Assembly: GCA_964187785.1 (NCBI GenBank)
Contig: OZ076409.1
Coordinates: 73,348,001-73,412,000 of the forward strand
DNA length: 64,000 bases
Reading direction: 5' to 3'
Origin: Amphiscolops sp. MND2022
Taxonomy: Eukaryota
Shown here: piece by piece, positions 1 through 64,000 of the stretch
How the letters are laid out: each line of letters starts with the position of its first letter
How positions within the stretch are numbered: the first letter of the stretch is position 1
Position numbers and translations under genes: made by a program
Notes under the pieces: generated by a model
What the model saw: the letters and a program-made list of their open reading frames with translations, nothing else
Database searches by the model: none
Told to the model about the DNA's origin: nothing

Positions 1-786
1 TGGTCTTCAGTCATTTTTCACACATTCGGAACTTAACTTAGAAAAATTTCAACCGAAAAACCCATTTTTTGTCAGGTCGAAAATTCAAAGTCAGCTTTTT
101 AAGCAAAATTATCAACTCTGACGTAACCAGTGGGGCCCATGATACTCAAAACAACGATTGGGGTTGGTACCAATGGCTCCAATAACATATGAGTCGCGAT
201 AAGACGTTATTTTGAGCACTATGTCTCAATTGAGTTAAAGATCTCGCCAACCAGTGATCACTGTGAAATGTAAATTCATTAAAAATTTACTCATTTTCGT
301 CAATCACCATGTGCACAGAGTGCGTAGGGTGAGTTCCAGCACTATAATGAGGTTTTTGAAGGCATCGGGTTGCTCAAGGGGTGGTATGAGACATTTTTTT
401 CCTATATACTACTGTATTTTCCAAAAGTTTTAGCCCATTATCTGGAAAAACTAACTTGACAAAATACTTTCAACAACTTTATTCAAAGGTTACAATGTAG
501 ATGAACCCAGTGGTTGATCAAAAATTTTCATCTCTTTCGGTTTCCGAAATAATTCCCTTCGAATGTGTTACATTTGTAGCAGGAAAAAAACCGAAACTAA
601 AAAATACGCGATTTTGCTGAGATAGAATCGCAATGGTTGCCCCTAAAATCTCTTTAAATACTTCTAACGCGACCTTATGGACCCAAAATGATTGAAAATG
701 CCATTCACAATGCTGACATGTGCTCTTTCGACGATCCTGGCTAGACAAGTTTTGCATATTTTTCAAGTACCTGTTAACTGAATTTT

Positions 787-834
787 GTGATAGCCTTTTA
801 AGTTGGCCTTGTGTCAACTTGGGAAGGCTATCAC
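787..834. repeat. Short-class internal inverted repeat (representative; also 3456-3498, 5579-5626, 47275-47324 and other short units)
   Basis: GTGATAGCCTTTTAAGTTG-gccttgtgt-CAACTTGGGAAGGCTATCAC. Confidence 0.85.
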
Positions 835-1161
835 ATCAAAAAACTTTCATCAAAAATACTTTTTGTTTATACAATAATGTAGTCGATAGTTATTTTCGTG
901 ATTTTACACTACCGTTAGTACCTTCCGCCAGGTCAGCTGACGATTGCATGCTGTCTTTGATAAAAACGTATGAACACCAAGAAAATTTTGTTGTATTTTT
1001 GTTGAAGAAAAGTATTAATAAATAATAAAAATATAATTCTAACCCTAAACAACTATAAATTTGCTTAACCGTTATTAGTCCTACCACCTATCATCAGCCT
1101 ATGCCATGGCCCGGTGATTAGTAGTACAACGCCCCATAAAGTAGCGACGCCCACAGTCTGT

Positions 1162-1181
1162 GGGCATGCCGAGGCATGCCC
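1162..1181. promoter_or_regulatory. Invariant GGCATGCC-GA-GGCATGCC element (candidate protein-binding site, p53-family RE-like); one per junction
   Basis: GGGCATGCCG AGGCATGCCC is 19/20 to RRRCWWGYYYRRRCWWGYYY; the core is present at all 22 junctions. Function is inferred. Confidence 0.5.
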
Positions 1182-1211
1182 TTCGACGACGTATGGCAAT
1201 TTTAGCGTAGC

Positions 1212-1239
1212 CCGCGGTCACTACCGCGGTAGCAGCTAG
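1212..1239 (+). terminator. Helitron-type 3' terminus: 18-nt hairpin plus CTAG (representative copy)
   Basis: CCGCGGT-cact-ACCGCGG ends 10 nt before the end of CTAG; covarying versions occur at most junctions. Refers to a rolling-circle replication terminator, not a transcription terminator. Confidence 0.7.
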
Positions 1240-4037
1240 GTGGCGGGGGGCTGTCCCCAATAGAATATAGTGAGGTAGGGTAGGGTTCCCTACCGAACAT
1301 TCAGTACTGAAAGACTCTTGTAGTATGAAAATTTTCCGATGTTTTGAGACCGATTTCGGATTCCACCCGTCAGAAGTTTATGATTTTTTGGCCCCCACCC
1401 AGATTTTGGGCACTGATCGCCCCCCACCAGGTTCCATACCCGTGGTTTCGTTGTGACGGGTACACGAGCGACCGTTAGGGGTCAATCAGGGGGTAAAATT
1501 TATAAAAGTGTGAATAACTTTTCCCCCCGTCGTTTTAGCAGGTCCGGTCACTAGTAAAGGTTTGTTGGGCATCATGCAGTGGGTACGGGGGGCCAAACAA
1601 AAATTTTCTATCATGCACCGTTACGGACTTGGCCCCCCGCCCAAACCGCTATTTTACCGGAAATTGCACTTTTTGAACGGGAAGGAGTCGTCTGAGCGCG
1701 GAGTCGTTTGGTAATGTTTTGTAGAGCATCTGAAGACGTGGTGGGGGACATGTAGTTTGCCGACCCCAGTTTACCCCTCGGACGGGAAATGACCGTTATG
1801 TTAGTTTTAAAATTGCCCCCCGTCAACTTTAACCGCTATTTCTGGTGTGAAGGAGTCGGAACAGCGTGTCGGGTGCTATATATCAAAAGTAGCTTTAAAC
1901 AAGGACCTATCAGAAACATGTGGTTTGGGACCCTTTGAACGGACCCGTTAGCCGGAAATAGGGTGACCGCCTCCTTTTTTTGGTGTTAAAACCGTAAAAC
2001 GGGCATTAAAGTGAAATTATCTCGTGAACGCGTGGAGCAATCGTGTCCATCACTCCTACAAGGTTTCATACCCATGACATGGTGTCTTCAGGGGGGCAAA
2101 CAGATCAGCGCTATCTATCACCGTTACGGACTTTGCCCCCCAGCCTAACCGCTATATTACCGGAAACTGCCCTTTTTGACCGGGAAGGAGTCGTCTGAGA
2201 GTGGAGTCGTTAAGTAATGTTTTGTAGAGCATCTAGAGACGTGTTGGGGGACATGTAGTTTGCCGACCCCTGTTTACCCCTCGGACGGGAAATGACCGTT
2301 ATGTTAGTTTTAAAATTGCCCCCCGTCAACTTTAACCGCTATTTCTGGTGTGAAGGAGTCGGAATAGCGTGTCGGGTGCTACATATCAAAAGTAGCTTTA
2401 AACAAGGACCTATCAGAAACATGTGGTTTGGGACCCTTGGAACGGACCCGTTAGCCGGAAATAGGGTGACCGCCCCCTTTTTCTGCGGTTAAAATTGTAA
2501 AACGGGCATTGAAGTGGAATTATCTTGGAAACGCGTGGAGCTATAGTGTCCTTCACTACTACAAGGTTTCATACTCAAGATACGGTGCCTTCAGGGGGGA
2601 AAACAGATTACCGCTATATATCACCGTTACGGACTTGGCCCCCCAGCCTAACCGCTATGTTACCGGAAATGTCATTTTTTGAGCCAAAAGGGTTAGTCCC
2701 AGCGTAGGAACGTCAGGTAACTTTATGTAGAACTCAATGAGACGAGTTGGGGGATATGGTTTCAGTCACCCCCCGTTGACCCGTTAGACCGGAAACGACC
2801 GTTATGTAGTGAAAAATGTAATTTTTATACTTTTTGAAGGCCATTTAGGGCAGGAAGTATCGGTAATATGTCTTTGGACAGTATACAATGAAAGTTTTGG
2901 TGTGAAACAAGCAATCTGAAATATCCGTTATTATGATTCGGAAGTCACACTAACAGCGAAAATGACCGTTATGTAGTGAAAATTTTTTTCACATTTTTTT
3001 TGCTTTCGATAGGTCCTTCAAGCCAAGAAGTAGCTGTATTAGGTCTTTGGCCACTTTATGATGATTGTGGTGTTGTGAGATGACCGTACGAACTTGACCT
3101 TTATAATGCCCCTGAAGTTGCTGCGGCACGAGAAATTTCAGAAAGTTTGTCTTTTCTGTGTTTTGTTGGAATAAACATTTAATTTCATTAAACCAATGTG
3201 CATTCAGGGTGTTTAGAAAGCTTCAAGAAAAGAATTTAATAGGAAACATGGCGGTGAGAAATAACAAATTGCCACGTAAATCCAACCACCGTTGGGGAAT
3301 AAATGTAATAAATTGTTTTGGAAGTGCCAATCGACGTGTATTTGGGGATCATAGCCACGGTATTGTCTATTCGTGTTTCTTTTTGAAGACTTTGAACATT
3401 TTCACTTTATCAGCTTGAGGTTTTAACTCTATATGCTTAATAACCGTTACAATATGATAGCCCTCAAGTTGACCTTGTGTCAACTTGAAAGGGCTATCCT
3501 TTCACAACTGCGCAGCAACAGTGTGATTGAGTGATTTAGTTATTATCCAAGGCCAATTTGAACTTCAACAAGATTTTAACCACAATATTTAAAACTATTC
3601 ATATGATTCTTTCAAAAGGGTAAATATTTAACTAATATTTGACAAAAAAACTCCAACCTTTAATTTGTGGACCGAATAGTAGGAAAACCATGTTTCTTAA
3701 CGTTGTTGGATGAAATTCAAAATGATGCTTTTAAAAGAATAACAATTCTTGACACTATATATTTTTTCTATTTTCCAATAAACTATTTTTCCAAAAGTCT
3801 ATTTTTCCAATAAACATTGTTGATTGATGCCCATTCATAGTGACTGGAAAGTTTTACCAACTGTGGTGTTTTTTTTAATCAGAGGTGAAACCGTTCCCTA
3901 CCGTCGCATAATGTAATTCAAGCCGACGCCCACATGCCAACATCAACGCCCACCGTCCGTAGGCATGCCGAGGCATGCCTTTCGACGACGTATGCCAAAT
4001 CACGCCCCTGCGAGGTCACTAAAGCGGTAGCGGCTAG
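1240..4037 (+). mobile_element. Divergent 2798-bp unit with its own body and ~503-bp internal repeats
   Basis: Body is not obviously alignable by eye to other units, but it shares the junction motifs, the TAGGGT-loop 5' hairpin and the internal GATAGCC..GGCTATC hairpin. Confidence 0.65.
1610..2810 (+). repeat. ~503-bp tandem repeat, about 2.4 copies
   Basis: ACCGTTACGGACTT at 1617, 2120 and 2623; GACCGTTATG at 1791, 2294 and 2797. Confidence 0.9.
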
Positions 4038-6025
4038 GTGGGCGGGGGTAATTCCCCAACAAAAATTACGGCCGGCGGGTTGGGTCCTGCCGGACGTTCA
4101 AATAGCGCGAAGCATCTAGTAGAAAACAAGGAGTCCTGAAACAGCGATTTTAAAATTGAACCGTTAGAATTTGGTTTTAGATTGCATGCGGCCCTAAAAT
4201 CCCCATACGAATGGAAGTTTCTGCTGGCGTTAAGCGATTGAAATAATATATAAAAAGTTATGGCCCATTTTTGGGTCACCGAGAAGGTCAAAATGAAGAA
4301 AATTTTAACTAAGTTGCTGATAACTCAAAATGTGTTAATTTTTGGACTTTGACTGTGAAACAAGCTTGGAACCTTCATTTCGTGGCTGTGGCATTGCACT
4401 GAACACAAAAGATGTAAAGTTTTCACATTTTTTGAAAATTCGACATTTTTGAATTTTTTTTCACTACTATCTGTACACTATATGTCAAAAACACCTCTGA
4501 AAAATTTTTTTATTTGCTTAAATTTAGAAACCTCGGTATCCATGGTTTCCGTCAGTACCTACTTGCTGCCAAACACTCAACAGTTTGCATCCAATGTGAA
4601 AATAAAATTTTTTTCGAGGTCTTAGGTGTTTCACAAAGATTTCTCAACTTAGTATCAATTTACAAATTGGTCATTTTGAACACATTATTTTCATCGAAAC
4701 GTGTCATATACCGCCCTAATGCTCACGAACGGGCCTATTGGCAACGTTGGAACCATTTATAGTAATAAAAAGTTTTAAAAAAATTTTTTCACCCCGTCTT
4801 CAGTCATTTTTCAGTCATTCGGAACTTAACTTAGAAAAATTTCAACCAAAAACCCATTTTTTGTCAAGTCGAAAATTCAAATTCAGCTTTTTAAGCAAAA
4901 TAAATAAATCTGACATAACCAGTGGGGCCCATGATACTCAAAACAACGATTGACACTGGTATCAATGGCTCCAATAACATATGAGTCGCGATAAGACGTT
5001 ATTTTGAGCAATACGTCTCAATTGAGGTAAAGATCTCGCAAGCCAGCGATCACTGTGAAATGTGATTTCATCAAAAATTTACTCTTTTTTGTCAATCACT
5101 ATGTGCACAGATTGCGTAGGGTGCGTTTCAGCACTATAATGAGGTTTTTGAAGGCATCGAGTTGCTCAAGGGGTGGTATCAGACATTTTTGTCCCATATA
5201 CTACTGTAGTTTCCAAAATTTTTACCCCAATATCTGGAAATACAAACTTGACAAAATACTTTCAACTACTTTATTCAAAGTTTACAATATAGATGAACAC
5301 TGTGGTTGATCAGAAACTTTCATCTCTTTCGTTTTCCGAAATATTTTCCTTCGCATGTGTTACATTCGTAGCAGAAAAAAAATCGAAACTGAAAAATACG
5401 CTATTTTGCTAATATAGAATCGCAATGATTGTGCCTAAAAACTCTTTAAACACTTCTAACGCAACCTTACGCACCCAAAATGATCGAAAATGCTATTCAC
5501 AATGGTGACATGTGCTCTTTCTACGATCCTGGCTGGAAAAGGTTTGCATATTTTTCAAGTACCTGTCAGCTAAATCTTGTGATAGCCTTTTCAGTTGGCC
5601 TTGTGTCAACTTGGGAAGGCTATCACATCAAAAAACCATCAACAAAAATATTTTTTGTTTATTGGATCTTACAGTCGATACTTTTTTTCGTGATTCTATA
5701 CTACCGTTAGTATATTTCATCAGGTCACCTTACGATTGCATTCAGTCTTTGATAAAAACCTATGAACTCAAAGTCACATTTATATATTTTTTTGCCAGAA
5801 AATAACATCAAAAATATCTAAAATATATAAAATAGAGTCTTTAACATTTTTACGTTTCAAGTTTCTGCCGTTATTAGGCCAATCAACGTCCTAGAGCCAC
5901 ATCCTGCCACATACTGTACAACGCCACATAGTGTTGCGACGTGCACAGTCTGTGGGCATGCCGAGGCATGCCCTTCGACGACGTATGCCGAATACCGCGG
6001 GCCTACGCCCGCGCTCCCCGGCTAG
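4038..6025 (+). mobile_element. Short-class unit, 1988 bp (head H1, tail b)
   Basis: Close copy of 14774-16763 and 47738-49724; ends CGCGGGC-ctac-GCCCGCG ctccccgg CTAG. Confidence 0.72.
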
Positions 6026-8015
6026 GTGGGCGGGGGTAATTCCCCAACAAAAAAATCGGCCGGCGGGTCGGGTCCTGCCGGCCGTCCAAAATCAAAATCC
6101 TCCTAGTAGAAAACGGCATGTCAAACGAGCTATTTTTTTATTTAACCATTAGAATTTCACCATTTTTTGCATGCGGCCCTGAAATGGCCATACGAGACGA
6201 AGTTCCTGCTGACGTTTTGCGATGTAAATGTTTTATAAAAAGTTATGGCCGATTTGTCATTCACCTAGAAGGGTAAAATGAGGAAAATTTTAACAAAGTC
6301 GCTGATAACTCAAAATGTGTTAATTTTTGGACTTTGACTGTGAAACAAGCTTGGAACCTTCATTTCGTGGCTGGGGCATTGGACTGAACACAAAAGATGT
6401 AAAGTTTTTACGTTTTTTGAAAATTCGACATTTTTGAAATTTTTTTCACTACTATCAGTACCCCATATGTCAAAAACACCTCAGAAAAAAATTTTTATTT
6501 GCTTTAAATTGGAAACCTTGGTATCCATGGTTTCTGTCGGAACCTACTCGCAGCCAAACACCCAACAGTTTGCATCCAATGTGAAAATAAAAATTTTTTC
6601 GGGGACATAAGCGTTTCACAAGGTTTTCATGTTTTAGTATTAAATTACATAGTGGTCATTTTAAACATAAAATTTTGGTCCAGGTATGTCGGATATAGTC
6701 TGAATGCTCACGAACGGTCCTACTGGCAACGTAGGAACCATTTATAGTAATGAAAAGTAATAAAAAAATTTTTTTAACCGGTCTTCAGTCATTTTTCAGA
6801 CATTCGGAACTTAACTTAGAAAATTTTCGAACCAAATACCCATTTTTTGTCAGGTCGAAAATTGAAATTCAGCTATTAAAGCAAAATTTTTTACTCTGAC
6901 GTAACCAGTGGGGTCCATGATACTCAAAAATACGATTGGGACTGGTACCAATGGCTCCTATATCATATGAGCCGCGATAAGACGTTATTTTGAGCAATAC
7001 GTCTCAATTGAGGTAAACATCTTGCAAGCCTGGGATCACAGTGAAATGTAATTTCATCAAAAAATTACTCATTTTCGTCAATCACTATGTGCAGAGAGTG
7101 GGTAGGGTGAGTTCCAACACTATAATGAGGTTTTTGAAGGCATAGGGTTGCTCAAGGGGTGGTATGAGTCATTACTTTCCTCTATACAACTGTATTTTCA
7201 AAAACTTTTAGCCCATTATCTGGAAAAATTAACTTGACAAAATACTTTCAATTAATTTATTCAAAGGTTACAATATAGATGAACACTGTGGTTGATCAGA
7301 AACTTTCATCTCTTTCGTTTTCCGAAATAACTCCTTTCAAATGTGTTACATTTGTAGCAGGAAAAAAAACTGAAACTAAAAAATACGCGATTTTGCTGAG
7401 ATAGAATCGCAATGGTTGCGCCTAAAATCTCTTTAAATACTTCTAACGCGACCTTACGGACCCAAAATGATTGAAAATGCCATTCACAATGCTGACATCT
7501 GCTCTTTCTACGATCCTGGCTGGACAAGTTTTGCATTTTTTTCAAGTACCTGTTAACTGAACATTGTGATAGCCTTTCAAGTTGGCCTTGTGTCAACTTG
7601 GGAAGGCTGTCACATCAAAAAACTGTCAACAAAAATACTCTTTGTTTATAGGATAATGCTGTCGATGCTTCACTTCGTGATTCGATCATGTCGTGAGTTC
7701 CTTCCATCAGGTCAGCTAACATTTGGATTCAGTGTTGGATAAGAACCTATGATTTTCATGACAATTTTAGTTCTTTTTTGTCAACAAAAAGTACAAATAA
7801 ATGATATAAAACATATTTGTAACCTTTAGGAAGTTTAACTTTACCTTTATTTACCGTTGCCATCGCCACCCACCCCCTACGACCTCGCAGTGTCCTCATT
7901 ACAACGCCACATAGTGTAGCGACGCCCACAGTCTGTGGGCATGCCGAGGCATGCCCTTCGACGACGTATGCCAAATATAGCGTTAGCCCGCGGTCACTAC
8001 CGCGGTAGCAGCTAG
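6026..8015 (+). mobile_element. Short-class unit, 1990 bp (head H2, tail c)
   Basis: Body and tail match 41773-43762, which has a different head. Confidence 0.72.
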
Positions 8016-10249
8016 GTGGGCGGGGGTAATTCCCCAACTAAAAATTCGGCCGGCGGGTCGGGTCCTGCCGGCCGTCCAAAATCAAAATCCTACTAGTAGA
8101 AAACGGCATGTCAAACGAGCTATTTTTTTATTTAACCGTTAGAATTTGGGTTTAGATTGCATGCGGCCATGAAATGGCCATACGAATTGAAGTTCCTGCT
8201 GACGTTTTGCGATTGAAACACTTTATAAAAAGTTATGGCCAATTTGTCAGTCACCTAGAAGGGCAAAATGAGGAAAATTTTAACAAAGTCGCTGATATCT
8301 CAAAATGTGTTAATTTTTGGACTTTGACTGTGAAACAAGCTTGGAACCTTCATTTCGTGGCTGTGGCATTGCACTGAACACAAAAGCTGTAAAGTTTTCA
8401 CATTTTTTGAAAATTCGACATTTTTGAAATTTCTTTCACTACCATCAGTACCCCATATGTCAAAAACACCTCAGAAAAAAATTTTTATTTGCTTTAAATT
8501 GGAAACCTTGGTATCCATGGTTTCTGTCGGAACCTACTCGCAGCCAAACACCCAACAGTTTGCATCCAATGTGAAATAAAAAATTTTTTCGAGGTCATAA
8601 GCGTTTCACAAGGTTTTCATGATTTAGTATTAAATTACATAGTGGTCATTTTAAACATAAAATTTTGGTCCAGGCATGTCGGATATAGTCTGAATGCTCA
8701 CGAACGGTCCTACTGGCAACGTAGGAACCATTTATAGTAATAAAAAGTATTTAAAAATTTTTTTCACCCGGTCTTCAGTCATTTTTCAGACATTCGGAAC
8801 TTAACTTAGAAAATTTTCGAACCAAATACCCATTTTTTGTCAGGTCGAAAATTGAAATTCAGCTAATAAAGCAAAATTTTTTACTCTGACGTAACCAGTG
8901 GGGTCCATGATACTCAAAAATACGATTGGGACTGGTACCAATGGCTCCTATATCATATGAGCCGCGATAAGATGTTATTTCGAGCAATACGTCTCAATTG
9001 AGGTAAACATCTCGCAAGCCTGGGATCACAGTGAATTGTAATTTTATCAAAATTTTACTCATTTTTGTCAATCACTATGTGCACAGAGTGCGTAGGGGGA
9101 GTTGTAGCACTATAATGAGGTTTTTGAAGGCATCGGGTTGCTCAAGGTGTTGTATGAGACATTTTTTTCCTATATACTACTGTATTTTCCAAAACTTTTA
9201 GCCCATTATCTGCAAAAACTAACTTGACAAAATACTTTGAGTTACTCTACTCAAAGCTTAGAACATAGATGAACACTGTGGTTGATCAGAAACTATTTAC
9301 TATTTTGTTTTTAGAAAAAACTGCCTTGCATGTGTTACACTAGTGGCAGGAAAAATACCAGTAGCTCCAAAAATCACAAATTTGGACGGACAGACTTGCA
9401 ATGATGCAAAGCAAAAACGTTTCAACAACTTCTGACGCCACTTCTTTTACCCAAGAGGTTCGAAAACGCCATTAACAAGGCTGACATTCGCAATAAATAA
9501 GATCGAGGTCCATTTACTAACACTTAGGTTTCAAATTTGTTTCTGAGAAACCCATTTTTGTCAGGTCGCAATTTCAAATTTAATTTGGGAAGCAAAATTT
9601 TTCACTCTGAAGCAAACCGCTGGGCCCAAATTACTCAAAAACAACAAAAAGACTATCACCATATGCTCTAATAACATATGAGATGCGACAGTATGCTTTT
9701 AACACAAAAACTCTCATCCGAAGTAAACATGTTGAAAGCCTTGAATCACCGTGAGAAGTGATTTCATCAAAAAATATTTCTTTTTCGTCAATCACTATAT
9801 ACACAAAACCCGTTGTGTTAGTTTCAGCCGTGAAATGAGGTTCTACCGTAATATGGGTTGCTCAAGGTGTTGTATAAGAGAAAATCGTCCTCTTTTCTAC
9901 TAACTTCTTCAAATATTTCGACCCTTTGTCACACGAAGTTAATATTCAAAATCTCTTTGAATTGTTTCTTTAGGTTGGGATGAAGTGGTAGAACAATAAC
10001 TTTGATCGAAGAATGCTAGTATTGGTGTTTGGACCATGTTTGGATGAACAAATCGCAAAATCATGAAAAATTTGTTTCTTTTTTTGGTTATTTTGGCAGT
10101 ACTAAAAATGTTAGCTGACAAATAATTTTTTCGATAGCACCATTGGATTCCGCTCAAAAAGTTGGTTATATGACATGTGTAATAACGCCGTATCTTTTCA
10201 ATTTAAATATATTTAAAAAGCCAACTTTTTTGACCAAAATCCTAAAAAT

Positions 10250-11590
10250 CATACCATTTCCTAAAAAATTTCAAATGCACCCCATTTGACGTATAACAAT
10301 AGCACAGAAAACTATCATATACCGATCAACTCTACTCTCATTGTGGAATAATTAGCATTTTGTTTTGAACGAATTTTGATGGATATTAAAAAATTTTGAA
10401 CCCTCCAAATATGGGCCAAAATTACACGAAAAAATTGACCTTAAAATTTTAAAATGTCAAAAAATCATCAAAACTACAGCTTCTTGGGGTTCTATCAACT
10501 CCACGTGGTCCACAGAGTACGCTAAAACAGGTTTTACCCGTTTTTGAGCAATATGTGAAAAAGCCGACATTTTTGGGAAAGAAAAACATCCCATTTCCTA
10601 AAAAAATTCAATTGCACGCCATTTGCCGTATGAGAATAGCACGGAAAACTATCACATACCGATCAACTCTACTTTTATTGTAGATGATTAAAAATTAGTT
10701 TAAAACAAATTTTGACGGATATTAAAAAATTTTAAACCCTTAAAAAATGGGCCAAAATTACACGAAAAAATTGACCTTAAAATTTTAAAATGTCACAAAA
10801 TCATCAAAACCACAGCTTCTTGGGGTTCTATCAACTCCACGTGGTCCACAGAGTACGCTAAAACAGGTTTTACCCGTTTTTGAGCAATATGTGAAAAAGC
10901 CGACATTTTTGGGGAAGAAAAAATAGGCATTTCCTAAAAAAATCAAATGCACGCCATTTGCCGTATAAGAATAGCACAGAAAACTATCATATACCGATCA
11001 ACTCTACTCCCATTGTAGATTATTAGAATTTTATTTTGAATGATTTTTGATGGTTATTAAAAAATTTTGAGCCCCCCAAAAGCGGGCCAAAATTACACGA
11101 AAAAATTGACCTTAAAATTTTAAAATGTCAAATAATCATCGAAACCACAGCTTCTTGGGGTTCTATCCACTCCACATGGCCCACAGAGTATGCCAAACCA
11201 GGTTTTGCGCGTTTTTGAGCAATTTTTGAGAAAGCCGAGTTTTTTGGGGAAGAAAAACATAACATTTCCTAATAAAATTCAAATGCACGCCATTTGGCGT
11301 ATGACAATAGCACAGAAAACTATCACATACTAATCAACTCTACTCTCTTTGTAGATCACCAGAGTTTTGCTTAGAATAAATTTTGATGAATATTTGTAAA
11401 TTTTAAACCCTCCTAATATGGGCCAAAATCACACGGAAAAATTGACCCTAAGGTATTAAAATGTCAGAAATTCATCAAAACCACAGCTTCTTGGGGTTCT
11501 ATCATTTCTATATGACTTTCAGAGTATACCAAACAAGGTATTAACATTGGGCGATAATTAAAAACACCAATTTTATTTTAGAAGAAAACC
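10250..11590 (+). repeat. 4 x ~336-bp tandem repeat
   Basis: AGCACRGAAAACTATCA at 10301, 10638, 10973 and 11309. Confidence 0.9.
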
Positions 11591-11804
11591 ATAATAAGTT
11601 CAATATAAGAAGTGAATCATTCCATATATATACCCTGTCTTATATTTTAAATTAGCGATAATATATATACTTGATGTTTTTTGAAAGTGAGCTTCATAAG
11701 TGGTTGAGATGTGATAATACGTAAATGGATTCCAAGTTTCATCGAAATGTCAAAGGAATACGTCCAATCAACTTCAATCTTAACAATTAGATAACAAAAA
11801 ACCT

Positions 11805-11846
11805 AAGTACATTCCATCTCCCCATCGGGGAGATGAGAATGTACTT
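11805..11846. repeat. Long-class internal inverted repeat (representative; present in all 7 long units, e.g. 22556-22596)
   Basis: AAGTACATTC-CATCTCCCC-atc-GGGGAGATG-a-GAATGTACTT. Confidence 0.85.
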
Positions 11847-12764
11847 TTCAAAAACCAAAAACTTAGATGTTTTTTTTGTAACACTTACTGTAACTGCTGA
11901 AATGATGAAAGAATATTTATGCTTCTAATAACTCCATGATTTTTTGCCTCAGCATTTTTTTTGCAGAACAAAACCATCAGACATATTTTTCGCAGTTAAG
12001 TTCGATCGTATTACCCAGTGAACAAAGGTATGGAAGGATGTTTACAAGTTGTTTCAAAACTTTCCCGCCTTCCAAAATAATGAAACGTCTACACAACCAA
12101 GATAGCAAATGAATGAATGCGGAATGCATCTTATTAGATAAGATAAATAACGTGTAGAACTTACCTTTATCTGAAGTTGACGTTGATTTATGATCTTTAG
12201 AGGATAGTTTGATTTTTGACCATAATAGTGGGAAACTAATTATTATATGAATGATGGCGTGGAAAGCGTTCAGAAATTGTAGTATTTTGGATTCGAGCAT
12301 GTATGCGTGGGTTCCTTTGGTGGCGTTAGCTTAGTGTACATGATGGAAGTTTTCGATCTGTTATGATTAATTTTACTCACGAGTCTTTGTTTTTCCTATT
12401 TTTTTGCCATTAAGTACATTCATTCTATCCCCTTTTCTGAGAATGTACGTTTGTCAAATGACAGTCATCCAAATTTTGCATTCCCGAAGAGTTTAAATAC
12501 ATAACACGTGTTTAGCGTTTCCAAATCACAACCGAGTAACATTCTATTTTTTTTTCTCAAAATTGATAATGGTTTTGATTTTGGTGTCTTCTACTTTCAT
12601 CATCCATCATAACAACCACCTTACCATGTCTCTCGCTTGTCTTCATTTTACAACGCCACATAGTGTAGCGACGCCCACAGTCTGTGGGCATGCCGAGGCA
12701 TGCCCTTCGACGACGTATGCCAAATTTAGCGTTAGCCCGCGGTCACTACCGCGGTAGCAGCTAG

Positions 12765-14773
12765 GTGGGCGGGGAAATTTCACCCCGTTTGTATTCGGCC
12801 GACGGGTAGGGTCCTGGCGGCCGACGATCCGCCTTAAGCTAGCGGTATGTAGCAGAAATTGCAAAAAAAAGACCTAAAATTTAATCTAACCATTAGAATT
12901 TGCTCAAAATTTGCATGCGGCCCTCAAATCCTATTGCAAGACGAAGTTCCTGCTGACGCTAAGCGTTCTATAAACTTTATAAAAAGTTATGGCCAATTTT
13001 TTGTTCAAATTTTCAACATTTTTGGGAAATTTCTAATTTTTCACTTAATATCTCAAAATGTGTTAATTTTTGGACTTTGACTGTGAAACAAGCTTGGAAC
13101 CTTCATTTCGTGGCTGTGGCATTGCACTGAACACAAAAGATGTAAAGTTTTTACATTTTTCGAAAATTCGAGATTTTTGAAATTTTTCTCACTACTATCA
13201 GTACCCCATATGTCAAAAACACATCAGAAAAAAATTTTTATTTGCTTTAAATTGGAAACCTTGGTATCCATGGTTACTGTCGGAACCTACTCGCAGCCAA
13301 ACACCCAACAGTTTGCATCCAATGTGAAAATAAAAATTTTTTTTGGGTCATAAGCGTTTCACATGGATTTTACAACTTAGTTTTAATTTACAAGTTGGTC
13401 ATTTTGAACACAATATTTTCATCGAGGCTTGTCGGCTATAGCCTTAATGTTCTCGAACGGTCCTACTGGCAACGTAGGAACCATTTATAGCAATAGAAAG
13501 TTTAAAAAAAATATTTTCACCTCGTCTTCAGTCATTTTTCAGTCATTCGGAACTTAACTTAGAAAAATTTCGACCAAAATACCCATTTTTTGTCAGGTCG
13601 AAAAATGAAATTAAGATTTTCAAGCAAAATTATTAACTCTGACGTAACCCATGGGGCCTATGATACTCAAAACAACGATTGACACTGGTATCAATGGCTC
13701 CAATAACATATGAGTCGCGATAAGACGTTATTTTGAGCAATACGTCCCAATTGAGGTAAAGATCTCGCAAGCCAGCGATCACTGTGAAATGTGATTTCAT
13801 CAAAAATTTACTCATTTTTGTCAATCACTATGTGCACAGAATGCGTAGGATGAGTTTCAGCACTATAATGAGGTTTTTGATGTAATCGGCCTGCTCAAGG
13901 GTGTGTATGAGACATTTTTTTCCCATATAGTACTATATTTTCCAAAATTTTTAGCCCATTATCTCAAAAACCTAACTTTGCAAAATGCTTTCAAATACTT
14001 TATTCTAAGGTTAGAATATGAATGAACACTGTGGTTGATCAGAACCTCTCAATTTTTTTTTGTTTTCCGAAAAAATACCTTCGCATGGGTTACATTTATG
14101 GCAGAAGAGAAAGCAGAAGATAAAAAATACGCTATTTTGCTAAGATAGAAACGCAATGATTGAGCCTAAATACCCTTTAAATACTTCTAACGCAACCTTA
14201 TGGACCCAATATGATTGGAAATACCGTTCACAGTCCTCACATGTACTCTTTCTACAATCCAGACTGCACATTTTCTGAAAATTTTACATGTAGCTTTAAA
14301 CTGAATCTTGTGATAGCCTTTTAAGTTGACCTTGTGTCAACTTGGGAAGGCTATCACCACCAAAAACTATAAACAAAACTACCATTTGTTAATCGAATTT
14401 TGCTGTCGATGCCTATTTTCGTGATTGTATACTACCGTTAGTATCTTCCATCATGTCAGCTGACGATAGCATGCAGAGTTTGAAAAAATACCTATGAACT
14501 CGAAGACATTTTTGTTTATTATTTGGTAAATAATTTTATTTCTAAATAATAAATAACAACTTCAAACCTTTGAATACTATCACATTTGTTTTCTCTTCCG
14601 TTATCAGTCTTCCGTCACCCATGATCTGAGCCTATGTCATGACCCTGTGATTTGTATAACAACGCCACATACCAACATCAACGCCCACCGTCTGTGGGCA
14701 TGCCGAGGCATGCCCTTCGACGACGTATGCCAAATTTAGCGTTGCCCGCACTCTGGAGTGCGGTAGCAGCTAG
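12765..14773 (+). mobile_element. Short-class unit, 2009 bp (unique head H3, tail e)
   Basis: Bounded by junctions; ends CCGCACTC-tg-GAGTGCGG tagcag CTAG. Confidence 0.72.
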
Positions 14774-16763
14774 GTGGGCGGGGGTAATTCCCCAACAAAA
14801 ATTACGGCCGGCGGGTTGGGTCCTGCCGGACGTTCAAATAGCGCGAAGCATCTAGTAGAAAACAAGGAGTCCTGAAACAGCGATTTTAAAATTGAACCGT
14901 TAGAATTTGGTTTTAGATTGCATGCGGCCCTAAAATCCCCATACGAATGGAAGTTCCTGCTGGCGTTAAGCGATTGAAATAATATATAAAAAGTTATGGC
15001 CCATTTTTGGGTCACCGAGAAGGTCAAAATGAAGAAAATTTTAACTAAGTTGCTGATAACTCAAAATGTGTTAATTTTTGGACTTTGACTGTGAAACAAG
15101 CTTGGAACCTTCATTTCGTGGCTGTGGCATTGCACTGAACACAAAAGATGTAAAGTTTTCACATTTTTTGAAAATTCGACATTTTTGAATTTTTTTTCAC
15201 TACTATCAGACAACTATATGTCAAAAACACCTCTGAAAAATTTTTTTATTTGCCTAAATTTAGAAACCTTGGTATCCATGGTTTCCGTCAGTACCTACTC
15301 GCTGCCAAACACTCAACAGTTTGCATCCAATGTGAAAATAAATTTTTTTTCGAGGTCTTAGGTGTTTCACAAGGATTTCTCAACTTAGTATCAATTTACA
15401 AATTGGTCATTTTGAACACATTATTTTCATCGAAGCGTGTCATATACCGCCCTAATGCTCACGAACGGGCCTACTGGCAACGTTGGAACCATTTATAGAA
15501 ATGTAAAGTTATAAAAAAAAATTTTCACCCGGTCTTCAGTCATTTTTCAGTCATTCGGAACTTAACTTAGAAAAATTTCGACCAAAATATCCATTTTTTG
15601 TGAGGTCGAAAAATCAAATTCAGATTTTTGAGCAAAATTATTAACTCTGAAGTAACCCATGGGGCCCATGATACTCAAAACAACGATTGACACTGATATC
15701 AATGGCTCCAATAACATATGAGTCGCGATAAGACGTTATTTTGAGCATTACGTCTCAATTGAGGTAAAGATCTCGCAAGCCAGCGATCACTGTGAAATGT
15801 GATTTCATCAAAAATTTACTCTTTTTTGTCAATCACTATGTGCACAGAATGCGTAGGGTGCGTTTCAGCACTATAATGAGGTTTTTGAAGGCATCGAGTT
15901 GCTCAAGGGGTGGTATGAGACATTTTTGTCCCATATACTACTGTATTTTCCAAAATTTTTAGCCCAATATCTGCAAATATAAACTTGACAAAATACTTTC
16001 AACTACTTTATTCAAAGGTTACAATATAGATGAACACTGTGGTTGATCAGAAACTTTCATCTCTTTCGTTTTCCGAAATATTTCCCTTCGCATGTGTAAC
16101 ATTCGTAGCAGAAAAAAAAATCGAAACTGAAAAATACGCAATTTTGCTAATATAGAATCGCAATGATTGTGCCTAAAAACTCTTTAAACACTTCTAACGC
16201 AACCTTACGCACCCAAAATGATCAAAAATGTTATTCACAATGGTGACATGTGCTCTTTCTACGATCCTGGCGGGACAAGGTTTGCATATTTTTCAAGTAC
16301 CTGTCAGCTAAATCTTGTGATAGCCTTTTCAGTTGGCCTTGTGTCAACTTGGGAAGGCTATCACATCAAAAAAACATCAACAAAAATAATTTTTGTTTGT
16401 TGGATCTTACAGTCGATACTTTTTTTCGTGATTCTATACTACCGTTAGTATATTTCATCAGGTCACCTTACGATTGCATTCAGTCTTTGATAAAAACCTA
16501 TGAACTCAAAGTCACATTTATATATTTTTTTGCCAGAAAATAACATCAAAAATATCTAAAATATATAAAATAGAGTCTTTAACATTTTTACGTTTCAAGT
16601 TTCTGCCGTTATTAGGCCAATCAACGTCCTAGAGCCACATCCTGCCACATACTGTACAACGCCACATAGTGTTGCGACGTGCACAGTCTGTGGGCATGCC
16701 GAGGCATGCCCTTCGACGACGTATGCCGAATACCGCGGGCCTACGCCCGCGCTCCCCGGCTAG
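14774..16763 (+). mobile_element. Short-class unit, 1990 bp (H1, tail b)
   Basis: Close copy of 4038-6025 with different neighbours. Confidence 0.72.
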
Positions 16764-18760
16764 GTGGGCGGGGGTAATTCCCCAACAAAAATTACGGCCG
16801 GCGGGTTGGGTCCTGCCGGACGTCAAATAGCAAAGAATATCTAGTAGGAAACGGCGACACAGAATCGCGATTTTTAAATCTAACCACAATTTTTTGGACT
16901 TGGAGTGCATGCGGCCCTGAAATGCCCATACGAATCGAAGTTCCTGCTGACATTAAGCGATTGAAATAATATATAAAAAGTTATGGCCCATTTTTCACTC
17001 ACAAAGAAGGGTAAAATGAGGAAATTTTTAACAAAGTCGCTGATAACTCAAAATGTGTTAATTTTTGGACATTGACTGTGAAACAAGCTCGGAACCTTCA
17101 TTTCGTGGCTGTGGCATTGCACTGAACACAAAAGATGTAAAGTTTTTACATTTTTTGAAAATTCGAAATTTTTGAAATTTTTTTCACTACTATCAGTACC
17201 CCATATGTCAAAAACGCCTCAGAAAAAATTTTTTATTTGATTTAAATTGGAAACCTTGGTATCCATGGTTTCTGTCGGATCCTACTCGCAGTCAAACACC
17301 CAACAGTTTGCATCCAATGTGGAAATAAAAATTTTTTCGGGGTCATAAGCGTTTCACAAGGATTTCTCAACTTAGTTTCAATTTACAAATTGGTCACATT
17401 GAACACATTATTTTCATCGAAGCGCGTCAGATACCGCCCTAAAGCTCACGAACGGTCCTACTGGCAACGTAGCAACCATTTATAGTAATATAAAAGATTA
17501 GAAAAAAAATTTTCACCCGGTCTTCAGTCATTTTTCAGTCATTCGGAACTTAACTTAGAAAAATTTCGACCAAAATACCCATTTTTTGTCAGGTCGAAAA
17601 ATCAAATTCAGATTTTTAAGCAAAATTATTAACTCTGACGTAACTCATGGGGCCCATGATACTCAAAACAACGATTGACACTGGTATCAATGGCTCCAAT
17701 AACATATGAGTTGCGATAAGACGTTATTTTGAACAATACGTCTCAATTGAGGTAAAGATCTCGCAAGCCAGCGATCACTGTGAAATGTGATTTCATAAAA
17801 AATTTACTCATTTTTGTCAATCACTAAGTGCACAGAATGCGTAGGGTAAGTTCCAGCACTATAATGAGGTTTTTGAAGGCATCGAGTTGCTCAAGGGGTG
17901 GTATGAGACATTTTTTTCCTATATACTACTGTGTTTTCCAAAACTTTTAGCCCATTATCTGGAGAAACTAACTTGACAAAATACTTGCAATAACTTTATT
18001 TAAAGGTTACAATGTAGATGAACCCTGTGGTTGATCAGAAACTCTCATCTCATTCGTTTTCCTGAATAATTCCCTTCGAATGTGTTACATTTGTAGCAGA
18101 AAAAAAACCGAACCAAAAAAAATACGCGATTTTGCTGAGATAGAATCGCAATGGTTACGCCTAAAATCTCTTTAAATACTTCTAACGCGACCTTACGGAC
18201 CCAAAAAGATTGAAAATGCCATTCACAATGCTGACATGTGCTCTTTCTACGATCCTGGCTTGACAAGTTTTGCATATTATTCAAGTACCTGTTAACTGAA
18301 TTTTGTGATAGCCTTTCAAGTTGGCCTTGTGTCAACTTGGGAAGGCTATCACATCAAAAAACTTTCATCAAAAATACTTTTCGTTTAAACGATATTGTAT
18401 TCGATATTTATTTTTGTGATTTTACACTACCGCTAGTACCTTCCGCCAGGTCAGCTGACGATTGCAAGCAGCCTTTGTTAAAAACCCATGAACACCAATA
18501 TTTTTTTCTCATACTTTTGTTGAAGAAAAGTACAAATAAACAATAAAAATATAATTTTAACCTTTAACAACACTAATTTGTCTTTATCGTTATCAGTCCT
18601 ACCACCCATACCCATCATCATCCTATGCCATGGCCCGGTGATTAGTACAACGCCACATAGTGTAGCGACGCCCACAGTCTGTGGGCATGCCGAGGCATGC
18701 CCTTCGACGACGTATGCCAATTTTAGCGTAGCCCGCGGTCACTACCGCGGTAGCAGCTAG
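16764..18760 (+). mobile_element. Short-class unit, 1997 bp (head H4, tail a)
   Basis: Bounded by junctions; tail resembles that of 1-1239. Confidence 0.72.
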
Positions 18761-21700
18761 GTGGGCGGGGGTAATTCCCCAACAAAAAAATCGGCCGGCG
18801 GGTCGGGTCCTGCCGGCCGTCCAAAATCAAAATCCTCCTAGTAGAAAACGGCATGTCAAACGAGCTATTTTTTTATTTAACCATTAGAATTTCACCATTT
18901 TTTGCATGCGGCCCTGAAATGGCCATACGAGACGAAGTTCCTGCTGACGTTTTGCGATGTAAATGTTTTATAAAAAGTTATGGCCGATTTGTCATTCACC
19001 TAGAAGGGTAAAATGAGGAAAATTTTAACAAAGTCGCTGATAACTCAAAATGTGTTAATTTTTGGACTTTGACTGTGAAACAAGCTTGGAACCTTCATTT
19101 CGTGGCTGTGGCATTGCACTGAACGCAAAAGATGTAAAGTTTTTACATTTTTTGAAAATTTGACATTTTTGAAATTTCTTTCACTACTATCAGTATCATA
19201 TATGTCAAAAACACCTCAGAAAAAAAATTTTATTTGCTTTAACTTGGAAACCTTGGTATCCATGGTTTCTGTCGGAACCTACTCGCAACCAAACAACCAA
19301 CAGTTTGCATCCAATGTGAAAATAAAAACTTTTTCTGGGTCATAAGCGTTTCACAAGGATTTCTCAACTTAGTATTAATTTACAAAATGGTCATTTTGAA
19401 CACAATATTTTCATCGAGGCTTGTCGGCTATAGCCTTAATGTTCTAGAACGGTCCCACTGGCAACGTAGGAACCATTTATAGTAATAGAAAGTTTAAAAA
19501 AATATATTTTCACCCTGTCTTCAGTCATTTTTCAGTCATTCGGAACTTAACTTAGAAAAATTTCGACCAAAATACCCATTTTTTGACAGATCGAAAATTC
19601 AAATTCAACTTTTTAAGCAAAATTATTAACTCTGACGTAACCAGTGGGGCTCATGATACTCAAAAACACGATTGGGACTGGTACCAATGGCTCCAATATC
19701 ATATGAGCCGCGATAAGACGTTATTTTGAGCAATACGTCTCAATTGAGGGAAACATCTCGCAAGCCTGGGATCACAGTTAAAAGTGATTTCGTCAAAAAT
19801 TTACTCTTTTTCGTCTATCACTATGTACACAGAGTGCGTAGGGTGAGTTTCAGCACTATAATGCGGTTTTTGAAGGAATCGGTCTGCTCAAGGGGTGGTA
19901 TGAGACATTTTTTTTGCATGTAGTACTATATTTCCTAAAACTTTTAGCCCATTATCTCGAAAAGCTCACTTCGCAAATTACTTTCAGTTACTCTATTCGA
20001 AGCTTAGAATATATATGAACACTGTGGTTGATCAGAAACTCTTGACTATTTTGTTTTTGGAAAAAAACTGCCTTGCATGTGTTACATTAGTGGCAGGAAA
20101 AATACCAGTAGCTCCAAAAATCACAATTTTGGACGGACAGACCTGCAATGATGCAAAGCAAAAACGTTTCAACAACTTCTGGCGCCACTTTTTTTACCCA
20201 AGAGGTTCGAAATTACTATTAACAATGCTGACATTCGCTATAAATAAGATCGAGGACAATTTACTAACACTTAGGTTATACATTTATATCTGAGAAACCA
20301 TTCTTTGTCAGGTCGCAATTTTAAATTTAGTTTGGGAAGCAATACTTTTCACTCTGAAGCAAACCGTTGGGCCCAAATTACTCAAAAACTACAAAAAGAC
20401 TGTCACCAAATGCCCTAATAGCATATGAGATTCGACCGTATGTTTTTAACACAAAAACTCTCATCCGAAGTAAACATGTTGAAAGCCTTGAATCACCGTG
20501 AGAAATGATTTCATCAAAAATATCCCTTTTTCGTCAATCTTTATCTACACAGAACACGTTGTGTCATTTTCAGCCGTGAAATGAGCTTCTACCGTAATAT
20601 GGGTTGCTCAAGGTGTTGTATAAGACAAAAACTTCCTCTTTTCTACTATCTTCTTCAAATATTTCAACCCTTTGTCACAAGAAGTTAATATTCAAAATCT
20701 CTTTGAAATGTTTCTTTAGGTTGGTGTGAAGTGTTAGAACAATAATTAAGATCGAAGAATGATAGTATTGGTGTTTGGACCATATCCGGATGAACAAATT
20801 GCAAAATCATGAAAAATTTCTTACCATTTTTGGTCATTTTGTCAGTACTAAAAATGTTAGCTGAAAAAGAATTTTTTTGATGGCACCATTGGATTCCTCT
20901 CAAAAAGTTAGCTATATGAACTGTGTAATAACCCCGTATCTTTTCAATTTAAATAATTTTAAAAAGCAAACTTTTTTGACTAAAATCCTAAAAATCATAC
21001 CATTTCCTAAAAAATTTCAAATGCCCCCCATTCGACGTATAAGAATAGCACAGAAAACTATCACATACCGATCGACTCTACTTCCATTGTAGATTACCAG
21101 AATTTTGTTTAGAACAATTTTTGACGGATGCAAAAAAATTTAAACCCTCCAAAAAAGGGCCAAAATTACACGAAAAAATTGACCTTAAAATTTTAAAATG
21201 TCGAAAAATCATCAAAACCACAGCTTCTTGGGGTTCTATCAACTCCACGTGGTCCACAGAGTATGTTAAAACAAGTTTTACCCGTATTTGAGCAATATGT
21301 GAAAAAGCCGACTTTTTTGGGAATGAAAAACATACCATTTCCTAAAAAATTTCAAACGCACCCCATTTGACGTATAAGAATAGCACAGAAAACTATCACA
21401 TACCGATCGACTCTACTTCCATTGTAGGTTACCAGAATCTTGTTTAGAACATTTGTTGACGGATGCAAAAAAAAATAAAACCCTCCAAAAATGGGCCAAA
21501 ATTACACGAAAAAATTGACCTTAAATTTTTAAAATGTCAAAAAATCATCAAAACCACAGCTTCTTGGGGTTCTATCAACTCCACGTGGTCCACAGAGTAT
21601 GCTAAAACAGGTTTTACCTGTTTCTGAGCTATATGTGAAAAAACCGACATTTTGGGGAAGAAAAACATACCATTTCCTAAAAAATTTCAAATGCACGCCA

Positions 21701-23522
21701 TTTGCCGTATGAGAATAGCACAGAAAACTATCACATACCGATCAACTCTACTTCTATTGTAGATTATCAGATTTTTGTTTAGAACAAATTTTTATGGATA
21801 TAAAAAATTTTTAAACCCTCCAAAAATGAGCCAAAATAACACGAAAAAATGGACCCTAAATTTTTAAAATGTCAAAAAATTATCCAAACCACAGCTTCTT
21901 GGGGTTCTATCAGCTCCACGTGGTCCACAGAGTATGCTAAAACAGGTTTTGCCCGTTTTTGAGCAGTATATGAAAAAGCCGACATTTTTGGGGAAGAAAA
22001 ACATACCATTTCCTAAATAATTTCAAATGCAGGCAATTTGCCGTATGAGAGTAGCACAGAAAACTATCACACACCGATCAACTCTACTTCTTTTGTAGAT
22101 TATCAGAATTATGTTTAGAGTAAAGTTTTATGGATATGAAAAATTTTTATACCCTCCAAAAATGGGCCAAAATGACACGAAAAAATTGACCTCAAATTTT
22201 TAAAATGTCAAAAAATTATCCAAACCACAGCGTCTTGGCGTTCTATCAACTCCAAATGACCTTCAGAGTATACCAAACCAGGTATTGCCAATCTTTTGAG
22301 CAATATTTAAAAACACCGACTATTTGGCAAGAACACCATAATATGTTCCATATAAGAAGTGAATCATTCCACATATATACCCGGTCTAATATTTTCAAAT
22401 TAGCGATAACATTAATACATGATGTTTTTTGAAAGTGAGCTTCATAAGAGGTTGAGATGTAATAATACGTAAATGGACCCTAAGTTTCATTGAAATCTCA
22501 ATGGAATACGTCCAATCAACTTCAATCCTAACTATTATATAACAAGAAACACTTGAGTACATTCCATCTCCCCATCGGGGGAGATGAGAATGTACTTTTC
22601 AAAAGCCAAAATTTTCGAATTTTAAATCTTTTGTAACATTGTATGTAACTGTTGAAACGATGAACGAATAAAAATGCTTCTAGTACCTTCATCAATTTTT
22701 GCTTCAGCTCCTATTTCTGCAGAACAAAACCAAAAGACACACTTACAGCAGTTAAGTTCGATTGTATAACTCAGTGAATAAAGGTATGACTGAGGAAGTT
22801 CACAAGTTGTTTCAAAAGTTTCCGGCCTTCCAAAATCATGAAACGTCCACACAACCAAGATAGCAAGTGAAAGAATGCTGAATGCACCTTATTAGATGAG
22901 ATAAATAACGTGTGGAACTTGCCATTATCTTAAGATGACGTTGATTTATGATCTTTTAAGGATAGTTCGATATGTGACCACAATAGTGGAAAACTTATTA
23001 CTATTTGAAGAACACCGTGGAAAGCGTTCAGAAAGGACAGTATATTTGTTTCGAGCATGCATGCGTGTGTTCCTTTGGTGACGTTAGCTTAGTGTACATG
23101 ACGGAGGTATTCGAGAGATTATGATAGAGTTTACTCACAAGTCTTTGTTTTTTAAAACTTTCTATGCCGTTGAGTACATTCGTAAGGTACATCCATCCCC
23201 TTCTCTGGGAATGTACGTTTGCCAAATGACTGTCATCCAAAATTCGTAATCCGGACGAGTTTAACTACATAAACATGTGATGAGCGTTTTCTATTCAAAA
23301 CCGAATAACTTTTTTTTTCTCGAAAATGATGATGGTTTTGATTTTGATGTCTTCTACTTTTATCATCATGCAAACGACCTTACCATGTCTCTCTTCTGTC
23401 GTCATTTGTACAACGCCACATAGCGTTCCGACGCCCACCGTCTGTGGGCATGCCGAGGCATGCCCTTCGACGACGTATGCCAAATGAGCCATACCCGCAC
23501 TCTGGAGTGCGGTAGCGGCTAG
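18761..23522 (+). mobile_element. Long-class unit, 4762 bp (H2, tail f)
   Basis: 3' ~3.7 kb is nearly identical to that of 30274-35037. Confidence 0.72.
20997..22340 (+). repeat. 4 x ~336-bp tandem repeat
   Basis: Same monomer as 10250-11590; ends approximate. Confidence 0.85.
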
Positions 23523-25511
23523 GTGGGCGGGGGTAATTCCCCAACAAAAAAATCGGCCGGCGGGTCGGGTCCTGCCGGCCGTCCAAAATCAAAATCCTCC
23601 TAGTAGAAAACGGCATGTCAAACGAGCTATTTTTTTATTTAACCATACGAATTTCACCATTTTTTGCATGCGGCCCTGAAATGGCCATACGAGACGAAGT
23701 TCCTGCTGACGTTTTGCGATGTAAATGTTTTATAAAAAGTTATGGCCGATTTGTCATTCACCTAGAATGGTAAAATGAGGAAAATTTTAACAAAGTCGCT
23801 GATAACTCAAAATGTGTTAATTTTTGGACTTTGACTGTGAAACAAGCTTGGAACCTTCATTTCGTGGCTGGGGCATTGGACTGAACACAAAAGATGTAAA
23901 GTTTTTACGTTTTTTGAAAATTCGACATTTTTGAAATTTTTTTTACTACTATCAGTACCCCATATGTCAAAAACACCTCAGAAAAAAATTTTTATTTGCT
24001 TTAAATTGGAAACCTTGGTATCCATGGTTTCTGTCGGAACCTACTCGCAGCCAAACACCCAACAGTTTGCATCCAATGTGGAAATAAAAATTTTTTCGGG
24101 GTCATAAGCGTTTCACAAGGATTTCTCAACTTAGTATTAATTTACAAAATGGTCATTTTGAACACAAGATTTTCATCGAGGCTTGTCGGCTATAGCCTTA
24201 ATGTTCTAGAACGGTCCCACTGGCAACGTAGGAACCATTTATAGTAATAGAAAGTTTTAAAAAAAATATTTTCACCCGGTCTTCAGTCATTTTTCAGTCA
24301 TTCGGAACTTAACTTAGAAAATTTTCGACCCAAATACCCATTTTTTGTCAGGTCGAAAATTAAAATTCAGCTATTAAAGCAAAATTATTTACTCTGACGT
24401 AACCAGTGGGGCCCATGATACTCAAAAACACCATTGGCACTGGTACCAATGGCTCCAATAACATATGAGTCGCGATAAGACGTTATTTTGAGCAATACGT
24501 CTCAATTGAGGTAAAGATCTCGCAAGCCAGCGATCACTGTGAAATGTGATTTCATCAAAAATTTACTCATTTTTGTCAATAAGTATGTGCACAGAGTGTG
24601 TAGGGTGAGTTCCAGCACTATAATGAGGTTTTTGAAGGCATCGGGTTGCTCAAGGGGTGGTATGAGACATTTTTTTCCTATATACTACTGTGTTTTCCAA
24701 AACTTTTAGCCCATTATCAGGAAAAAATAATTTGACAAAATACTTTCAACTACTTTATTCAAAGGTTACAATATAGATGAACACTGTGGTTGATCAGAAA
24801 CTTTCATCTCTTTCGTTTTCCGAAATAATTCCCTTCGAATGTGTTACATTTGTAGCCGGAAAAAAACCGAAACTAAAAAATACGCGATTTTGCTGAGATA
24901 GAACCGGGATAATTGTGTCTAAATACTCTTTAAATACTTCTAACGCGACCTTACGGACCCAAAATGATTAAAAATGCCACTCACAATGCTGACATGTGCT
25001 CTTTCGACGATCCTGGTTGGACAAGTTTTGCAAATTTTTCAAGTACCTGTTAACTGAATTTTGTGATAGCCTTTTAAGTTGGCCTTGTGTCAACTTGGGA
25101 AGGCTATCACATCAAAAAACTTTCAACAAAAATACTTTTTGTTTATTGGATATTGCTGTCGATACCTTTTTTTGTGATTCTATACTACCGTTAGTATATT
25201 CCATCAGGTCACCAGACGATTGTATTCAGTATTTGATAAAAACTTATGAACTCGAAGTCTTTTTCATATGTTTTTTGTTCAAAAAAATTATCAAAAAAAT
25301 TTATATTATAAACAATTGAGTCTTTAACTTTTTTATTTCCCAATTTTCCAGTGTTATTAGGCTCATCAACTTCCTACTGCCACATCCAGACATTAGTACA
25401 ACGCCACAAAGTGTTGCGACGTCCACCGTCTGTGGGCATGCCGAGGCATGCCCTTCGACGACGTATGCCAAAAATAGCGCCCTCCGCGGTCACTACCGCG
25501 GTAGCAGCTAG
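23523..25511 (+). mobile_element. Short-class unit, 1989 bp (H2, tail g)
   Basis: Bounded by junctions; contains the short-class internal hairpin. Confidence 0.72.
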
Positions 25512-28500
25512 GTGGGCGGGGGTAATTCCCCAACTAAAAAATCGGCCGGCGGGTAGGGTCCTGCCGGCCGTCCAAAATCAAAAATATACTAGTAGAAAAC
25601 GGCCGGTCAAACGAGCTATTTTTTTATTTAACCGTTAGAATTTGGGTTTAGATTGCATGCGGCCATGAAATGGCCATACGAATCGAAGTTCCTGCTGACG
25701 TTTTGCGATTGAAACACTTTATAAAAAGTTATGGCCAATTTGTCATTCACCTAGAAGGGCAAAATGAGGAAAATTTTAACAAAGTCACTGATAACTCAAA
25801 ATGTAATAATTTTTGGACTTTGACAGTGATACAAGCTTGGAACTGTCATTTCGTGGCTGTGGCATTGCACTGAACACAAAAGATGTAAAGTTTTCACATT
25901 TTTTGAAAATTCGACATTTTTGAATTTTTTTTCACTACTATCAGTACACTATATGTCAAAAACGCCTCTGAAAAAAATTTTTATTTGCTTAAAATTAGAA
26001 ACCTTGGTATCCATGGTTTCCGTCAGTACCTACTCGCCGCCAAACGCTCAACAGTTTGCATTCAATGTGAAAATATAATTTTTTTCGAGGTCATAGGTGT
26101 TTCACAAGGATTTCTCAACTTAGTATCTATTTACAAATTGGTCATTTTGAACACATTATTTTCATCGAAGCGTGTCAGATACCACCCTAATGCTCACGAA
26201 TGGGCCTACTGGCAACGTTGGAACCATTTTTAGTAATAGAAAGTATTAAAAAAATATTTTCACCCGGTCTTCAGTCATTTTTCAGACATTCGGTACTTAA
26301 CTTAGAAAAATTTCGCATCAAAAACCCATATTTGGTAGGGTCGAAATTTGAAATTCAGTTTTTTATGCAAAATTATTAACTCTGACGTAACCAGTGGAGC
26401 CCATGATACTCAAAAACACGATTGGGACTGGTATCAGTGGCTCCAATAACATATGAGCCGCGATAAGACGTTATTCAGAGCAAACGCTCTAAATCGAAGT
26501 AAACATCTCTGAAGCCTGGGATCACAGTGAAATGTGATATCACCAAAAGTTTACTCTTTTTTGTCAATCACTATGTACACAGAGTGCGTAGGGTGAGTTT
26601 CAGGACTATAATGAGGTTTTTGAAGTAATCGCGCTGCTCAAGGGGTGGTATGAGACTATTTTTTCCCATATACTACTACATTTCCATAAATTTGCAGTCC
26701 ATTGTCCTGGAAAGATAACTTCACAAAAACAATTTTTCTACTCTATTCAGTTATTAGAATAAAGTTGAACACTGTGGTTGATCAGAAATGCTCAATTCTT
26801 TTGGTTTTTAAAAAAATTCCTTCGCATTCGTTACATTTGTGGAAGGAAGGTTATCAGTAGCTCCAAAAAAAAACGAAATTTAGCACGAACAGACATGCAA
26901 CGATGCAAAGCAAAAACGTTTTTACAACTTCCGACGTCATTATTTTACCCAAGAAGTTCGAAAATATCATTCGCAATGCTGTCATTCGCTATATATACGA
27001 TCGCGGTCTATTTACAAACATTTAGATTTCATTGTTCTGCTTGAAAACCAATTTTTGTCAGGTCGAAATTTTAAATTTTGCCTGGGGAGCAATACCCTTC
27101 ACGCTGAAGTAAACAGTGGGGCCCAAGTTACTCAAAAACAAGAAAGAGACTGCTACAATATGTCCTAATAACATATGGACCACGATAGTACGTTTTTCAC
27201 ACAAAAAACTCTCATCCGAAGTAAATATGTTGAAAGCTTTTAATCACCGTGAGAAGTGATTTCATCAAAAAATAACTCTTTTTTGTCAATCACTATTTAC
27301 ACAGAATTTGTAAAGTTAGTTTGAGTCATGAAATGAGGCTTTACCGTAATATGGGTTGCTCAAGGTGTTATATAAGACAAAAACTTCCTCTTTTCTACTA
27401 GCTTCTTCAAATATTTCAACCCTTTGTCACAATAAGTTAATATTCAAAATCTCTTTGAAATGTATCTTTATGTTGGGGTGAAGTCTAAGAACAATAACTA
27501 TGATCGAAGAATGCTAGTACTGGTGTTTGAACCATGTCCGGATGAACAAATCACAAAATCATCAAAAAATTGTTCCCTTTTTTGGTTATTTTGGCAGTAC
27601 TAAAAATGTTAGCCGATAAATAATTTTTTCGATGGCACCATTGGATTCCTCTCAAAAAGTTGGTTATATGACCTGTGTAATAACCCCGTATCTTTTCAAT
27701 TTAAATATATTTAAAAAGCCAACTATTTTGACCAAAATCCTAAAAATCATACCATTTCCTAAAAATTTTCAAATGCACCCCATTTGACGTATAAGATAAG
27801 CACAGAAAACTATCATATACCGATCAACTCTACTCCTATTGTAGATTATTAGAATTTTGTTAAGAATGAATTTTGATGAATATTAAAAAAATTTTGAACC
27901 CTCCAAAAATGGGCCAAAATTACACGAAAAAATTGACCTTAAAATACCAAAATGTCAAAAAATCATCAAAACCCAGGCTTCTTGGGGTTCTATCAACTCC
28001 GCGTGGTCCACAGAGTATGCTAAAACAGGTTTTACCCGTTTTTGAGCAATATGTGAAAAAGCCGACATTTTTGGGAAAGAAAAACATACCATTTCCTAAA
28101 AAAATTCAAATGCACGTCATTTGCCGTATTAGAATAGCACAGAAAACTATCACATACCAATCAACTCTACTTTTATTGCAGATGAACAGAATTTTGTTTA
28201 GAATAAATTTTACCGGATAATAAAAAAATTTGAATCCTTCAAAAATGGGCCAAAAATACACGAAAAAATGGACCTTAAAAATTTAAAATGTCAAAAAATC
28301 ATCAAAACAACAGCTTCTTGGGGTTCTATCAACTCCACGAGGTCCACAGAGTATGCTAAAACAGGTTTTACCCGTTTTTGAGCAATATGTGAAAAAGCCG
28401 ACATTTTTGGGAAAGAAAAACATACCATTTCCTAAAAAAATTCAAATGCACGCCATTTGCCGTATGAAAATAGCACAGAAAACTATCACATACCAATCAA

Positions 28501-30273
28501 CTCTACTTTCATTGCAGATGAACAGAATTTTGTTTAGAATAAACTTTACCGGATAATAAAAAAATTTGATTCCTTCTAAAATGGGCCAAAATTACACGAA
28601 AAAATGGACCTTAAAATTTTAAAATGTCAAAAAATCATCAAAACCACGGCTTCTTGGGGTTCTATCAACTCCACGTGGTCCACAGAGTATGCTTAACCCG
28701 GTTTTACCCATCTTTGAGCAAAATGTGAAAATACCGACATTTTTGGAAAAGAAAAACATGCCATTTTCTAATAAATTTCAAATGCACGCCATTTGCTGTA
28801 TGAGAATTACACAGAAAGCTGTCACATACCGATCAACTCTACTTCCATTGTAGATTATCAGAAGTTTGTTTAGAATAAATTTTGAAGGATAATAAAAAAA
28901 TTTGAATCCATCAAAAATGGGCCAAAATTACACGAAAAAATTGACCTTAAAATATCAAAATGTCAAAAAATCATCAAAACCACAATTTCTTGGCGTTCTA
29001 TCAACTCCATATGATACCAAACCAGGTACTGCCAATCGTTTGAGTTATAATAAAAAAACGTCTTTTTTGGCAAGAATTCCATACCATAAATAATAATCAT
29101 GTTCCATATAAGAAGCGAATCATTTCAGATATATACCCTGTTCATTTTTTTAATATTACCGATTATTAATTTAATAGATGTTTTGAATGTGAGCTTCCTA
29201 AAAGGTTCAGGTGTGATGATACGTAAATAGAACCTTAGTTTCATCGAAATCTCAATTGAATATGTCCAATCTTAACCATCAGATAACAAGAAACACTTAA
29301 GTACATTCCATCTCCCCATCGGGGGAGATGAGAATGTACTTTCGAGAAGCCAAATACGTCCAACATTCAAACTTTTGTAACTTTGTATGTAACTCCTGAA
29401 ACGAAGAAGGAATAAAATTGTTTCTGGTACATACATGAGTCTTTACTTCAGCTTCTATTTCTGCTGAACAAAACCATTCGACTCTTTTGCCGGAGTTAAG
29501 ATCGATTGTATTACCCAGTGAACAAAGGCATGACTGAAAACGTTTACTACTTTGTTCATAATTTTCCGGCCTTCCGAAATGATGAAACGTCCACATAACT
29601 AAGATAGCAAGTGAATGACTGCGAAATGCACCTTATTAGATGAGGTAAATAACGTGTAAAACTCTCCTTTATCCTAACATGAGGTTGAGTAATGATCATT
29701 TGAGAATAGTTTGATATGTGAATACAATAGTATAAAACAAGTACATTTTATATGAATAACGCCGTGGAAAGCGTTCAGAAAGGACATTAGGCTTGTTTGG
29801 AACATGTATGTGTGGTGTCCCTTGGTGGCGTTCGCTTAGTGTATATGTCGAGGGGTATTCGAGTTGTTATGATAGAATTTACACACAAGTCTTTTGTTTT
29901 TTGGTTTTTTTAAAATGTCGTTAAGTACCTGCATTCTATCCCCTTCTCAGAGATGACGTGAAGTTACGTTTGCTAAATAAATGTCATCGAAAGATCACAC
30001 TCCCGACGAAATTAACTATCTTAACACGTGTTTAGAATTTTAAATAAACAACCGTATAAGATTTTTATATTTCATTGAGTTTGATGAAGTCTTTTGTTCT
30101 TCTCACTACTATTTCAACCAATACACATATCCGTTACCATATCACATGTCTCCATTAGTACAACGCCACATAGCGTTCCGACGCCCACAGTCTGTGGGCA
30201 TGCCGAGGCATGCCCTTCGACGACGTATGGCAAATGGAGCCATGCCCGCCGTCTTTACGGCGGTAGCGGCTAG
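25512..30273 (+). mobile_element. Long-class unit, 4762 bp (H2-like head, tail h)
   Basis: Body nearly identical to 35038-39799; ends CCGCCGT-cttt-ACGGCGG tagcgg CTAG. Confidence 0.72.
27749..29085 (+). repeat. 4 x ~336-bp tandem repeat
   Basis: Same monomer; ends approximate. Confidence 0.85.
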
Positions 30274-33200
30274 GTGGGCGGGGGTAATTCCCCAACAAAA
30301 AAATCGGCCGGCGGGTCGGGTCCTGCCGGCCGTCCAAAATCAAAATCCTCCTAGTAGAAAACGGCATGTCAAACGAGCTATTTTTTTATTTAACCATACG
30401 AATTTCACCATTTTTTGCATGCGGCCCTGAAATGGCCATACGAGACGAAGTTCCTGCTGACGTTTTGCGATGTAAATGTTTTATATAAAGTTGTGGCCGA
30501 TTTGTCACTTACCTAGAAGGGCAAAATGAGGAAAATTTTTACAAAGTCGCTGATAACTCAAAATGTGGTAATTTTTGGACTTTGACTGTGAAACAAGCTT
30601 GGAACCTTCATTTCGTGGCTGTGGCTTTGCATTGAACACAAAAGATCTAAGGTTTTTACATTTTTTGAAAATTCGACATTTTTGAAAATTTTTTCACTAC
30701 TATCAGTACCCCATATGTCAAAAACACCTCAGAAAAAAATTTTTATTTGCTTTAAATTGAAAACCTTGGTAGCCATGGTTTCTGTCGGAACATACTCGCT
30801 GCCAAACACCCAACAGTTTGCATCCAGTGTGAATTTAAAAATTTTTTCGAGGTCTTAGGTGTTTCACAAGGATTTCTCAACTTAGTATCAAATTACAAAT
30901 TGGTCATTTTAAACACATTATTTTCATCGAAGCGTGTCAGATACCGCCCTAATGCTCACGAACGGGCCTACTGGCAACGTTGGAACAATTTATAGTAATA
31001 TAAAAGGTTTAAAAAACTTTTTTCACCCGGTCTTCAGTCATTTTTCAGACATTCGGAACATAACTTAGAAAATTTTCGACCCAAATACCCATTTTTTGTC
31101 AGGTCGAAAATTAAAATTCAGCTATTAAAGCAAAATTATTTACTCTGACGTAACCAGTGGGGCCCATGATACTCAAAAACACCATTGGCACTGGTACCAA
31201 TGGCTCCAATAACATATGAGTCGCGATAAGACGTTATTTTGAGCAATACGTCTCAATTGAGGTAAAGATCTCTCAAGCCTGGGATCACAGTTAAAAGTGA
31301 TTTCGTCACAAATTTACTCTTTTTCGTCAATCACTATGTACACAGAGTGCGTAGGGTGAGTTTCAGCACTATAATGCGGTTTTTGAAGGAATCGGTCTGC
31401 TCAAGGGGTGGTATGAGACATTTTTTTTGCATGTAGTACTATATTTCTCAAAACTTTTAGCCCAATATCTCGAAAAGCTCACTTCGCAAATTACTTTCAG
31501 TTACTCTATTCGAAGCTTAGAATATACATGAACACTGTGGTTGATCAGAAACTCTTGACTATTTTGTTTTTGGAAAAAAACTGCCTTGCATGTGTTACAT
31601 TAGTGGCAGGAAAAATACCAGTAGCTCCAAAAATCACAATTTTGGACGGACAGACCTGCAATGATGCAAAGCAAAAACGTTTCAACAACTTCTGGCGCCA
31701 CTTTTTTTACCCAAGAGGTTCGAAATTACTATTAACAATGCTGACATTCGCTATAAATAAGATCGAGGTCAATTTACTAACACTTAGGTTATACATTTAT
31801 ATCTGAGAAACCATTCTTTGTCAGGTCGCAATTTTAAATTTAGTTTGGGAAGCAATACTTTTCACTCTGAAGCAAACCGTTGGGCCCAAATTACTCAAAA
31901 ACTACAAAAAGACTGTCACCATATGCCCTAATAGCATATGAGATTCGACCGTATGTTTTTAACACAAAAACTCTCATCCGAAGTAAACATGTTGAAAGCC
32001 TTGAATCACCGTGAGAAATGATTTCATCAAAAAATATTCCTTTTTCGTCAATCTTTATCTACACAGAACACGTTGTGTCATTTTCAGCCGTGAAATGAGC
32101 TTCTACCGTAATATGGGTTGCTCAAGGTGTTGTATAAGACAAAAACTTCCTCTTTTCTACTATCTTCTTCAAATATTTCAACCCTTTGTCACAAGAAGTT
32201 AATATTCAAAATCTCTTTGAAATGTTTCTTTAGGTTGGGGTGAAGTGTTAGAACAATAATTATGATCGAAGAATGATAGTATTGGTGTTTGGACCATGTC
32301 CGGATGAACAAATTGCAATATCATGAAAAATTTCTTACCATTTTTGGTCATTTTGTCAGTACTAAAAATGTTAGCTGAAAAAGAATTTTTTTGATGGCAC
32401 CATTGGATTCCTCTCAAAAAGTTAGCTATATGAACTGTGTAATAACCCCGTATCTTTTCAATTTAAATAATTTTAAATAGCAAACTTTTTTGACTAAAAT
32501 CCTAAAAATCATACCATTTCCTAAAAAATTTCAAATGCCCCCCATTTGACGTATAAGAATAGCACAGAAAACTATCACAAACCGATCGACTCTACTTCCA
32601 TTGTAGATTACCAGAATTTTGTTTAGAACAATTTTTGACGGATGCAAAAAAAATTTAAACCCTCCAAAAAAGGGCCAAAATTACACGAAAAAATTGACCT
32701 TAAAATTTTAAAATGTCGAAAAATCATCAAAACCACAGCTTCTTGGGGTTCTATCAACTCCACGTGGTCCACAGAGTATGTTAAAACAAGTTTTACCCGT
32801 ATTTTAGCAATATGTGAAAAAGCCGACTTTTTTGGGAATGAAAAACATACCATTTCCTAAAAAATTTCAAACGCACCCCATTTGACGTATAAGAATAGCA
32901 CAGAAAACTATCACATACCGATCGACTCTACTTCTATTGTAGGTTACCAGAATCTTGTTTAGAACAATTGTTGACGGATGCAAAAAAAAATTAAACCCTC
33001 CAAAAATGGGCCAAAATTACACGAAAAAATTGACCTTAAATTTTTAAAATGTCAAAAAATCATCAAAACCACAGCTTCTTGGGGTTCTATCAACTCCACG
33101 TGGTCCACAGAGTATGCTAAAACAGGTTTTACATGTTTCTGAGCTATATGTGAAAAAACCGACATTTTGGGGAAGAAAAACATACCATTTCTTTAAAAAT

Positions 33201-35037
33201 TTCAAATGCACGCCATTTGCCGTATGAGAATAGCACAGAAAACTATCACATACCGATCAACTCTACTTCTATTGTAGATTATCAGATTTTTGTTTAGAAC
33301 AAACTTTTATGGATATAAAAAATTTTTAAACCCTCCAAAAATGAGCCAAAATAACACGAAAAAATGGACCCTAAATTTTTAAAATGTCAAAAAATTATCC
33401 AAACCACAGCTTCTTGGGGTTCTATCAGCTCCACATGGTCCACAGAGTATGCTAAAACAGGTTTTGCCCGTTTTTGAGCAGTATATGAAAAAGCCGACAT
33501 TTTTGGGGAAGAAAAACATACCATTTCCTAAATAATTTCAAATGCAGGCAATTTGCCGTATGAGAGTAGCACAGAAAACTATCACACACCGATCAACTCT
33601 ACTTCTTTTGTAGATTATCAGAATTATGTTTAGAGTAAAGTTTTATGGATATGAAAAATTTTTATACCCTCCAAAAATGGGCCAAAATGACACGAAAAAA
33701 TTGACCTCAAATTTTTAAAATGTCAAAAAATTATCCAAACCACAGCGTCTTGGCGTTCTATCAACTCCAAATGACCTTCAGAGTATACCAAACCAGGTAT
33801 TGCCAATCTTTTGAGCAATATTTAAAAACACCGACTATTTGGCAAGAACACCATAATATGTTCCATATAAGAAGTGAATCATTCCACATATATACCCGGT
33901 CTAATATTTCCAAATTAGCGATAACATTTATACATGATGGTTTTTGAAAGTGAGCTTCATAAGAGGTTGAGATGTAATAATACGTAAATGGACCCTAAGT
34001 TTCATTGAAATCTCAATGGAATACGTCCAATCAACTTCAATCCTAACTATTATATAACAAAAAACACTTGAGTACATTCCATCTCCCCATCGGGGGAGAT
34101 GAGAATGTACTTTTCAAAAGCCAAAAACTTCGAATTTTAAATCTTTTGTAACATTGTATGTGACTGTTGAAACGATGAACGAATGAAAATGCTTCTAGTA
34201 CCTTCATCAATTTTTGCTTCAGCTCCTATTTCTGCAGAACAAAACCAAAAGACACACTTACAGCAGTTAAGTTCGATTGTATAACTCAGTGAGTAAAGGT
34301 ATGACTGAGGAAGTTCACAAGTTGTTTCAAAAGTTTCCGGCCTTCCAAAATCATGAAACGTCCACACAACCAAGATAGCAAGTGAAAGAATGCTGAATGC
34401 ACCTTATTAGATGAGATAAATAATGTGTGGAACTTGCCATTATCTCAAGATGACGTTGATTTATGATCTTTTAAGGATAGTTCGATATGTGACCACAATA
34501 GTGGAAAACTTATTACTATTTGAAGAACACCGTGGAAAGCGTTCAGAAAGGACAGTATATTTGTTTCGAGCATGCATGCGTGTGTTCCTTTGGTGACGTT
34601 AGCTTAGTGTACATGACGGAGGTATTCGAGAGATTATGATAGAGTTTACTCACAAGTCTTTGTTTTTTTAAACTTTCTATGCCGTTGAGTACATTCGTAA
34701 GGTACATCCATCCCCTTCTCTGGGAATGTACGTTTGCCAAATGACTGTCATCCAAAATTCGTAATCCGGACGAGTTTAACTACATAAACATGTGATGAGC
34801 GTTTTCAATTCACAACCGAATAACATTTTTTTTCTCGAAAATGATGATGGTTTTGATTTTGATGTCTTCTACTTTTATCATCATGCAAACGACCTTACCA
34901 TGTCTCTCTTCTGTCGTCATTTGTACAACGCCACATAGCGTTCCGACGCCCACCGTCTGTGGGCATGCCGAGGCATGCCCTTCGACGACGTATGCCAAAT
35001 GAGCCATACCCGCACTCTGGAGTGCGGTAGCGGCTAG
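30274..35037 (+). mobile_element. Long-class unit, 4764 bp (H2, tail f)
   Basis: Copy of 18761-23522 with a mosaic 5' region. Confidence 0.72.
32511..33855 (+). repeat. 4 x ~336-bp tandem repeat
   Basis: Same monomer; ends approximate. Confidence 0.85.
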
Positions 35038-38000
35038 GTGGGCGGGGGTAATTCCCCAACAAAAATTACGGCCGGCGGGTTGGGTCCTGCCGGACGTCAA
35101 ATAGCAAAGAATATCTAGTAGGAAACGGCGACACAGAATCGCGATTTTTAAATCTAACCACAATTTTTTGGACTTGGAGTGCATGCGGCCCTAAAATGCT
35201 CATACGAATCGAAGTTCCTGCTGACGTTAAGCGATTGAAATAATATATAAAAAGTTATGGCCCATTTTCCACTCACATAGAAGGGTAAAATGAGAAAATT
35301 TTTAACAAAGTCGCTGATAACTCAAAATGTGTTAATTTTTGGACATTGACTGTGAAACAAGCTTGGAACCTTCATTTCGTGGCTGTGGCATTGCGCTGAA
35401 CACAAAAGATGTAAAGTTTTCACATTTTTTGAAAATTCGACATTTTTGAATTTTTTTCACTACTATCAGTACACTATATGTCAAAAACGCGTCTGAAAAA
35501 AATTTTTATTTGCTTAAAATTAGAAACATTGGTATCCATGGTTTCCGTCAGTACCTACTCGCTGCCAAACGCTCAACAGTTTGCATCCAATGTGAAAATA
35601 TAATTTTTTTCGAGGTCATAGGTGTTTCACAAGGATTTCTCAACTTAGTATCTATTTACAAATTGGTCATTTTGAACACATTATTTTCATCGAAGCGTGT
35701 CAGATACCACCCTAATGCTCACGAATGGGCCTACTGGCAACGTTGGAACCATTTTTAGTAATAGAAAGTATTAAAAAAATATTTTCACCCGGTCTTCAGT
35801 CATTTTTCAGACATTCGGTACTTAACTTAGAAAAATTTCGCATCAAAAACCCATATTTGGTAGGGTCGAAATTTGAAATTCAGTTTTTTATGCAAAATTA
35901 TTAACTCTGACGTAACCAGTGGAGCCCATGATACTCAAAAACACGATTGGGACTGGTATCAGTGGCTCCAATAACATATGAGCCGCGATAAGACGTTATT
36001 CAGAGCAAACGCTCTAAATCGAAGTAAACATCTCTGAAGCCTGGGATCACAGTGAAATGTGATATCACCAAAAGTTTACTCTTTTTTGTCAATCACTATG
36101 TACACAGAGTGCGTAGGGTGAGTTTCAGGACTATAATGAGGTTTTTGAAGTAATCGCGCTGCTCAAGGGGTGGTATGAGACTTTTTTTCCCATATACTAC
36201 TACATTTCCATAAATTTGCAGTCCATTGTCTTGGAAAGATAACTTCACAAAAACAATTTTTCTACTCTAATCAGTTATTAGAATAACGTTGAACACTGTG
36301 GTTGATCAGAAATGCTCAATTCTTTTGGTTTTTAAAAAAATTCCTTCGGATTCGTTACATTTGTGGAAATAAGGTTATCAGTAGCTCCAAAACAAAACGA
36401 AATTTAGCACGAACAGACATGCAACGATGCAAAGCAAAAACGTTTTTACAACTTCCGACGTCATTATTTTACCCAAGAAGTTCGAAAATATCATTCGCAA
36501 TGCTGTCATTCGCTACATATACGATCGCGGTCAATTTACAAACATTTAGATTTCATTGTTCTGCTTGAAAACCAATTTTTGTCAGGTCGAAATTTTAAAT
36601 TTTGCCTGGGGAGCAATACCCTTCACGCTGAAGTAAACAGTGGGGCCCAAGTTACTCAAAAACAAGAAAGAGACTGCTACAATATGTCCTAATAACATAT
36701 GGACCACGATAGTACGTTTTTCACACAAAAAACTCTCATCCGAAGTAAATATGTTGAAAGCTTTTAATCACCGTGAGAAGTGATTTCATCAAAAAATAAC
36801 TCTTTTTTGTCAATCACTATTTACACGGAATTTGTAAAGTTAGTTTGAGTCATGAAATGAGGCTTTACCGTAATATGGGTTGCTCAAGGTGTTATATAAG
36901 ACAAAAACTTCCTCTTTTCTACTAGCTTCTTCAAATATTTCAACCCTTTGTCACAATAAGTTAATATTCAAAATCTCTTTGAAATGTATCTTTATGTTGG
37001 GGTGAAGTCTAAGAACAATAACTATGATCGAAGAATGCTAGTACTGGTGTTTGAACCATGTCCGGATGAACAAATCACAAAATCATCAAAAAATTGTTCC
37101 CTTTTTTGGTTATTTTGGCAGTACTAAAAATGTTAGCTGATAAATAATTTTTTCGATGGCACCATTGGATTCCTCTCAAAAAGTTGGTTATATGACCTGT
37201 GTACTAACCCCGTATCTTTTCAATTTAAATATATTTAAAAAGCCAACTATTTTGACCAAAATCCTAAAAATCATACCATTTCCTAAAAATTTTCAAATGC
37301 ACCCCATTTGACGTATAAGATAAGCACAGAAAACTATCATATACCGATCAACTCTACTCCCATTGTAGATTATTAGAATTTTGTTTAGAATGAATTTTGA
37401 TGGATATTAAAAAAATTTTGAACCCTCCAAAAATGGGCCAAAATTACACGAAAAAATTGACCTTAAAATACCAAAATGTCAAAAAATCATCAAAACCACG
37501 GCTTCTTGGGGTTCTATCAACTCCGCGTGGTCCACAGAGTATGCTAAAACAGGTTTTACCCGTTTTTGAGCAATATGTGAAAAAGCCGACATTTTTGGGA
37601 AAGAAAAACATACCATTTCCTAAAAAAATTCAAATGCACGTCATTTGCCGTATTAGAATAGCACAGAAAACTATCACATACCAATCAACTCTACTTTCAT
37701 TGCAGATGAACAGAATTTTGTTTAGAATAAATTTTACCGGATAATAAAAAAAATTTGAATCCTTCAAAAATGGGCCAAAATTACACGAAAAATGGACCTT
37801 AAAAATTTAAAATGTCAAAAAATCATCAAAACAACAACTTCTTGGGGTTCTATCAACTCCACGAGGTCCACAGAGTATGCTAAAACAGGTTTTACCCGTT
37901 TTTGAGCAATATGTGAAAAAGCCGACATTTTTGGGAAAGAAAAACATACCATTTCCTAAAAAAATTCAAATGCACGCCATTTGCCGTATGAAAATAGCAC

Positions 38001-39799
38001 AGAAAACTATCACATACCAATCAACTCTACTTTCATTGCAGATGAACAGAATTTTGTTTAGAATAAATTTTACCGGATAATAAAAAAATTTGATTCCTTC
38101 TAAAATGGGCCAAAATTACACGAAAAAATGGACCTAAAAATTTTAAAATGTCAAAAAATCATCAAAACCACGGCTTCTTGGGGTTCTATCAACTCCACGT
38201 GGTCCACAGAGTATGCCTAACCCGGTTTTACCCATCTTTGAGCAAAATGTGAAAATACCGACATTTTTGGAAAAGAAAAACATGCCATTTTCTAATAAAT
38301 TTCAAATGCACGCCATTTGCTGTATGAGAATAACACAGAAAGCTGTCACATACCGATCAACTCTACTTCCATTGTAGATTATCAGAAGTTTGTTTAGAAT
38401 AAATTTTGATGGATAATAAAAAAAATTGAATCCATCAAAAATGGGCCAAAATTACACAAAAAAATTGACATTAAAATATCAAAATGTCAAAAAATCATCA
38501 AAACCACAGTTTCTTGGCGTTCTATCAACTCCATATGATACCAAACCAGGTACTGCCAATCGTTTGGGTTATAATAAAAAAACGTCTTTTTTGGCAAGAA
38601 TTCCATACCATAAATAATAATCATGTTCCATATAAGAAGCGAATCATTTCAGATATATACCCTGTTCATTTTTTTAATATTACCGATTATTAATTTAATA
38701 GATGTTTTGAATGTGAGCTTCCTAAAAGGTTCAGGTGTGATGATACGTAAATAGAACCTTAGTTTCATCGAAATCTCAATTGAATATGTCCAATCTTAAC
38801 CATCAGATAACAAGAAACACTTAAGTACATTCCATCTCCCCATCGGGGGAGATGAGAATGTACTTTCGAGAAGCCAAATACGTCCAACATTCAAACTTTT
38901 GTAACTTTGTATGTAACTCCTGAAACGAAGAAGGAATAAAATTGTTTCTGGTACATACATGAGTCTTTACTTCAGCTTCTATTTCTGCTGAACAAAACCA
39001 TTCGACTCTTTTGCCGGAGTTAAGATCGATTGTATTACCCAGTGAACAAAGGCATGACTGAAAACGTTTACTACTTTGTTCATAATTTTCCGGCCTTCCG
39101 AAATGATGAAACGTCCACATAGCTAAGATAGCAAGTGAATGACTGCGAAATGCACCTTATTAGATGAGGTAAATAACGTGTAAAACTCTCCTTTATCCTA
39201 ACATGAGGTTGAGTAATGATCATTTGAGAATAGTTTGATATGTGAATACAATAGTATAAAACAAGTACATTTTATATGAATAACGCCGTGGAAAGCGTTC
39301 AGAAAGGACAGTAGGCTTGTTTGGAACATGTATGTGTGGTGTCCCTTGGTGGCGTTCGCTTAGTGTATATGTCGAGGGATATTCGAGTTGTTATGATAGA
39401 ATTTACACACAAGTCTTTTGTTTTTTGGTTTTTTTTTAAAATGTCGTTAAGTACCTGCATTCTATCCCCTTTTCAGAGATGACGTGAAGTTACGTTTGCT
39501 AAATAAATGTCATCGAAAGATCACACTCCCGACGAAATTAACTATTTTAACACGTGTTTAGAATTTTAAATAAACAACCGTATAAGATTTTTATATTTCA
39601 TTGAGTTTGATGAAGTCTTTTGTTCTTCTCACTACTATTTCAACCAATACACATATCCGTTACCATATCACATGTCTCCATTAGTACAACGCCACATAGC
39701 GTTCCGACGCCCACAGTCTGTGGGCATGCCGAGGCATGCCCTTCGACGACGTATGGCAAATGGAGCCATGCCCGCCGTCTTTACGGCGGTAGCGGCTAG
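35038..39799 (+). mobile_element. Long-class unit, 4762 bp (H4, tail h)
   Basis: Copy of 25512-30273 with a different head. Confidence 0.72.
37273..38610 (+). repeat. 4 x ~336-bp tandem repeat
   Basis: Same monomer; ends approximate. Confidence 0.85.
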
Positions 39800-41772
39800 G
39801 TGGGCGGGGATTTCACCCCAAAAAAAACTAGAGCGGCGGGTAGGGTCCTGCCGCGAACTCCCAAAACAGCTATCGCTTATAAGAAAAAGCACACCCTCAA
39901 CAGCCGATTTTAAAATCTAACCGTACGATTCTTCTCATTTTTTGCATGCGGCCCTAATTTGCCCATACGAGACGAAGTTCCTGCTGACGTTAAGCCCTAA
40001 AAACATTATAAAAAAAGTTATGGCCAATTTTTGGTCCCCATTAGATGTAAAAATCATGAAATTTTTCATAAAAGGGCAAATATCTCTAAATGCAATAATT
40101 TTTCGATTTTGATTGTGAAACAAGCTCGGAACCTTCATTTCGTGACCGTGGCAATGCACTAAGCACAAAAGACGTAAACTTTTAACATTTTTTGAAAATT
40201 CGACAAACTCGATTTTTTTTTCACTCTTATCAGTACCTCATATGTCAAAAACACCTCTGAAAAAGTTTTTTATTTGCTTTAAATTGGAAACCTTGGTATT
40301 CATGGTTTCTGATGGAACCTACTCGCTGCCACAGACTCAACAGTGAGCATCAATTATGAAATAAAATATTTTTTCGATGTCATAAGTGTTTCACAAGGTT
40401 TTCATAACTTAGTAATAAATTACAAATTGATCATTTTCAACATAATATTTTTGTCGAGACATGTCGGATATAGTCTAAATGCTCACGAACGGCCCTACTG
40501 GCAACGTAGGAACCATTTATATTAAAAAAAAGTATTTTAAAAAATTTTTCACCTGGTCTTCAGTCATTTTTCAGACATTCGGAACTTAACTTAGAAAATT
40601 TTCGTCTCAAATACCCAATTTTGGTAAAGTCGAAATTTGAAATTCAGCTTTTGAAGCTAAATTATTTACTCTGACGTAACCAGTGGGGCTAATGATACTC
40701 AACAACACAGTTGAGACTGTTACCAGTGGCTCCAATGACATATGAACCGCGATAAGACGTTATTCAGAGCAAAACCCAAACATCGAAGTAAACATCTCGG
40801 AAGCCTGGGATCACAAGGAGAAGTGATTACCTCAAAAAATTACTTTTTTTTGTCAATTACTATGTACACAGTATGCGTTGGGCAAGTTTCATTACTATCA
40901 TGAGGGTTTTGAAGAAATTCGGTTGCTCAAGGGGTGGTATGGGACACAATTCTCTCATATACAACTAATTTTCCACAAACTTTTGGAGTATTATCTCTAA
41001 GCGATAACTTAACTAAACTCTTTTTCATACCTAATTCAGTTATTAGGATATAGATGAACCCTGTTGTTGATAAGAAACCCTCAAATGTTATGTTTTTAAA
41101 AAAATTACCTTCGCATGTGTTACATTTGTAGCATGAAAAAAAGCAGACGTCTAAAAATACGCAATTTTACGAAGATAGGATTGCGATTATTGTACCCAAA
41201 AAAATTTAACTGCTTCTAACTTCCTCTTACGTACTCAAAATGATTGAAAAAACCGTTTACAATGCGCACATTAGCTTTTTCTACGTTCCAGGATGCACAA
41301 CTTCAGCACATTTTACATGTAGCTGTTAACTGATTCTTGTGATAGACTTTCAAGTTGGCCTTGTGTCAACTTGGCAAGACTATCACCACAAAAAACTATA
41401 AACAAAATTACTTCTCGTTTATAAGACAATGCTGTTGATGATTAACTTCGTGATTATATCCCACCGTTAGTACCATCCAGCAGGTCAGATAACAATTGCA
41501 TTCAGTCTTCGATAAAAACCTATGAAATCAAAAACATTTTTTATCGTTTTTTTTCTAAAAGTAGAATTTTATTTTATTACCAACTTAAAAAACTCTAACT
41601 TTCACATTCGTTACCGTTATCAGCCACACCAATTGCGTGCGGCCTCGCAGTGTTAGTAGTACAACGCCACATAGCGTTCCGACGCCCACCGTCTGTGGGC
41701 ATGCCGAGGCATGCCCTTCGACGACGTATGGCAAATTCGCCCCTGCGAGGTCACTACCGCGGTAGCAGCTAG
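39800..41772 (+). mobile_element. Short-class unit, 1973 bp, diverged (unique head H5)
   Basis: Colinear with other short units but with many substitutions. Confidence 0.7.
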
Positions 41773-43762
41773 GTGGGCGGGGGTAATTCCCCAACAAAAA
41801 TTACGGCCGGCGGGTTGGGTCCTGCCGGACGTCAAATAGCAAAGAATATCTAGTAGGAAACGGCGACACAGAATCGCGATTTTTAAATCTAACCACAATT
41901 TTTTGGACTTGGAGTGCATGCGGCCCTGAAATGCCCATACGAATCGAAGTTCCTTCTGACGTTAAGCGATTGAAATAATATATAAAAAGTTATGGCCCAT
42001 TTTCCACTCACATAGAAGGGCAAAATGAGGAAAATTTTAACAAAAGCGCTGATATCTCAAAATGTGTTAATTTTTGGACTTTGACTGTGAAACAAGCTTG
42101 GAACCTTCATTTGGTGGCTGTGGCATTGCACCGAACACAAAAGCTGTGAAGTTTTTACATTTTTTGAAAATTCGAAATTTTTGAAATTTTTTTCACTACT
42201 ATCAGTACCCCATATGTAAAAAACACCTCAGAAAAAAATTTTTAATTGCTTTAAACTGGAAACCTTGGTATCCATGGTTTTTGTCGGAACCTACTCGCAG
42301 CCAAACACCCAACAGTTTGCATCCAATGTGAAATAAAAAATTTTTTCGATTTCATAAGCGTTTCACAAGGTTTTCATGTTTTAGTATTAAATTACATAGT
42401 TGTCATTTTAAACATAAAATTTTGGTCCAGGTATGTCGGATATAGTCTGAATGCTCACGAACGGTCCTACTGGCAACGTAGGAACCATTTATAGTAATAA
42501 AAAGTAATAAAAAAAATTTTTTAACCGGTCTTCAGTCATTTTTCAGACATTCGGAACTTAACTTAGAAAATTTTCGAACCAAATACCCATTTTTTGTCAG
42601 GTCGAAAATTGAAATTCAGCTATTAAAGCAAAATTTTTTACTCTGACGTAACCAGTGGGGTCCATGATACTCAAAAATACGTTTGGGACTGGTACCAATG
42701 GCTCCTATATCATATGAGCCGCGATAAGACGTTATTTTGAGCAATACGTCTCAATTGAGGTAAACATCTCGCAAGCCTGGGATCACAGTGAAATGTAATT
42801 TCATCAAAAAATTACTCATTTTCGTCAATCACTATGTGCAGAGAGTGGGTAGGGTGAGTTCCAACACTATAATGAGGTTTTTGAAGGCATAGGGTTGCTC
42901 AAGGGGTGGTATGAGTCATTACTTTCCTCTATACAACTGTATTTTCAAAAACTTTTAGCCCATTATCTGGAAAAATTAACTTGACAAAATACTTTCAATT
43001 ACTTTATTCAAAGGTTACAATATAGATGAACACTGTGGTTGATCAGAAACTTTCATCTCTTTCGTTTTCTGAAATAACTCCTTTCAAATGTGTTACATTT
43101 GTAGCAGGAAAAAAAACTGAAACTAAGAAATACGCGATTTTGCTGAGATAGAATCGCAATGGTTGCGCCTAAAATCTCTTTAAATACTTCTAACGCGACT
43201 TTACGGACCCAAAATGATTGAAAATGCCATTCACAATGCTGACATCTGCTCTTTCTACGATCCTGGCTGGACAAGTTTTGCATTTTTTTCAAGTACCTGT
43301 TAACTGAACATTGTGATAGCCTTTCAAGTTGGCCTTGTGTCAACTTGGGAAGGCTGTCACATCAAAAAACTGTCAACAAAAATACTATTTGTTTATAGGA
43401 TATTGCTGTCGAGGCTTCACTTCGTGATTCGATCATGTCGTGAGTTCCTTCCATCAGGTCAGCTAACATTTGGATTCAGTGTTGGATAAGAACCTATGAT
43501 TTTCATGACAATTTTAGTTCTTTTTTGCTAACAAAAAGTACAAATAAATGATATAAAACATATTTGTAACCTTTAGGAAGTTTAACTTTACCTTTATTTA
43601 CCGTTACCATCGCCACCCACCCCCTACGACCTCGCAGTGTCCTCATTACAACGCCACATAGTGTAGCGACGCCCACAGTCTGTGGGCATGCCGAGGCATG
43701 CCCTTCGACGACGTATGGCAAATATAGCGTTAGCCCGCGGTCACTACCGCGGTAGCAGCTAG
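41773..43762 (+). mobile_element. Short-class unit, 1990 bp (H4, tail c)
   Basis: Body and tail match 6026-8015. Confidence 0.72.
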
Positions 43763-45745
43763 GTGGGCGGGGGTAATTCCCCTTCAAAAAATTCGGCCGG
43801 CGGGTTGGGTCCTGCCGGACGTCAAATAGTGTGAAACATCCAGTAGGAAACGGCGACATAAATCAGCGATTTTAAAATTTAACCGTTAGAATTCGGACTT
43901 GGAGTGCATGCGGCCCCAAAATGCCCATACGAATCGAAGTTCCTGCTGACGTTAAGCAATAAAAACACTTTATAAAAAGTTATGGCCCATTTTACGTTCA
44001 CTTAGAGAGGTAAAATGAGGAAAATTTTAACAAAGTTGCTGATAACTCAAAATACATTAATTTTTGGACTTTGACTGTGAAACAAGCTTGGAACCTTCAT
44101 TTCGTGGCTGTGGCATTGCACTGAACACAAAAGATGTAAAATTTTTACAATTTTTGAAAATTCGACATTTTTGAAATTTTTTTCACTACTATCAGTACCC
44201 CATATGTCAAAAACGCCTCAGAAAAATATTTTTATTTGCTTTAACTTGGAAACCTTGGTATCCATGGTTTCTGTCGGAACCTACTCGCAGCCAAACACCC
44301 AACAGTTTGCATCCAATGTGAAAATAAAAATTTTTTCGGGGTCATAAGCGTTTCACAAGGATTTCTCAACTTAGTATTAATTTACAAATTGGTCATTTTG
44401 AACACACTATTTTCATCGAGGCTTGTCGGCTATAGCCTTAATGTTCTAGAACGGTCCCACTGGCAACGTAGGAACCATTTATAGTAATAGAAAGTTTTAA
44501 AAAAATATTTTCACCCGGTCTTCAGTCATTTTTCAGTCATTCGGAACTTAACTTAGAAAAATTTCGACCAAAATACCCATTTTTTGTCAGGTCGAAAATT
44601 CAAAATCAGATTTTTAAGCAAAATTATTAACTCTGACGTAACCCATGGGGCCCATGATACTCAAAACAACGATTGACACTGGTATCAATGGCTCCAATAA
44701 CATATGAGTCGCGATAAGACGTTATTTTGAGCAATACGTCTCAATTGAGGTAAAGATCTCGCAAGCCAGCGATCACTGTAAAATGCGATTTCATCAAAAA
44801 TTTACCCATATTTGTCAATCACTATGTGCACAGAATGCGTAGGGTGCGTTTCAGCTTTATAATGAGGTTTTTGAAGGCATCGAGTTGCTCAAGGGGTGGT
44901 ATGAGACATTTTTGTCCCATATACTACTGTATTTTCCAAAATTTTTAGCCCAATATCTGGAAATACAAACTTGACAAAATACTTTCAACTACTTTATTCA
45001 AAGGTTACATTATAGATGAACACTGTGGTTGATCAGAAACTTTCATCTCTTTCGTTTTCCGAAATATTTCCCTTCGCATGTGTGATATTTGTAGCAGAAA
45101 AAAAATCGAAACTGAAAAATACGCTATTTTGCTGATATAGAATCGCAATGATTGTGCCTAAAAACTCTTTAAACACTTCTAACGCAACCTTACGCACCCA
45201 AAATGATCGAAAATGCTATTCACAATGGTGACATGTGCTCTTTCTACGATCCTGGCTGAACAAGGTTTGCATATTTTTCAAGTACCTGTCAGCTGAATCT
45301 TGTGATAGCCTTTTAAGTTGGCCTTGTGTCAACTTGGGAAGGCTATCACATCAAACAACCATCAACAAAAATAGTTTTTGTTTATTGGATATTACAGTCG
45401 ATACGTTTTTTCGTGATTCTATACTACCGTTAGTACATTCCATCAGGTCACCTTACGATTGCATTCTCTCTTTGATAAAAACATATGAACTCAAAGTCAC
45501 ATTTATATACTTTTGGCCCAACAAAATTATCAAAAACATCTAAAACATATAAAATAAAGTCTTTAACATTTTTACGTTTCAAGTTTCAACCGTTATTAAG
45601 CCAATCAACGTCCTAGAGCCACATCCTGTCATACTGTACAACGCCACATAGTGTTGCGACGTTCACGGTCTGTGGGCATGCCGAGGCATGCCCTTCGACG
45701 ACGTATGCCGAATACCGCGGGCCGACGCCCGCGCTCCCCGGCTAG
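43763..45745 (+). mobile_element. Short-class unit, 1983 bp (head H6, tail b)
   Basis: Bounded by junctions; has the tail b hairpin. Confidence 0.72.
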
Positions 45746-47737
45746 GTGGGCGGTAGGTTTCCCGTAGTCAAAAAAAAATTGCAGGCCGGGGTAGGGGCCC
45801 TGGCCGAGGCAAAATACCATAGAATAGGTACCAAATTATGTGAGTTTAGAAAATTGAGCCATACAAATTCTCTGAAAATTGCTGTGTGTACCCTATCGCC
45901 CAATCTAAGAACTTTTTCCTGCTGACGTTTTGCCCTCCAAATGTTACTAATATGACTTTTTGAAAAATTTATCTCTGGTTTTTCATCAAAAATAGTGATT
46001 TTGGCAATTTTTGTGAAATATCTCTGATTGCATTAATTTTTGGACGTTGACTGTGAAACAAGCTCGGAACCATCATTTCGTGACCATGGCAATGCACTAA
46101 ACACAAAAGATGTAGAGTTTTTAAATTTTTTGAAAATTTGACATTTTTAAATTTTTTTCACTACTATCAGTACCATATATGTCAAAATAACCTCAGAATT
46201 TTTTTTATTTTATTTAATTTAGAATCCTTGCTATCCATGGTTTCTGTTAGTATCTACTCGCTGCCAGAGACTCAACAGTTAGCATCGAATCTGAAATTAA
46301 ACATTTTTTCGAGGTCATAGGTGTTTCACAAGGATTTCACAACATAGTCTTGTTTTACAAATAGGTCATTTACAACATCATATTTTCATCGAGGCATGTC
46401 GGATATAGTCTTATTGCTCACGAACGGTCCTACTGGCAACTTAATAACCATTTATAGAAATATAAAGTTTTAAAAAAATCTTTTCACCCGTTCTTCAGAC
46501 ATTTTTCAGACATTAGGAACTTAACTTAGAAAAATTTCGTCTCAAAAACCCATTTTTCGTCAGGTCGAAATTTGAAATTCAGCTTTTGAAGCACAAATAT
46601 GCACTCTGACGTAACCAGTAGGGCCAATGATACTCAACAACACCATTGAGACTGGTATCAGTCGCTCCAAAAACATATGAGCCGTGATAAGACGTTTTTT
46701 TCAACAATACTGTTCAATTGATGTAAACATCGCGGAAGCCTTGGATTACAGTGAAAGTTGATTTGAACAAAAATTTACTCTTTTTTGTCAATCACTATGT
46801 AGACAGAATGCGTAGGGTAAGTTTCAGCACTAATATGAAGATTTTGAAGGAATCGGGTTGCTCAAGCCGTGGTATGAGACACTTTTTTCTCATATACTAG
46901 TGTTTTTCGAAACCTTTTCGTTAAATATCTCGAAAAGCAAACAATAAAAAATACTTTCTGATATCTAATTTAATTCCTAGAATATAAATGAATCATGTGG
47001 TTGATCAGAAACTCTCTACTTTAATGTTTCCAGAAAAAAATCCCTTCCCATGTTTTATATCTGTAGCAGTAAAAAAAGTAGACGCTAAAAAATACGCTAT
47101 TTTGCTAAGATTGAATTGCAATTGTTTTGCTTTAAAACTCTTTTAATACTTCTAACGCCACCTTAAGGACTCAAGATGATTGAAAATGTCAATCACAATG
47201 CTGACATGTAGTCTTTCTACGATCCTGGCTGGACAGATTTTGATTATTTTTCAAGTACCTGTTAACTGAATCTCGTGATAGCCTTCTAAGTTGACCTTCT
47301 GCGTCAACTTGAGAAGGCTATCACTAAAATAAACTAAATTCTGATTTGTTTGTTTGTTCCTAACGTCTTTTGGTACGATCGTTTTACGGTTAGTTGGTTA
47401 AACCAGGTCGCTTATACTTCCACAATTTTCGACCACCGTCCGTGTATTCGGTTCACACGACTTTACATTTTCAGTCGTTTGTTTTCGATAACTATCACAA
47501 TGTACTGCCATTAGCGCAAAATTCATACTAGCACTTTGTTGGTTGAAATACTTAAACAACTGTTTCCATAGTTATTCGCGGTGATGGTACAATCCGCGCG
47601 CCTACATACCTACGGCGTCTTGTCACTACAACGCCACATAGGGAAACAACGCCCATAGTCCGTAGGCATGCCGAGGCATGCCTTTCGACGACGCGCGCCA
47701 AATCTATGCGCGCCCGCACTTGTGCGGTAGCTGCTAG
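45746..47737 (+). mobile_element. Short-class unit, 1992 bp, strongly diverged head and unique 3' segment
   Basis: Middle is colinear with short units; 47325-47625 is unlike other units; ends CCGCAC-tt-GTGCGG tagctg CTAG. Confidence 0.7.
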
Positions 47738-49724
47738 GTGGGCGGGGGTAATTCCCCAACAAAAATTACGGCCGGCGGGTTGGGTCCTGCCGGACGTTCA
47801 AATAGCGCGAAGCATCTAGTAGAAAACAAGGAGTCCTGAAACAGCGATTTTAAAATTGAACCGTTAGAATTTGGTTTTAGATTGCATGCGGCCCTAAAAT
47901 CCCCATACGAATGGAAGTTCCTGCTGGCGTTAAGCGATTGAAATAATATATAAAAAGTTATGGCCCATTTTTGGGTCACCGAGAAGGTCAAAATGAAGAA
48001 AATTTTAACTAAGTTGCTGATAACTCAAAATGTGTTAATTTTTGGACTTTGACTGTGAAACAAGCTTGGAGCCTTCATTTCGTGGCTGTGGCATTGCACT
48101 GAACACAAAAGATGTAAAGTTTTCACATTTTTTGAAAATTCGACATTTTTGATTTTTTTTTCACTACTATCAGTACACTATATGTCAAAAACACCTCTGA
48201 AAAATTTTTTTATTTGCTTAAATTTAGAAACCTCGGTATCCATGGTTTCCGTCAGTACCTACTCGCTGCCAAACACTCAACAGTTTGCATCCAATGTGAA
48301 AATAAAATTTTTTTCGAGGTCTTAGGTGTTTCACAAGGATTTCTCAACTTAGTATCAATTTACAAATTGGTCATTTTGAACACATTATTTTCATCGAAGC
48401 GTGTCATATACCGCCCTAATGCTCACGAACGGTCCTACTGGCAACGTTGGAACCATTTATAGTAATAAAAAGTTTTAAAAAATTTTTTTCACCCCGTCTT
48501 CAGTCATTTTACACTCTTTCGGAACTTAACTTAGAAAAATTTCAACCAAAAACCCATTTTTTGTCAAGTCGAAAATTCAAATTCAGCTTTTTAAGCAAAA
48601 TAAATAAATCTGACATAACCAGTGGGGCCCATGAAACTCAAAACCACGATTGAGACTGGTATCAATGGCTCCAATAACATATGAGTCGCGATAAGACGCT
48701 ATTTTGAGCAAAACATCTCAATTGAGGTAAAGATCTCGCAAGCCAGCGATCACTGTGAAATGTGATTTCATCAAAAATTTACTCTTTTTTGTCAATCACT
48801 ATGTGCACAGAATGCGTAGGGTGCGTTTCAGCACTATAATGAGGTTTTTGAAGGCATCGAGTTGCTCAAGGGGTGGTATGAGACTTTTTTGTCCCATATA
48901 CTACTGTAGTTTCCAAAATTTTTACCCCAAAAACTGGAAATACAAACTTGACAAAATACTTTCAACTACTTTATTCAAAGATTACAATATAGATGAACAC
49001 TGTGGTTGATAAGAAACTTTCATCTCTTTCGTTTTCGGAAATATTTCCGTTCGCATGTGTTACATTCATAGCAGAAAAAAAATCGAAACTGAAAAATACG
49101 CTATTTTGCTGATATAGAATCGCAAAGATTGTGCCTAAAAACTCTTTAAACACTTCTAACGCAACCTTACGCACCCAAAATGATCGAAAATGCTATTCAC
49201 AATGGTGACGTGTGCTCTTTCTACGATCCTGGCTGGACAAGGTTTGCATATTTTTCAAGTACCTGTCAGCTAAATCTTGTGATAGCCTTTTCAGTTGGCC
49301 TTGTGTCAACTTGGGAAGGCTATCACATCAAAAAACCATCAACAAAAATAATTTTTGTTTATTAGATCTTACAGTCGATACTTTTTTCGTGATTCTATGC
49401 TACCGTTAGTATATTTCATCAGGTCACCTTATGATTGCATTCAGTCTTTGATAAAAACCTATGAACTCAAAGTCACATTTATATATTTTTTTGCCAGAAA
49501 ATAACATCAAAAATATCTAAAATATATAAAATAGAGTCTTTAACATTTTTACGTTTCAAGTTTTTGCCGTTATTAGGCCAATCAACGTCCTAGAGCCACA
49601 TCCTGCCACATACTGTACAACGCCACATAGTGTTGCGACGTGCACAGTCTGTGGGCATGCCGAGGCATGCCCTTCGACGACGTATGCCGAATACCGCGGG
49701 CCTACGCCCGCGCTCCCCGGCTAG
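47738..49724 (+). mobile_element. Short-class unit, 1987 bp (H1, tail b)
   Basis: Close copy of 4038-6025. Confidence 0.72.
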
Positions 49725-51704
49725 GTGGGCGGGGGTAATTCCCCAGCAAAAAATACGGCCGGCGGGTTGGGTCCTGCCGGACGTCAAATAGTGTGAAACA
49801 TCCAGTAGAAAACGGGGGTAATTATCAGCGATTTTAAAATTTAACCGTTAGAATTCGGACTTGGATTGCATGCGGCCCCAAAATGCCCATACGAATCGAA
49901 GTTCCTGCTGACGTTAAGCGATAAAAACACTTTATAAAAAGTTATGGCCCATTTTACGTTCACTTAGAGAGGTAAAATGAGGAAAATTTTAACAAAGTTG
50001 CTGATAACTCAAAATACATTAATTTTTGGACTTTGACTGTGAAACAAGCTTGGAACCTTCATTTCGTGGCTGTGGCATTGCACTGAACACAAAAGATGTA
50101 AAGTTTTCACATTTTTTGAAAATTCGACATTTTTGATTTTTTTTCACTACTATCAGTACACTATATGTCAAAAACACCTCTGAAAAAATTTTTTATTTGC
50201 CTAAATTTAGAAACCTCGGTATCCATGGTTTCCGTCAGTACCTACTCGCTGTCAAACGCTCAACAGTTTGCATCCAATGTGAAAATAAATTTTTTTTGGA
50301 GGTCTTAGGTGTTTCACAAGGATTTCTCAACTTAGTATCAATTTACAAATTGGTCATTTTGAACACATTATTTTCATCGAAGCGTGTCATATACCGCCCT
50401 AATGCTCACGAACGGGCCTACTGGCAACGTTGGAACCATTTGTAGTAATAGAAAGTTATAAAAAAAATTTTTCACCCGGTCTTCAGTCATTTTTCACACA
50501 TTCGGAACTTAACTTAGAAAAATTTCAACCAAAAAACCCATTTTTTGTCAAGTCGAAAATTCAAATTCAGCTTTTTAGGCAAAATTATTAAATCAGACAT
50601 AACCAGTGGGGCCCACGAAACTCAAAACCACGATTGACACTGGTATCAATGGCTCCAATAACATATGAGTCGCGATAAGACGTTATTTTGAGCAATACGT
50701 CTCAATTGAGATAAACATATCGCAAGCCAGGGATCACTGTGAAATGTGATTTCATCAAAATTTTACTCATTTTCGTCAATCACTATGTGCACAGAGTGCG
50801 TTGGGTGAATTCCAGCACTATAATGAGGTTTTTGAAGGCATCGAGTTGTTCAAGGGGTGGTATGAGGCATTTTTTTCTTGTATACTACTGTATTTTCCAA
50901 AACTTTTTGCCCATTATCTGGAAAAACTAACTTGACAAAAAACTTTCAATTATTTTATTCAAAGGTTACATTATAGAAGAACCCTCTGGTTGATCAGAAA
51001 CTTTCATCTCTTTCGTTTTCCGAAATAATTCCCTTCGCATGTGTTATATTTGTAACAGGAAAAAATCCAAAACTAAAAAATACGCAATTTTGCTGAGATA
51101 GAATTGCAATGGTTGCGCCTAAAATCTCTCTAAATACTTCTAACGCCACCTTACGGACCCAAAATGATTGAAAATGCCATTCACAATGCTGACATGTGCT
51201 TTTTCTACGATCCTGGCTGAACAAGTTTTGCATATTGTTCAAGTACCTGTTAACTGAATTTTGTGATAGCCTTTCAAGTTGGCCTTGTGTCAACTTGGGA
51301 AGGCTGTCACATCAAAAAACTGTCAACAAAAATACCATTGGTTTATAGGATATTGCTGTCGATGCCTAATTTCGTGATTCGATCATGTTGTATGTTCCTT
51401 CCATCAAGTCAGCTAACAATTTGATTCAGTGTTTGATAAGAACCTATGATTTTCATGACAATTTTCGTTTTTTTTGCTAACAAAAAGTACAAATAAAGGA
51501 TATAAAACATATTTGTAACCTTTAGGAAGTTTAACTTTACCTTTTTTAACCGTTACCATCACCACCCACCCCCTACGACCTCGCAGTGTCATCATTACAA
51601 CGCCACATAGTGTTGCGACGTGCACAGTCTGTGGGCATGCCGAGGCATGCCCTTCGACGACGTATGCCGGATACCGCGGGCCTACGCCCGCGCTCCCCGG
51701 CTAG
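49725..51704 (+). mobile_element. Short-class unit, 1980 bp (H6, hybrid c/b tail)
   Basis: Near-identical to 60899-62877. Confidence 0.72.
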
Positions 51705-54700
51705 GTGGGGGGGATATATCTCCACTTTTTTTGCGACCGCGGGTAGGGTCCTGTCGGGAGCTTCTATTTACCAAGCTTACGGCGCTATATACTAGAGAAA
51801 ATTTTTCCGGCACCGAACTTTTTTTTGAACCATAGGATTTGTACCATTTTTTGCATGCGGCCCTAATTTGGGCATACAAGACGAAGTTCCTGCTGACGTT
51901 AAGCGATGGTTTCATTGTGTAACGAGATATAGCCACTTTTTAGTGCGATTTTTGAGGTATTTTTGAGAAAAATTTTACAAACAGCTCGAATGCAAAAAAT
52001 TGAAAAACTTGTGACAATCGACCTATCACTGGTTTAAACCTTCGATTCTTTGCCCTAGCAATGCACTAGACCCAAAAGATCTAAAACTTTTACATTTTCC
52101 AAAAATTTGACCAAATTGACTCGGGTTTCACTACTATATGTAACCAATGTGACAAAAACACCTCAGAAAAAAATTTTTATTTGCTTAAATTTAGAAACCT
52201 TGGTATCCATGGTTTCTGTCGGAAGCTACTCGCAGCCAAACACTCAACAGTTTGCATCCAATGTGAATTTAAATTTTTTTTCGAGGTCATAGGTGTTTCA
52301 CAAGGATTTCACAACTTAGTTTCATATTACAAATTGGTCATTTTCAACATCATATTTCCATCGAGGCATGTCGGATAGAGTCTTATTGCTTACGAACGGT
52401 CCTACTGGCAACGTGTTAACCATTTATAGAAATACAAAGTTATAAAAAAAATTTTTCACCCGTTCTTCCATCATTTTTCAGACATTCGGAACTTATCTTA
52501 GAAAAATTTCGTCTCAAAAACCCATTTTTTGTCAGGTCGAAAACTCAAATTCAGCTTTTTAAGCACAATTATTAACTCTGACGTAACCAGTGGGGCCCAT
52601 GATACTCAAAACAACGATTGGGGTTGGTACCATTGGCTCAAATAACATATGAGTTGCGATAAGACGTTATTTTTAGCCATACGTCTCAATTGAGGTAAAC
52701 ATCTCGCAAGCCAGGGATCTCTGTGAAATGTGATTTCATCAAAAAGTTACCCATTTTCGCCAATTACTATGTGCACAGAGTGCGTAGGGTGAGTTTCAGC
52801 ACTATAATGAGGTTTTTGAAGGATTCGGGTTGCTCAAAGGGTGGTATGAGACATTTTTTTCCCATATACTACTGTTTTTTCCAAAAATTTTAGCCCATTA
52901 TCTGGAAAAACTAACTTGACAAAATACTTTCAGTTACTCTATTCGAAGCTTAGAATATAGATGAACACTGTGGTTGATCAGAAACTATTAACTATTTTGT
53001 TTTTAGAAAAAAACTGCCTTGCATGTGTTACATTAGTGGCAGGAAAAATACCAGTAGCTCCAAAAATCAAAAATTTGGACGGACAGACTTCCAATGATGC
53101 AAAACAAAAACGTTTCAACAACTTCTGACGCCACTTTTTTTACCCAAGAGGTTCGAAAACACCATTAACAATGATGACATTCGCAATAAATAAGATCGAG
53201 GTCTATTTACTAACACTTAGGTTTTAAATTTTTTTCTCGGAAACCCATTATTGTCAGGTCGCAAATTCAAATTTGGTTTTGGAAGCAATACTTTTCACTC
53301 TGAAGCAAACCGTTGGGCCCAAAATACTCAACAACAACAAAAAGACTATCACCATATGCTCTAATAACATATGAGATGCGACTGTATGTTTTTAACACAA
53401 TAACTCTCATTCTGGAGTAAACATGTTGAAAGCCTTGAATCACCGTGAGAAGTGATTTCATCAAAAAATATTTCTTTTTCGTCAATCACTAAACACACAG
53501 AACCCGTTGTGTTAGTTTCAGTCGTGAAATGAGGTTCTACCGTAATATCGGTTGCTCAAGGTGTTGAATAAGGCAAAAACTTCCTCTTTTCTACTAACTT
53601 CTTCAAATATTTCAACCCTTTGTCACAAGAAGTTAATATTCAAAATCTCTTTGAAATGTATCTTTATGTTGGGGTGAAGTCTAAGAACAATAACTATGAT
53701 CGAAGAATGCTAGTACTGGTGTTTGAACCATGTCCGGATGAAAAAATCACAAAATCATCAAAAAATTGTTCCCTTTTTTGGTTATTTTGGCAGTACTAAA
53801 AATGTTAGCTGATGAATAATTTTTTCGAAGGCACCATTGGATTCCGCTCAAAAAGTTGATTCTAAGACATGTGTAATAACCCCGTATCTTTTCAATTTAA
53901 ATGAATTTAAAAAGCTAACTTTTTTGACGAAAATCCTAAAAATCATACCATTTCCTAAAAAATTTCAAATGCACTCCATTTGACGTATAAGAATAGCACA
54001 GAAAACTATCATATACCGATCAACTCTACTCCCATTGTAGACTATTAGAATTTTGTTTTGATTGAATTTTGAAGAATATTAAAAAATTTTGAACCCTCCA
54101 AAAATGGACCAAAATTACACGAAAAAATTGACCTTAAAATTTTAAAATGTCAAAAAATCATCAAAACCACAGCTTCTTGGGGTTCTATCAACTCCACGTG
54201 GTCCACAGAGTACGCTAAAACAGGTTTTACCCGTTTTTGAGCAATATGTGAAAAAGCCGACATTTTTGGGAAAGAAAAACATACCATTTCCTAAAATATT
54301 TCAAATGCACGCCATTTGCCGTATGAGAATAGCACAGAAAACTATCACATACCGATCAACTCTACTTTCATTGTAGATGATTAGAAGTTAGTTTAAATGA
54401 AAATTAGACGGATAATAAAAAAATATAAATCCTCCAAACGTGGGCAAAAATTACACGAAAAAATTGTCCTTAAAATATTAAAATGTCGAAAAATCATCAA
54501 AACCACAGCTTCTTGGGGTTCTATCAACTCCACATGGTCCACAGAGTACGCTAAAACAGGTTTTACCCGTTTTTGAGCAATATGTGGAAAAGCCGACATT
54601 TTTGGGAAAGAAAAACATAACATTTCCTAAAAAAATTCACATGCACGCCATTTGGCGTATAAGAATAGCACAGAAAATTATCATATACCGATCAACTCTA

Positions 54701-56472
54701 CTCCTATTGTAGATTATTAGAACTTTGTTTTGAATGAATTTTGATGGATAATAAAAAATTTTGAACCCTCCGAAAATGGGCTAAAATTACACGAAAAAAT
54801 TGACCCTAAAATTTTAAAATGTCTAAAAATCATCAAAACCACAGCTTCTTGAGGTTCTATCAACTCCACATGGCCCACAGAGTATGCCAAACCAGGTTTT
54901 GCGCGTTTTTGAGCAAAATTTAGGAAAGCCGATTTTTTTGAGGAAGAAAAACATATCATTTCCTAAAAAACTTCAAATGCACGCCATTTGGCGTATAACA
55001 ATAGCACAGAAAACTATCACATACCAATCAACTCTACTCTTTTTGTAGATTACCAGAAGTTTGCTTAGAATAACTTTTGATGAATATTTATTAATTTTAA
55101 ACCCTCCTAATATGGGCCAAAATCACACGGAAAAATTGACCCTAAGTATTAAAATGTCAGATATTCATCAAAACCCCAGCTTCTTGGGGTTCTATCATTT
55201 CCATATGACTTTCAGAGTATACCAAACAAGTTATTAACATTGGGCGATAATTAAAAAGACCAATTTTATTCTGAAGAAAACCATAATATGTTCAATATAA
55301 GAGGTGAATCATTCCACATATATACCCTGTCTAATATTCTAAATTAGCAAAAAAATATATACTTGATGTTTTTTGAATGTGAGCTTCATAAAAGGTTGAG
55401 ATGTGATAATACGTAAATGGATTCCAAGTTTCATCGAAAAGTCAATGGAATACGTCCAATCAACTTCAATCTTAACAATTCGATAACATAAAACACTTAA
55501 GTACATTCCATCTCCCTATCGGGGAGATGAGAATGTACTTTTCAAAAACTAAAAACTTAGATCTTTCTATCTTTTGTAACACTTACTGTAACAGCTGAAA
55601 TGATGAAAGAATAATTATTCTTCTAATAACTTCAAGATTTTTTGCTTCACCTTTTATTTCTGCAGAACAAAACCATAAGACATACATATTTTTCGCAGTT
55701 AAGTTCGACTGTATTACCCAGTGAACAAAGGTATGACAGGAAGATTACAAGTTGTCTCAAAACTTTCCCGCCTTCCAAAATCATGAAACGTCTACACAAC
55801 CAAGATAGTGAAGGAATGAATGTGGAATGCATCATTTTAGTTAAAATAAATAACGTGTAGAACTTACCTTTATCTGAAGATGACGTTGATTTATGATCTT
55901 TAGAGGATAGTTCAATTTTTGACCATAATAGTGCGAAACTAATTATTATATGAATAATGGCGTGGAAAGCGTTCAGAAATTGCAGTATTTTCGATTCGAG
56001 CATGTATGCGTGGGTTCCTTTGGTGGCATTAGCTTAGTGTACATGATGGAAGTTTTCGATCTATTATGATAAAATTTACTCACAAGACTTTGTTTTTCCT
56101 ATTTTTTTATGCCATTAAGTACATTCATTCTATCCCCTTCTCTGGGAATGTACGTTTGCCAAATGACTGTCATCCAAATTTTGCATTCGCGAAGAGTTTA
56201 AATACATAAACACGTCTTTAGCGTTTCCAAATCACAACCGATTAACATTTTTTAAATTTTTTTTATGAAAATTGATAATTTGTTTTGATTTTGGTATCTT
56301 CTACTTTTATCATCCATCATAACAAGCACCTTACCATGTCTCTCGCTTGTCTTCATTTTACAACGCCACATAGCGTTCCTACTCCCACCGTCTGTGGGCA
56401 TGCCGAGGCATGCCCTTCGACGACGTATGCCAACTACTTTTTATATCTACACCCGATTGCGGTAGCGGCTAG
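51705..56472 (+). mobile_element. Long-class unit, 4768 bp (head H8, degenerate terminal hairpin)
   Basis: 4 x ~336-bp repeats; ends ...ctacacccgattgcggtagcggCTAG. Confidence 0.72.
53945..55285 (+). repeat. 4 x ~336-bp tandem repeat
   Basis: Anchor motif at 53995, 54331, 54667 and 55003. Confidence 0.88.
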
Positions 56473-59400
56473 GTGGGGGGGATATATCTCCACTTTTTTT
56501 GCGACCGCGGGTAGGGTCCTGTCGGGAGCTTCTATTTACCAAGCTTACGGCGCTATATACTAGAGAAAATTTTTCCGGCACCGAACTTTTTTTTGAACCA
56601 TAGGATTTGTACCATTTTTTGCATGCGGCCCTAATTTGGGCATACAAGACGAAGTTCCTGCTGACGTTAAGCGATGGTTTCATTGTGTAACGAGATATAG
56701 CCACTTGTTAGTGCGATTTTTGAGGTATTTTTGAGAAACTTTTTACAAACAGCTCGAATGCAAAAAATTGAAAAACTTGTGACAATCGACCTATCACTGG
56801 TTTAAACCTTCGATTCTTTGCCCTAGCAATGCACTAGACCCAAAAGATCTAAAACTTTTACATTTTCCAAAAATTTGACCAAATTGACTCGGGTTTCACT
56901 ACTATATGTAACCAATGTGACAAAAACACCTCAGAAAAAAATTTTTATTTGCTTAAATTTAGAAACCTTGGTATCCATGGTTTCTGTCGGAACCTACTCG
57001 CAGCCAAACACTCAACAGTTTGCATCCAATGTGAATTTAAATTTTTTTTCGAGGTCATAGGTGTTTCACAAGGATTTCACAACTTAGTTTCATATTACAA
57101 ATAGGTCATTTTCAACATCATATTTCCATCGAGGCATGTCGGATAGAGTCTTATTGCTTACGAACGGTCCTACTGGCAACGTGTTAACCATTTATAGAAA
57201 TACAAAGTTATAAAAAAATTTTTTCACCCGTTCTTCCATCATTTTTCAGACATTCGGAACTTATCTTAGAAAAATTTCGTTTCAAAAACCCATTTTTTGT
57301 CAGGTCGAAAACTCAAATTCAGCTTTTTAAGCACAATTATTAACTCTGACGTAACCAGTGGGGCCCATGATACTCAAAACAACGATTGGGGTTGGTACCA
57401 TTGGCTCAAATAACATATGAGTCGCGATAAGACGTTATTTTTAGCCATACGTCTCTATTGAGGTAAACATCTCGCAAGCCAGGGATCTCTGTGAAATGTG
57501 ATTTCATCGAAAAGTTACCCATTTTCGCCAATTACTATGTGCACAGAGTGCGTAGGGTGAGTTTCAGCACTATAATGAGGTTTTTGAAGGATTCGGGTTG
57601 CTCAAAGGGTGGTATGAGACATTTTTTTCCCATATACTACTGTATTTTCCAAAAATTTTAGCCCATTATCTGGAAAAACTAACTTGACAAAATACTTTCA
57701 GTTACTCTATTCGAAGCTTAGAAAATAGATGAACACTGTGGTTGATCAGAAACTATTAACTATTTTGTTTTTAGAAAAAAACTGCCTTGCATGTGTTACA
57801 TTAGTGGCAGGAAAAATACCAGTAGCTCCAAAAATCAAAAATTTGGACGGACAGACTTCCAATGATGCAAAACAAAAACGTTTCAACAACTTCTGACGCC
57901 ACTTTTTTTACCCAAGAGGTTCGAAAACACCATTAACAATGCTGATATTTGCAATAAATAAGATCGAGTTCTATTTACTAACACTTAGGTTTTAAATTTT
58001 TTTCTCGGAAACCCATTATTGTCAGGTCGCAAATTCAAATTTGGTTTTGAAAGCAATACTTTTCACTCTGAAGCAAACCGTTGGGCCCAAAATACTCAAC
58101 AACAACAAAACGACTATCACCATATGCTCTAATAACATATGAGATGCGACTGTATGTTTTTAACACAATAACTCTCATTCTGAAGTAAACATGTTGAAAG
58201 CCTTGAATCACCGTGAGAAGTGATTTCATCAAAAAATATTTCTTTTTCGTCAATCACTAAATACACAGAACCCGTTGTGTTAGTTTCAGTCGTGAAATGA
58301 GGTTCTACCGTAATGTCGGTTGCTCAAGGTGTTGTATAAGGCAAAAACTTCCTCTTTTCTACTAACTTCTTCAAATATTTCATCCCTTTGTCACACGAAG
58401 TTAATATTCAAAATCTCTTTGAATTGTTTCTTAAGGTTGTGGTGAATTGTTAGAACGATTACTATGATCGAAGAATGCTAGTATTGGTGTTTGGACCATG
58501 TCCGGATGAACAAATCGCAAAATCAAGAAAAAATTGTTTCCTTTTTTGGTTATTTTGGCAGTACTAAAAATGTTAGCTGATAAATAGTTTTTTCGAAGGC
58601 ACCATTGGATTCCGCTCAAAAAGTTGATTATAAGACATGTGTAATAACCCCGTATCTTTTCAATTTAAATAAATTTAAAAAGCAAACTTTTTTGACGAAA
58701 ATCCTAAAAATCATCCTAAAAATTTCAAATGCACTCCATTTGACGTATAAGAATAGCACAGAAAACTATCATATACCGATCAACTCTACTCCCATTGTAG
58801 ACTATTAGAATTTTGTTTTGATTGAATTTTGAAGAATATTAAAAAATTTTGAACCCTCCAAAAATGGACCAAAATTACACGAAAAAATTAACCTTAAAAT
58901 TTTAAAATGTCAAAAAATCATCAAAACCACAGCTTCTTGGGGTTCTATCAACTCCACGTGGTCCACCGAGTACGCTAAAACAGGTTTTACCCGTTTTTGA
59001 GCAATATGTGAAAAAGCCGACATTTTTGGGAAAGAAAAACATACCATTTCCTAAAAAAATTCACATGCACGCCATTTGGCGTATAAGAATAGCACAGAAA
59101 ACTATCATATACCGATCAACTCTACTCCTATTGTAGATTATTAGAACTTTGTTTTGAATGAATTTTGATGGATAATAAAAAATTTTGAACCCTCCGAAAA
59201 TGGGCTAAAATTACACGAAAAAATTGACCCTAAAATTCTAAAATGTCTAAAAATCATCAAAACCACAGCTTCTTGAGGTTCTATCAACTCCACATGGCCC
59301 ACAGAGTATGCCAAACCAGGTTTTGCGCGTTTTTGAGCAAAATTTAGGAAAGCCGATTTTTTTGAGGAAGAAAAACATATCATTTCCTAAAAACTTCAAA

Positions 59401-60898
59401 TGCACGCCATTTGGCGTATAACAATAGCACAGAAAACTATCACATACCAATCAACTCTACTCTTTTTGTAGATTACCAGAAATTTGCTTAGAATAACTTT
59501 TGATGAATATTTATAAATTTTAAACCCTCCTAATATGGGCCAAAATCACACGGAAAAATTGACCCTAAGTATTAAAATGTCAGATATTCATCAAAACCCC
59601 AGCTTCTTGGGGTTCTATCATTTCCATATGACTTTCAGAGTATACCAAACAAGTTATTAACATTGGGCGATAATTAAAAAGACCAATTTTATTCTGAAGA
59701 AAACCATAATATGTTCAATATAAGAAGTGAATCATTCCACATATATACCCTGTCTAATACTCTAAATTAGCAAAAAAAATATATACTTGATGTTTTTTGA
59801 ATGTGAGCTTCATAAAAGGTTGAGATGTGATAATACGTAAATGGATTCCAAGTTTCATCGAAAAGTCAATGGAATACGTCCAATCAACTTCAATCTTAAC
59901 AATTCGATAACAAAAAACACTTAAGTACATTCCATCTCCCTATCGGGGAGATGAGAATGTACTTTTCAAAAACTGAAAACTTAGATCTTTCTATCTTTTG
60001 TAACACTTACTGTAACAGCTGAAATGATGAAAGAATAATTATTCTTCTAATAACTTCAAGATTTTTTGCTTCACCTTTTATTTCTGCAGAACAAAACCAT
60101 AAGACATACATATTTTTCGCAGTTAAGTTCGACTGTATTACCCAGTGAACAAAGGTATGACAGGAAGATTACAAGTTGTCTCAAAACTTTCCCGCCTTCC
60201 AAAATCATGAAACGTCTACACAACCAAGATAGTAAAGGAATGAATGTGGAATGCATCATTTTAGTTAAAATAAATAACGTGTAGAACTTACCTTTATCTG
60301 AAGATGACGTTGATTTATGATCTTTAGAGGATAGTTCAATTTTTGACCATAATAGTGCGAAACTAATTATTATATGAATAATGGCGTGGAAAGCGTTCAG
60401 AAATTGCAGTATTTTCGATTCGAGCATGTATGCGTGGGTTCTTTTGGTGGCATTAGCTTAGTGTACATGATGGAAGTTTTCGATCTATTATGATAAAATT
60501 TACTCACAAGTCTTTGTTTTTCCTATTTTTTTATGCCATTAAGTACATTCATTCTATCCCCTTCTCTGGGAATGTACGTTTGCCAAATGACTGTCATCCA
60601 AATTTTGCATTCGCGAAGAGTTTTAATACATAAACACGTCTTTAGCGTTTCCAAATCACAACCGATTAACATTTTTTAAAATTTTTTTTTATGAAAATTG
60701 ATAATTTGTTTTGATTTTGGTATCTTCTACTTTTATCATCCATCATAACAAGCACCTTACCATGTCTCTCGCTTGTCTTCATTTTACAACGCCACATAGC
60801 GTTCCGACTCCCACCGTCTGTGGGCATGCCGAGGCATGCCCTTCGACGACGTATGCCAACTACTTTTTATATCTACACCCGATTGCGGTAGCGGCTAG
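56473..60898 (+). mobile_element. Long-class unit, 4426 bp (H8), lacking one ~336-bp repeat
   Basis: Close copy of the preceding unit with 3 rather than 4 internal repeats. Confidence 0.72.
58713..59705 (+). repeat. 3 x ~336-bp tandem repeat
   Basis: Anchor motif at 58755, 59091 and 59426. Confidence 0.88.
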
Positions 60899-62877
60899 GT
60901 GGGCGGGGGTAATTCCCCAACAAAAATTACGGCCGGCGGGTTGGGTCCTGCCGGACGTCAAATAGTGTGAAACATCCAGTAGAAAACGGGGGTAATTATC
61001 AGCGATTTTAAAATTTAACCGTTAGAATTCGGACTTGGATTGCATGCGGCCCCAAAATGCCCATACGAATCGAAGTTCCTGCTGACGTTAAGCGATAAAA
61101 ACACTTTATAAAAAGTTATGGCCCATTTTACGTTCACTTAGAGAGGTAAAATGAGGAAAATTTTAACAAAGTTGCTGATAACTCAAAATACATTAATTTT
61201 TGGACTTTGACTGTGAAACAAGCTTGGAACCTTCATTTCGTGGCTGTGGCATTGCACTGAACACAAAAGATGTAAAGTTTTCACATTTTTTGAAAATTCG
61301 ACATTTTTGATTTTTTTTCACTACTATCAGTACACTATATGTCAAAAACACCTCTGAAAAAATTTTTTATTTGCCTAAATTTAGAAACCTCGGTATCCAT
61401 GGTTTCCGTCAGTACCTACTCGCTGTCAAACGCTCAACAGTTTGCATCCAATGTGAAAATAATTTTTTTTGGAGGTCTTAGGTGTTTCACAAGGATTTCT
61501 CAACTTAGTATCAATTAACAAATTGGTCATTTTGAACACATTATTTTCATCGAAGCGTGTCATATACCGCCCTAATGCTCACGAACGGGCCTACTGGCAA
61601 CGTTGGAACCATTTGTAGTAATAGAAAGTTTAAAAAAAATTTTTCACCCGGTCTTCAGTCATTTTTCACACATTCGGAACTTAACTTAGAAAAATTTCAA
61701 CCAAAAAACCCATTTTTTGTCAAGTCAAAAATTCAAATTCAGCTTTTTAGGCAAAATTATTAAATCAGACATAACCAGTGGGGCCCACGAAACTCAAAAC
61801 CACGATTGACACTGGTATCAATGGCTCCAATAACATATGAGTCGCGATAAGACGTTATTTTGAGCAATACGTCTCAATTGAGATAAACATATCGCAAGCC
61901 AGGGATCACTGTGAAATGTGATTTCATCAAAATTTTACTCATTTTCGTCAATCACTATGTGCACAGAGTGCGTTGGGTGAATTCCAGCACTATAATGAGG
62001 TTTTTGAAGGCATCGAGTTGTTCAAGGGGTGGTATGAGACATTTTTTTCTTATATACTACTGTATTTTCCAAAACTTTTTGCCCATTATCTGGGAAAACT
62101 AACTTGACAAAAAACTTTCAATTATTTTATTCAAAGGTTACATTATAGAAGAACCCTCTGGTTGATCAGAAACTTTCATCTTTTTCGTTTTCCGAAATAA
62201 TTCCCTTCGCATGTGTTATATTTGTAACAGGAAAAAATCCAAAACTAAAAAATACGCAATTTTGCTGAGATAGAATTGCAATGGTTGCGCCTAAAATCTC
62301 TCTAAATACTTCTAACGCGACCTTACGGACCCAAAATGATTGAAAATGCCATTCACAATGCTGACATGTGCTTTTTCTACGATCCTGGCTGAACAAGTTT
62401 TGCATATTGTTCAAGTACCTGTTAACTGAATTTTGTGATAGCCTTTCAAGTTGGCCTTGTGTCAACTTGGGAAGGCTGTCACATCAAAAAACTGTCAACA
62501 AAAATACCATTGGTTTATAGGATATTGCTGTCGATGCCTAATTTCGTGATTCGATCATGTTGTATGTTCCTTCCATCAAGTCAGCTAACAATTTGATTCA
62601 GTGTTTGATAAGAACCTATGATTTTCATGACAATTTTCGTTTTTTTTTGCTAACAAAAAGTACAAATAAAGGATATAAAACATATTTGTAACCTTTAGGA
62701 AGTTTAACTTTACCTTTTTTAACCGTTACCATCACCACCCACCCCCTACGACCTCGCAGTGTCATCATTACAACGCCACATAGTGTTGCGACGTGCACAG
62801 TCTGTGGGCATGCCGAGGCATGCCCTTCGACGACGTATGCCGAATACCGCGGGCCTACGCCCGCGCTCCCCGGCTAG
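60899..62877 (+). mobile_element. Short-class unit, 1979 bp (H6, hybrid c/b tail)
   Basis: Near-identical to 49725-51704. Confidence 0.72.
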
Positions 62878-64000
62878 GTGGGCGGGGGTAATTCCCCAAC
62901 AAAAATTACGGCCGGCGGGTTGGGTCCTGCCGGACGTCAAATAGCAAAGAATATCTAGTAGGAAACGGCGACACAGAATCGCGATTTTTAAATCTAACCA
63001 CAATTTTTTGGACTTGGAGTGCATGCGGCCCTGAAATGCCCATACGAATCGAAGTTCCTGCTGACGTTAAGCGATTGAAATAATATATAAAAAGTTATGG
63101 CCCATTTTTGGGTCACCGAGAAGGGCAAAATGAGGAAAATTTTAACTAAGTCGCTGATAACTCAAAATGTGTTAATTTTTGGACATTGACTGTGAAACAA
63201 GCTTGGAACCTTCATTTCGTGGCTGTGGCATTGCACTGAACACAAAAGATGTAAAGTTTTTACATTTTTTGAAAATTCGACATTTTTGAATTTTTTTTCA
63301 CTAGTATCAGCACCCCATATGTCAAAAACGCCTCAGAAAAAAATTTTTATTTGCTTTAAATTGGAAACCTTGGTATCCATGGTTTCTGTCGGAACCTACT
63401 CGCAGCCAAACACCCAACAGTTTGCATCCAATGTGAAAAGAAAAATTTTTTCTGGGTCATAAGCGTTTCACAAGGATTTCTCAACTTAGTATTAATTTAC
63501 AAAATGGTCATTTTGAACACAAAATTTTCATCGAGGCTTGTCGGCTATAGGCTTAATGTTCTAGAACGGTCCCACTGGCAACGTAGGAACCATTTATAGT
63601 AATTCAAAGTTATAAAAAAATTTTTTCACCCGTTCTTCAGTCATTTTTCAGACATTCGGAACTTATCTTAGAAAAATTTCGTCTCAAACACCCGTTTTTT
63701 GACAGGTCGAAAAATCAAATTAGGATTTTTAAGCAAAATTATTATTTCTGACGTAACCCATGGGGCCCATGATACTCAAAACAACGATTGACACTGGTAT
63801 CAATGGCTCCAATAACATATGAGTCGCGATAAGACGTTATTTTGAGCAATACGTCTCAATTGAGGTAAACATCTCGCAAGCCTGGGATCACAGTGAAATG
63901 TAAATTCATCAAAAATTTACTCATTTTTGTCAATCACTATGTGCACAGAGTGCGTAGGGTGAGTTCCAGCACTATAATGAGGTTTTTGAAGGCATCGGGT
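62878..64000 (+). mobile_element. Partial unit (5' part, head H4)
   Basis: Head matches those at 16764, 35038 and 41773; truncated by the window end. Confidence 0.7.

Follow-up and report, generated by a model that had tools for sequence, protein, structure and literature searches.

Helitrons and their relatives are the described elements closest to the array presented here. Two classes have been defined (PMC11417382), namely HLE1, with a 5' TC, a 3' CTRR preceded by a hairpin at about 11 nt, and insertion between A and T that duplicates no target, and HLE2, with a pair of inverted repeats of 11-17 nt and terminal hairpins. A hairpin before CTAG is described for Helitron 3' ends (PMC4067079), and precise end-joined circles have been shown for Helraiser (PMC5876387). 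In mite HINEs, subterminal repeats that are palindromes lie 38-60 bp from the 3' end, with a stem-loop after them (PMC4067079); in FoHeli1/2 of Fusarium, a repeat able to form a hairpin lies 38-51 bp from the end (PMC5148889). Replitrons are HUH elements of algae, plants and stramenopiles that lack TC/CTRR ends and have short direct terminal repeats (PMC10288648). Tandem mosaics of transposons in centromeres have been ascribed to recombination (bioRxiv 10.64898/2026.09.17.752431).

Transposons with p53 sites are already known as well, mostly as passengers that rewire host genes. Such response elements occur in human LTR, Alu and L1 sequences, and those of the zebrafish non-autonomous DNA transposon EnSpm-N6_DR are active in reporter assays (PMC3485254). 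Caenorhabditis Helitrons carry working heat-shock elements whose binding was shown by ChIP (PMC6927752). The p53 consensus is made of two RRRCWWGYYY half-sites (PMC7498329); the natural p21 site departs from it at two bases (PMC4323202 Table 3), and the C. elegans protein CEP-1 showed no activity in yeast on canonical sites with GC flanks (PMC4323202). Listings of the open-access literature name no Helitron-p53 case, no p53 site at the end of a rolling-circle element or in an array of them, and no element with the ends described below; terminal sequences of known families given in supplements could alter the family assignment. The available portions of PMC10288648, PMC12376486 and bioRxiv 10.1101/2025.11.06.686955 offer no closer match.

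The window, meaning the whole 64-kb stretch of DNA that was analysed, is occupied by a head-to-tail array that extends past both of its ends, and neither an end of the array nor a solitary copy falls within it. Table 1 presents an overview of the array and its features. When units are defined by cutting at CTAG, thirteen measure 1973-2009 bp and seven 4426-4768 bp, while a single one, U1, measures 2798 bp. With gaps counted, likeness ranges from 67 to 99% among the short units and from 72 to 98% among the long ones, with a median of 82% in both. The unit interiors are mosaics produced by ordinary recombination, and the likeness of adjacent units does not exceed that of random pairs (p 0.25). 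A concatemer of one circle was dropped as an explanation because neighbours are not alike. Long units contain a 336-bp tandem repeat in 2.8-4 copies (10245-11504 and six other long units), and U1, with a repeat of its own measuring about 500 bp (1608-2810), matches the others only over the terminal ~90 bp, in a single long hairpin and at the junction.

Coding capacity is absent from the window, where the longest frame spans 129 amino acids. Among 50 frames of at least 50 amino acids from representative units (U1, U3 and U4 of the 21), none reached the Pfam cut-off and three gave matches below it. A stop-to-stop frame of 77 amino acids in U1 (2992-3222, minus strand) scored 24.4 bits against Flu_PB2_6th (cut-off 25, E 2.4e-5), which is probably a chance match. 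Rfam returned no matches on positions 1-20,000 at E up to 1, nor on the whole window and an outside relative at gathering scores, and ARAGORN detected no tRNA. The 64-kb window holds no autonomous Rep-helicase partner, and neither poly(A) nor 5' truncation is seen in the 21 units.

Table 1. Positions of the features discussed, in window coordinates except where the metagenome contig L005 is named.
Feature	Position	Strand	Remarks
Array	1240..62877	+	21 whole units in one orientation; partial units at both window edges
Unit U1	1240..4037	+	2798 bp; interior unrelated to other units
Example short unit	6026..8015	+	one of 13 (1973-2009 bp)
Example long unit	8016..12764	+	one of 7; first ~1340 bp in common with short units
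Long hairpin, 2-kb units	786..835	+	~22-bp stem; ~450 nt before junction
Long hairpin of the same type in U1	3455-3498		2.8-kb unit
Long hairpin of long units, non-homologous	11805..11846		19-bp stem; ~960 nt before junction; 7 of 7 long units
Long hairpin in L005	566-606 (contig)		covarying version of the long-unit type
Two ACGCC(C)AC-like direct repeats	1129..1154	+	~19 bp apart, upstream of block; partly conserved; also in L005
Whole invariant subterminal block	1156..1191	+	GTC/GAC widens dyad to 32 bp (1156-1187); TTCGACGACG at 1182-1191
p53-consensus-like 20-mer	1162..1181	+	one of 22 copies; decamers with CATG cores and no spacer between them; perfect 9+2+9 inverted repeat
GC-rich hairpin, 18 nt	1212..1229	+	ends 10 nt before CTAG end; sequence varies by unit type
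Junction 9-mer GCTAG/GTGG	1235..1243	+	invariant; unit boundary falls within
Two head hairpins of next unit	1247..1294	+	second with conserved G-rich loop and covarying stem
Head hairpins, common type	6033-6045 and 6057-6084	+	

Each junction is preceded by a copy of a 29-nt pattern that occurs 22 times in the window, always on the plus strand and with no mismatch, and that had no match in any of 100 shuffled sequences. From the 3' edge of the 20-mer within it to the end of CTAG the distance is 52-59 nt. An alignment of 20 junction-centred segments, from which the first and last junctions (J1 and J22) were excluded, places the longest invariant run in an 18-nt core of the motif, with runners-up of 10, 9 and 9 nt, and gives a mean identity of 0.993 across the 29-column motif window against a median of 0.837. 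The second-longest invariant run is TTCGACGACG, which falls beyond the p53 site. Two copies, at 3961-3980 and 47664-47683, differ solely by an A at position 1 and a T at position 20. These measurements bear out the claims of an earlier sequence-only reading, namely that the motif is unchanged at every junction, that it is the most conserved sequence, that it sits about 55 nt upstream of the CTAG end, and that the two divergent units stay inside the consensus. CTAG stands at each junction of the window (22 of 22), but L005, the outside relative, reads CGAG. The 22 copies are one repeated element and not 22 independent events. At the substitution rate of the unit bodies, invariance would be expected with a probability of about 7e-7 for the 18 invariant motif positions and about 4e-4 for TTCGACGACG. 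The motif is real and is under strong constraint.

The likeness of the 20-mer to a p53-family site is close. In all 22 copies, 19 of 20 positions fit two RRRCWWGYYY half-sites with zero spacer and CATG in both cores, and the sole mismatch is a G at position 10 that is fixed throughout. The natural p21 site, with two such mismatches, is further from the consensus (PMC4323202). A sequence with at most one mismatch is expected by chance at 1.5e-6 per position. The figure rises to about 3e-4 given a random 9+2+9 inverted repeat, and to about 1e-2 when twin 8-bp palindromes at a distance of 10 bp are presupposed. As for variation, the CWWG cores are invariant, and the same is true of 10 of the 12 degenerate positions and of 10 nt beyond the site. 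At the transition rate of the bodies, four to five of the 12 purine/pyrimidine positions would be expected to vary; the count is only two (p ~0.10). Binding of the 20-mer by a p53-family protein is best described as plausible. A reading in terms of p53 only is weakened because the invariance spans degenerate and off-consensus positions and continues through TTCGACGACG, and because the dyad widens to 32 bp. The undepleted CpG and the periodic AA/TT of the window might suit a nematode, as one possible host among others, and in that case the inactivity of CEP-1 on canonical sites would also count against p53.

The same block can be viewed as a dyad. All 11 pairs of the extended dyad are intact in each of 16 aligned sequences, and ten of them never vary, which makes those ten uninformative about pairing. 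The only variation within the 20-mer is a paired change from G-C to A-T in three sequences, which probably descend from one event; such a change would be as fitting for a dyad or hairpin signal as for a p53 site. Since the other hairpins of the element drift in sequence and the 20-mer does not, the dyad may suit a protein that reads specific bases. Of the proposals made earlier for this motif, the p53 reading stands insofar as the consensus match is real and rare by chance, and falls short in that the conserved block exceeds the p53 site; a site for Rep is still a candidate, though as a dyad and not as a plain iteron.

The unit boundary can be placed within nine base pairs. Linkage among regions upstream of the junction is appreciable (Mantel rho 0.26-0.50) and among downstream regions it is strong (0.92), but across the 9-mer GCTAGGTGG it vanishes (Mantel rho 0.06, p 0.25). 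Across the 21 units, the head of a unit correlates with its own tail 1.8-4.5 kb away (rho 0.65, p 0.0003; 0.77 in the 13 short units) and not with the adjacent tail (rho -0.06, p 0.64). Twelve junction pairs are near-identical in the 3' hairpin region before the junction, and one of the twelve also has the region after it in common. Some pairs that are identical upstream diverge 4 nt past CTAG, and some that are identical downstream differ 6 nt before the CTAG end. Because linkage breaks at the 9-mer and neighbours are unlike, whole units of different families have been joined within 9 bp. Moreover, the longer conserved block just upstream would be a better target for ordinary crossing-over and yet is unused, from which we infer that the units were joined by a site-specific route. 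Two other boundaries were considered and dropped: a second CTAG about 90 nt downstream is missing from several unit types, and a dip in linkage at +780 to +820 coincides with a low-variation stretch whose flanking blocks are still correlated. Every unit cut after CTAG starts with GT and ends with AG (21 of 21), so that the junction AG/GT resembles a splice donor; no pyrimidine tract precedes the junction AG.

Toward the tail of a unit the order of features is a long hairpin, a pair of short direct repeats, then the invariant block, a GC-rich hairpin of variable sequence and CTAG. At 18 of 22 junctions the GC-rich hairpin is more stable than at least 198 of 200 base shuffles, whereas J2, J14, J20, J21 and L005 have a weak one. 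At the head, two hairpins are present in all 13 variants folded. Pairing in the second head stem reaches 91%, and four of its seven pairs show changes on both sides, which places the stem above all 500 shuffles and all slid controls; the test used eight sequences, one per head type (of 23), and its statistic ignores relatedness. At one position of the stem a G-T pair is found in six of the eight. Unit heads also hold runs of G, mostly paired with runs of C (1240-1294 and all 22 junctions; 884-940 in L005), and an alternation between quadruplex and hairpin at the heads is conceivable. The long hairpin, with a stem of 19-22 bp, lies about 300-970 nt before the junction in two versions of unrelated sequence, each with stem-preserving changes. 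Searched by pattern, one version is found in 14 of 15 among the short units, U1 and the partial units, and the other in all seven long units and L005. Four plus-strand copies have folding z values of -5.5 to -8.7, and the long hairpins have no match in Rfam.

Searches beyond the window yielded one true relative, L005, a metagenome contig of 1172 bp that was one of seven metagenome matches. The other six were judged to be chance matches, with no likeness to the units beyond the searched motif among the BLAST matches listed. L005 keeps the A...T form of the 20-mer, TTCGACGACG, a spacing of 52 nt, both downstream hairpins and the long upstream hairpin. Its flanks are largely different, with 73-78% likeness to U1 near the junction, and in this one short contig no strong hairpin stands before CGAG. 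The motif block is thus retained in U1 and in L005, whose interiors are unrelated to those of the common units. Three sequencing runs (shares 0.06-0.11), aligned at 80% likeness, gave short contig pieces, and one contig from one of the runs bridges a junction (5916-6096). Viral contigs gave no match in one scan, and two single matches from further scans were judged by their flanks to be chance; two scans of prokaryote genomes gave none in either, and phage records none.

How the units compare with known elements depends on which end is considered. Canonical Helitrons (HLE1) have a hairpin about 10-12 nt before CTAG (PMC4067079, PMC5876387, PMC11417382); in the units such a hairpin is strong at 18 of 22 junctions and weak at four, as it is in L005. 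Like Helitrons, the units are non-coding with internal tandem repeats. Precise head-to-tail junctions and the lack of terminal inverted repeats are likewise features of canonical Helitrons, their tandem arrays and Helraiser. The 3' CTRR of HLE1 is present as CTAG at all 22 junctions. In contrast, the junction continues with GTGG instead of TC: none of the 21 units has a 5' TC, all start with GT after the CTAG cut, and the junction 9-mer contains no TC. As far as Helitron arrays are described in these sources, this array also differs in that its neighbours belong to different families rather than to a one-copy concatemer, and in that no RepHel gene was found. The 5' hairpins are a trait of HLE2 and Helentron elements, for which self-insertion is reported too, and HINE, DINE-1 and FoHeli likewise place a subterminal palindrome 40-60 bp before the 3' end, ahead of a stem-loop (PMC4067079, PMC5148889). 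Unlike the described HLE2 and Helentron elements, however, the units have a palindrome with no 5' partner (no subTIR pair of at least 11 nt) and ends that are not T-rich. When the first 30 nt were compared with the last 160 nt, the best reverse-complement match was 5-7 nt in all 21 units, below the 11-17 nt of HLE2, and an inverted repeat between the 5' and 3' ends was dropped as a candidate since it reached 7 nt at most and was not kept among units. With neither a 5' TC nor an inverted repeat pair, the units are filed in neither HLE1 nor HLE2; their ends appear Helitron-like at the 3' side, and family membership is not assigned. Replitrons resemble them in starting without TC, and their Rep has no counterpart found here for comparison (PMC10288648).

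The explanation that we favor, tentatively and at rather less than an even chance, is that the array is a mosaic of rolling-circle-type non-autonomous elements with a p53-family-bound block that serves as a junction-dependent switch. In such a scheme the units would be non-autonomous mobile elements, most likely of a rolling-circle (HUH, Helitron-like) type, that join at or insert into their own 3'-5' junction and so build up a mosaic head-to-tail array. The 20-mer would form the center of a subterminal control block of about 36 bp and may owe its retention to binding by a p53-family tetramer, probably with a second factor occupying the flanks. Because circles and tandems bring the subterminal site just upstream of the 5' end, such a switch is possible: the site belongs to a unit's tail, the next head starts 52-59 nt further on, and the site would face the 5' end of the element only in those forms. 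The outcome could be a switch that responds to the germline or to damage. Of all this, the array, its boundary, the conservation and the consensus match are observed, while the kind of mobilizing enzyme, p53-family binding and any switch are inferred. A broader version, which we consider unlikely, is that an undescribed self-targeting group of eukaryotic elements with unrelated interiors and one terminal block insert exactly into each other's junctions, build cassette-like arrays in this way, and are switched on by germline or DNA-damage signaling, through the p53-family site, in circles and tandems only.

Several other explanations start from the same array. The block may be the element's own signal, either a palindromic site or a single-strand hairpin, for a missing Rep or recombinase, with the p53 likeness a coincidence; this is a serious possibility, if on balance somewhat doubtful. 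It would agree with the intact dyad and its one paired change, with a conservation that disregards the limits of a p53 site, with the other covarying hairpins kept by the units, and with the subterminal palindromes or hairpins at a like distance in mite HINEs (PMC4067079) and FoHeli1/2 (PMC5148889). The HINE and FoHeli repeats, however, have a partner at the 5' end in the descriptions available, while the units have none. In addition, ten of the eleven pairs are uninformative and the three sequences with the paired change probably represent one event. A palindrome of such shape would fit the p53 consensus in roughly 3 of 10,000 cases, or in 1 of 100 where twin palindromes are taken as given, and the steadiness of the block beside drifting hairpins again suits base-specific reading by a protein. 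A p53-family factor and a protein of the element are not mutually exclusive at the block, and the choice between them is at present about evenly balanced. Alternatively, the array may be an ordinary macrosatellite in which recent homogenization alone conserved a functionless motif. The missing coding capacity (129 amino acids at most, none of 50 frames at the Pfam cut-off) and the recombination mosaics of the unit bodies are what such a satellite would show, but the block is common to units with unrelated interiors and to an outside contig, it is invariant where the flanks differ widely (the 18 positions at p ~7e-7), and linkage breaks at a 9-bp site and not in the longer conserved block. The macrosatellite reading is therefore disfavored and seems very unlikely.

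Arrays with a promoter in the tail of each element are known from the telomeric elements of Drosophila. By that precedent the units could move through RNA, the tail of one acting, with or without p53, as promoter for the next, and the junction being a start or processing site at which copies reinsert. The fixed spacing of block and junction (52-59 nt; 52 in L005) across a variable intervening sequence, the two head hairpins in 13 of 13 variants, the G-T pair in six of eight and the GT...AG bounds in 21 of 21 units would all be in keeping with this. On the other hand, the 21 units have neither poly(A) nor 5' truncation, Rfam offers no ribozyme, intron or SL RNA match, no pyrimidine tract precedes AG, and G-T pairs improve the folding of any G-rich strand. 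The RNA route is consequently a weaker rival to the rolling-circle-type reading and is improbable. Among specific RNA candidates, an SL RNA gene was dropped for want of a conserved U-rich stretch between the hairpins, and HDV-like and hammerhead ribozymes and group II introns were dropped by eye and with Rfam. Finally, the host might keep the array as a p53-family sink or signaling platform, a sink having also been proposed in the sequence-only reading. Although 22 near-optimal candidate sites in 64 kb and an array that runs past both window ends might speak for such a role, one site per 2-5 kb is sparse beside the roughly 100,000 motif matches given per mammalian genome (PMC7498329), and a sink would have no need of precise junctions and hairpins. 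The proposal of a sink is thus left unsupported, and the whole idea appears very unlikely.

Returning to the rolling-circle-type reading with a p53-family-bound block, its meaning depends on how the site is placed. A consensus p53 site inside a non-autonomous element has a parallel in EnSpm-N6_DR, although the p53-site transposons described in that source are dispersed and act on host genes (PMC3485254). In the array, no other sequence of the element is as conserved as the p53-like site, which keeps a fixed place beside the joining site across unrelated families. Caenorhabditis Helitrons are likewise rolling-circle elements with sites for a host stress factor, but the factor is a different one with binding shown by ChIP (PMC6927752), and here each unit has one putative site. 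If the site is bound, the element would depend on, or be policed through, a p53-family protein. Proteins of the p53 family have been proposed as germline watchers of mobile DNA, and binding, if true, would bear on that idea. If p53 plays no part, a mosaic in which whole units meet within 9 bp and have ends that match neither class of Helitron would still point to a site-specific mobilizing enzyme, and the array is more unusual than the sequence-only reading conveyed.

A few minor observations concern the units and the window as a whole. A single p53-type half-site, AAACAAGCTY, with no partner half-site, lies in the unit body at about +317 of 18 units (for example 4358-4367). The heptamer ACCGTTA, which resembles a Myb-type site, occurs 31 times on the plus strand of the window and never on the minus strand. 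Over the whole window, the CpG observed/expected ratio is 0.97 and AA/TT dinucleotides are periodic at 10 bp.

Follow-up and report, generated by a model that had tools for sequence, protein, structure and literature searches.

The usual explanations for satellites with long monomers are unequal exchange and rolling-circle concatemers, both of which keep neighbouring units together. In bacterial integrons, oriented cassettes stand in shuffled order and are joined at sites that are conserved in structure and completed by the start of the next cassette. Among transposons, canonical Helitrons start with a 5' TC, read CTAG/TC where they stand head to tail (the slash marks the joint) and insert at A/T (PMC4778049, PMC11417382), and the account given in PMC11417382 places the insertion of known Helitrons at A/T or T/T, not at their own junctions. 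The Helraiser element carries a 19-bp palindrome 11 nt from its end, the stem sequence of which is exchangeable, and it loses activity when the hairpin loop is changed (PMC4778049). Internal tandem subrepeats are reported as common in non-autonomous Helitron-like elements (PMC4067079, PMC12001565). Elements of the HLE2 group are considered here as defined in PMC11417382 and PMC5148889, and for HINE elements an inverted repeat of 12-15 bp is described 38-60 bp from the end (PMC4067079, PMC5148889). Non-canonical Helitrons of Paramecium have CCAA ends and compensatory stems (PMC13085455). Replitrons, which are of the HUH type, have short direct terminal repeats and a right-end hairpin and insert in one orientation after RG; as described in PMC10288648, they occur in the green lineage, stramenopiles and other protists, with fuzzy ends and dispersed insertion.

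Layout of the array and its junction module

The window, by which we mean the whole 64,000-nt stretch of DNA analysed, is free of genes and consists of mobile units of 2-5 kb that follow one another head to tail; they belong to several families, stand in shuffled order and are joined at a single 9-nt site with folded DNA on its flanks. The array fills all 64,000 nt, and both window ends lie inside units that the edges cut, so no end of the array is in view. The sequence GCTAGGTGG occurs 22 times, always on the same strand, and its copies bound 21 complete non-coding units, of which 13 measure ~1.99 kb (class A), seven 4.4-4.8 kb (class B) and one, unrelated to the others, 2.8 kb (U01). The features referred to below are as follows.

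1..64000, plus strand: single array over the full window
786..835, no strand assigned: class A internal hairpin, ~20-bp stem with a small 3'-side bulge
1125..1136, plus strand: TACAACGCC-type box, left edge of the conserved 3' module
1148..1155, plus strand: subterminal 8-mer, CGCCCAC-type, 78-85 nt from the unit end
1162..1181, no strand assigned: near-invariant double palindrome with a GGCATGCC-GA-GGCATGCC core, 52-59 nt before the junction
1212..1229, plus strand: hairpin A, 10-12 nt before the CTAG end, candidate termination signal
1235..1243, plus strand: junction core GCTAGGTGG, within which the joining point of units lies
1240..4037, plus strand: U01, 2798 bp, with end modules like those of other units
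1247..1258, plus strand: hairpin B, in the 5' module, its short stem made of a G-run and a C-run and variable in sequence
1274..1294, plus strand: hairpin C, in the 5' module, with TNGGG(T or G) as its loop and a variable lower stem
4038..6025, plus strand: class A example, with sisters at 14774-16763 and 47738-49724 that have different neighbours
8016..12764, plus strand: class B example, one of 7 units in the class
11805..11846, no strand assigned: class B internal hairpin, other sequence but same geometry, in 7/7 class B units

The CTAG ends at the further junctions lie at 4037, 6025, 8015, 12764, 14773, 16763, 18760, 23522, 25511, 30273, 35037, 39799, 41772, 43762, 45745, 47737, 49724, 51704, 56472, 60898 and 62877. 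Class A units (n=13) measure 1973-2009 bp and are 70-99% alike; the length is held (for example at 12765-14773, 39800-41772 and 45746-47737) although identity drops to 70% and a pair may need as many as 229 gap positions, which hints that their size may be constrained. Six class B units are 4749-4768 bp long and one is 4426 bp; their first ~1470 bp are common to class A, and they carry 2.8-4.0 copies of a 336-bp subrepeat (10245-11504 in the example unit). An old internal duplicate of ~330 bp, near the length of that subrepeat, also occurs in class B (9550-9879 vs 8828-9159, 70%). The interior of U01, with ~503-bp subrepeats at 1608-2807, shows no relation to classes A and B except for an internal hairpin.

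Coding capacity in the window is slight. With the standard code there are six stop-to-stop frames of at least 120 aa, the longest of 129 aa, and with code table 4, applied to 1-13000, frames reach at most 210 aa. Among 51 frames of at least 55 aa, taken from 4 of the 21 units, Pfam found no transposase family; its three hits were below cut-off and unrelated to transposition, and one of them, an influenza polymerase domain in a 77-aa frame at 2992-3222 on the minus strand (E 2.4e-5), is probably due to chance. Rfam gave no hit at the gathering score over the 64 kb (best E 2, over 1-17000), and ARAGORN found no genes in the window or in the relative described below. HDV-like, pistol and hammerhead ribozymes were considered by eye, against consensus structures, and set aside, as no conserved pairings and no Rfam hits were found. 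The CpG observed/expected ratio of the window is 0.97, and its combination with low GC (36%) and a lack of genes suggests that the DNA may come from a eukaryote with weak methylation.

Relatives outside the window are few. A metagenome scan returned 12 loci, of which one, L005, is a true relative that holds the whole module; the profile used included L005, which blastn alone detects at E 3e-24. In L005 the palindrome is retained, as are hairpins B and C and the internal hairpin of class B, but CGAG stands in place of CTAG, hairpin A is lacking and the core agrees at 7/9 bases; this single sequence might be a decayed copy. Some 130 nt upstream of its junction, at 746-754, L005 carries a 9-mer perfectly complementary to the sequence that spans the junction (882-890). 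Six other loci of the scan (L001, L002, L006, L008, L009 and L012) are AT-rich metagenome contigs in which a palindrome with GGCATGCC arms is preceded by GTAG, which we take to be a REP-like pattern; they were rejected as relatives, being unrelated apart from those arms. In an independent run, X2, one contig crosses a junction (7900-8350) at ~88% identity, and a second starts exactly where the core does, as would fit several 3' ends leading to one start. Among the sequencing runs listed, three contain a small share of the sequence, and none is an RNA run. Searches of prokaryote genomes (0 and 82 loci) gave no homologue beyond the searched motif, those of viral contigs (0, 5, 0, 0, 7 and 10 loci) gave nothing homologous, and phages and plasmids gave no match. 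In the literature consulted, we found neither this junction nor a shuffled kilobase array of several families described; that survey covered papers, and Repbase or Dfam may hold an entry for the family. The evidence comes from a single window together with one short relative.

The junctions each sit within a GC-rich module of ~180 nt (61% GC vs 36%), all copies of which are on the same strand, and the 64-kb window holds no module copies beyond the 22 junctions. Its order is TACAACGCC box, 8-mer, double palindrome, hairpin A zone, core, hairpin B and hairpin C; upstream of the box, the sequence is family-specific. The core is invariant from -4 to +4 in 22/22 copies and varies at -5 and +5/+6. 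The double palindrome, for which a hairpin fold is predicted, is present at 22/22 junctions and in L005 (812-831), and every copy agrees at 19/20 positions with the two-half-site p53-family consensus as given in PMC4323202. Its one change, from G..C to A..T, suits a hairpin and the purine/pyrimidine consensus alike. The 8-mer is complementary to the unit start GGTGGGCG, making the two a candidate asymmetric inverted repeat: with G.T allowed, at least 7/8 positions pair with the unit's own start in 15/21 complete units, and pairing is perfect in 4/21. The two units that start with GTGGGGGG are the only ones with the 8-mer CTCCCACC, so that own-start pairing is kept (one event); the complementarity is not kept in L005.

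Folding is a recurrent property of the unit ends. Of the distinct starts, L005 included, 13/13 are predicted to form hairpins B and C, and the hairpin C motif is found at 22/22 junctions and in L005; several of the end hairpins retain their structure through sequence change. The predicted fold of the module has several branches and is not a single long hairpin. The 5' module prefers to fold on the plus strand in 12/12 cases and the 3' module, with DNA energies, on the minus strand in 13/17; because the two halves prefer opposite strands, and because base composition explains part of the preference, a single folded strand is not established. If the cut is placed after CTAG, each unit reads GT...AG like a spliceosomal intron, but by eye it shows neither a pyrimidine tract nor a good donor consensus.

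Hairpins also occur within the units. The class A-type internal hairpin has 15 copies, one of them in U01 (3456-3498), and the class B-type is found as well at 562-610 of L005, between flanks that do not align; a further internal hairpin lies at 47275-47324. The two types, unrelated in sequence, both have an apical stem of 8-9 bp, a 1-2-nt bulge on the 3' side and a basal stem of 9-13 bp, and both are kept where the flanks can no longer be aligned; they could be a protein site or a small-RNA precursor. A second, decayed copy of the internal hairpin lies ~310 nt before the end in 5/7 class B units (12414, 23174, 34689, 56119 and 60543).

Joining of units at the core

Near-identical units recur in the array with different neighbours, and no adjacency is repeated. 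We compared 3'-sister pairs, which are alike over their last 300 nt, and 5'-sister pairs, which are alike over their first 300 nt. The 3'-sisters shared the start of the next unit in 0/8 pairs and their own start in 6/8 (Fisher p 0.007, with sister pairs partly non-independent and three of the 3'-sister pairs drawn from one triad), and the 5'-sisters shared the previous end in 0/10 and their own end in 5/10; in the all-pairs baseline, the start was shared by 7%. The hairpin-A zone is likewise correlated with the start of its own unit, 2-4.8 kb away (rho 0.24, p 0.008), whereas it shows no such relation to the start only 9 nt away (rho 0.06, p 0.26). Linkage persists across the near-invariant upstream box (rho 0.19, p 0.012), which is longer than the core, so the hot spot is not accounted for by the length of homology. 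The most informative events place the break between -5 and +5/+6, with many single ones confined only to about -5..+21/+29, and exchanges within units are dispersed over approximately +200 to +1000.

Since near-identical units stand among different neighbours, the units were joined singly at the core. Unequal crossing-over and concatemers are disfavoured, as both would preserve neighbours, which are never preserved here. We infer that joining at the core is the work of a site-specific process, and the lack of repeated adjacency, with joins at one short site, argues that the array grows by targeted addition; this suggests an element of transposon type that takes its own junctions as insertion sites. 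The proposal of the earlier note that units were mobilised individually, with their boundary at CTAG, is supported in that sister identity ends at the core on both sides. The neighbour shuffling is a stronger argument for one-by-one joining than the covariation from which that proposal was drawn.

Hairpin A and the Helitron signature

The earlier note had listed 18 terminal hairpins that were said to keep structure and position while changing sequence. All 18 are present with the stems and loops given, 10 or 12 nt before the CTAG end: CCGCGGT-cact-ACCGCGG at 1239, 8015, 12764, 18760, 25511 and 43762; CGCGGGC-ctac-GCCCGCG at 6025, 16763, 49724, 51704 and 62877, with a loop variant at 45745; the stem with a -tg- loop at 14773, 23522 and 35037; CCGCCGT-cttt-ACGGCGG at 30273 and 39799; and CCGCAC-tt-GTGCGG at 47737. 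The junctions, however, number 22 and not 18, and no perfect hairpin is found at 4037, 41772, 56472 and 60898, two of these four junctions being recent sisters. When a perfect stem of at least 6 bp with a loop of 2-6 nt was sought 4-13 nt before CTAG, it was found at 18/22 junction CTAGs, as compared to 0/53 other CTAGs on the plus strand and 0/75 on the minus strand (0/128 in total), and 12/15 distinct upstream 40-mers contained it, versus a mean of 0.019 in base shuffles. Hairpin A is nevertheless less well conserved than the other hairpins and the palindromic box.

The claim that its stems change in a compensatory manner holds in part. Two stem positions are clean, but the CGCGGGC family (6 junctions) is out of register with the other stems, and its hairpin is therefore better described as regained at a similar distance than as compensated. 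With this family left out, nine distinct in-register sequences were compared with 500 shuffles: stem cells were paired in 81% vs 70% of cases (0/500 shuffles reached this value), and the covariation score was 0.325 vs 0.146 (0/500), where relatedness alone can beat such shuffles. Pairs with two-sided change numbered three, which 70/500 shuffles matched, and one of the three depends on an out-of-register row. Applied to the whole module, RNAalifold failed to find hairpin A; its covariation term was unfavourable, at +0.57, with two-sided change in 6/31 pairs. Hairpin A is thus real and under some constraint, while its covariation alone is thin; part of that covariation could come from template switching in palindromes.

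The hairpin had also been read as the 3' signature of Helitrons, and this identification stands for one end of the unit only. CTAG, as the expected CTRR terminus of canonical Helitrons (HLE1), is present at 22/22 boundaries and lies inside the breakpoint interval, and a palindrome (14-18 nt here, against the expected 16-20 nt) ~11 nt from the end is present at 18/22; the remaining four and L005 lack the palindrome, and L005 has CGAG. The spacing of 10-12 nt resembles that of Helraiser, and in both the stem is changeable, but the loops of the array hairpins vary freely. At the other end, none of the eight possible cuts in the core yields a 5' TC on either strand, and the core contains no AT step and, on either strand, neither TT nor TC; at 22/22 junctions the letters after CTAG are GTGG. 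We also considered, and rejected, a second CTAG, followed by T and lying ~81 nt downstream of many junctions, as the Helitron end, since it is absent in several families and sisters are identical across it. The hairpin at CTAG ends, the lack of coding capacity, the internal subrepeats and the spacerless head-to-tail joins are all HLE1-like, whereas a unit start with G, several 5' hairpins and families joined at each other's junctions are not. Because of the 5' end, we do not file the element under HLE1, and that the array consists of canonical non-autonomous Helitrons in tandem seems to us very improbable: hairpins 10-12 nt before CTAG at 18/22 true boundaries and the known Helitron-derived tandem arrays, with monomers of up to 1,996 nt (PMC12001565), speak for it, but the junctions read CTAG/GT, a 5' TC is missing at every cut on both strands, L005 has CGAG, and concatemers would repeat neighbours, none of which are repeated here.

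Helitron2, Helentron and HINE elements are similar in their terminal hairpins, their central tandem repeats and, possibly, an asymmetric inverted repeat. Hairpins are indeed found at both termini, as in HLE2, but where that group has asymmetric inverted repeats of 11-17 nt about 20-60 nt from the end, we find only the 8-mer at 78-85 nt, and in place of T/T or T/C at the boundaries the array has a joint without a T-run. Owing to repeat length and joint, the array is not filed under HLE2 either, although in its way of working it resembles a rolling-circle or cassette element. Non-canonical Helitron classes do exist, which makes a further Helitron variant plausible. The hairpin itself is the lesser feature of this locus; the notable one is a kilobase-scale array of several families that are joined at one short site and whose starts are not those of Helitrons.

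Mechanisms considered for the array

The units are very probably moved by an enzyme supplied in trans. For the mechanism as a whole, the reading we prefer, with a probability of about one half, is that the units are non-autonomous elements mobilised by an HUH-type rolling-circle enzyme and integrated at existing junctions. In this scheme, at least three size classes of non-autonomous units, which share only the end modules and an internal hairpin, would be served by an enzyme encoded elsewhere in the genome that cuts and rejoins DNA within GCTAGGTGG. A unit would be released as a circle whose joined ends are identical to an array junction; because the circle junction would read like any array junction, addition at an existing junction would occur in a single orientation and restore the site. 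Hairpin A with CTAG would act as a Helitron-like stop signal and hairpins B and C as a start signal, the HUH transposase reading folded single strands, and homologous exchange in the common first 1.4 kb would generate mosaic units. An HUH enzyme is favoured by the retention of structure rather than sequence at both ends, by the Helraiser-like spacing of hairpin and CTAG and by the internal subrepeats, and the same end modules on the unrelated 2.8-kb interior and on the metagenome relative are counted for it as well. It is weakened by the lack of a 5' TC and of a T after CTAG, by the absence of hairpin A in L005 and at 4/22 junctions, by 0/51 frames with a transposase, by the lack of a single preferred folding strand, and by hairpin A loops that vary freely, unlike the loop of Helraiser; known Helitrons insert at A/T or T/T and, in the accounts consulted, not at their own junctions. 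As for Replitrons, the core does contain AG and GG, and none of the shared motifs tested was positive in the array, whose unit termini are read from its joins.

Other enzymes could account for parts of the pattern. The simplest account of the core and the shuffling is given by cassettes of a tyrosine recombinase, Crypton-like or, if the sites work as folded single strands, integron-like, in which the core is the crossover and circles recombine into any junction, so that an identical short core, one orientation and shuffling are all expected. CryptonF-1_cRei ends in CACCG and targets CAYCG (PMC9977147), the part of the core common to L005 reads CACCT on the minus strand, and animal Cryptons include non-autonomous families and have no terminal repeats (PMC3212892). 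The shared core would fit the 4-6-bp direct repeat of Cryptons, with the reservation that in arrays a terminal repeat is confounded with conserved ends, and the array resembles Cryptons in having no TIRs, a short motif at the joint and proposed circles that enter a like site. Against this, the inverted repeats of 11-13 bp at 6-8-bp spacing described in PMC3212892 do not flank the core by eye, and covarying hairpins and multi-family arrays do not figure in the Crypton accounts drawn on here. The bulged long hairpins and the pairing of the 8-mer with the unit's own start may be reminiscent of attC sites, but the branched module fold and the lack of a recombinase among the frames tested count against this explanation, and the array differs from integrons in that its units lack genes, it has no integrase and the DNA is apparently eukaryotic. 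We consider a tyrosine recombinase unlikely.

Dada-like DDE transposons without TIRs, for which part of the core would be a target duplication at a multicopy-gene site, are improbable. Repeated insertion into one site would pile families up in tandem, and Dada elements have no TIRs, make 6-7-bp duplications and are described with two families in tandem and only the duplication between them (PMC3706591), much as the families here are separated by a few shared bases. However, subterminal inverted repeats of 9 bp at matching distances are absent, Rfam and ARAGORN found no RNA gene in the window (the array ends lying outside it), the core of L005 matches at only 7/9 bases, and the many covarying hairpins would be left unexplained. 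We give similarly little credence to a complex satellite in which a host nuclease or illegitimate recombination shuffles the monomers at a conserved box; the module would then be a site for protein binding or a promoter, with its p53-type site and GC boxes, or a structured RNA, and no transposon end. The p53-family match and the GC content of the module agree with such a role, and in Meloidogyne satellites unrelated monomers are joined at 17-20-bp boxes (PMC3694981). Yet the breaks lie in the 9-nt core and spare the box that is conserved best, no Rfam family was found, and the module halves recombine freely across the core; moreover, the monomers of the Meloidogyne satellites and of the Paramecium Helitron Mosaic satellite (PMC13085455), which are likewise described as joined at motifs or in seemingly random order, measure ~170 or 44 nt, in contrast to the 2-4.8 kb and structured ends seen here. 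An assembly artefact, in which collapsed repeats or small circles were stitched together arbitrarily, is the least probable explanation. The order of units does rest on the assembly, but an assembler would be expected to switch in long near-identical stretches and not in 9 nt with variable flanks, and the contig of the independent run and L005 hold junctions, which supports the junctions and not the order.

Beyond these alternatives, it is conceivable, if rather unlikely, that the units represent an undescribed class of eukaryotic element with folded, flexible ends that integrates only at resident junctions and so gathers unrelated cargoes of 2-5 kb into an oriented cassette array open to reshuffling, a counterpart of integrons, for which the p53-family site in every unit might serve as a switch. 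If an autonomous partner of the units exists, its enzyme would be an oriented, site-specific integrase that carries kilobase cargo and recognises ends defined by structure. Such an enzyme would matter for the classification of transposons, for the origin of heterochromatic arrays and for use as a tool. A hairpin and CTAG alone may lead to an element being labelled a Helitron even though its 5' end is not that of one, and the core together with the end modules provides a direct handle to the enzyme in the source genome.
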